DNA from: Euglena gracilis | Lineage: Eukaryota | Length of the DNA: 64,000 bases | Assembly (NCBI GenBank): GCA_039621445.1 | Contig: CP154954.1 | Span: 21,588,954 to 21,652,953, forward strand | Direction of reading: 5' to 3' | Notes under the pieces: generated by a model | Told to the model about the DNA's origin: nothing | Database searches by the model: none | What the model saw: the letters and a program-made list of their open reading frames with translations, nothing else | Shown: positions 1 to 64,000 of the stretch, one piece after another | Numbering within the stretch: position 1 is the stretch's first letter | Layout: each line of letters opens with the position of its first letter | Made by a program: the position numbers and the translations under genes

Positions 1-534
1 GTGGCGGGTACTTGAAAAGAGTCAGTGGGTTGTGTCCAGGATATGGTGCCCAACCCCCTGGAGGCCACTAAGTGGATGACACCTATTTGTGGTGGAAGTC
101 CAGATCACTCCTTTGGCAAAGCCTGCAAATGCAAAGCCTTGGCAATGTGTCTCGGTGGCAGGATTTGGTGGAATTTTTCTCGTATGTGGTACCGCAGTCC
201 AAATTCCGCAAGTCCTTTTCGGAGGATAAAAAAAAGTTTTAAAAAAACTGCCAATTATGCAAAAGATCGAACTTTTTTTTTTAGTCCTAAATTTGAGCTG
301 GCCGGCCCCTTTTCTGACCCATTTTGGCCTATTTTTGCCCCTCGAAAGCCAAAAATGCGTTACCGTCTTGCGGCTGCGAAATAATAAATGAAACTGGTCG
401 ATGGGCCACTTTGCTATTCTGGGAGACGTCGCCCAGAACAAAACCCCCCGAATGGTTTTTCTGGGCAACCTTGAGTCCCCGTTGCTTTTCTGCGGAGCAA
501 TGCCCTGTCCCCCCCCCCTCTAACGTTGACCCAC

Positions 535-3500
535 GGCGCCTCGGACCCATGAGACCCAAGGCTCCCAGCCCCCTCGACCCTCTGATTCAAGGGAGCCTTG
601 CACCCATCGACGAGGCGGCTGATGGTGGAGCGGCGGTTGCCTTCTGCCGGACCCACTTCTACCACCTCATCCTGATGGACATCCACCTGCCCAGGGCAGC
701 CCCCCCCCCCCGGTGGTGCTGGAACACCTGGACCCCCTGTCCCCCCCACAGGCAAAGCCGCCAAGGTTCGCTTCACGTCGTGTGCCATGGCATTGGTTAA
801 GGTGTGCCCGACTGGGTGTTTGGAGTGATGGATTGGTCCTTGGCTGCAGACCCTCTCCCCCTGGGGATAGGGTCGGGTTATTGGTCCATCTGGCGCCTTT
901 GACGCCAGAAGGTTTTGGCAAATTTGACCAAAGTCCGTTACTTTTGAGCCATTTTATCCGTTGATTTTGATCCATTTTAGTCCCAGTGGCCAGAGTGACC
1001 GACGAGGGTCGGGCCGGAAGTGAGTCCCCCCTCCCTGGGGGGACTTCACAAGCAATGGTACGGCTGTGCCCCCCCCCCCCCAACGTCCCGACCCAACGGC
1101 CCTGCCAACGCCGGGGCTCAACGGCTTCGAGGCCACCGTCCACATCCGCACGCTGCAGCGGGAGCGCGGCGACGGCCTCGTGAGCCTCATCGTGGGGCTG
1201 ACTGGCAGCCAGGCCCCACCGTCGCCCCCGCCGAGGGTTCGACTGGGAGAGGGCGGGGGAATGGCCTCGCACCTGGGGGGGGGGGGGGGGGGGCTACTAA
1301 TGGTGCTGCCTGAACTGAGAACCGAGAATCAGAAACAGTTCCAGACTTCTGTCAATGAGAGGAATACTCCCACCTCCGCGCTGGCTGACCTCTCCGAATA
1401 CGATCTCCCACCCCCTCGCGGATGGCTGGTTGGCCGGCACCGAAGGAATCAGGCGCGAATTGCCCAATTTTTTTCTTTCCAATTTCTCTGTTTGGGGTTT
1501 CGGGGTTTCCACTTACGGCACCCTACCCGTTTGGGTTGGGAATGGGTCTGTTTTAGACAAAACAGCAAAATGCCGATTTTGTAAATTTATGGCGCTTTTA
1601 GGGGGGGGGGCTGGAAACCCCCCCCAGAATGCCCTGGAAAGTTGAAACACACAAAACCGGCAGAGCACACCTGGCCTCTGGAGAAGAAGGGTCCTGCGGG
1701 AGACACCCACGAGAGCGTGCCGAGTGTGGGGCACAGTAGCGGGATGAACGAGGTGCTGTGGAAGCCCGCCACCCCGGCGTCCATGCGCCAGCTCTGCGTC
1801 AAGTATGACATCCCGCGGAGGCGGGCCCCGGCTGCCGGGAATCTGTTGCCTCGGCAACCGTTGCTGGGGTGGGGGAGAACCAGGACTGAACAACGAATCT
1901 TTTGAATCCCTTGAACCCCGAGGGCGGGTTGCCCCCCCCCCCCGCCAAATCTGGTGGGGAGTCCGACCACCCCCTCCCTCCACCACCCCTGAACTTTTTT
2001 TCCAGGGGCGATAATTTCCCGCACTTTCCGCACCGAAGGAGTTTTTCCTTGCAACTTGCAACGTGCCATATGTTGTGTGCGGGGGGACCCACCCACCACT
2101 CCTTCCCATACAGCTCTGGGGACAGGCATTTTTTTAAAAAAATAGCCAAACCCCACCCTACCCCCAGGGGGGGTGGGGTTTTCCAGCCAGCACCTCCCAG
2201 CGGGGCTGGTACCCCCCCCCCAGAGTCGGGAAATTCCCCGCCTGGGAAGATCTAAACTGATAAACAGCACCAATCGGAAATCGCAACTGCCAGTTCGTCG
2301 ACATCATCTGCCAGTTCGTCGACATCATTTCTCGCCTGCTCTTTGGCGCGCCGGCGGGTCCTGAGGTGGGGATGGGAAGCCCCCTCGCCCCGGGGCTGGC
2401 GCCAACGCCGGCGGCCGCCTCGCCGGGCTGCGGGACAGCCCCGCCGCAGGTTTCAAGCCGCGGGCGCTGCTCAAGAACGGCCCGCGGGACATGAAGAAGC
2501 GTGGCCATGCCACCATCACGGCGTACGAGAAGTTCCTCCGCAAGAAGGGGGAGGAGTTCGCCGAGGCGTCCCGCGCTGGCTGCAGCCGGGTCCATTTTGC
2601 TCGTGCATGTGTGCGTGTGCGTGCTCATGAGTTGCGTTTGTTTGCACGTTTATATGACTTGCTTAAATTGAAACACACATCTTTTAGGATTTCTTCGAGC
2701 ACTTCAGGGGTCATCAGGTCTTGCACCACCTCGGAATATCATTTGTGAAACACCTCTGGTGGAAGGAATATAAATGAACTTTATGTGCCGAGAATGGGTC
2801 ATTTAGGTACGTGTGCCTGTGCGTGCATGTGTGCGATTTGCACGCACTTGTGTGCAGGGCTGTGCGGAAATCCCCGCAACCCTATGGGTGGTTGGTGGGA
2901 GGTCGACACCTCCCCCCATCGTGGTGGTAGGGGGGTGTCTGACCCCACCAGGCGTTCCCGTATTTCTGGGTGGCGCCGATTTTTAGGTCGAAATTTTCCT
3001 TTGGCGCCTTTTACCGTTGCGCCCTTTGCGCCTAAGGAATTTTTTTTGAGCGGGCGCCATGGTTGGTGGGGGGGGTCGACCCCCCCACCTCCCATGTAGA
3101 GGGTCCGACCCACCAGGCCTTCCTGTACATTCCTGTGCAGTCCTGCTTGTGTGTGCGCGCATGTATGCCTGTATGTGTCCCGCATGTTTGCACATGGGGG
3201 CAAGCAACCTAGGTTTTCCCAAAGGGTGCCTATGTGGACGGCCGGGGTCAGCCGCCAATGCAGCGGGTCTGAGGTGGATGTGAAAGGGGCGGAATGGGCG
3301 GAGCGGGATGCTGACCAGGCTTCTTTTAAGGAAGGCTGAACCCGAGGGGTTCTGGATGGCGGGGTGCTACTATATAAATGCATATATACATATATATATA
3401 TATATACATATACATATACATATATATATATATATATGTATATAAATCTACATATGCATATGTATGTATATATACACATATAAATGCATGTATATGCATA

Positions 3501-6500
3501 TGAATGTATATATACATACATACGTGTATATATGTATATATGTGTGTATGTATATGTGTGTGTATATATATATGCACATATCACACCCCTTAAAAGAGGC
3601 CTGATGTGGACCAACGCTCTGTGGCCACCTCCTCCCACCAGGGCTTTCCCGGATGTGATATTGCACAGATGCCACCGCTTTTCCAAGAAAAAAAGTGGAA
3701 GGCGTCGATCTGGTGTCGTCTTTGTCGAGCCAGCCCCCTTGTTCCTCACCGACATGGGATTCCAGACTGGTGGTGGGCTGCTGGGAACACCTCTCCCAGG
3801 CCCATTGGCAGGGGGGCATGCCAAGGCCGCCAGGCAGAATTTTGGGTAGGGGTTCGCAACTGTAGGTTTCTTGATGGTTTTTGCGGTGGCCTCTTTGAGG
3901 GTGGGTGTCGGGATATGTACCCCACGTCTGTCCGTGTTTGTTGCTGCACATGTGTATTGTGTGTGTGTGCGTGTGTGTTTGCGTGCGTGTGCGCGCGCGC
4001 TTGTGTGTGCATGTGTGTATGTGCGTGCACGCGTTCGTGCATGCGTTTTTGGTATGCGTGTTAGTGTGTGGCTGTCACGTTCATTCCTTCTTTGAAGAAT
4101 TTCGGTTCGTTGGCCAGCGGGGCCCTCCACCGGTCCTCACTGATGGTGGGCACGGCGTACGAGGAGCACGACCTCGCGCCCCTCGCCGCGATGCAGTTCG
4201 TGGAGGCGATCCGGGCGCTCAATAAGCGGGCGGAGATGCAGCTGAGCGCCAAGTTCTATGCCTCCCGCCCAGGGTTTTTTGAAGCCTCTTCAAGATTTTT
4301 TTTTTGAAACTGACCGCGTCTTTGACCCCCCCCCTCCGTGTCAACGGCACCTTTCCAGAACACTACCTGACGTATTTTTTTGTTGAATTACAGCGGCGTT
4401 GACGCACTATGTCGTTGACACCCCCCCATGTCAACGACACCTTCCCTGAACACTGTCGCGCCTTGGACAGGGGGAAGGTAATTCCATGTAATCTCTTGTG
4501 AATTTGGCGTTGTTTGCTGTATGTTGTTTGAGAATTTGCGTGGGAGGGGATCTCGGCGGCTTTTTCAAGGAAACCCTTCAAGGGATAGGGCAGAACCAGC
4601 GTTGGAACGCGTTCACCGCGAGAGAGCAATTTTTTTTTAACCAAGAGTGATGAGAACATTTCATTTTTAGCAAACTTCCCCAAAAGTCAAAGAATGAACA
4701 CACTTTTCCACATTAAAAAAAGGCATCTGTCTCATTCAGGGTTTTTTTTTTATGTTGTGGACCCCGGGGGGGGGGGGGGGTGGGTCCAGCCGAGCCCCCC
4801 TTCTGCCCACGGGGGCGGAGGGGTCGGACCCCCCCCTCCGGCCGGGGTGGTACTCTAAAGAGATAAGAGCTCAGCGACCAGGGTATGAATTAGAGCTGAG
4901 CTCTTTGGGAACCCCTCTAACCGCCTCATTTTCGGCTCAAAAACTCCTTTTCCAGGTCCGTGAGGCCAAAGAACATGGTTTTGGGCAAAAAAATTGTTTT
5001 CAATTTTTCGACTTTTTTTTGACCCAGAACTGACCCAAAATGGCCCAAAACGGGGGGGGGGCAATGATGATCATTTTGAAAAAGGTGCTATTTTTGTCAT
5101 TTTCGCGATTTTTGGCCATTTTCGGGGGAAAGTGGGTGGGTCTCCCGGGACCCCCCCCCCGGCTCCCCCCAGGGGGTGGGTGGGTGGGGAGGGGGACCCT
5201 CCCGGTCTTAAAAAACCCATGGTCCGGTTGGAGGGGTTTCCCATTTTCACCACCGAAAGTGGGTCCCCAAGGCCATCTCACCCCCCACCCCCCCTCGGCG
5301 TCAAAGCCAGGCCCACGCTGAGCCACGGCCCCTGCCTCCTCCACGAGCGGGTCACGGCGGTGGCCATGGCCGTCATCCGCCGCCAGATGCCGGCCCAGGG
5401 CGGCAACCGGGCCGGGGGCCGGCCCCCACCCCAGCACTGGGTCCCTCCTCCCTGGTGCCCCCCCCTTCGGTTTGAAAGGGTGTGAGAGGCAGACACGGGG
5501 TTTCTCCCGGTCAAGAGCGGAGCCGGGCACACGTGAGGAACGCGTCAACCAACGAAACTGGCGACGCGCGCAAACGAAACATCCTCCGCGCCGTTTAAGC
5601 ATCTACTGTGTCCGCGCGCCACCCCATTGCTCCGCAACCCTCTTTTTGAAGTCATCCTTCCAGAGACGCCTTTTTTGCCCTGCAGTATTTCAATGTTTCT
5701 TTTTTTCTCAGAAATCCCTCTCGGTCAAACATTTTTTGAAAAACCAGAAATTCATTTTTATGATGTTTTGGTTGATGGGGGATGATCCGAGGGCGCCAGA
5801 AATCACTTCCCCTCAAGAATTTGATCTGCTTTTGCAAAACATGGCTATTTTTCTGGCCATTTTTCCTGCAGGATTTCATTGAATGTGACGGGAGGGGAAG
5901 TCTTTTTTTTTTTGCTCAAGGACCGCCCTGCTCCCTGTTTTGGGCCCGTCTTTTCTGGTGCTAGAAGTCAGTTCCAGCAGGGAGGTTTACATCGTGGGGG
6001 GCTCCTCAATAAATTTACATTCAATTGCGTTGTGTGCCATTTTTTCCCCTGCATTTTCGTCAGTTTTGCATTTTCTTGAATTGCATGTTTTGAGATGCTT
6101 TGTTGAACCCCCCCAGAATTTTTAACACTCACCCCTCTTGTTACCCACCCCGTTTCATGCTCCCATAGATATAGATCTTGGCATATTTGTATTTAGAGCA
6201 ACCACAAAAAAAATGTTTTTTTGAGCCACGGCACGGCGTCTGTGGGACATTTTTTTGTGTGCGTAGTCACAGTGCACGCTTTCAAACGTTGCCGCGGTGG
6301 CGCACAAGGCAAATTCTGGCGCAGCGCACACAGGCCCCATTCCCATCCTTTGCAATTTTGCATACCTCCCCATGCAAGACACAGTGCATTATTTACTCAC
6401 ACCCCGTGCCAACCGCATTTTTATGGGACACTGCCTGGCATTTTCCGCTGAAGCGCTGTTGGATTGACACACCATCTCGTTGACATCCCCTTGTCAACGA

Positions 6501-9500
6501 TAAATCTTTGCAAGATAGCCTCACCTTGGACTAAAGGGGGAGGCAAAATATTTGTTACGTGTGACAAAGTAATAAAGCACTAAAACAAATCAAGAAAATA
6601 AATAATAATGAGGATGATAATAAATAAAAATATGTGCCAAATTTTTTCAGAAAAAATTAAGACGGAAAATGTGGGCCGCGACTGCCACGGCATTTATCTT
6701 TTTCTTGCGCCGTGCCAGTATGATCCCCACGCCATGTGCAGGTGGGGGCCGGGCCCTGCCCCCGATCCTCTTCGACGAGCGGATGCTGCAGACACACATG
6801 GAGGCGGACCTGCTGCAGGTGAAGCACACCCTGCGGCAGGTGCTGGTCCGCGCCTCCGGCCTCCATGCCACGGAGGGTGCCCTCGCCCCCGCCCAGGACC
6901 CCTGCCAACCCCCCACCCCAACCTGCGGCAGTGATGGGCGTTTGCGCATGTGTGTCTATGTGTGTCTGTGTGTGGTTTGTTTGCGCGCACGTGCGTGCAT
7001 GTGATTTGTGTGCGCTTCCTAGGCGAGCATTACCCCCTAAAACTGGTGTGTGGGAGCTGGGGCCCACCACCAGGGGAGGGCCAGCCAGCCACCACAGCAG
7101 GGGAGAGCCAGCATATTGTTTTTTTCCTTCAGCCAGCAGCTCCCAGCGGGGTGCACCCCCCCCCCCTTTCAGGTCGAGCGCTGGATTATTTTTTTTTAGC
7201 CATAATCTTGGGGTGAACAACCAAAAAATCCTCGGAAAGGCCCTTGTTTGGCCGCTTAGCTCCTTTTTTCCATAATTTTTTTGGCACTGTCCTACGAATC
7301 CAGCCAGGTCCAACCCGCTCCACCCAGCGCTTTTTTCCAGCCAGTGGGCTGGACCCCCCCCCCCCCTAAGGGGCCCTGAAGAAATTCCGTGTGTGTGGTG
7401 GCAGAAAGCTCCGCTGGAAGAGTTCATGCGAAACCAAGTTCTCTGTGGCTGCCGATCCCTTCCTGAAATGGGGGCATGTGGGCACTGGCGCGCATGCCAG
7501 TAACCCTGCATCCTTTCAAGGCAGGTTAAGAGCAATGCCTTGATGACAATCCAGCGACACCCCGGAAATTGCGGACACACACGGAGGGGGAACGCGGTGG
7601 AGGTTCCAGCCAGTCCCCCCCCCCCCCAATTTCCTTCAGCCCTGGCAGCCTGCCGTCGTCTCCGGGATCCGACTGCCGTGCGCCGGCCGGTGCCACATCT
7701 ACGGCCGGAGCAGCCGCGGCAGCGAGCCCAACGTGTACCAGTTCTACACCGTGGTGCCCTACGCGAACGCCCAGCACTGGGTTTGCTGGGTTGGGGGGGG
7801 CCTCCGCCCAGCCAGTGCCCTCTGCGGTGCGCTGTGGCCACCAACGCGTCTGTTGGTCGCATCGCACAGGTGTCCCCCCCCGGCCTAGTGCTGTCTTTAC
7901 CCATATGGTTCCGAAACCATGCCCCCAACAAGACACTGCCCCAGTGCTGCCATTGTGCTGGTGCGTGGGGTGCCCCTCGAGCTGGAGGCGGATGGCCAGG
8001 GAGGGTCGTCTGCACAGTCTCCCCACCCCAGCCAGAAGCCCAATGGGTTGTGCTCCTCCCCCAGGGAAAGGGAGGGGCTGTCCATGGACTATCATTTCGG
8101 TGGTTTTTGCGGTGGGCCCTTGACGATGGGGGGGGGCAAGCTTCGACACTTGAAATTGCCCAGCACCTCTATGTCCCATTGTTCTCCCGAAACCCCAGAT
8201 TTCAAGGTCAGGCGGTGAAGCTGCCACAGGTCTTCTGAGGCGGATCCAAACACCCAGGTTTCGAATCACCGCATCATATGCCCTGGGCATCATACTTATC
8301 GGCTCCCGACCCACACGATCGGTGCGCCGTCCTTTCCCGATCCTCCCTGGGGCTCCCTCCCCGGCCGCCGATGACGCCCGCACCGCCAAAGTTCACATGG
8401 CGGCCGGCTGCGATGACCCGCAGAGAGGCAGGGCCAAGTGGTGCCCCCCCCCCCCCCAACAGGCGCGCGATGCGCGGGCCATGTTTGTGCGAAAGCAAGC
8501 TTTTGGGTCAGATCGCAGTCAGTTCCCTGGGCTTGCCCTCTGTCAGGGAAGATTTTCAGAAAGGTTGGGGATGTTGACAGGTTGACGATGGGCTGGCCAC
8601 AGGTCACTTGGTTGAACCCCCCCCCCAGGTGTGCGTGGACAGCAGAGAGGAGCCCCCCCCCCCTCCTGGACCGCCAGTGGGACACCAAAAGGACAATTTT
8701 TCTTTCCGGTGCTTTACGGCTGAAATTTTGGGCATTTTTGGCAGAGTTTTGCCCAAAAAGGGCAGAATGGCACTTTTGGTCGATTTTGGAGGACAACATT
8801 TTTTGGCCCGGGGCTGTGTTACAGCCTGAAAAATGTTCACCTGGTGTAGGAGCATTGCATCAGCACGCACCACTGTAGAGGAAGGAGGTCCCCTCCCCCC
8901 CCTCGCTGGACTGGAGGGACTGACCTTCCCCCACTTGCCCTTACCCCCCCCCCCCCTATGTCCAACGACCCCCCCCCCCCAGTCTCTTTGGAGGTTTGGC
9001 CAAACTTCCATTTTTGCCACCTTTTGGACAAAAATTTGCCAGAATTGCCCAAAATTTTCGGTGCAAAGCGCCTGATGGAAAGATTTGCCTTTTGGGGGGA
9101 GGGGGTCAATGGTAAACCCCCACCTAAAAGGAACCCATTTCTTATAGGTGGGTTTCCAAAAAATGGCCTGAGGGGTTTCTTATAGGTGGGGGTTTCTTAT
9201 AGGTGGGTTTCAATGTCCGAAAAATTTTTGAGCCGACAAAAGGCCAAAGGTGGCCAAAAACAGTGAGAAATTTCCTTTTGGCGCCTTTGGCGCCAAAGAA
9301 AAATGGGGGTTTCTTATAGGTAGTTGGGTTCAAAGCTCCCCAGGGGTTTCTTATGGGTGGGGGTTTCTTATAGGTGGGCGTCGGTCCAAAAATCCCCAAA
9401 GGGTTTCTTATAGGTGGGAGTTTCTTATAGAGGGGGGTTTCTTAAAGGTGGGGGGTTTACCTGCCAACTTGCTTTTTTGACTCCTTGTCCAACGACCCCC

Positions 9501-12500
9501 CCCCCCCAGTTGGAGGACAGAGGTTACCGGTCGTTGGAGCCCCGCCAAAGGTGTCAAGAGAGAGGAGGCTGTGAATGTGTACTGCATGTTTGGTGCCATT
9601 GGAATGGTTGCAAACTCCAGGACCAGGGCTCTCTGTGTGGGGTCGCATCATTCCTCTGCTGTTTCAAAACACGCCCATTTGCCTCAAAATGCCCCACTGC
9701 CACCTTCCTCGCAAAATCCCCCATTTTCGCCTGTCCACAGCTGTCCAAGGCCAAAACTGGGGGATGACCCCCGGGGATCATCCCTGGGGGGAGGATGACC
9801 CCCCGGCGCTGGGTCCCAGATGAATGCTTTTTCCTCCTTGGTATTTTTAGGGGTATTTTTAGCCAAAAGAGCCCACCAACTTTACGGTCCAATTTGTCAC
9901 CCCACTTTTGTCTCCTCTGAAGGTGCCACCCCTCAGAATCACACCCGCCCACGTTGACTGAGAGGCTTTGCTTGTTGGCCATCCGCCATGGTCCATAAAC
10001 CATTTCAAATTTCTGGACTCATCAGATCCAGCCACGGTTGTGTTTTTTCCCTCTCTGGAGCAACTGAGAGGCTTACCTTTGTCCCTTTTGGGTGAAAATG
10101 CGACCAACGTGTCCCCCGACAGCCGCGCAGCCCCTTCCCTTGACACGGAGGAGACCGAAGCAAGGTTGGCTCAGCTCGGTCCGGGCGGGAAAAGGTTGGG
10201 AACAACTCCCGTGCGAATTGGCGGAACTCCGGAACGGCCAAACGGCCGGGCTTTTGCAGCAAGGTTTCAGGATCAGACAAGCAGTGCCCCCCCCCAAACC
10301 AAACTGAGGGAGGGTCCAACCACCACCATTGTTGTCTTTCTCTCATCCTCGGTGGGGAAACGCCCGGGGGGGCTCCCTGTCCTCTCCTCCCACCTCCACC
10401 ACCTTCCCCCCCCCCGACCACCACCAGCCCCTGCCCCCGGCCCACTCCCTGCCCAGCCTGAGAGGGGAGGAGAAAGCCACCCTGGCAGGGCGCTGTCCGT
10501 CTTTGACCGGGTAGCGGGGAGTGCCCTTTGGCCCAGCCCCACCTTGATGGGTCGGGACACACCGGCGCCTCCGCGCTATGCCCTATGCACTATGCGGGCC
10601 TGGTGGGCGGGTGTCCGGTGATGGGCAGTCCAAACGCTCAACTTTCCCTCCCCACGTTTGGGTGTGTGGGCAAGGTTCTAAGGCTGCAGAAGTTGATCCC
10701 GCAATGTCCATTTTCCCTCGCCACTTTGAATTTTTGTCCCGTTGTTTTAGCGAAGTGCGCACCCCCCCCCATTGGGGTTTGGGTGATAAGGGCAGGCAGG
10801 GGGGGGGCATTTTCACCCCATGGCTTGAGGCATTCCCCCAGATTTGGTTTCAGGAAGCCTGCTCTGCTGGGGGGGGAACACCCAAAAACATACCCCCCAA
10901 TAATATCCCCCCAAATACCATACAGTCCGAACAAAAATGACGGGACACAAAAATGATAGGAAAACACCCAATTTTTCCAATCATTTTCCCCCGCTTTTTT
11001 TCCCCTGTCATTTTTTTCTCCTCATGCCCTTTTCATTCCCTTTTGGGAGAGCCGCGTTCAGGCGTAATCAAATTTCACTCACAAAAGATGGGGTTTGACA
11101 TATGGTCAATTTTGGGTTTGGTTTTTTTTAAATGAAAAATCACCAAACACACATACACAGACAGAAGACCATTTTGGCTACTTTGGGGTGTTTTGAGTTG
11201 CCCTTTTTGCTGAATATCTTTCCTCATAGGTGGGAAAATTGCCACCAAATTTCTGTGAACGCTGAACTTTCTCATCATTATCCGAAACCGAAATTATCCC
11301 ATCATATTTTCCCCGTCAATTTCTTTCCTGTTGTTTTTTCCCTGTTATTTTTGTTTCCTGTCATTTTTGTCAAGACCGTATGATAGTATATCCCCGTTAC
11401 CTGGGACCAGGCTTGTGCTTAGTCGGGTGCCTACCCCACGGGGGGGGGGGGTGGGGGCTAGGGGCAGGCACCCCATAGCACCCGATCCGACCCCCCCCCG
11501 GGGGGGGGGGTAGGGTTTCGGGGGGTGCCTGCCCCTAGCAGGCACCCCCCTCCGACCCCAGCGCCGAAGGCGCCGGGGGCCCGGAAACGGCCATTTTCAA
11601 TGAAAATTTTCTGGGTCTGGCCCGGACCCCTATCCCCCCCGGGGGGGGGGGTGCCTGCTAGGGGCAGGCACCCTATAGCACCCACCCCCCCTCCCCCCCC
11701 GGTTGGTAAGCACAAGCATGCCTGGGACTTCGGCTGCCCAATGAATACACCCCCCTCCTGGATAAAAGTGAGAAATCAAGCAAGGCGGAAAATATCGATT
11801 TCCCTCCGAAACAGCGTACCCCCCCCAAAAAACCTGGCGGGGTGCCAGGTTATTGGAACCAACTTTTGGCCCTGCCCCAGGTTATTTGGGCCCTTTTTTT
11901 CAGCGTCGTAAAGGAGCTTTGCCTTGCCAAGTTACTGAAACTATTTTTTTTTTGCCTCTCCCCCGCCAAGTTAATCGGCCACTGCCAGGAGCAATAACCC
12001 CTCCAGTTTTTTTGGGGGGGTATTTGACAAGGGCCCCACCCATCCCAGACTTCTCTGTCTTTTTTCCGAGGAATGCCACGCAAGGTTGCTCCCCCCTGAC
12101 CCACTGCTTGAGGCAAAAAGGGCAACCGGCCTTATGCGCCTGTCAGCCGGGAAGAGCGTACAAAACAACGCACCGATGATGGATGATGACCCGGGCGGAC
12201 TTTTGGAAATTCAAACTCAAAAAACCCTTAAATTGCACTTTTTTTTGTTACAAAATTGCTGAGTTATGCACATTTTTACACGTGCACCAACCAATTTCTA
12301 CAGTGCCCTCCCAGCCCCGGACTCTGCCCCGCACAACTGCCGGGAGGCACCGCTGGCCAGCAGCATGAAGGGCCCCACCGTGCTAAAGGCCCGGGCCAGG
12401 TGGTGGCATCCCAAGGTTGGTTGGAAGGTCAGAACACTCCCTCCCCACTCCGCCAGATAGTTTTTTTTTCCATTTCTTGCAATAGGCCGAGAAAATGATG

Positions 12501-12509
12501 TATGTGTAA

Positions 12510-12574
<65 letters not shown>

Positions 12575-12591
12575 TGCATACAACGTGCATA

Positions 12592-12659
<68 letters not shown>

Positions 12660-12889
12660 AAGTATGTCTGTAAGTAAGTAAGTAAGTAAGTAAGTGTGTG
12701 TGTATGTATGTATGTGTGTATGTATGTATGTATGTATGTATGTATGTATGTATGTATGTATGTATGTATGTATGTATGTATGTATGTATGTATGTATGTA
12801 TGTATGTATGTATGTATGTATGTATGCATGTATGCATGTATGTATGTATGTATGTATGTATGTATGTATGTATGTATGTATGTATGTAG

Positions 12890-12920
<31 letters not shown>

Positions 12921-13373
12921 TGTATGTATGTATGTATGTATGTATGTATGTATGTATGTATGTATGTATGTATGTATGTATGTATGTATGTATGTATGTA
13001 TGTATGTATGTATGTATGTATGTATGTATGTGTATATATGTATGTATGTATGCATAATGAGCATGCATGCATGCATGCATGCATGCATGCATGCATGCAT
13101 GCATGTATGTATGTATGTATGTATGTATGTATGTATGTATGTATGTATGTATGTATGTATGTATGTATGTATGTATGTATGTATGTATGTATGTATGTAT
13201 GTATGTATGTATGTATGTATGTATGTATGTATGTATGTATGTATGTATGTATGTATGTATGTATGTATGTATGCATGTATGCATGCATGCATGCATGCAT
13301 GCATGCATGCATGCATGCATGCATGTATGTATGTATGTATGTATGTATGTATGTATGTATGTATGTATGTATG

Positions 13374-13407
<34 letters not shown>

Positions 13408-16400
13408 TGTATGTGTATGTATGTATGTATGTATGTATGTATGTATGTATGTATGTATGTATGTATGTATGTATGTATGTATGCATGTATGCATGCATGC
13501 ATGCATGCATGCATGCATGCATGCATGCATGTATGTATGTATGTATGTATGTATGTATGTATGTATGTATGTATGTATGTATGTATGTATGTATGTATGT
13601 ATGTATGTATGTATGTATGTATGTATGTATGTATGTATGTATGTATGTGTATGTATGTATGTATGTATGTATGTATGTATGTATGTATGTATGTATGTAT
13701 GTATGTATGTATGTATGTATGTATGTATGTATGTATGTATGTATGTATGTATGTATGCATGTGTTGTTTGTTTGTATGTATGTGTTGTTTGTATGTATGT
13801 ACGTATGGGGGATTCTCACGAGGGGGGGCTCGACCCCTACCCGCATCCTGGTGAGGAGGGATGGGTAAGAATGCTGGAGGTTTATGGAAATTGGATGGCC
13901 AGGCGGGGTGTGTGGGGGCCGCTGGCTGACGGGGACGCCCACGCGGACGAAGGAGAAGCCGCCGTGGGCCGGGGCGGGCCGCAGCGCGGAGGAGGGGCTG
14001 GCGGGGGACGGCGTGCTGGACGACGCGGTGGTGGGGCTCTTCGACGGGCACGGGGCGTCTGGGGGGGCCCCGCCAAAGCCCCCCCCTCTGGAGGCTGCAG
14101 CCATAGCGGGACTGCAGAACGAGGCACGCATCCCTGGTCTCTTGTTTTGCGCTCCATGCGGCCCGGTGTGTGCAGCCCGGGCCCCGAGGCCTGTTTGGCG
14201 GTTTCTCTCCATTCATGCGCACAGTCCGCTCCAACCGACTGTGAAATTACTTGAATGGGGGTTTTCCTCGGTTAGGCATTCCCCGGCCCCTCCACCTGGG
14301 ACGGAAGTCGCCGCCTACGCTCGGGACACGATGCTCCACAACCTCGTGACCAGGGTTTGATATAAGGAGGGCGTACATGGTTTAGGTGGGGGTTGTCCCC
14401 CCCCCTCCTGGCCCGCAGGGGGGGTCCGGACCCCCCCCCCCCCACCTGCCAGGGGGGTCCGGACCGACCCTCGGGGGAGGGGTTCCCGGGACCCCCCCCA
14501 AAAGGGTCAATTTTTTCCTCTGGCACTTCGCTCCGAATTTTTTTTTTGCATTTTTGGCACATTTTTGCCCGAAAAAGTGCCCAAAATGGCACTTTTGGTC
14601 GTTTTGGGGGGTCGAAAATTTTCGGTCACCCAGACCGCGCCACTGTTTAGGTGGGGGGTGTGTCCGCTCCCCCCCCCCCCCTCCTGGCCCGCAGGGGTCC
14701 GGACCCCCCCCCCACCTGTCCTTACATCGAACCCTGCTCGTGACCTCCGGCTGCTACCCACCCATGGCCACTGCCAACACCCTTTCGTTGGGGAGTCCTT
14801 TTTGCCATTGTTTATTTAGAACGATAATCTCAAAGCACACGCTGCGTTGTGTTGTTGTTAACTCAGTTGACAGAAACACGGTGTGTATTTTTTGTGGCTT
14901 CATCAGCGCCCCGCCAGTCCTGGAAAGCGAGAAATGGCCTCATCCAGCCCTGGGTGTTTTCTGACTCCTTTCTGACTGGGAGGTAGTGGTCCTCCCTGGT
15001 GAAGGACAGTTTGTCAGGAGCCCCTGCCATGCCATGCCAGGCCGTGCCTCCGATGGACCTGCAGGCCGCCCTGATCGACGCCTTCCGCGTGACGGACAAG
15101 CGGATCCGGGAGTGGGGCCAGGCTGTTGTTCAGGCAGTGTTCCCGTGTGTGATGGGAAAGTCCATATGCAGCTCATCCTGTGCCTTTGCACCTACAAAGC
15201 CATGCATGTCTCTGTCCTCGTATTTTTGGTCTTCTCTTCTCTTCTCTTCTGTTCTCTTCTGCTTCTTTTTTCTGATCTCGTTATTTTTAAAAGAATTCTC
15301 TTGGTCTTGAATCATTTTCTTCTGTCTATGTCTTTTGATCTGCTGGTTTGTTGATTTGTGCTTGATTTTTTTTGTTTCTTGTTTGTGTCTTGTGTTTTGT
15401 TGTCATCGACATATTGGCATGTGCGACATGTTTTTCTTGGTGTGTGTGAAAACAAACACTTCAGCGTGTGAGGGTGTATTTCTATTTTATTTGTATTTCT
15501 ATTTCTATTTTACGCACCCCACCACACCCCAATGCCCCCGGCTACACTCAATGATCCCCCCCCTGCTGTAGGGCCAACCCCAACGCTGCCAACGGTGCCT
15601 CGTTGCACTGGGCCCCTCCCCGACCGGCCGGTGCTGAACGGCGGCCTCGCCGGGTCTCGCTCAACAACGAGCCGGCCCGGGTCGGCACCACCGCCCTGGT
15701 GGCCGTGCTGCGCCGGGGCACGCTGTGGGTCGCCAACGCCGGGGACTCCCGGGCGCTGCTGAGGGGGCCGGGCCCGGCGACAGCGTGGGCGGGGGGGAGG
15801 GGGCTGCGGCCCGCACCTGTGCGGTGCTGTGGGGGGGGGGGGTGAGGTTTGGCACACTTGTGCACCACGCCAGGGTTCGGCATACGGGGGTTTCACGGCT
15901 TCATTTGGGAGGCTTCCTACCCTCCTGGACCGGGCACCTACTGCATTTTTTTTCTCATCACAGCTTCCTCCATCACAGCCCCCCAGCCTTGATCTAGCTC
16001 CATCCACCAAAATGTCGAGAAGGCAAAAATGTGTTAGAAATTTTTGTTTTTTTCATCGACCCAGCCCAGCACAGCCCCCTCCCCTCCAGCCCTGGACCCC
16101 CTCCGGGGGGTCTGGAACCCCGGGGGGGGGGGTCCGGATTCACTCCGGGGGGCCAACCTGGTCCCCCAATAAGGTCAAGTTTTTTTTTTCTTTCCGGTGC
16201 TCTGCGCCGAAAATTTTTGGTCATTTCGACAAAGGTTTGCCAAAAAATTCCAAGATGTCATTTCGGATCTGTTTGGAAACGTTTTTGTCCCGGAGCTTAG
16301 CCCCTGTTTAGATGGGGGTTCCCCTCCTTGAGCAGGGGTCCAACCTCCACCTGCTCAGAAGTTTGTTTCAGCCAAGTTGGTGAATAGGCAGGGTGTTTGG

Positions 16401-19400
16401 CCAGGCCTACTCCCAAGAAGCGCAGGTTGGTGAGTACAGGCACCGAGGCCAACCTCCCAAGTGGGTAGGGCATTCCGGAGGGGGGGGGGGCAGGGCAACC
16501 TGAATCCGGGGGTTCGGTTTGGTGTCAACTGTGTTCGGGACCTCGAAGACATGCTGCATTTGGGTGCCACACGTCCTTGATGCTCCAGCGGCCACCTGTT
16601 TGCGGCCGCTCCCATCCATAGCCAGCTCTACTAAGGTAATCAATTTCCGCTTTGGGAAACTGTGAACTTTTCAGCAAGCTTCTGGGGGAGGGGAAAATGC
16701 GTGGTGCTGTCTGTGGGGTTGACGGAGAGGGGTCACTCGGATCGTTTCCGGGATGCAGCTCAGGTGCAGGGTTCTGGGGGGGAGTTAGGCAGGCCTTGGG
16801 GCTTGCCAGGCCGGGCCCCGGGCCGGTGCACCAGGACTTCACGACGACCCGCCTCGCGGACCTCCACACCCCGACCAACGAGGCGGAGCGGCACCTCGTC
16901 CAGAAGCGGGGCGGCACGGTGACGTTCCGCGAGGGGGCGTGGCGGGTCAACGGCGAGCTGCTGGTGACCCGCCTCCTCGGTGTGCCCCACTGCCATCCGG
17001 GGTTTGTGCCGCCCCCCCTCCCCATGCCCTCCCCTCCCAGATGACTGTCCTCCACAATGTACCCAAACTGTCTCCTGCCTCCATTCTCACCCACTCAGCT
17101 GTCTTCTACCCCTGGCATAATGTCTTGGTCTGATGCGAAAGGTTTTTGTCTAATCTCGGTGATGCAGTTTCCCAATTTAGAACCCCTTTTCCTGGGGGGG
17201 TGCTGCTGGGAGGTTGGTTCGCGAGAGGTTGGGCCACCGTCGGTCGCAGCCCAACCGGGGTCCAACCAATCTGCCAACGTCCGTGGTGGGGAGGATTGGC
17301 AATGGATGCATGAATGAACAAAAGTCGTTTGGAAAAAATTGGCGGAACAAAATCCTGACAAATCTTTTTCTACCATTTTGGCCTAGACTACCCAATTTTT
17401 CCACATGTTTTTCAGAAATTTTTGAAAATTACACCCTATTTTTCAAACATCACTTTCATGTCTTTCAATTGTCAATCATATCAAGAGATTTGCTCAGGTG
17501 GTTTGATTTTCAGTTGTTCGTAATTATCCTTCCTTGCTCAGCGATTTGAATCATGTTGTGAGGTTTCCAATGTGTGGTGTCACATGAAATACACTTTCCT
17601 GTGTAATTTTTTTGGTAGGGGGGGAAGTCTGCCAATTTTTTCCGCACGTTTGTTTTGCACGACATCTTTCCAATACATTTTCCCACAATTTTGGCCGAGA
17701 CCACCACTTGCTTTCGCCTGCAAATTTTTCCATCCAGTTTATTTCGTCAGCACCAACCGTGGTATGCCTTGGGGATCGCTGAGCAATGATACCCTGAGGC
17801 TTACCCTGGAGGGAAGGGGGGGGGGCAGGGTTTTTTTTTTTAGCCTTGGACCCCCTGGGGGGGGGAAGGGGGGTAGGGTGGGTGGGTCTGGCAGAGCCCC
17901 CGGGGTCCCCCCGGGGTCTCCCCCAGGGGATATGCTTTTCAGCGCCAAAGGCGCCTAAAATTTTTGAAAAAGGTGCTATTTTTAGCATTTTTCGCGATTT
18001 TGGCCATTTTCAGGGGAAAGTGAGTGGGTCCCCCGGGAACCCCCCCCCCGGGGGGGGGGCCCCAGGGGTGGGTGGGGGTGGACCCCCCTCCCCCTGGTCT
18101 TAAAAAAAAACCCCTGGGGGGTCCCAAGCACCCTGACATTTTCCTCGGGCAGTGTTCACACTTCAGGTTAAGTGCATTAACTAACTGCATTATAATTAAT
18201 TATAAGTAAAAATATTATGTATATTTTATAGTTTTTATAATATAAAAAGTATAATATATATTGCATATACAGTATTACATATAATATATAATATGCATAT
18301 TATATTACACAGTATATATATACGTATATTAATCATAATTACATTGTATCAGGCAACCATTGGGTTTTCGCCCTCCAAGTTCCTAGTCGCGGCCAACCTC
18401 CGCCCCTGGCGGGTGGTCACCTGCCATCCCCACGTCACCAGCCACAAAATCGACCCCTCCAGACCAGGGATGGAACGGAGTGCATGCCTCCTGAGCTGTA
18501 CCAGCCAAATGAGAGGGGGCATCCAAGTTTGATTCCAGATTTTTCCAAGACCTTTGAATGAAACAGAACTTTGTTGTTGGTATAACAGAACTTTGTTATT
18601 GATAAACGATGGATTTGTTATTGATGTAACAAACGCAGTTTGAATAATTTCAGACCTCTCTTTTTTTGGGAATAACTCTGCAACCCACACACGTGCAGTT
18701 TTGTTTTGCCTTGTCCAGTCGCTGCATACCAACCCCCCCCCCCCCCCGGGAAACTGTCATGCCCGAGAACCTGTCAAGGTCCTGGTACTGGCCAACCTGT
18801 CAGGTGACAGTTTCCCGGGGGGGGGGGGGTGGGGCACCCGCTGTGCCTGTGGGTTGGGCCAGCCCTGCGGCCGGGACTGCTGTGTGCTGCTGGCGGCGGG
18901 CCTCTGGAGTGTGATGACGGAGGCGGACGTGGCGGAGTTCCTGGCGGCCGCCTTCCAGGAGGTGCAGGCGTCGCTGCGGGACCTGCAGCAGCCGAGCCTG
19001 ACCGTGGAGGCTGTCCTGCGGCGCCGCCAGTCCGTCCTGTACCCGGCGTCCCGCCCACTGCTCGGCCTTTTTTCGGCGTCACGTGGCCACATGTGGGCAC
19101 GTGACGTGTAGCCACATGGCCTTATCCCATGGCTACGTGGCTCGTACCTACGCCATGTTATTGGCGTGGCTACGCGCCATGCTAGCCACTCTCTGCGTAG
19201 GCTTGGGCTGGACCAGCCTCACAACCGGCCAGGGTGCCAGTGGGCCACGGGAGTTGCCAGGCCAGGATGCCAACGTTTTTGATTTGTGACAGCAAAAGCG
19301 GTCAACGTCTTGGTCACAGAGAGCCCCGGCGTGGGCTTCCGCGAGCCCCACAGCCCGGCGGTGCCCCGGACTGATGTGCGACGCCCGCACCCCGCCGCTC

Positions 19401-22400
19401 GACCTCGGCCAGCGGCCCCGCACCTGCCCCCCGGGGGCCACCCTGCCCCGAGGGCTGCAGGCGGTTGAGCCCTGATGGATGGGCGGCCCCCGGGCCAGGG
19501 GGGGAACTATTTTCGCCGGTGTGTGCAGCATGGCCTCCCGGACGGCCACAGCATTTAGGGTGGGCTCCTCACCAAGCGGTTTCCTTTTCTTTCCGGCCGC
19601 CATCAGCGACCTCTCCCCCCCCCCGACCACACCATATTGAAGGAAATGGCGATGGGGGATGTGGCTGGGATGGCGTTCCGTCCTCACACAAAGTCATTGA
19701 GATTGGCGCAGCTTGTCAAAACTACCCCCATGTCAAGTCCGCTGCCATGTCGTGGTGTGATTTGAAAATGTGCATTTGTCGAAAATCACATATTCTGCAT
19801 GATGGTTCTTCGGTCTGAATTATTCAAAAGCAGAAAGTCCCAGCCGGAATGAGCAGCACGATGTGGAATGTCCCAAATCGCTGCTGATTGAAGCATGATA
19901 TTATGAAAGTTGGCTCTCAAAATATGGCAGTGAGCATTCTTTGTGACATCACAAGCATGCCATAATTGTTCATTTGCATCAAGACGCACAAAACAGCATG
20001 TACCAGGTTTTTTTTTGAAGGCAGGAAATGGGATAAAAAGAAATAAAGTTTTCGATCTCCAGGTGGTTGGGTTTTGGGGTGGTTCGTATCCCCCTCTGAC
20101 TGTTTCTTTTTTTATATTAATTCTCAAAGATAACCGTTTGCAGTCAAACGGTACAGGCAATTAGGTCTACTGATGCCAACTATCAAGGGCAATTGATTGG
20201 TGGGGGGCGGGCATGTAGGTGAAGCCAATGTTGCCCTGTGAGCTGGACCTGGATGTTCTGTCCCCTGGAAGCCGCTCTGAACTCTGTTTGACAGCCCCCC
20301 CCCCCTGTGTGCACTGTGGCTGTTTGCCCCCCCCCCCCGGGGGACAGGGGCTCTGCCGTTGTTCGGCCGCCGTCCCTTCGTCCCCCTCCCCCCGCCCCCC
20401 CCCCCCGGCCGCCCTCCGGCCCCAACGCTGCCGCCGCAGTGCCCGCCCATGCCGGACCCCCCGGCGTGCCCGGCGCCCCCCGACGCCCCCATGCAGCGCG
20501 TGCGGTCCGACTCCCTCCACGGCCGGCCAGCGGGGCTCTTCCCCAAGGGTCCCCCTCCTGCCCTTCGGCTCTGCTGCCCTGGCCCTCGAGGCCAAATTAG
20601 TTCCTCACTCTCCTAGTCAGGGGGGGGGGCGTTCCAACTTGCACCTCCCCAGTTAGCACCTCCCTGCTGGGCTGCGGACCTCCCCCTGGAGGGGGGGGTC
20701 AGTAGAAATACAGTTGGGCCTGGCTTCGCTGGCTTCGCCTGGGCTGGACTGATAAAGTCTCGTCGCAACTTTGAAAGTTGAAAATGGGCTAAAATGGCCA
20801 AAGTGGCATTTTTTGAAGGTTTTTGAGGTTTTAAAATTTTGGTCCACAAATCCTAACCCAGCTGGAGTCATGCTTTTACTCCCGTTTTTGGGTTCTGGGC
20901 AGGTGACCCCAACACCCGTCTCCCCCCCCCCTTTTCTAGCCATGGGACCCTGCAGGGGTTATTTTTCGCAGATTTCGCAATTTTCTGCAAATTCCGCCAT
21001 TTTCAGCAAATTTTTACAATTTTTCCAAAATTTAATTTTTCTTTTCCTCCTTTGATTCCCTCCTTTCATCCGGCCATTCCTTGAATGTTTCATGTTCCAA
21101 CCCAGGTGCCTTTTTTGTCACTTGGTTGCAAGTTTTCCAAAGTTTGCAAATTTTGGCATTTAGTTTTTAGCATTTTTAAGGTTTTTTTTTAAATTTCTGC
21201 CCAGAAATAATTTCGACTTGACAAATTCCACATAGACATATTCCACATTCTGACCTGAACTTTTCGTCAACTTCTTTTTTTTCCTTTTTGGGGTTTTTCA
21301 GCCAACGAATGCTGTGACGTGGTAAAAAATCATGTGTGTTTTCTGGGGGGGGGTGAGAAAGCAAAGCTTACACTAATGTTGCAAAATGAAAAAAGCCAGA
21401 GGAGGAGGCGAAAGCCCCTCCAGCAGAAATGTGGAACACTCCCAATATCAATTTTTCTTGTTTTCCCCCCAAATTTCCACAAATTTTCCACAATTTCAAA
21501 AGAAATTTTGGACTGCCCCCCTTCTTGAATTGTTGCGACAGCCTTTGGAACAACTGCCTTCTAAAACCGGACCCCCTGGGGGGATCCAGTCACCACTCCC
21601 CCCCCCCCCGGCAGCAACTCAGCAGAGTTCCCACAAAATCTTTCGCATCACCATTCATAAGTGTTGATTTTTATTTTCCTGATCCCACACATTTTGCCAA
21701 TGTGTTATCCCAAGCAGCCATGTGTGTATGGCAGTACGCTCATGGGGTTTCTGATTGCCGTTCAGCCCCCAGGGCGGGCAGGGGTTGGTGAGCTGGGGGG
21801 GGGGGCAGAATGGTGTTCATAATTGGGGGGGCACTGGCACTGAGACAACTTCCCTCAATGGAGGCCAGAGGGGGGGGGCTGAATCACCAACAGGGGTTTT
21901 TTTTTGTCTTAGATCCCCAGGGGGGGGGGTGGTTGGGTCCGGCTGAGCCCCCTCCCCCGGGGGAGGTTCCCCCAGGGGGATACTTTTTGGCGCCGTGCTA
22001 TTTTTAGCATTTTTCGCGATTTTTTGGCCATTTTTGGGAAAAGAGACCCCAGGACCCCACCAGGACCCCCCCAGCGGGTTGGTGGGGGGGGACCCTCCGG
22101 TCTTAAAAAAAAACCTTGTACACCAACTCTGCAAGGTGATGTGAAAGGAGAGCAGTCAGAAGAGGACTGGTGCGATATGCCAGAGCCTCAACGGAAAAAA
22201 AATCCACATTGCACATTTGACCCCAGGGATAGATGGGAAGCCCTTTGGTTTTGAGGTAGGTGGCAGGGGGGGGTCCGGAGCCCCCCCCCTGGGGACTAAG
22301 GTGGTGGGTGGATCCGACCCCCCCCCCCAGATGTTGGGAGGGTCCGGACCCCCCCCTCGGCAGGTTGCAAAAGTAGCAAAGTTTTTTCTTCTGGCGCTAC

Positions 22401-23014
22401 TCACCGAAAAAGGAGCAACAAATGCCCCTTTCCCTCATTTTTGAGCAGTTGCACATTTTTTTTGACATTTTGGTGTTTTCCACACAAAAAGTGTTCAAAA
22501 AATTCAAAAATGTGTATTTTTTGGATTTATTTTCCACGAAGGATCAGGGGTTTTTGACTTCTTTTGGCCTTGTATCCGGACTTTGCGACCGGTTCGCAAA
22601 ACCAAATTTTCCCAGCCTCCTTCAGTTTCGAGGGAGGATGGGGGGGTCCGGACCCTCCCCCCCCCCTCAAGGCTTCCCATTCCTGTTTGACCCCCCCTCC
22701 CCCTGCAAAAGGGTCTGCTTTTCACAACCCCTGTGCATTGTTTGTCATTTGGTTCGCAAGCAAGTGCTTTCAAAAGCCCCCCCACGGGGGGGTTCAACCG
22801 GCTGGCTGGGCCACAGGCCAGAGAGAAGGTACCAGCGGGAGCCTGGTGGATGTCACACGGGTCTCACAGGACCTTCCAGACCCGTGTGAGGTCACACAGG
22901 TCTGGAAGGTCTGGAAGGTCCCGTGTGACCCGTGTGACTTTCCAGACACCCAAAGGTTTTGACCCCACCCCCAGACCTTCCCGTGCAGGCCCCTACGTCC
23001 GACCAGGGCCGACC

Positions 23015-23088
<74 letters not shown>

Positions 23089-25942
23089 GCCGACCACGGG
23101 CAACTATGATTTTCAGGACCCCCGTAGGTGGGGGTTCCGACCAGGGCCGACCAGGGCCGACTTGCATGTGGTTGGCCGGCCGAAGGGGAATAGATGAAGG
23201 AATTCGGCAGCTTTCCCTCTGGGCCGCCCGGGCTTTGCAAGGCACTGGATCACTTTTGTTTGTCTTTGTTCTCCAGCTTTTGCCAATGGCGAAGAATCAT
23301 GCCTCCACACGGACTGTGGCCCAATGGGTCGCTTGGGCGGAGGCAGATGGGATGGTCGGCATTGAAGCGGACAGCAATGATCCAGGTGAGCCAAAGGTAA
23401 CGCTCTTGTTTCTTGTCTGCTTCTCTGTGTAGGCAAAGTTTATTGCACCGTTTGCGCAAGGTCGTATGTACCCACAACAAGCGCTTTGAAGCAGCATTGC
23501 TATGGATATTGCAAAGGAATTGGGCCAGACAGACCATTTTTGGAGAGTGAACTCCAAGAAGGTAAAAAAATTGAAGGATCGTGAAGAATCAATGCCTGCT
23601 CCTGTTTCTCAAAGTCGCTGTGAATTCGGTTTTACAAAACATCATCATTCAGGTGTTATTGTGTGCAAAAAAATACAATTTGGTCAATTTTCCCTCAAGG
23701 TTCAAAGTGCTTTGGAAGCAAAGCCGCTCACAGAGGCTATCGAGACCCCCCAGAAAAGGCTAAAGGGACTCTGGACCATTTTGTTTCCAAAGGAAACAAG
23801 GAGGAGCAATTCAAGAAAGATTTGGTTGTTGCATTCGCTGCCGCAAATATTCCTCTTGAAAAATTAAAACAAAGGACAATGTTGAAAGAACTTTGCTGAG
23901 AAAGTTCTTTGAGTAATATGTCCGACTGAATGGTGAAGAGGTTCACATTCCCCATCCTATCAACCTACGAGGGACCCACGCACCCCATGTAATGACCGAT
24001 GGTATAACATTCATTCTTGCGTGATGTCCTTGTTTGTATGTGTCCACAGGCGTTCATAAGCTCAGGGACATCATGAAAGGTCCTGGTTTATCCAAGGCCA
24101 AAGCCATTTTCCCCTCGCTCATTATGTTTGCATTGTAGGCGATCGTTGACAAGATGGACAACATCTTGGTGAAAACCGTGAAGGGCTCGGACATCAACAC
24201 TGCGAAAGCTCTCCTTGCCTTTTGTCCAACCATGCACGTTTTTTTGACACCCAAACACTCCGGCTCATCACACTGGAAGGACTTTCTGACCTGTGCACCA
24301 AAATGAAATGCATTGTGTCATGGTGCAACGTCAAATTGAAATGATTGGGATATTTTTGACCATGCACGTCAAAGTCGCATTTGCAGACAAGCAGGAATTC
24401 ACCCACGAAGGTGATGTGTGAGCGCGTTCCGCTGGTTAATGCCACAGAGTGGGAACGTTATATCACTCTGCTTTCCCAACAACCTCCACCATCTTCCACA
24501 GCTGGTCACATCAGCTTGTGGATGTCACAAACTTACCATTCCTTTGTTGGTTTGGAATGAAATGTGGGGTGGTTGTGCATCTCTTGCCAAAGTGGGGTCA
24601 GCCATTCTTTTGGAACGTGTGGCAGAATCAGGCTTCTTTTTAAGTCACCTGCCCCCCCCCCCCCCCGGGGGAGGGGGGGTGGGTGGGTGGGTCCGGGCCG
24701 GCCCCCCCCCCCCGGGGGGGGGGGGTCCCGCGCCGGAGGCGCTGGGTATACCTTTGCGAAGCGCCGAAAATTTTTTGAAAATTGCCTTTAACGGGCCCGA
24801 TTTTGGGGGGGTCCCCGGACCCCCCCCCCCCCCCCCGGGGGGCCCCCGCCCCCCCGGGGGGGGGGGGGGGGGGCCCCCCCCCCCCCCCCCGGGGGGCTTT
24901 AAAAAAAAGCCTGGGCAGAATGACCGCTGGTGAGATGGGGTCCATTGTGGTTCCAACATTTGGGTCGTGAGCAACGGTTTGGTTCCGCATCGCTGATTTC
25001 CCCACGCTTGCACCCGTTGCCTTGGCCCATCTGCAGGCCCCACGTTCATCTGCTCAAATAGAGCGATATTTCTCACTGCTCGGTCACACAAAAGGCTGGT
25101 ACGAATGAGGATGCAAATGATTGAATTTTTCGATACCGTCAAAAATTGTTTTTCATACCAGCTTTTTTGCCATTCAAACATCGGATCGTTTGAATATGTC
25201 TGATACGACGCTCACCTCTTTAGCCTTTATTTACATGAACAAGAGCTTGTATGACATCTCTGCGTGAAGAGCCGCACATTGACCTTTGCATTTTTGTTTT
25301 GTGCTCTGATGGCTCAGCTTATGGGGCACTTCCTTTTGATCTTGGCGAGACAATTCAGAAAATCATTGCATCCCTTCACATTTTTTTCTGTGACGGATAC
25401 CCCCACCTATGGCCGACTATTTGCCGACCAGGGCCGACCAGGGCCGACCAGAGCACCAAAATGGGAAGTGACCATAGGTGCCTGTTCCCGTGCCGCCCCA
25501 GCCAACCCCAGCCAGCCCCGCTGCCCCCAGGACCTGAAGGAGCTGAAGGACAGCAGCAAGGACGGCTCCTTCGGCCACAAACCGCCCCTCCTCCCCGTCG
25601 AGCAGCAGTCGGACTACCTCCTCATCGAGGACCCCCTCGTGGTCGCCCACGCGCTGCTGATGGAGGCCGCCGCCCGCTCCTGCGGCGAGAACGTGTCGGT
25701 AGTGCTGCTGTGCTTCGCCGGGGCTCCCAGGCCCCTCCAGAGCTCCAAGTTCAGGAGGGGTTGGTTTGGGCCCAATGTAGGTATGGTTTTCTGGCATGTG
25801 TGTGTGTGTGTGTATGTCTGTTTTCTGTGTCTGTTTATGCGTGGGTGGCTCGGTGGGTGGGTGGGTTCACGTAGCTGTGAGTGTGGGTGTGGGTGTGGGT
25901 GTGCACGTGTTTGCAACAGCGTCCAATGCACTGCCTTGTTGA
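535..25942 (+). CDS. Multi-exon gene (5' end probably outside the window or unresolved): receiver (REC) domain + PP2C/PPM phosphatase-like domain. Exons resolved by eye: 606-688, 1110-1206, 1702-~1825/1877, 2369-~2565, 3277-3312, 3609-3662, 3718-3845, 4118-4266, ~5226-5392, 6765-~6877, 7640-7768, 7955-7993, 8355-8417, 13903-14047, 14276-14347, 14742-14759, 15052-15115, 15654-15764, 16826-16979, ~18387-18461, 18873-19045, 25531-25780, 25920-25942. Others between 8.5-13.9 kb and 19.3-22.2 kb are unresolved.
   Basis: Spliced frame gives the REC motifs [37 protein letters not shown] and the PP2C motifs [66 protein letters not shown]. Frames stay continuous across the predicted junctions. Confidence 0.8.
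554..605 (+). other. Nonconventional mini-intron (52 nt)
   Basis: CAAGGCTCCC (557-566) is the perfect reverse complement of GGGAGCCTTG (591-600); 3+5 geometry; in-frame GAG|ATC. Confidence 0.65.
606..688 (+). CDS. Exon, REC domain: [28 protein letters not shown] (contains the phospho-acceptor Asp motif)
   Basis: LILMD motif; joins in frame CT|G to 1110. Confidence 0.85.
689..1109 (+). other. Nonconventional intron
   Basis: T|GCC-CAGGGC ... GCCCTG-CCAAC|G; removal restores DIHLPGLNG. Confidence 0.85.
1110..1206 (+). CDS. Exon, REC domain: [32 protein letters not shown]
   Basis: Typical P-x-x-x-G-x-E and LT motifs of receiver domains. Confidence 0.85.
1207..1701 (+). other. Nonconventional intron
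   Basis: C|AGC-CAGGCCCC ... GGGTCCTG-CGGGA|G; removal restores LTG-DTHE. Confidence 0.8.
1702..1825 (+). CDS. Exon, end of REC domain: [41 protein letters not shown] (3' boundary is 1825 or 1877)
   Basis: G-M-x-x-x-L-x-K-P motif; in-frame join GGC|GAC. Confidence 0.8.
2369..2565 (+). CDS. Exon: ..[41 protein letters not shown]
   Basis: High GC3 open frame; preceded by GTCCTG+5 nt; followed by GCGTCC (possible GC donor). Confidence 0.7.
3313..3608 (+). other. Nonconventional intron derived from a MITE
   Basis: TIR CAGGCTTCTTTTAAGG / CCTTAAAAGAGGCCTG (15/16); flanks ATGCTGAC / ATGTGGAC (6/8). Confidence 0.75.
3663..3717 (+). other. Nonconventional mini-intron (55 nt)
   Basis: T|GCA-CAGAT ... 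ATCTG-GTGTC|G; phase 0 join. Confidence 0.6.
3846..4117 (+). other. Conventional GT-AG intron
   Basis: GG|GTAGGG ... GGCCAG|C; frame preserved (NFGGALH). Confidence 0.65.
4118..4266 (+). CDS. Exon: [49 protein letters not shown]
   Basis: High GC3; AG acceptor at 4116-4117; C|GCCCAGGG nonconventional donor. Confidence 0.75.
6765..6877 (+). CDS. Exon: [37 protein letters not shown]
   Basis: High GC3; upstream GCCCTG pairs with CAGGGC at 5396. Confidence 0.7.
7640..7768 (+). CDS. Exon: [43 protein letters not shown]
   Basis: Polypyrimidine+CAG acceptor; C|GCCCAGCACTGGG donor stem. Confidence 0.7.
7769..7954 (+). other. Nonconventional intron
   Basis: CAGCACTGGG / CCCAGTGCTG perfect 10-bp stem, 3+5 geometry. 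Confidence 0.65.
7994..8354 (+). other. Nonconventional intron
   Basis: CAGGGAGGGTCG / CGATCCTCCCTG 12-bp stem (one G-U pair). Confidence 0.7.
11408..11720. mobile_element. hAT-like MITE with perfect 8-bp TSD CCTGGGAC
   Basis: TIR CAGGCTTGTGCTTA / TAAGCACAAGCATG; related to 36353-36639 and 57410-57716. Confidence 0.85.
12511..13800. repeat. Compound microsatellite (CAGA)n/(TCTG)n/(TATG)n/(CATG)n, intronic
   Basis: Direct. Confidence 0.95.
13903..14047 (+). CDS. Exon leading into the PP2C motif ..[11 protein letters not shown]
   Basis: GLFDG(H) PP2C motif. Confidence 0.75.
14276..14347 (+). CDS. Exon: [24 protein letters not shown]
   Basis: Helix following DGH in PP2C; in-frame joins on both sides. 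Confidence 0.7.
14348..14741 (+). mobile_element. Nonconventional intron that is an intact TIR element (14351-14736) with a perfect 8-bp TSD CTCGTGAC
   Basis: TIR CAGGGTTTGATATAAGGA / TCCTTACATCGAACCCTG; TSD at 14343-14350 and 14737-14744; removal restores [10 protein letters not shown]. Confidence 0.9.
14760..15051 (+). other. Nonconventional intron (CAT/GTG stem variant)
   Basis: C|ACC-CATGGCC ... GGCCGTG-CCTCC|G; removal restores YP-MDLQ. Confidence 0.7.
15052..15115 (+). CDS. Exon: [21 protein letters not shown]
   Basis: PP2C AL..AF..TD helix. Confidence 0.85.
15116..15653 (+). other. Nonconventional intron
   Basis: CAGGCTGTTGTTCAG pairs with CTGAACGGCGGCCTC; removal restores EW-VSLN. 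Confidence 0.7.
15654..15764 (+). CDS. Exon: [37 protein letters not shown]
   Basis: Canonical PP2C GTT and ANxGDSR motifs. Confidence 0.9.
16826..16979 (+). CDS. Exon: [51 protein letters not shown]
   Basis: PP2C H.P..E.RI..GG..RVNG.L.V.R motif. Confidence 0.9.
18387..18461 (+). CDS. Exon: ..[24 protein letters not shown] (5' boundary uncertain)
   Basis: PP2C V...P.V motif; joins A|GG to 18873. Confidence 0.7.
18462..18872 (+). other. Nonconventional intron containing a nested MITE of a TA-flanked family
   Basis: GAC-CAGGG ... CCCTG-CGGCC|G; removal restores DPSR-DCC. Confidence 0.75.
18873..19045 (+). CDS. Exon: [58 protein letters not shown]
   Basis: Degenerate LASDGLWD motif; CCCTG+5 nt|G acceptor. 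Confidence 0.85.
21891..22118. mobile_element. hAT-like MITE (CAGGG-T-run family; relatives at ~4737-5221, 17826-18116, 38619-38874, 55502-55780)
   Basis: CAGGGGTTTTT ... AAAAACCTTG; flanks ATCACCAA/TACACCAA; shared internal ggtgctatttt..cgcgatttttggccattt. Confidence 0.75.
23286..23990 (+). pseudogene. Decayed hAT (CGGBP1-like) transposase N-terminus with its own GT-AG intron at 23386-23432
   Basis: [33 protein letters not shown] (BED-like zinc finger) and [20 protein letters not shown]; stops and frameshifts follow. Confidence 0.65.
24629..24913. mobile_element. hAT-like MITE nested in the 2.5-kb element, perfect TSD GGCAGAAT
   Basis: TIR CAGGCTTCTTTTTAAG / CTTTAAAAAAAAGCCTG. Confidence 0.9.
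25531..25780 (+). CDS. Exon: [41 protein letters not shown]..
   Basis: PP2C C-terminal A..L...A......(D)N.SV.. motif; CAG acceptor at 25530. Confidence 0.8.
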
Positions 25943-26051
25943 AGAGGGTTCTGCCTCCATCCAGCGATGCCCCACAGGCACCGTGATCCTGCATGACACT
26001 GACCTCCCCCTCCAAGCCAGCAAGGCAAACAGAAAAGGGCGAGCCACACAT

Positions 26052-26512
26052 CATACATCTCTCTAAGGTTTTGCGAACCCCCCCCGGGGGGGGCGGCTGC
26101 AGCCAGCCCCGATTTGGGCCCAGCCCAGCCGCAGCAGCACCCCCCCCCCCCGGGGAGGGGGGTGCTGCTAGCCCTGCTAGCCAGCCCCTTTTTTGGGGGT
26201 CCAGCCCAAAATTTTTCGGCGCAAAGCGCCGAAATTTTTTGGAAAATTGTGTTCAAAAGTGGCCAAAAATGGGGTTTGGGGGGCGTTTGGGGCATTTTTG
26301 GGGGGTTTCAGATGCATCATTTTTTCAAAACTGTGCCTTGCAGGTCATTTTTGGGCATTTTTCCGATTTCAGTCCAGCTCGCCCCGGTTCGGGTCCAGCC
26401 GGGGTCCAGCCCCCCCCCCGGGGGGGGGGCTAGCCAGCCCAAATTTCTAGCCAGCCCAAATTTCTAGCCCTAGCCCAGCAACCCCCCCCCGGGGTCCTTA
26501 AAGAGATGTATG
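26052..26512. mobile_element. hAT-like MITE with perfect TSD CCACACAT
   Basis: TIR CATACATCTCTCTAAGG / CCTTAAAGAGATGTATG (16/17); internal CCAGCC repeats. Confidence 0.9.
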
Positions 26513-26607
26513 CCACACATTTCCTGTCCCTGAGGATTGCAAATGCCGTCAACCTCCCCAGCCAATACTCTCTTTCATTTCCGATCCCAGCCCATGACCA
26601 CCGTCCC

Positions 26608-26822
26608 CAGGGCAGAACGGGAATTGGCCAAACAGCCAGGGTGGTGGGGGGGGGGGTCGACCACCCCCACCACCTCCTGTAACTCCGGGAGCACCAATTG
26701 TCGGCCCCAGAATATTTTCCCGGCGACTTCGGCGCCGGGTGGATTTGTTAAAAAAAATCTGTGAAAATGCTGTGGTGGGTGGGGGGTCGACTCCCCCCAC
26801 CAGGCCTTCCCGTTCTGCCCTG
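26608..26822. mobile_element. hAT-like MITE with perfect TSD ACCGTCCC (longer family member at 43496-44085)
   Basis: Perfect 16-bp TIR CAGGGCAGAACGGGAA. Confidence 0.9.
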
Positions 26823-29800
26823 ACCGTCCCTGATCCGCCCCCTCCGCCGTTCGACCTGGCTCGCACATCCAACGTATTGCCCGCTGTCCCTCCTCTCCAG
26901 TGGCCCCGTGGCTCCTCCACCGCCTCCCGGGCCACGGGTGGGTGAGGCGCCTCCACAAGGCTGACCCATCCCCACCTCCCGCTCGGACATCGCCACCCTT
27001 GCCCCCGACTCCTGCGATCGGCCTCCCCCTCTGCTCACCCGGTCCCCTCCGCCCATCTCCCAGCGATCGTTTCTTTCCCTCCCCTCCCTGCCAAGTTCAG
27101 CTTCGTTTGTGGGTCACAGTGCCCCCGATTCTCACCCGTTTGGGAGCACTTGACAGGACTGCATTGCCTCACCCTCTGCGGAAGCTCCCATCGCCCAGAG
27201 TGGTGTCTTTTTTGTCTTTCTTTGTGTGTGAGCTCATTAGTTTCTGTTCATGGAAGTGACTTTGTGGCGGCAACACAGGGAGGGATGGTCCAACCAGATG
27301 TCTTTAGAACGCAGAAGACTGGGAAAGGGGGTGGGCAGGGCCAGGGCCAGACACCCCTGGGGGTTCCGGCGTGAGGGATCGGAAAATGTATGGGGAAATT
27401 TTTCACTCGGCCCAGCTTTTTGGACTGTCCCCCTTATGGAGTTATGGAGTTTCCAACGGGTGGTGTCCACCCCCCTTTTGCCAAAATTTTTGTCAGCGAG
27501 TTAATTTTGTCAGCCCTTAGAGGGTTTCACCACCCAAAGCCCACAACAAACTTTTGTTGTGTTTGATTGTGTGGGCAGCTTTGCCAGCGCATTCTTTCGA
27601 AAAATGCCATGGGCTGATACAGGGGGGGTTTCTGGGGGGTTTCAAACTTCCTCCCACATTGTGAATTGCCAAACTTCTCTCTGAACCAAAATGGGCTTTT
27701 TTTGTCCTCAGCAAAACCCATTTTTTCATGCAGTTCTGGCTAAATTCACACCCCTGTGGACTGTGGAGAGCCAACAATGTCCAACAAACTCTGGGTCTTT
27801 TACGCAATTCCTCTGGGGAGTGCTTTCCAAAGGCACAGGGCATTGGCCTAATTTCTTTAGACTCCCCAAAACTGGCATTACGTTGAACATTCACATTCCA
27901 ACGCTTTTTGAAAGGCGCCAAATGAGAAGAGAACCTCAGGGTATTGAAACCAGGTAACAACAAAGATGCACTATACAGAATGCAGAGTCGTAAGACCCAT
28001 GGTTCTCGGACCCTCTGGAGGTAGTTCAAATGGGCCCAACTGCATGGTTGGTTTTGCCTGAATTACGGCCGCCAAAAACAACATTGGGCACCGTTTGGCG
28101 AGTCCATCGCTGCAGCAGGACAATTCATCCACAGAGGGACCGACGACCGTGTGGTGGGCGACCTCCTGGTGTGAAGACATGGTCCTCTGGTCCAAAGCAC
28201 CCCGACTCCCATTCCACACAAATGATCGAGTTCTGCACATCAAGCACACTGCTTGATCAAAACAATGCATACTCCTCTGCATCGGACCCCATCTCAACAC
28301 ACACCCACACAGACACACACACACACACTCACACAAACACACACGCCCGCACACCCACCCTTGCGTATTAGCAAGAGGACATTGTCAGCGATCACAAGTG
28401 AAATTGGATGAACGCAGGAAGGGCAGGGTGGTCCTTAAAAAAAACTTCCCATCCCAGCACATTCAATGAGAAATTCATAGGAAAAATGGACGAAAAAATG
28501 GCCATATTTTGACAAAAATGGGTCCACTTTGGGGAAAAAAGTGAATTCTGGCATCCTTGTACCATCGCCCATCCGACCAAGATGTCAAAAAATGTGTTTT
28601 TGACTTTAAAATGGTTCCTTCCCCCCGTTCGATCTCCGGATCGGTCCTCGGCCGTTCCTTGGCCTAAGGGCGGTCTTTAAGGAGCGGTCCTTCAGGAAAA
28701 AAAAACTTCCCGCATGGGGGGGGAATGCAACATGGACCCTCAAGAAACACGGCGCAAACAAACACAAAAAAAACAACGCAAAAAAACAACAACGCAAAAA
28801 CACACAAAAAAACACTTAAAAAAACACTAAAAAAACGCAAATAACATGGAAAATCCTACAGGAGCTCCCCCGGGATGCACACTTTTCCACTGAGAGGACT
28901 TAGAAAATTTTTTAGGCTCTGTCAGGGAAATTATCCATTTTTGCATTAAAATAAGCATTAGAAAATTTTTCGGTTTTGTCAGGTAAATTTTTCCATCTTT
29001 GCATAAAAGTAAGCATTTTGATGACCAAAAATGCAAAATGACAAAAAATTGGCAAACGTTTGGTCTCGGGGGAAAATGCCAAAAATTCAATCCTCAGAAA
29101 AAATCCAAAAATCGCTGGGGAAAAAAGCACAAACAAAACACAAGAAAACGCAACAAAAGGGGATAACCCGCAAATTTTGCCAAATCGAGAAACACAGAAA
29201 AAAAACAAAAAAAAAACAATTTTGTTCCCCCCCCCCCCGCTTCCCGTCTCTCTCATGGACCGCCCCGAGGAAGGGTCAAAACCCAGGACCAAGAACACTT
29301 ATGTTGTTGACACTATCTGTCCACACAAATGGGCTGTTTGAAAAAAGGGCGCTGTGCAGAATATTTTGGGCTTTTTTTTTATTTTACTCACAACTCAACC
29401 AACTCCCTCTTCAAATCACAGCAAGGCACCGTTCACGTCACACAACGAGTTCAACTCAGTTGGCCAACGCCTCGAAAATGGGGGGGGGGCAATCTGTCCA
29501 CATATACATTTCATTCAATTTCAACTCATTTAGAAAAATCCTCTCAAAATGGCCAAAAACACCTTCAGCATGGTGTCACAGGAACAACGCCGACCCTGGC
29601 GTTTTTTTTTAGGATAGGCTCACAGATTGCTCGGGGGTTCATAGCTGTTGCTCAGTGGATGCATGGGAAGCTCCATTGGTTTTGTCCCCTCCTCAGACGC
29701 CGGTCACTCTGCGACATGCTGTCCCACGATGCCCCACCCCCAGTGCTGCCCAGTCCAGCCAACGTCTGGGTGCAGTGGAAGGGTCCCAAGGCAGCCAAGA

Positions 29801-29994
29801 CTGCACCCAGGCCGTACCTAAGACACGAGTGCATCTGCAGAAGGATCAGAACACCCTTCCTTTGCATGTGTACATTTCTTTGCACACATGATATTTGTGT
29901 GCAGCACGTATGCATATAATAAATAAATATCCATATGTGTAGGTGTGTGTATGTGTATTTATGTTGATTTGTATGTTATGCATATGTTATATAT

Positions 29995-30180
29995 ATACAT
30001 ACATACATACATACATACATACATACATACATACATACATACATACATACATACATACATACATACATACATACATACATACATACATACATACATACAT
30101 ACATACATACATACATACCTACATACATACATACATACATACATACATACATACATACATACATACATACATACATACAT
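29995..30180. repeat. (ACAT)n microsatellite
   Basis: Direct. Confidence 0.95.
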
Positions 30181-30958
30181 GACATATAGCATGATGTAAT
30201 ATAACATTTGTATGAACATGCACATACAATTCTGTTGAGAATATTCGATGGCATGGGTTCTATTCTTCTTCAGAATCTGAATAACCCAAAGTCTCCCATA
30301 AATGCTCCGAAAGGAATCTATCCAACTAAAAACGTTATCATCTGCATTGAATATATCATAAATGTCGCATTACGACGAGGCCTTATAAAAAGAAATATCT
30401 CCTTAAAGCCCCAAGCTATCCACCCAAGCCCAAAAGTGCTTCTGAAAAAAACATTGTTGTTCGTAAAAAATGCATTGAATTCCATTATAAAAAACTTCTA
30501 ACATTCTCCGCAGAGAGAGCTTATAAACTATCTTCCATTAAGAGAGTGCCAGTTTCTTTAAGACATTTCGGTGCTTTTAAAGCTTTTAGTCTGTTGAATT
30601 GTTTTTCAATGGCTTGGTAATGAAAACCCCATCCAACCTTACCAAGCTTCCTCAAAGCATTTGTTACAGCAATACAGTGTTTCTCATCGTTGTCCACATA
30701 GGTTACCTTGGAACTTTGAAAGAAAGAAATGCGATAATAGAGTTGCTGGTTCCTCACCTTTATCACCTAAATCTGTGAACATGGCAGAGTTTTTATGGGC
30801 AGGTTGGAAATTTGTAAGTGTCGGGCAGCTTGGAGAGTGTATGGATTGAGAATGAAGAAGTTTGGAACCTATCTCTCCAGTGACAGGATCGAAGCATTTC
30901 CCAAAAATTAGGATCATTACCCTGCTTTGAGGTTAAGATTAAAGCGGCAACCTGATGA

Positions 30959-31554
30959 CAGGCTTCTTTTTAAGTCAGAAGACTCCGGAGGGGAGGGGGG
31001 GGGGAGGGTGGTTCCGGGCCGGACCCCCCCCCCCACAGGGGGGGTCCCGCACTGGAGGTGTCGGGTATAACCTTTCGGCGCGAAGCGCCGAAAATTTTTG
31101 AAAATTGCCTTTAACGGGCCCGATTTTGGGGGGGGGCCCCCCCCCGGGGGGGGGGGCCCGCCCACCCTGGGTGGGTGGGGGGGACCCCCCCTCCCCCCCG
31201 GGGGTCTTAAAAAGAAGCCTGCCTGACCAGGCTTCTTTTTAAGTCACCTGACCCCCCCCCCCCCCCGGGGGGGGGGGGGGTGGGTGCCCCCCCCCCCCCC
31301 CCCCCCGGGGGGGTGGGTGGGTGGGTCTGGGCCGGACCCCCCCCCCGGGGGGGGCCCGCCCCGGACCCCCCCCCCCCCCCGGGGGGGTCCCGCGCCGGAG
31401 GCTGGGTATACCTTTTCGGCGCGAAGCGCCGAAAATTTTTGAAAATTGCCTTTAACGGGCCCGATTTTGGGGGGGTCCCCCCCCCCCGGGGGGGGGTCCC
31501 GCGCCACCCTGGGTGGGTGGGGGGGGACCCCCCGGGGGCTTAAAAAGAAGCCTG
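30959..31554. mobile_element. Tandem pair of MITEs (30959-31221, 31228-31554) of the 24629 family, flanked by TSD CCTGATGA
   Basis: Each copy runs CAGGCTTCTTTTTAAG...CTTAAAAAGAAGCCTG. Confidence 0.9.
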
Positions 31555-31786
31555 CCTGATGATGCCCTAACGTGCTAAGAACCTCCTGCCAGTCCTCCTC
31601 TGCAAGAAGCGTTTGCTGATCTCCTTGTTCGTGTATCTTCTGTAAAAGGCTATTCTCGGAGCTCAAGGATCCATGAATGACTAAATTTTGGTAATCATCC
31701 TCAAAATTGCTAGAAGAAAGATGTTTTTGTGAGAACATTTTTTGCTGCTTGAGATCCTGTTGCTTGCATCGAAGCGTTTTCAAATA

Positions 31787-32779
31787 CCCCCCCCCCCCCT
31801 TGTCCAACGACCGGGCTTGTCTAACGACCACCCCCCCCCCCTGGTCAGAGACGATCTTTTTGTATACGATGTTGGTTCGGCCAAAATTGCTAAAAGTTGG
31901 CTAAAAACAGTCAAAAATAACCCAAAATGACCTAAAATGGCCGAGGGATGGCCAAAGGTGCCCAAAAAGTTGCCAAAAAATAGCAAAAATAGGCAAATAT
32001 GGCTAAAAATAACCAAAAGCAGCCTAAAGTGGCCAAAAATGGGCAAAGGGGGCCAAAGTGTGGCCAACAGTTGCCAAAAGTGGCCAAAAGCGACCAAACA
32101 TGGCGAAAAGCGGTCAAAAATGCCTAAAAATTCCCAAAAGCGCCCAAAAAATGTCCAAAAATGGCCAAAAGTGGCCAACTGTAGTCAAGAAATAGCATAA
32201 ATGGCCAAAAACAGCCCAAAAATAACCATATACCCCCATCTATGGTAAATTTTCCTCCGATTTGGGGGCCACCCCGCTTGTCTAACGACCACCCCCCCCC
32301 CCCGGTTGGAGACGAACATTGGCCATTTTAGCGACTGCCCCCTGGTCAGAGACGAACATTAACCCCCCCCCCACTTATAAACCCCCCCCACCTATAAACC
32401 CCCCCCACCTATAACCCCCCCCCTCGGGCCGACCAACCAAACCGGGACCTATAAACCCTTCGGGGAAGAAAAATGAAAGCCGCCGGGGACGATTTTTTCG
32501 GCTGCAAACCACCCAAAAACTATTTTTTTGGCATTTTTTTGACACCTACCATCATCAAAAATGCCATTTTTGACCAAATTTGCCAAAAATTGTCAATTTG
32601 GGGGGGTTTCGGGGTCATTTGGGGGGGGGTCAGATTTTCACCAACAATTCCGGGACCTATAAACCCCCCACTTATACCCCCCCCCCTTCGGCCGACCAAC
32701 CAAACCGGATGCATTAAACCCCCGGGGGTTTTATAGGTGGGGGGGGGTTCAGTGGTGGTTGGACAAGGGGGGGGGGAGG
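31787..32779. mobile_element. TA-flanked MITE, C-run-TGTCCAAC family (also 37094-37861 and ~8944-9545)
   Basis: TA-CCCC..TGTCCAAC ... GTTGGACAAGGGG..-TA. Confidence 0.7.
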
Positions 32780-34925
32780 TAGTGTGTCGTCAAAATTGGT
32801 AATTGGCGTATCTGCTTGTTGAATATAGGGTGGTATATCCTTGATCGCATCAATCTGAAAGGTCTTAACGTTGAATATATGCACGGTGCATATTTATAGT
32901 TCACCCTCCCCGGGGGGGGGGTGCCATGGGCAGGCGGGTGGGTTTTTCGCCCCCCAGGGGGCAGTGGTTTTGCGGAGGGGGCCCCAAACCACCCACCTCT
33001 TCAAAACAAGGGGGGTCTGGGACCCCCTTAGAACAGGAAAAAGTTTTCCAGCGATTCGCGCTTTCGCGCTGGGGAAGGGAAATTTTTCTGGGTATGTTTT
33101 GACCGATTTTTCAAAATAAAAGTGTGCAAAAACGCGCTTTTGGGACTTTCTCAAAGCCCAAAAGTTTTCTGGCACTTTGCTCCGGAAATTTTTTTTGCAC
33201 AAGAGGGGGACTTGGACCGACCCTCCGCGGAGGAGGTGCAGACCCCCCCCCCCCCGGAGGTCGTGTAGGAGGGTTCAAGCTCGAACCTCCTCGGTCGTTT
33301 TTAAGCCCCCCTCAAGGGCGGGGAATTAAAAATCCTCTCAAAGGAGCTTGAACGACATTCGAGGAGTGTCTCGAACCTCCTCGAATGACCTCGCATGCAG
33401 GCATCACGAGGTGGAGATGTTTCAGATGTGCTTTTCCCCTGTTAATGTATCTATCTTTCTTTGTTGAATTCTTGCGTCCTTCTTCACCGGCAGGGTGTAG
33501 AAGAGAGAGACAGAGAGACAGAGAGAGAGAGAGAGAGAGAGCGATAAAGAAAGAGAGAGCGAGCAAGTTACGTTGTTAATTTGAAGGTACAGGGTAAGGT
33601 CAACATGCACACAATAAGAGTTGGCAGATAAAAGGATTTATGGAGCCCTCTGAACAATTGCGTACAAAAAGGCATGGGCGGCAACAAAAGGGAGGTGCAC
33701 ACAGAGCACACCTCACACAAGGGGCTTTTTTTTGCTTCCAAACAATTGTGTCCAAAAGGGATTTGCAGACCTCAAACGGCATTTCAGGAGGGCATCAAGC
33801 CTCCTCGACGAGGAGGAGGTTCGAGACCCTCCTCAAACGGCATGCGAGGAGGTCCACACCCTCCTTGAATGACCTCGAACGTCATTCGAGCAGGGTCGAG
33901 ACCCTCCTCGAGCACATCCAAGGAGGGTCGAAACCCTACCCCCACAGTCCATCCCTTACCGTAACTCTCCCACCCCCCCCCTCCTCCCACTCACCCTAAT
34001 ACGCTAATATGTGCGATCAAGAGTCGCGTAAGCAATGAAAGAATGGGAAGTTTTTCTCCATCAAAGCTGGCATCTCCCTTGGCTGGGCAGCCGGAGTCCT
34101 CGGAGGGGTGGCCTGTCGCTGCTGAGGATCCTGCAGTCCCATCAATGGCAACAAGATGGTCAATCTGCCGGGGTGGCTGTTGGTGAGGGGCAATGGCTGG
34201 CACGTGTTTCTTCCCCTCCATTTGTTGCCAGACCAACCACAGGAGGAGGTATTCCGGCCTGGAATAAACCGGAATGAAACAGAATGAGAAAACCAAAATA
34301 AACCAGAATAAAAATTTTATTTGAATGTTTGAAAATTTCAAAGAAGAAATGAAAGCCAAGGCGAGGCTGCAGCTTTTGTGGACATTATTGGCATTTATTT
34401 CAAATTTTCTCCCAATTTTGAAAAGTTGTTGACAATTTTGGTCAATTTTGGTCAATTTTTGTCAAAAAGCTTTTTGTGTTGTGTGTTATTTTTTTCTTGA
34501 GTTCTTGTGGTTGGTAAACCCTCCTCCCAATAAAAAATACTCCCAAATAATACTCTCCCCCAAATAATTGAATCATGAAACGTCCTATCTTTTCCTGTTT
34601 TGCCTTTATGTTTTGTGGGGGGATCGTTCAACAAGGTCTTTTATTTAAGCCAGAACACAAGGAAACGTCAAAAAGGTGTCCTCTTGTCAGGAAGGTCTCT
34701 CATCATAGGGTGACTGTTTGCACAGGTGAGCACACATAAGCACAGTACTGATAAAATTAGGACGTGACGAGAAGTGCCAGAGAAATCTGTGTTGTACAAA
34801 ATCTCTCTTTCTCATCATGTCACGTTGGAAACAGGCTTCCTTTTAAGGAGGTGCACACATGCTATGGCACTTTCGACCCCTCCCCGGGACTGCGGGATGG
34901 GATCCGGTTTGGGGGTGGGTACCTA

Positions 34926-35080
34926 CCCCCCCCTGGGAAACTGTCATGCCCGAGAACCTGTCAGGGTCCCGCCCGGGAAACTGTCAGGGTCCCCGGTACT
35001 GGCCAACCTGTCAGTATAGGAAGTTGTCAGGGTCCCCGGTACCGGCCAACCTGTCAGGTGACAGTTTCCCGGGGGGGGGG
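34926..35080. mobile_element. TA-flanked MITE (copy at ~18733-18829)
   Basis: TIR C-run-GGGAAACTGTCA / TGACAGTTTCCC-G-run; internal AACCTGTCAGG repeats. Confidence 0.75.
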
Positions 35081-35426
35081 TAGCATTTTAGCACCCCCCC
35101 CCCAAATGGTTCTTTACAGAGAAAGTTGGATGGGCCGGCAGGGCCCCGGGGTCCGAGATCGACACCGCATAGCACAGTGGCCCCCCGGCGATGGTCCGCG
35201 GTCGCCCGCCTCGTTGACGCCGCCCCGCAGCCCCGCCAGCGGCTGCAGCAGTGTGGCCGGACCGGTCTGCCACAGGGCCCTCCCCGGCCCGGTCATGTGT
35301 GGCCGATGAGCGACCCACGGGTGGGGGGGTGTTGCTGGCGGGTCGCCGTCCGGGCCAACGGTGTGCGTGTGCTTTGCTCTGCGGGGACCGACAGAACTGA
35401 AGGACACAGCGGCTTTGCGCCAGAAC

Positions 35427-58450
<23,024 letters not shown>

Positions 58451-60816
58451 CCGTTGCAAAAAGTGTGTCTGACCCCACCTGGGGATGGGTGGCCGAGTGT
58501 TTTTTTCGTGATTGACTGGTTTTTGGAACCCCCCCCCCCCCCGGGGGAGGTAGGTCGGCCAGGATTGACCAAAAGTGGCCACCCTGCACCGAAGGGAAAT
58601 TTTGAACTTGAATTTTTGTGGGTGGGGGCTTTGGCCAAACCGCATGGATTTTGAGTCATTGTCGGCCGTGTGTGGCTAGACCGACCCCTGGGGAGGTGGA
58701 AGTGGGTGAATGGTTTTTTTGTTAGTGGAAGTGGAAGGTGGATCTGTTGGCTCCCCATGCGACTTTCCCCCTTTTTCTGTAACCTTCGTCAGCGTTTTTC
58801 AGCTTTGGGGCGGGGTGGCTGCAGTTTGAGAGACAGGGGCTTCCATCGTGGAAGGGGCTTGGGTAACCCCAAATAATACCCCCCTCAAATGATGCCCCCC
58901 CATGGGGTCCGACTTCGGCCACCGAATTAATGAATTAATACCCCCCCCCCCAATCTTGGGCCGACGACCCGGATTTTGACCTGAAAAATTGATTTCAGAC
59001 CAAGTCCAGCCACCCCCCCCCCCCCTCGCCCCGGAACTGCTCCTCAAGCCGACACCTGGTTGCACAGTCTCGAAATGTCAAAAAATGGGGAAGGTGACCG
59101 CCCACAAAAGCGGTTGGGGAGTTGGCCGGGGCGCTTGGTACCGGCTGGAAGGGTTTGATAGGGAAATTAGCAAAACCCTTCTGGCAAACCGAAAACATCC
59201 CCCTGTTGGAGGTTTTTTTGGACCTGGGGTTTTTGGTTCCGGACCCACCCACCCACCCTCTGGGGGCCTGGGGAGGGAGGCGCTTGGAGGGATGCTTTTG
59301 GGACGCTTTGGGTCAAATTTTGGGTCTAAAATTTTTCGGTGCTTTGCGCCGAAAATAGAGGAAGACCCTGCCTTCGGCAGGGTATCCACTTGGCCGACCC
59401 CGACCGACAGGGGGGGGGGGGGACTCGGCTGGGACCCACCCCCCACCCACCCACCCCGGGTCACGAAAGCTTTAAAAAAAATCTCTGCCCCCTGTGCCTG
59501 TCAACGTTGGGGGAACAACCTTGGGGTATGGAGTTTCAAAGGCTGAATAAGAGAAGCCGTGTCCTCACAGTGTCGAGTCTCACCCCTGTGTTGATTGTCT
59601 CCGGATACTGCTTTGGTGGGGGGTGATGGGCAGTATGCTCTGTTCTTACCCCGGGGGGGGGGGCATTTTCCACTTTCAAAAAGCCAGTCACTTCCTGACC
59701 TCCCCCCCCCCGGTCGGTCAGTCACTCTTGCCACATGGCCGAAAATGGCCAAAAATCAAAGGATTTTGGTCAAAAATTCAAATAATTATAATATCGGCGC
59801 CAGGGGAGCACTTCTGGACAATCCTGGCCGACCTCACCCCCAGCCCGGCGGGGGGGGGGGGGCTCTGGAGCCAAAAAAACCAATCAGGAACCCCTCAGGG
59901 GGGTGGGGTGGGACACACCTTAAGCAATGGTATGCCCCCACCCCTGTGTCCAACCAACACTTAGGTGGCAAAGTGTGGTCCGAATAGACACGGAGTATCT
60001 TTGAATTAATTTGAATTAAAGATAACAATCTCTGACAACAAATTACGGAAAAATCGATTTTTCTGAGTCATCTGGCCTCCAAAAATGCTAAATTTTATGA
60101 GAAAGTACAAAAAAATGACCTCAAAGGGGGGGTTTTGGGTGCTATTTTGGGTCTTACGGGACTTTTGGGAAATATCCCCAAATAATACCCTCCCCCCCCT
60201 CGGGCTGGGACTTCGGGCAAAAAAATAATTAATAATAATACCCGGGGGTATTATTTTTGGGGGGTTTACCCCCTCCCCGGGTGCTTGGCCCCCTCATCCT
60301 TCCATGCAAATTTGGTGCCCCCCCTACAGTTGGCCTTCGGCCCTTTGCACATGGTCGCCAACATGCATTCTTAACATGCAAACTTGGCCCCTGGACTAAC
60401 CTTCAATCATGGCCGGACCAAGCGCCGGGGGGTTACCCCCCCCCCCCCAGGCCACGCTGGCTGCTGAGCCCCCCCGCCCCCCAGGAAACGGTCACTTCTG
60501 TTCCAGACCTTGGCAACTCTCTATCATCGCAGGTTGTCGAATCCTGACAGTGTCCCGGACGGGCTTTTCAACGGAAAGTGAATGAAGTTCGAACCCGACC
60601 GGCTGGCCGGCCACCGCCATGTCCCCCATCCTGCCAGCAGCCTTTCAGTTACCGTTTCCCTCGCTTCCGCCCTCTCAGGGCCCCCCCGTCGACGTTCCCA
60701 CCCCAGCGACAAGGGGGCACCGCCACCGCAGCGGGACGTTGGTTGGCCGTTCGGGGACGGCGCAGCCATCCTGTCCCAAACCAGCGGGCGGGGCGGGGTG
60801 GGTGGGACTCTTGTGC

Positions 60817-61307
60817 CAGGGAATTTCTTAAGCCGGAGGGTACCCAACCCCCGGGGGGGGGTCCAGCCAGCCAGCAGCTCAAATCCAGCCAGCAGCCCAA
60901 ATTCGGGCTGGGAACCCCCCCCCCCGGGGGTCGACTGCAATAAAGTCGGGTCCAGCCCGGCCGGAGGCCGGGCCAGCCGGCCGAAGGCCGGGCCAGCCGG
61001 CCGCAGGCTGGCCAGCCAACTGGGCTGCCCAGCTCACCTATCCCTGCATTTTTTCCCCTCACCACAGTTTCCTCCATCACAGCCCCCAGCCTTGATCTAG
61101 CCCCATCCACCAAAATGTCGAAAATGGCAAAAATGTGTTAGAAAATTTTGTTTTTCACCGACCCAGCCCAGCCCAGCCCCCTCCAGCCCCGGACCCCCCC
61201 CACCCCCCCGGGGGGGGGGGTCCAGCCAGCAGCTCAAATCCAGCCAGCAGCCTTTTTGCCAGCTGGAGGCTGGACCCCCCCCGGGGGGGTCCTTAAGAAA
61301 TTCCCTG
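60817..61307. mobile_element. TIR element
   Basis: Perfect 16-bp TIR CAGGGAATTTCTTAAG; flanks share TGTGC; internal segment similar to 15940-16130. Confidence 0.75.
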
Positions 61308-61668
61308 TGTGCGGTCATTTCAAAGATACTCCGTGTCTATTCGGACCACACCTTGCCACCTAAGTGTTGGTTGGACACAGGGGTGGGGGCATACCATTGC
61401 TTAAGGTGTGTCCCACCCCACCCCCCTGAGGGGTTCCTGATTGGTTTTTTGGCTCCAGAGCCCCCCCCCCCCCCCGCCGGGCTGGGGGTGAGGTCGGCCA
61501 GGATTGTCCAGAAGTGCTCCCCTGGCGCCGAAATTATAATTATTTGAATTTTTGACCAAAATCCTTTGATTTTTGGCCATTTTCGGCCATGTGGCAAGAG
61601 TGATTGACCGACCGGGGGGGGGGAGGTCAGGAAGTGACTGGCTTTTTGAAAGTGGAAAATGCCCCCCC

Positions 61669-62997
61669 TGTGTGCACTGTGGCTGTTGTTTTGGTGCCTT
61701 TTATCCCTTCTTCTGGCCTGGCGCTGTTGTTCGCCTCTGGCTCATTTTGTCTGTGTATGTGGAGGTGGCCGGAGCCTGGCGGGACTTACCTTGTTTACGT
61801 CGCCGGCCACCAAGCGCCCGCCAGGCACATACTCCACTTTAGTTAGGGGGGGTCTCCTTCACCGTGACGACGCACCGGTTACTCCAGTCCACGACCCCAG
61901 CAGGTGTGGTTCCCAACTCAGTGGACAGGTCCACTCAATTGGGAACAAACTCATGGGTAGGTCTGTTCCAGGCCCGGAGGCACCTCCCGGGGCAGCCCTG
62001 TCCCACAAGCACACCCACTTGGAACCCGGTCAGGCACCCCCCCTCCTGGGGGCAAAGGCGAACCTAATTTCAGCTGCCGGGTCCACCCCCCTGGGTCTCC
62101 TTCACCGCTCCCAGCCGGCTACTCTAGTCCACGACCCAGGAAATGGCGTTCATCGGTTTCCAGCACCTCCCAACCTGGTTCGACTCTTCAGGCTATGGGG
62201 AGGCAGGGGACGCGAGAGCCCCTCTTTTGCTGGCGGACACGCCCTTCCGAGCCTCCTTCACTGCAGTTTTTCCGGCCTGCTCGTGCCTGCAGCTACTCTA
62301 GTCCACGGCCCAGGTCTCTCCTCTTTCCTCTCTTGTCTGTATGGTCTGTGTGGGGGTCTACTGCTCCAAGACCCCAAGGGTGGTCATCGGTTTCCAGCAC
62401 CTCCCAACCTGGGTCGACTCTTCAGGCAATGGGGAGGCAGGGGACGCGAGAGCCCCTCTTTTGCTGTCGGACACACCCCTCTGAGCCCAAGTTGCTACAT
62501 TTTTAAGGCCGACTCATGCCTGCAGCAACCTGGGTCCCAGGAAATGCCACGCGAGTGCGTGGCCCCACGGCCGGCGTGGGTGGTCCGGTCCCCCTGTGTG
62601 CACTGTGGCTGTTGTTTTGGTGCCTTTTATCCCTTCTTCTGGCCTGGCGCTGTTGTTCGCCTCTGGCTCATTTTGTCTGTGTATGTGGAGGTGGCCGGAG
62701 CCTGGCGGGACTTACCTTGTTTACGACGCCGGCCACCAAGCGCCCGCCAGGCACATACTCCACTTTAGTTAGGGGGGGTCTCCTTCACCGTGACGACGCA
62801 CCGGTTACTCCAGTCCACGACCCCAGCAGGTGTGGTTCCCAACTCAGTGGACAGGTCCACTCAATTGGGAACAAACTCATGGGTAGGTCTGTTCCAGGCC
62901 CGGAGGCACCTCCCGGGGCAGCCCTGTCCCACAAGCACACCCACTTGGAACCCGGTCAGGCACCCCCCCTCGGGTCAGGCACCCCCCCGGTCAGGCA
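61669..62997 (-). mobile_element. 1.33-kb insertion with two near-identical 368-bp direct repeats (61669-62036, 62595-62962); retro-like
   Basis: Absent from the paralogous site at ~59651; inserted in a C-run; short copies of one end at ~20306 and ~48635-48702. Confidence 0.7.
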
Positions 62998-64000
62998 CCC
63001 CCCGGGGTAAGAACAGAGCATACTGCCCATCACCCCCCACCAAAGCAGTATCCGGAGACAATCAACACAGGGGTGAGACTCGACACTGTGAGGACACGGC
63101 TTCTCTTATTCAGCCTTTGAAACTCCATACCCCAACGTTGACAGGCACAGGGGGCAGAGATTTTTTTTAAAGCTTTCGTGACCCGGGGTGGGTGGGTGGG
63201 GGGTGGGTCCCAGCCGAGTCCCCCCCCCCCTGTCGGTCGGAGTCGGCCAAGTGGATACCCTGCCGAAGGCAGGGTCTTCCTCTATTTTCGGCGCAAAACA
63301 CCGAAAAATTTTAGACCCAAAATTTGACCCAAAGCGTCCCAAAAGCATCCCTCCAAGCGCCTCCCTCCCCAGGCCCCCAGAGGGTGGGTGGGTGGGTCCG
63401 GAACCAAAAACCTCCAACAGGGGGATGTTTTCGGTTTGCCAGAAGGGTTTTGCTAATTTCCCTATCAAACCCTTCCAGCCGGTACCAAGCGCCCTGGCCA
63501 ACTCCCCAACCGCTTTCGTGAGCGGTCACCTACCCCATGTTTTTTGATGTTTCGAGTTTCGACTGACACCCGCAGTTTCTGTACAACCAGGAATCAGCTT
63601 AAGGATTTGCAGTTCCGGGGCAGCGGGGGGGGGGGAGTGGCTGGACTGCAGCCAGTCCAAAAGCATCCAGTGGAATTTTGAGTGTACCACCCCCCTAAGA
63701 GGCGATCTGTTAGCAGCCCCAGTTTGTGAAAATTTTCAAGTGACCAGCACAGAGCACTGGAAAAATTTTCCTGCCACGCAAAAAACCTGGAAGGAACCTG
63801 CCAGAAATGTCTGTTTTTTTTGCATTTTTTGAATTTTTGGGAACAAAACCCAGAAAATACCGTGTTAAAACCCTCATTTCCACATCGGCGCGCAGCGCCA
63901 AAGAGAATTTTTTTCCCAGTCAGGGGGACCCCAGGACCCTCCCCTCGGGGAGAGGGGGGTCCTGGGGTCCCCCTCGGTTTTTTTCCATCTGGTGACTTTA

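What the first reader, a model, noticed from the sequence alone, without database searches (positions are those of the whole stretch)
554..18872. Nonconventional introns look like hAT-type insertions: the 3+5 nt splice offset equals one 8-bp TSD
Seen: at least 10 introns of the REC-PP2C gene start 3 nt before a CAG-like stem arm and end 5 nt after the complementary CTG-like arm. Known: euglenid nonconventional introns have this +4..+6 / -8..-6 pairing, and hAT transposons have CAG-starting TIRs and 8-bp TSDs. Inference: 3+5=8, so splicing removes the element plus exactly one TSD copy and restores the pre-insertion mRNA. The unexplained spacing rule would then be the transposase's staggered cut. 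The window shows an age series: TSD 8/8 with 18-bp TIR (14348), 6/8 with 16-bp TIR (3313), 4/8 with 6-bp stem (689), and minimal 52-55 nt hairpins (554, 3663). A transposon origin for these introns has been proposed in general terms, so novelty of the TSD-geometry link needs a literature check.
Basis: partly seen in the sequence, partly recalled or inferred. Interest (0 to 1): 0.92.

Follow-up and report, generated by a model that had tools for sequence, protein, structure and literature searches.

The report
Euglena odd introns, two are transposons
All the introns of this Euglena gene are of the known non-standard hairpin type, and two of them are plainly small transposons whose 8-base insertion scar is removed together with the element, which fits but does not prove the idea that this whole intron class began that way.

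Summary
The window holds residues 375-1158 of a Euglena gracilis kinase-REC-PP2C gene (EukProt EG_transcript_705). All 25 introns (689-25958) are nonconventional. None of 92 protein-compatible junctions is GT/GC-AG. Each intron has one junction that puts a terminal stem 3 nt inside the 5' end and 5 nt inside the 3' end.

Introns 5 (3313-3608) and 16 (14348-14741) are real MITE-like elements. They have 15/16 and 16/18 TIRs starting CAG, and 6/8 and 8/8 flanking repeats. The mRNA lacks the element plus exactly one repeat copy. The window also holds at least five non-exonic CAG...CTG elements with 8-bp duplications. Exact flank repeats peak at n=8 (5 against 0.6 in decoys). Three of these share termini with intron 5.

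The other 23 introns show no intron-specific duplication (0.413 against 0.394 in permuted pairs). 4/8 is chance level, and stem strength does not track flank identity, so the "age series" is unsupported. The mini-introns at 554 and 3663 do not fit the transcript. The hAT assignment is untested.

In print already: MITE origin, TIR/TSD-like ends, an 8-nt repeat at a new intron, and the 3/5-nt spacer rule. I did not find the link 3+5 = one 8-bp TSD in print.

The parts
606..25986 (+). 26 exons (residues 375-1158 plus stop) of a kinase-REC-PP2C gene. Exons: 606-688, 1110-1206, 1702-1814, 2427-2572, 3257-3312, 3609-3636, 4132-4266, 5340-5409, 6764-6890, 7658-7768, 7955-7993, 8355-8425, 10439-10478, 12320-12393, 13934-14056, 14300-14347, 14742-14759, 15052-15115, 15654-15760, 16825-16994, 18408-18461, 18873-19052, 19369-19444, 20424-20524, 25529-25724, 25959-25986.
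   Evidence: P0001 = EukProt EG_transcript_705. Exact peptide matches. The spliced CDS is identical at 782 of 784 residues. Pfam finds Pkinase, Response_reg and PP2C.
689..1109 (+). Nonconventional intron 1: gcc-CAGGGC...GCCCTG-ccaac. 6-bp stem, flank identity 4/8.
1207..3256 (+). Nonconventional introns 2-4: 1207-1701, 1815-2426, 2573-3256. Flank identities 4, 3 and 2 of 8.
3313..3608 (+). Nonconventional intron 5. It equals the MITE-like element 3316-3603 plus 3+5 flank nt. TIR CAGGCTTCTTTTAAGG/CAGGCCTCTTTTAAGG (15/16). Flank repeats ATGCTGAC/ATGTGGAC (6/8). The interior is an AT/CA microsatellite.
   Evidence: The protein residues 'DAD' show that the mRNA keeps positions 1-5 of the left repeat copy.
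3637..14299 (+). Nonconventional introns 6-15: 3637-4131, 4267-5339, 5410-6763, 6891-7657, 7769-7954, 7994-8354, 8426-10438, 10479-12319, 12394-13933, 14057-14299. Flank identities range from 2 to 5 of 8.
14348..14741 (+). Nonconventional intron 16. It equals the MITE-like element 14351-14736 plus 3+5 flank nt. TIR CAGGGTTTGATATAAGGA/CAGGGTTCGATGTAAGGA (16/18). Flank repeat CTCGTGAC 8/8. The junction can slide over 9 nt.
   Evidence: The mRNA reads ...NLVT|SGCYP, that is, one repeat copy is kept.
14760..25958 (+). Nonconventional introns 17-25: 14760-15051, 15116-15653, 15761-16824, 16995-18407, 18462-18872, 19053-19368, 19445-20423, 20525-25528, 25725-25958.
24629..24913 (+). Free MITE nested in intron 24. 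TIR CAGGCTTCTTTTTAAG..., 8-bp duplication GGCAGAAT 8/8. Same family as 30959 and 31228.
26052..26512 (.). TIR element downstream of the stop codon. Termini CATACATCTCTCTAAGG, 8-bp duplication CCACACAT 8/8.
26608..26822 (.). MITE with TIR CAGGGCAGAACGGGAA and 8-bp duplication ACCGTCCC 8/8. The related copy at 43496-44085 has GGGCAGGG/GGGCGAGG 6/8.
30959..31554 (.). Head-to-tail dimer of the CAGGCTTCTTTTTAAG MITE (30959-31221 and 31228-31554) with a 6-nt spacer. Outer 8-bp duplication CCTGATGA 8/8.
42225..43475 (.). TIR element with termini CAGACCACTCCTT. Flanks are GGGGGGGG on both sides, which is low complexity and weak as a duplication.
554..605 (+). Hairpin with exact nonconventional geometry (3 nt, 10-bp stem CAAGGCTCCC/GGGAGCCTTG, 5 nt) abutting exon 1. 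It is the 3' end of an intron whose 5' exon lies outside the window. It is not shown to be an intron of its own.

Best explanation
The region is part of a Euglena gracilis kinase-REC-PP2C gene. Its 25 introns in the window are all of the known nonconventional type. They are removed by the still unidentified machinery that reads a terminal stem (usually CAG...CTG) and cuts 3 nt before it and 5 nt after it.

The same window carries several families of small non-autonomous DNA transposons. Their termini are CAG...CTG and they make 8-bp target-site duplications. An insertion of this kind into an exon already has what the published splicing code asks for: the stem, with the two duplication copies lying where its 3-nt and 5-nt spacers lie. 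It meets that code fully when position 6 of the 8-mer is a purine. Because 3+5 equals the duplication length, the cut removes the element plus exactly one copy and restores the original reading frame, in either orientation.

Shown here: introns 5 and 16 are such insertions. Inferred: the spacer sum and the duplication length match because this intron class is fed by these transposons. Not shown: that the other 23 introns arose this way, and that the transposons belong to hAT.
For: - Gene model and junctions: (782 of 784 residues identical).
- All 25 introns are nonconventional: 0 of 92 junction options are GT/GC-AG.
- The 3/5 frame is sharply preferred: 15 of 25 against 3 or fewer in unrelated frames.
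- Published code N3-CDG...CH'G-N5|R: met by 14 of 25 introns; a purine starts the 3' exon in 23 of 25.
- Introns 5 and 16 have long TIRs plus 6/8 and 8/8 flank repeats, and the mRNA keeps one copy. 8/8 never occurs among 600 non-self pairs.
- Whole-window TIR scans: exact flank repeats peak at n=8. One scan gave 4 of 209 candidates at n=8, 1 at n=7 and 0 at n=9. Another gave 5 of 500 at n=8 against 0.6 in decoys, 1 against 1.0 at n=7, and 0 at n=9. All five start CAG and end CTG.
- Family link: intron 5's terminal 14-mer has 10 other hits at 2 or fewer mismatches, against 0.3 for shuffled controls. Copies at 24629 and 30959-31554 have perfect 8-bp duplications.
- Both exonic elements have G at duplication position 6.
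- Literature, passages and sections read. Knock-in tests show that the 3-nt spacer is strict, that a 5-nt or 6-nt 3' spacer works, and that synthetic 50-nt introns splice (PMC12501133 sections 8 and 10). A newly gained gapC intron in one E. agilis strain has eight-nucleotide direct repeats (PMC4770533).
Against: - 23 of 25 introns carry no intron-specific flank repeat: 0.413 against 0.394 for permuted pairs, z 0.7.
- Slidability of 20 of 25 equals the permuted expectation of 0.756.
- There is no correlation between stem strength and flank identity (rho 0.03).
- The whole-set excess at n=8 (0.45 against 0.393; 36 of 2000 permutations reach it) comes only from introns 5 and 16.
- Intron 5 shares only its ~16-nt termini with the free copies, not its interior.
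- 6/8 alone has P = 0.038 per intron, so about one is expected in 25.
- With a lax complexity filter the n=8 peak is lost in microsatellite noise: 11 against 8.8.
- Synthetic introns with arbitrary spacers splice. The 3/5 rule is therefore a property of the machinery and needs no duplication.
- No transposase was found in the ORFs scanned.
- Junctions rest on a protein, not on RNA reads.
Confidence: 0.7

Rival explanations
1. Coincidence or pre-adaptation. The 3-nt/5-nt cut rule is a structural property of the unknown splicing enzyme and owes nothing to transposons. CAG...CTG MITEs with 8-bp duplications merely happen to be tolerated substrates. Most nonconventional introns arose otherwise, for example by conversion of conventional introns or by re-insertion of excised intron circles.
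For: - 23 of 25 introns show no duplication trace.
- Synthetic introns with arbitrary spacers splice (PMC12501133 section 10).
- A 6-nt 3' spacer also works.
- Both junctions share a Y|R consensus that by itself explains 76% slidability.
- Milanowski 2014 also proposes conversion from conventional introns (PMC3935182, abstract and passages).
Against: - The intron stem consensus CAGG(G/C) equals the termini of the local MITE families.
- Two of 25 introns are such MITEs.
- An exact match of spacer sum and duplication length is needed for any such insertion to be harmless. That makes a causal link in one direction or the other likely.
Confidence: 0.3
2. The 8-nt direct repeats at introns 5 and 16 are scars of double-strand-break repair during intron gain, not target-site duplications of a transposon.
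For: This was proposed for the eight-nucleotide repeats of a new gapC intron (PMC4770533, abstract and passages).
Against: - The same kind of element, with long TIRs, sits at other non-exonic sites. Each site has a different perfect 8-bp repeat.
- Three copies have homologous interiors.
- This pattern is the signature of cut-and-paste insertion.
Confidence: 0.05
3. The elements are MITEs, but of a superfamily other than hAT that also makes 8-bp duplications, such as Merlin, P or others.
For: Merlin families with a conserved DDE motif and 8-bp TSDs are reported in E. gracilis (PMC8101967, passages). My searches found no report of hAT in Euglena.
Against: All Merlin families are said to start 5'-GG. 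The elements here start CA. CAG-type termini with 8-bp duplications are the classic hAT pattern; this is recalled, not tested here.
Confidence: 0.3

Closest known systems
Euglenid nonconventional introns and their splicing code (Milanowski 2014, PMC3935182; Nomura 2025, PMC12501133)
   Same: No GT-AG ends. The terminal stem starts at +4 and ends at -6. CAG/CTG is preferred, the junctions are Y|R, and a purine starts the 3' exon. All 25 introns here fit.
   Different: Nothing differs in kind. Here two introns can also be tied to TIR elements with 8-bp duplications, and one of them to free copies.
Introner elements of Micromonas, Aureococcus, dinoflagellates and others (as reviewed in PMC11282704)
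   Same: A non-autonomous DNA transposon lands in an exon, and splicing removes the element plus one duplication copy, so the mRNA is restored.
   Different: Introners use the spliceosome, and one splice site is taken from a 3-5 nt duplication. Here the borders are non-canonical, the signal is the TIR stem itself, the duplication is 8 bp, and the enzyme is unknown.
hAT-superfamily MITEs (features recalled, not from a call)
   Same: 8-bp target-site duplication and short TIRs beginning CAG.
   Different: No transposase is linked to these elements. Only some termini fit the recalled YARNG consensus: CAGGG fits, while CAGGC, CAGAC and CATAC do not fully.
Merlin transposons of E. gracilis (PMC8101967)
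   Same: DNA transposons documented in this species with 8-bp duplications.
   Different: Merlin TIRs start GG. The elements here start CA.

Membership tests
Euglenid nonconventional intron | No GT/GC-AG borders at any junction compatible with the mRNA | tested here: met
   0 of 92 protein-compatible junction options for the 25 introns
Euglenid nonconventional intron | Terminal stem beginning 3 nt inside the 5' end and ending 5 nt inside the 3' end | tested here: met
   One such option exists for each of the 25 introns. 15 of 25 have at least 4 contiguous WC pairs in that frame; unrelated frames hold 3 or fewer. I picked junctions by this stem, so the count is partly circular for slidable introns. 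Four of the 5 non-slidable introns show 4-5 pairs; intron 23 has only 1 contiguous pair (an interrupted stem).
Euglenid nonconventional intron | Published code N3-CDG...CH'G-N5|R | tested here: inconclusive
   Met by 14 of 25 introns. CAG and CTG both occur in 13 of 25. R at the exon start occurs in 23 of 25. The paper reports 61.2% for E. agilis (abstract).
Euglenid nonconventional intron | Excised as a full-length circular RNA, after the conventional introns | not testable with these tools
   No reads could be laid
hAT-superfamily non-autonomous element | 8-bp target-site duplication | tested here: met
   8/8 at 14351, 24629, 26052, 26608 and 30959-31554; 6/8 at 3316 and 43496. The peak is at n=8 only.
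hAT-superfamily non-autonomous element | Short TIRs with CAG-type (YARNG) ends (consensus recalled) | tested here: inconclusive
   Termini are CAGGG, CAGGC, CAGAC and CATAC. Only CAGGG fits the recalled consensus fully.
hAT-superfamily non-autonomous element | Autonomous partner encoding a hAT transposase (DDE plus hAT dimerisation domain) | not testable with these tools
   No genome is held. Nine window ORFs gave no transposase family. My searches found no paper on hAT in Euglena.
Merlin superfamily | TIRs start 5'-GG; 8-9-bp duplication | tested here: not met
   The duplication length fits, but the elements start CA
Introner elements | Multi-copy transposon family whose copies are introns, with splicing removing the element plus one duplication copy | tested here: inconclusive
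   Removal of the element plus one copy is shown for 2 introns. Only one gene could be examined, so copies acting as introns in many genes are not shown. The free copies are non-exonic.
Introner elements | Spliceosomal GT/GC-AG borders | tested here: not met

The most novel reading that the evidence does not exclude
The N3/N5 spacer rule of Euglena's noncanonical splicing code is the RNA-level image of an 8-bp target-site duplication. On this reading the whole nonconventional class (about 70% of Euglena introns) descends from CAG/CTG-ended, 8-bp-duplicating (hAT-like) MITEs. The excision machinery was then selected, or even derived from the transposition machinery, to remove the element plus exactly one duplication copy in either orientation. 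It would act as an RNA-level counterpart of precise transposon excision.
Probability: 0.35. Interest if true: 0.8.

Novelty: new member of a known kind. Interest (0 to 1): 0.58.

Why it matters
The origin and the removal mechanism of euglenid nonconventional introns have been open since the 1990s. A 2025 paper still calls the origin unclear (PMC12501133, Discussion passage).

A concrete case would turn a general hypothesis into countable predictions. The case here is an intron that belongs to a MITE family with free copies, together with a match between the experimentally fixed 3+5 spacers and the 8-bp duplication. The predictions are:
- an excess of flank identity in the 8-nt register only;
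- a decay of that excess with intron age;
- single-copy empty sites in strains lacking the insertion;
- frame restoration only when the duplication is 8 bp.

The case would also place Euglena beside introners and ciliate eliminated sequences as a third way to make transposon insertions harmless.

Tried and rejected
- Whole genome. None is held. Genome-wide flank statistics and a transposase search were therefore impossible.
- Other genes in the window. A codon-usage scan found no clear coding exons between 26 and 64 kb, so the intron sample stays at 25.
- Pfam on nine ORFs between 27.5 and 34.5 kb. The only hit was a sub-threshold DUF2608.
- Metagenome scan for the MITE terminus. It gave 2 loci, and neither resembles the element beyond the 19-mer.
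- Earlier findings of this scan. None was found.
- First TIR scans. The tool's inverted-repeat list was swamped by microsatellites. Two of my filters were too strict and dropped known elements.
- Supplements are closed. Two files may bear on the 8-nt question and were not seen: the sliding-distance data of PMC12501133 (SI Fig. S3) and the direct-repeat table of PMC4770533 (Additional file 1, Table S3).

Full report
**What is there**

An exon translation from the window (18872-19108) matches, at 100% identity, a 1158-aa protein named eukprot:EG_transcript_705 (P0001). Pfam finds a protein kinase domain, a response-regulator receiver domain and a PP2C domain in it. From that name and the intron type I take the organism to be Euglena gracilis; this is an inference.

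Exact peptide matches place residues 375-1158 on 26 plus-strand exons between 606 and 25986. I listed every donor/acceptor pair that reproduces the protein, which gave 92 options for 25 introns. With the junctions I chose, the spliced CDS translates to P0001 residues 375-1158. The only differences are Q413H and G1094S.

Its kinase part lies upstream of the window. A codon-usage scan trained on these exons finds no clear coding exons between 26 and 64 kb.

**The observation**

None of the 92 junction options has GT/GC...AG ends. For each intron, one option puts a stem exactly 3 nt inside the 5' end and 5 nt inside the 3' end.

In a 13 x 13 table of offsets, the (3,5) cell holds 15 of 25 introns with at least 4 contiguous Watson-Crick pairs. 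The cells on the same diagonal are the inner pairs of the same stems. All other cells hold 3 or fewer. I picked junctions by this stem, so the count is partly circular for slidable introns. However, sliding keeps the sum of the two offsets fixed, and no other sum shows a signal. Four of the five non-slidable introns also show 4-5 pairs; the fifth, intron 23, has an interrupted stem with only 1 contiguous pair.

Further counts:
- CAG at +4..+6 and CTG at -8..-6 both occur in 13 of 25 introns.
- The published code N3-CDG...CH'G-N5|R is met by 14 of 25.
- A purine starts the 3' exon in 23 of 25.

This is the known euglenid nonconventional intron. Its 3-nt and 5-nt (or 6-nt) spacers have been fixed by knock-in experiments, and synthetic 50-nt introns splice (PMC12501133, sections 5, 8 and 10 read).

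**The two clear cases**

- Intron 16 (14348-14741) is a 386-bp element (14351-14736). Its termini are CAGGGTTTGATATAAGGA and CAGGGTTCGATGTAAGGA (16 of 18). It is flanked by CTCGTGAC on both sides. The protein reads ...NLVT|SGCYP across it, so the mRNA lacks the element and one copy of the 8-mer.
- Intron 5 (3313-3608) is a 288-bp element (3316-3603). Its termini match at 15 of 16, and its flanks are ATGCTGAC/ATGTGGAC (6/8). The residues 'DAD' show that the mRNA keeps positions 1-5 of the left copy. This fits a cut after position 5 and excludes cuts further left.

8/8 never occurs among 600 non-self donor/acceptor pairs. 6/8 or more has P = 0.038. So 6/8 counts only together with the long TIR and the family link.

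**Free elements**

A whole-window scan for terminal inverted repeats gave 209 candidates. Exact flanking direct repeats were found as follows: 4 at n=8, 1 at n=7, 1 at n=6 and 0 at n=9.

An independent scan required at least 12 of 14 complementary bases with the first three perfect, plus a moderate complexity filter. It gave 500 candidates, with 5 exact repeats at n=8 against 0.6 in shifted-flank decoys, 1 against 1.0 at n=7, and 0 at n=9. All five start CAG and end CTG. With a laxer filter (959 candidates), microsatellites swamp the signal: 11 against 8.8. Two stricter filters lost known elements.

The elements are:
- 24629-24913, inside intron 24, duplication GGCAGAAT;
- 26052-26512, termini CATACATC..., duplication CCACACAT;
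- 26608-26822, duplication ACCGTCCC;
- 30959-31554, a head-to-tail dimer, duplication CCTGATGA;
- 43496-44085, 6/8;
- 42225-43475, flanks of eight G, weak evidence;
- older copies of a CAGGG(T)n family with 4-6 of 8.

Intron 5's terminal 14-mer has 10 other hits at 2 or fewer mismatches, against 0.3 for shuffled controls. The copies at 24629, 30959 and 31228 have homologous interiors. Intron 5 shares only its termini with them. Intron 16 shares ~80-110-nt internal modules with repeats at 8726 and 37218.

Both exonic elements have G at position 6 of the duplication, as the published code requires. On the plus strand, several free copies do not have a purine there.

**The other 23 introns**

Identity of the 8 nt before the 5' arm with the 8 nt after the 3' arm is 0.45 for all 25 introns, against 0.393 for permuted pairs (36 of 2000 permutations reach it). 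Without introns 5 and 16 it is 0.413 against 0.394 (z 0.7).

Further results:
- 20 of 25 introns are slidable, against a permuted expectation of 0.756 (P 0.37).
- The mean repeat length is 1.76 against 1.48 (P 0.15).
- The two junctions share a consensus in the 8-nt register: CTCCC|GCC and CCCCC|GAC, with Y|R at both. That consensus accounts for the baseline.
- Stem strength and flank identity are uncorrelated (rho 0.03).

So 4/8 at 689 is chance level, and there is no age series in this gene. With 184 positions the test would have seen a strong residual signal but not a faint one.

**The mini-introns**

3663-3717 lies inside intron 6, and its best fold does not use the 3/5 geometry.

554-605 folds exactly as 3 nt + 10-bp stem + 5 nt (-17.9 kcal/mol, z -2.7) and ends where exon 1 begins. 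However, the sequence before 554 does not encode ...VEGQLT, and no upstream exon is in the window. I leave this unexplained.

**How it most likely works**

Shown: CAG...CTG elements with 8-bp duplications exist here. Two sit in exons, and the mRNA lacks the element plus one copy.

Established by others: the machinery needs the stem, a 3-nt 5' spacer, a 5-nt (or 6-nt) 3' spacer and a purine. Excised introns are full-length circles (review passage, PMC11282704).

Inferred: such an insertion meets that published code as soon as it lands, provided position 6 of the target is a purine. Because the spacers sum to the duplication length, the frame is restored. Because both strands read CAG...CTG, orientation does not matter.

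Two things remain open. One is which came first, the rule or the transposons. The other is why the split is 3/5 rather than, say, 4/4.

**Comparison with what is known, and novelty**

These points are already in print:
- MITE origin was proposed in 2014 (PMC3935182, abstract and passages).
- TIRs at +4..+6 and -8..-6 with 'repetitions of TSD' at the junctions appear in a 2024 review (PMC11282704, Fig. 3D legend and passages).
- Eight-nucleotide direct repeats at a newly gained gapC intron were reported in 2016 and ascribed to break repair (PMC4770533).

The 2025 code paper set slidable introns aside when defining its motifs. It does not mention TSDs. The review contains no '8 bp', 'hAT' or 'superfamily'.

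Searches for Euglena with hAT, TSD, MITE or transposase found no paper that links the 3+5 spacers to an 8-bp duplication or names hAT. The library holds open-licence papers only.

Merlin elements with 8-bp duplications are reported in E. gracilis, but they start GG (PMC8101967). The elements here start CA.

**Verdict**

This is a known intron type. The transposon hypothesis is known too, and here it gains a concrete, well-documented pair of cases and a simple, testable rationale for the spacer rule. The general claim and the hAT label remain unproven.

Noticed in passing
window 554-605: A perfect 10-bp hairpin with exactly 3 unpaired nt before it and 5 after it, ending where exon 1 starts. The transcript's preceding exon is not in the window, so this looks like a complete mini nonconventional intron sitting at the 3' end of a longer one.
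   Followed up: partly
window 30959-31554: Two copies of the CAGGCTTCTTTTTAAG MITE lie head to tail, separated by 6 nt (CCTGAC). The pair as a whole is flanked by a perfect 8-bp duplication.
   Followed up: partly
window 12510-13807: A 1.2-kb (TGTA)n array, with (ACAG)n before it, lies inside intron 14. Other long simple repeats are C71 at 23016-23086, (ATAC)n at 29991-30186 and (CA)n at 52097-52343.
   Followed up: no
window 59657-60005 and 61319-61668: About 350-nt inverted repeats at 99% identity, with about 1.3 kb between them. The outer ends start with a G run, not CAG, and no flank repeat was seen.
   Followed up: partly
window 9130-9430: Repeated GGGTTTCTTATAGGTGG units inside intron 12.
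   Followed up: no
window 689-25958 (junction contexts): The 'free' spacers are not free in this gene. The first intron base is a purine in 24 of 25 introns. The base before the 5' arm is C in 21 of 25. The two bases after the 3' arm are C in 18 and 19 of 25. This is more constraint than the published N3/N5 code states.
   Followed up: partly
window 1141-1143 and 25555-25557: The genomic copy differs from the EukProt protein at two residues (Q413H, G1094S). It is therefore an allele, a strain variant or a near-identical paralogue.
   Followed up: no

What the first reader, a model, noticed from the sequence alone, without database searches (positions are those of the whole stretch)
14343..14744. 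Apparently young intron: intact TIR element with perfect TSD CTCGTGAC inside the PP2C coding sequence
Seen: an 18-bp TIR (2 differences, both G-U compatible) and an identical 8-mer on both sides. The cut T|G falls at TSD position 5|6 in both copies and gives the Y|R boundary. The flanking exons carry consecutive PP2C sequence ([19 protein letters not shown]). The internal GGGGTCCGGACCCC motifs recur at ~22260-22670.
Basis: partly seen in the sequence, partly recalled or inferred. Interest (0 to 1): 0.85.

Follow-up and report, generated by a model that had tools for sequence, protein, structure and literature searches.

The report
Transposon copy spliced as Euglena intron
A small mobile DNA element that landed inside the coding sequence of a Euglena signalling-enzyme gene is missing from the messenger RNA exactly, together with one copy of its 8-base target duplication, which shows concretely how this alga's unusual introns can arise from transposons.

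Summary
A 386-bp element (14351-14736) has 18-bp inverted ends and an identical 8-mer, CTCGTGAC, on both sides.

RNA settles the interpretation. Two raw RNA-seq runs, one transcript contig and an independent transcriptome protein (P0001) all join exon 14300-14347 to the 18-nt micro-exon 14742-14759. The element plus one duplication copy, 394 nt, is absent.

The gene is a kinase/receiver/PP2C protein with 25 introns in the window. None can be GT/GC-AG, and 15 of 25 fit the published Euglena nonconventional code 5'-N3CDG..CH'GN5-6|R. Of the 10 equivalent cuts inside the duplication, only T|G (14348-14741) fits that code.

The element belongs to a very high-copy repeat whose copies end exactly at its inverted repeats. 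A second DNA source also carries the insertion.

"Young" is only relative. The duplication is perfect, but one inverted-repeat mutation and the insertion itself are shared by two haplotypes.

The MITE origin of these introns is a published but unproven hypothesis. This is a clean example of it, not a new kind of system. Earlier notes of this scan report the same phenomenon elsewhere in this genome.

Still open: RNA and DNA from one clone, an empty orthologous site, and the autonomous transposase.

The parts
606..25986 (+). Window part of the host gene: residues 375-1158 of a 1158-aa kinase / receiver / PP2C protein, in 26 exons with 25 introns. The stop codon is 25984-25986.
   Evidence: Exact-word mapping of P0001 onto the window and junction refinement. 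Pfam domains of P0001. PP2C hits on exons 15654-15758 (E 5.9e-07) and 16826-16993 (E 1e-05).
14300..14347 (+). Upstream exon (48 nt), ending ...CTCGT at the T|G cut
   Evidence: RNA joint 14056>14300 and the X15 transcript contig. Protein [16 protein letters not shown](T).
14343..14350 (+). Left copy of the 8-bp target-site duplication CTCGTGAC. Its first 5 nt are exonic and its last 3 nt form the N3 spacer of the intron.
   Evidence: (D7)
14348..14741 (+). The intron as defined by the nonconventional code (394 nt, equal to the element plus 8): 5'-GAC CAG ... CTG CTCGT | G(exon)
   Evidence: Only 1 of 11 protein-compatible positions (10 of them nucleotide-equivalent) meets the code. Absent from RNA.
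14351..14736 (+). The MITE itself (386 bp, 63% G+C, no coding capacity)
   Evidence: Inverted repeats and duplication. Repeat-family boundaries: other copies' flanks diverge exactly at 14351 and 14736 (table 7). Depth is about 10^4 times that of unique DNA (table 2). Two ORFs through it give 0 Pfam families.
14351..14368 (+). Left terminal inverted repeat, CAGGGTTTGATATAAGGA. Its first 3 nt are the CAG of the splicing code (+4..+6).
14380..14443 (+). Left subterminal module (poly-G / TCCGGA / poly-C palindromes), a direct repeat of 14645-14716 at about 79% identity
   Evidence: (BLASTN self-hits)
14645..14716 (+). Right subterminal module, a direct repeat of 14380-14443
14719..14736 (+). Right terminal inverted repeat. 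Its last 3 nt are the CTG of the code (-8..-6). 14725 is C here, whereas the family majority is T.
   Evidence: table 3: 14725 C>T in 722663.5 of 740170.3 depth in X2.
14737..14744 (+). Right copy of the target-site duplication. Its first 5 nt form the N5 spacer of the intron and its last 3 nt (GAC) begin the micro-exon.
14742..14759 (+). 18-nt micro-exon between two nonconventional introns
   Evidence: The 12 letters 14746-14757 lie between the joint sides in the X15 contig (table 5c). Protein ...VTSGCYP.... Boundary choice by the code.
14057..14299 (+). Preceding nonconventional intron (243 nt, GT..GG, 10-bp terminal stem from +4/-6)
   Evidence: RNA joint 14056>14300..
14760..15051 (+). Following nonconventional intron (292 nt, 7-bp terminal stem, CAT/GTG)
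   Evidence: RNA..

Best explanation
A non-autonomous DNA transposon (a 386-bp MITE with 18-bp inverted ends CAG...CTG) inserted into a coding exon of a euglenid (Euglena) kinase/receiver/PP2C gene. The insertion duplicated 8 bp of target.

The gene is transcribed through the element. In the RNA the two inverted repeats pair and bring the two duplication copies side by side. The euglenid nonconventional splicing system reads the signature N3-CAG ... CTG-N5|R. It cuts 3 nt before the CAG and 5 nt after the CTG.

Because 3 + 5 = 8, the length of the duplication, the element and exactly one duplication copy are removed. The pre-insertion reading frame is restored without a scar.

Shown: the anatomy, the high-copy family, exact absence from mRNA, the fit to the code, and the same code in the other introns of the gene.

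Inferred: that the RNA-producing cells carry the insertion; the exact cut among 10 equivalent positions; the pairing in vivo; release as a circle; and a hAT-like transposase as the mobilising enzyme.
For: (1) Anatomy. The inverted repeats match at 16 of 18 positions, and the 8-mer is identical on both sides.

(2) It is a repeat-family member with these exact ends. In DNA run X2, summed contig depth over 14298-14745 is 730,608-1,475,496, against 53-145 over unique bins. Contigs from other copies diverge exactly at 14351 (26 contigs, flank agreement 0.41) and at 14736 (10 contigs, 0.43).

(3) RNA. The joint 14351>15050 is seen in X21 (6 reads, 6 starts), X22 (5 reads, 5 starts) and a 4068-nt X15 contig. 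That contig carries exactly the 12 letters 14746-14757 between the two sides. Unique intron bins have zero or near-zero RNA depth.

(4) Independent transcriptome protein P0001 reads ...[19 protein letters not shown].... Two relatives, P0002 and P0003, have the same length across the site.

(5) None of the 10 equivalent cuts gives GT/GC-AG. Only 14348-14741 gives N3-CAG..CTG-N5|G, which matches the code defined by knock-in experiments in PMC12501133 (abstract, section 11).

(6) The same machinery serves the whole gene. 0 of 25 introns are GT/GC-AG compatible and 15 of 25 meet the full code, against 37 of 1450 and 94 of 1450 decoy position sets.

(7) The predicted RNA fold pairs the two inverted repeats in both the MFE and the centroid structure. 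The z-score is -4.61, and 0 of 100 shuffles fold as well.

(8) The insertion is real DNA in a second source. X2 contig 14710-15419 crosses the right junction, and it is the only contig there (depth 76.2).

(9) Other elements in the window show the same design. Five more CA-ended elements have perfect 8-bp duplications. Intron 5 of the same gene (3313-3608) is a MITE whose duplication has decayed to 6 of 8.
Against: RNA and DNA were not taken from one clone. An allele or strain with an empty site would give exactly the same mRNA, and the tool did not report whether the joined form exists in DNA runs (section 5b).

X2's left junction was not among the rows shown, and 46 joints were not listed.

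No pre-mRNA read across an element/exon junction was identified. Intron depth in RNA is about 0 outside the repeat.

Summed contig depth is not a copy number; the tool's own text gives this caveat.

No autonomous element or transposase is in the window: 1 of 150 ORFs has any Pfam hit, and that hit is PP2C.

The exact cut cannot be read from RNA because of the duplication.

The organism name rests on the splicing type, on the source name 'EG_transcript_705' and on earlier notes of this scan. No marker gene was tested.
Confidence: 0.85

Rival explanations
1. Presence/absence polymorphism. The spliced-looking mRNA comes from alleles or strains with an empty site, and the allele carrying the element is unspliced or null.
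For: Removal of the element plus one duplication copy cannot be told apart from an empty site. RNA runs (X21, X22, X15) and DNA runs (X2, the window) are different samples. RNA shows two alleles at 15088 (C and T) while X2 DNA shows only C. The strains therefore differ.
Against: Both DNA sources examined carry the insertion (2 of 2: the window and X2). In X2 a single contig at single-locus depth runs from the flank into the element without a break. This argues against a second, empty allele in that sample; the argument is an inference from how such contigs end at branch points. The element meets an experimentally defined code that suffices for splicing at a foreign site (PMC12501133, section 6 passages). 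All 24 other introns of the gene are removed by the same rule.
Confidence: 0.08
2. The element landed a few bases inside a pre-existing conventional GT-AG intron (14346-15040), and the duplication merely copied the 5' splice site. No intron was created.
For: CTC|GTGACC...CAG|GCC would give an in-frame GT-AG intron. This was my own first reading.
Against: The mRNA contains the 12 letters 14746-14757, which that intron would remove. The acceptor used is 15050-15052, not 15041. P0001 contains TSGCY. No intron of this gene is GT-AG compatible.
Confidence: 0.02
3. An ordinary old nonconventional intron whose ends happen to carry an 8-nt direct repeat and a long stem. It is not a transposon.
For: Most euglenid introns (84.4%) have short direct repeats at their borders (PMC12501133, section 5), and all nonconventional introns have terminal pairing.
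Against: The repeat here is 8-9 nt, against 0-5 nt in the other 24 introns. The interior is a high-copy repeat whose copies end exactly at the stem's outer bases. Five other elements in the window have perfect 8-bp flanks, against 0 in 5 Markov shuffles.
Confidence: 0.03
4. Assembly artefact: a repeat was wrongly placed inside the gene.
For: High-copy repeats are prone to misassembly.
Against: An independent run's contig (X2, 14710-15419) joins the element's right end to the same flank.
Confidence: 0.01

Closest known systems
Nonconventional (NC) introns of euglenids, with the code 5'-N3CDG-/-CH'GN5-6|R (Nomura et al. 2025, PMC12501133: abstract, sections 5, 11, 12 read; Milanowski et al. 2014, PMC3935182: passages read; review PMC11282704: passages read)
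   Same: Non GT-AG borders, CAG at +4..+6 and CTG at -8..-6, a 3-nt and a 5-nt spacer, a purine at the start of the downstream exon, a pyrimidine|purine border on both sides, a terminal stem, direct repeats at the borders, and absence from mRNA.
   Different: Here the intron interior is an intact member of a very high-copy repeat family. The border repeat is a full, perfect 8-bp target-site duplication. [quoted passage not shown]
Introners: transposon families that create spliceosomal introns (Micromonas, Aureococcus, dinoflagellates and others). Huff et al. 2016 was seen only as a citation. Gozashti et al. 2022 and PMC12130899 were seen only in the search listing.
   Same: A DNA transposon with inverted repeats and a target duplication inserts into an exon and is removed from the RNA, so the gene survives. 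It is a multi-copy family.
   Different: Introners use GT-AG and the spliceosome, carrying or co-opting one splice site. Here no GT-AG is possible. The signals are the inverted-repeat termini themselves plus the duplication length, read by the euglenid nonconventional pathway.
hAT-superfamily MITEs (for example Mar of Drosophila, PMC3517528: passages read)
   Same: An 8-bp target-site duplication, short inverted repeats within the 5-27 bp range, an inverted repeat that starts with CAG as Mar's does, no coding capacity, and high copy number.
   Different: No hAT transposase or autonomous partner was found. The element is G+C rich (63%), with poly-G/poly-C palindromes rather than an AT-rich interior. 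The superfamily assignment rests on duplication length and inverted-repeat shape only.

Membership tests
Euglenid nonconventional intron | Borders are not GT/GC-AG at any compatible position | tested here: met
   The 10 equivalent positions give CT..TG, TC..GC, CG..CT, GT..TC, TG..CG, GA..GT, AC..TG, CC..GA, CA..AC and AG..CC (sequence; positions). No conventional-compatible position was flagged.
Euglenid nonconventional intron | 5'-N3-CDG and CH'G-N5-6 with complementary D/H', followed by a purine at the exon start (PMC12501133) | tested here: met
   14348-14741: GAC CAG ... CTG CTCGT | G. This is the only one of 11 candidate positions that meets the code.
Euglenid nonconventional intron | Terminal base pairing that brings the intron ends together | tested here: met
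   11 pairs, one A.C mismatch, then 6 pairs, counted from +4/-6. The stem is present in the MFE and centroid structures, z = -4.61. This is a prediction only, not structure probing.
Euglenid nonconventional intron | Absent from mature mRNA with the reading frame kept | tested here: met
   (X21 6 reads, X22 5 reads, X15 1 contig). P0001. RNA and DNA come from different samples.
Euglenid nonconventional intron | Excised as a full-length circular RNA, after the conventional introns are removed (Guminska et al., as summarised in PMC11282704) | not tested
No back-joint for this intron appeared in the rows shown.
MITE (non-autonomous class II transposon) | Terminal inverted repeats flanked by a target-site duplication | tested here: met
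   Inverted repeats match at 16 of 18 and the duplication at 8 of 8.
MITE (non-autonomous class II transposon) | Short, without coding capacity | tested here: met
   386 bp. The ORFs through it (14361-14816 and 14386-14961) give 0 Pfam families.
MITE (non-autonomous class II transposon) | Many copies, with the same ends and different flanks | tested here: met
   Depth is about 10^4 times that of unique DNA. Flanks of other copies diverge at exactly 14351 and 14736. Depth is not an exact copy number, and the individual copies and their duplications could not be listed because no genome is held.
hAT superfamily | 8-bp target-site duplication and short inverted repeats of 5-27 bp (PMC3517528) | tested here: met
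   An 8-bp duplication and 18-bp inverted repeats. The same holds for 5 other elements in the window.
hAT superfamily | An autonomous partner encoding a hAT transposase with matching inverted repeats | not testable with these tools
   None in the window: 150 ORFs were scanned and only PP2C was found. No whole genome is held.
Introner (spliceosomal) | Removed by the spliceosome at GT/GC-AG sites that the element or its duplication supplies | tested here: not met
   No GT/GC-AG position is compatible with the mRNA. It works like an introner but by another splicing route.

The most novel reading that the evidence does not exclude
The whole class of euglenid nonconventional introns, the majority of introns in Euglena, descends from 8-bp-duplication, CAG...CTG-ended (hAT-like) transposons. 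The 'splicing code' is in effect a reading of transposon anatomy: inverted-repeat termini plus a 3+5 = 8 nt offset equal to the target duplication. On this view the pathway arose, or persists, as an RNA-level repair of such insertions. Because the process is still running, any insertion with a purine at duplication position 6 becomes a scarless intron in either orientation. This gene would then show an age series: a fresh copy (intron 16), a decayed copy (intron 5, duplication 6 of 8), and 23 introns that keep only the code or a terminal stem.
Probability: 0.5. Interest if true: 0.85.

Novelty: new member of a known kind. Interest (0 to 1): 0.68.

Why it matters
The origin of the nonconventional introns of euglenids has been open since they were described. 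These introns make up 71.8% of introns in E. agilis (PMC12501133). A MITE origin was proposed in 2013 and was still called unclear in 2025.

This locus provides what the hypothesis lacked: a named, high-copy transposon family, a copy sitting in a conserved coding exon with an intact 8-bp duplication, and RNA evidence that exactly the element plus one duplication copy is absent from the mRNA.

It also explains why the experimentally found spacers are 3 and 5 nt. Together they equal the duplication.

The question becomes testable in three ways: knock-ins of this element with altered inverted repeats or duplication length, a genome-wide census of the family, and a search for its transposase.

In the library searched I found no paper that names such a family or states the 3+5 = 8 relation (searches; the words '8 bp', '8-bp' and 'hAT' are absent from the review PMC11282704). 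Papers outside that library, and supplements I did not open, may do so.

Tried and rejected
(1) Whole-genome search for other copies: no genome is held for this window. Copy number and ends were therefore taken from read and contig depth only.

(2) My first model was a GT-AG intron 14346-15040 containing the element, together with a GT-AG reading 14057-14275 of the preceding intron. RNA rejected both.

(3) The look-up of sequencing runs listed no indexed holder on record as RNA. The raw RNA runs came by species label and were laid.

(4) An ungapped inverted-repeat/duplication scan was first swamped by the (TGCA/TGTA)n array at 12300-13830. With a complexity filter it dropped T-rich inverted repeats. 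With an outer-boundary filter it dropped the focal element itself, because its duplication is partly self-complementary. The counts are therefore given per call and not pooled. The element 22224-22685 has a gapped inverted repeat and was found by eye, not by the scan.

(5) In one search the control with 8-mers displaced outward gave 7 perfect matches of 849 pairs, against 9 for adjacent flanks. Nearly all of these are microsatellite or homopolymer hits, so that raw tally does not discriminate. Only the list of complex cases and the Markov shuffles (0 in 5) are used.

(6) Search for an orthologous genomic locus in JGI metagenomes: 30 loci were returned, all kinase-domain relatives at 23-37% identity. 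None is an orthologue. Presence or absence of the intron in other species stays untested.

(7) Look-up of this element's sequence among earlier notes of the scan: nothing found. The near-place look-up also found nothing.

(8) Pfam scan of 150 ORFs for a transposase: none.

(9) Literature search for hAT elements in Euglena: none of the 15 papers listed, of 124 found, mentions Euglena.

(10) Pfam on the short exons next to the element (13935-14054, 14276-14347, 15053-15115): 0 families, because the pieces are too short. The PP2C assignment rests on the two downstream exons and on P0001.
Full report
**What is in the sequence**

At 14351-14736 lies a 386-bp stretch. Its first 18 bases (CAGGGTTTGATATAAGGA) and last 18 bases are inverted repeats with 2 differences. 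A search of the whole window with up to 3 mismatches finds only these two sites. The expectation is 0.05, and 0 of 100 shuffles gave two or more.

Directly outside the inverted repeats, CTCGTGAC stands at 14343-14350 and again at 14737-14744 (family D7, reported as a 9-mer). The ninth base is also the first base of the inverted repeat.

On the transcribed strand only one inverted-repeat difference is a U.G wobble. The other (14362 opposite 14725) is A.C.

It belongs to another element, 22224-22685, with its own perfect 8-bp flank TTTGACCC.

**The host gene**

A 56-residue exon (16826-16993) retrieves a 1158-aa protein, P0001. Its source name is eukprot:EG_transcript_705, it is 98% identical to the query exon, and it carries kinase, response-regulator receiver and PP2C domains. 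Two relatives, P0002 and P0003, match that exon at 84% and 70%.

Exact-word mapping puts residues 375-1158 of P0001 onto window 606-25983 in 26 exons. Pfam confirms PP2C on two exons, with E values of 5.9e-07 and 1e-05.

P0001 reads ...[25 protein letters not shown]... across the site. P0002 and P0003 have the same number of residues there. The element therefore interrupts conserved coding sequence.

**RNA evidence**

I laid two raw RNA-seq runs (X21, X22), one run of transcript contigs (X15) and one DNA run (X2) on 13850-17200. The RNA joints are:

| Joint | Note |
|---|---|
| 14056>14300 | |
| 14351>15050 | X21 6 reads, X22 5 reads, X15 one 4068-nt contig of depth 130 |
| 15113>15652 | |
| 15760>16825 | |

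In the X15 contig, 12 letters lie between the sides of the second joint. They are exactly 14746-14757.

Because of the duplication, the aligner put the upstream side at 14351. The mRNA is exon 14300-14347 (or an equivalent cut), then the micro-exon, then 15050 onward.

RNA depth in the unique intron bins is 0 to 0.11.

So the element plus one duplication copy (394 nt) is missing from the mRNA. A second, separate intron follows after an 18-nt micro-exon.

This refutes my first model, in which the element sat inside a larger GT-AG intron 14346-15040.

**Which splicing system**

None of the 10 nucleotide-equivalent cuts gives GT/GC-AG.

The published Euglena nonconventional code, defined by knock-in experiments, is 5'-N3CDG-/-CH'GN5-6|R (PMC12501133, abstract and section 11). 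Exactly one position fits it: 14348-14741, reading GAC CAG ...

From +4/-6 the ends pair for 11 bp, then one A.C mismatch, then 6 bp. The predicted fold keeps this stem in both the MFE and the centroid structure, with z = -4.61.

The rest of the gene behaves alike:
- 0 of 25 introns have a GT/GC-AG compatible position.
- 15 of 25 meet the full code, against 37 of 1450 and 94 of 1450 decoy position sets.
- Most of the other 10 still show a terminal stem from +4/-6.

I chose each intron's position from 1-11 protein-compatible ones, so there is some selection. The decoys were given the same choice.

The 15-of-25 share is close to the 61.2% reported for E. agilis.

Border repeats are 0-5 nt in the other 24 introns and 9 nt here.

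**It is a transposon copy**

In DNA run X2, summed contig depth over the element is 0.73-1.48 million, against 53-145 over unique bins. Contigs from elsewhere match up to, and diverge exactly at, 14351 (26 contigs, flank agreement 0.41) and 14736 (10 contigs, 0.43). The repeat unit therefore ends at the outer bases of the inverted repeats.

Depth is not a copy number, but it indicates thousands of copies.

RNA runs show the same loose ends, so other copies are transcribed as well.

The window holds further elements of the same design, with CA(G/T) ends and perfect 8-bp flanks:

| Element | Flank |
|---|---|
| 22224-22685 | TTTGACCC |
| 24629-24913 | GGCAGAAT |
| 26052-26512 | CCACACAT |
| 26608-26822 | ACCGTCCC |
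| 30959-31554 | CCTGATGA |

Five Markov shuffles gave none.

Intron 5 of the same gene (3313-3608) is an element with the inverted-repeat type of 24629 and 30959. Its flanks match at 6 of 8, and the two changed bases lie in the part that is intronic after insertion.

An 8-bp duplication with short inverted repeats is the hAT pattern (PMC3517528, passages). No transposase lies in the window: 1 of 150 ORFs has any Pfam hit, and it is PP2C.

**Mechanism**

The code's spacers are 3 nt and 5 nt. Their sum is the duplication length. Cutting 3 nt before the inverted repeat's CAG and 5 nt after its CTG therefore removes the element and one duplication copy, and restores the original exon.

The only further demand on the target is a purine at duplication position 6, which here is G. 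Because the termini are symmetric, either orientation should work.

What is shown: the anatomy, membership of a repeat family, exact absence from mRNA, and the fit to the code.

What is inferred: pairing in vivo, the exact cut, release of the intron as a circle, and the hAT-like enzyme.

**Age**

The duplication is perfect and the copy lays at 95% or better with the family. However, 14725 is C here while the family majority is T (722,663.5 of 740,170.3 depth in X2; 10 of 10 RNA reads in X21).

X2's local contig 14710-15419 differs from the window at 8 letters, all of them listed outside the element. It therefore shares that C, and it shares the insertion.

The insertion is thus older than the split between these two haplotypes or strains. 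"Young" means younger than the other introns of the gene, not brand new.

**Main caveat**

An empty site would give the same mRNA, and the RNA and DNA are from different samples.

Four points argue against this:
- Both DNA sources examined carry the insertion.
- X2 has a single contig at single-locus depth running from the flank into the element.
- Both RNA alleles at 15088 occur among the few reads that also span the joint region.
- The element fits a code shown to suffice for splicing at a foreign site (PMC12501133, passages of section 6).

I put this rival at 0.08.

**Relation to what is known**

Nonconventional introns, their CAG/CTG pairing and their "TSD-like" border repeats are known. 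A MITE origin was proposed in 2013 (PMC3935182) and repeated in 2024-2025 (PMC11282704; PMC12501133, discussion: origins "remain unclear").

My searches found no paper naming a transposon family that serves as such an intron, or stating that 3+5 equals the duplication. The review contains neither "8 bp" nor "hAT". I opened no supplements.

Earlier notes of this scan report the same phenomenon at other places in this genome and call it Euglena gracilis. This locus adds a case with direct RNA support and an in-gene age series.

I file it as a new member of a known kind, the euglenid nonconventional intron. It works like an introner but does not meet the spliceosomal criterion.

Noticed in passing
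window 3313-3608 (element 3316-3603): Intron 5 of the same gene is another MITE (inverted repeat CAGGCTTCTTTTAA, 16-bp stem). Its 8-bp flanks match at 6 of 8 (ATGCTGAC / ATGTGGAC), and the two changes lie in the portion that became intronic. It looks like an older case of the same process.
   Followed up: partly
window 22224-22685: A 462-bp element with a gapped inverted repeat (CAGGGATAGATGGGAAGCC / CAGGAATGGGAAGCC) and a perfect 8-bp duplication TTTGACCC. It lies inside the 5-kb intron 24 and carries the same poly-G/TCCGGA/poly-C modules as the focal element.
   Followed up: partly
window 24629-24913 and 30959-31554: Two elements with the same inverted repeat (CAGGCTTCTTTTTA) but different lengths, 285 and 596 bp. 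The longer one looks like an internal duplication of the shorter. Each has a perfect 8-bp duplication (GGCAGAAT, CCTGATGA).
   Followed up: partly
window 26052-26512 and 26608-26822: Two further perfect-duplication elements (CCACACAT, ACCGTCCC) lie 66 and 622 bp after the stop codon at 25984-25986, possibly in the 3' UTR. Whether they are spliced out was not tested. A relative of the second lies at 43496-44085 with flanks matching at 6 of 8.
   Followed up: no
window 606-25986: All 25 introns of this gene in the window are nonconventional, with no GT/GC-AG compatible position. Exons are 18-183 nt and introns 186-5004 nt.
   Followed up: yes
window about 12300-13830: A tetranucleotide array (TGTA/TGCA)n of about 1.5 kb, with (CAGA)n-like edges, lies inside intron 14 (12394-13933).
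   Followed up: no
window 15941-16082: Another very high-copy repeat lies inside intron 19. X2 depth is 0.35-1.09 million, and the copy ends fall at 15941/15954 and 16018/16082.
   Followed up: no
window 59581-59989 versus 61335-61654: A long, nearly perfect inverted repeat with arms of several hundred bases about 1.3 kb apart, seen as a ladder of nested perfect 14-mers in the scan.
   Followed up: no
window 15088: RNA runs show both C and T at this exonic position (X21: 5 of 7 reads T; X22: 2 of 6). DNA run X2 and the window have C. This is an allele or strain difference, or possibly editing, and was not resolved.
   Followed up: no
window 14351-14368, 24629-24644, 26052-26068: Three inverted-repeat families with different interiors share a ...T(A/C/T)T(A/C/T)TAAG(G) motif about 10-17 nt from a CA-start. 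This hints that one transposase may move several families.
   Followed up: no
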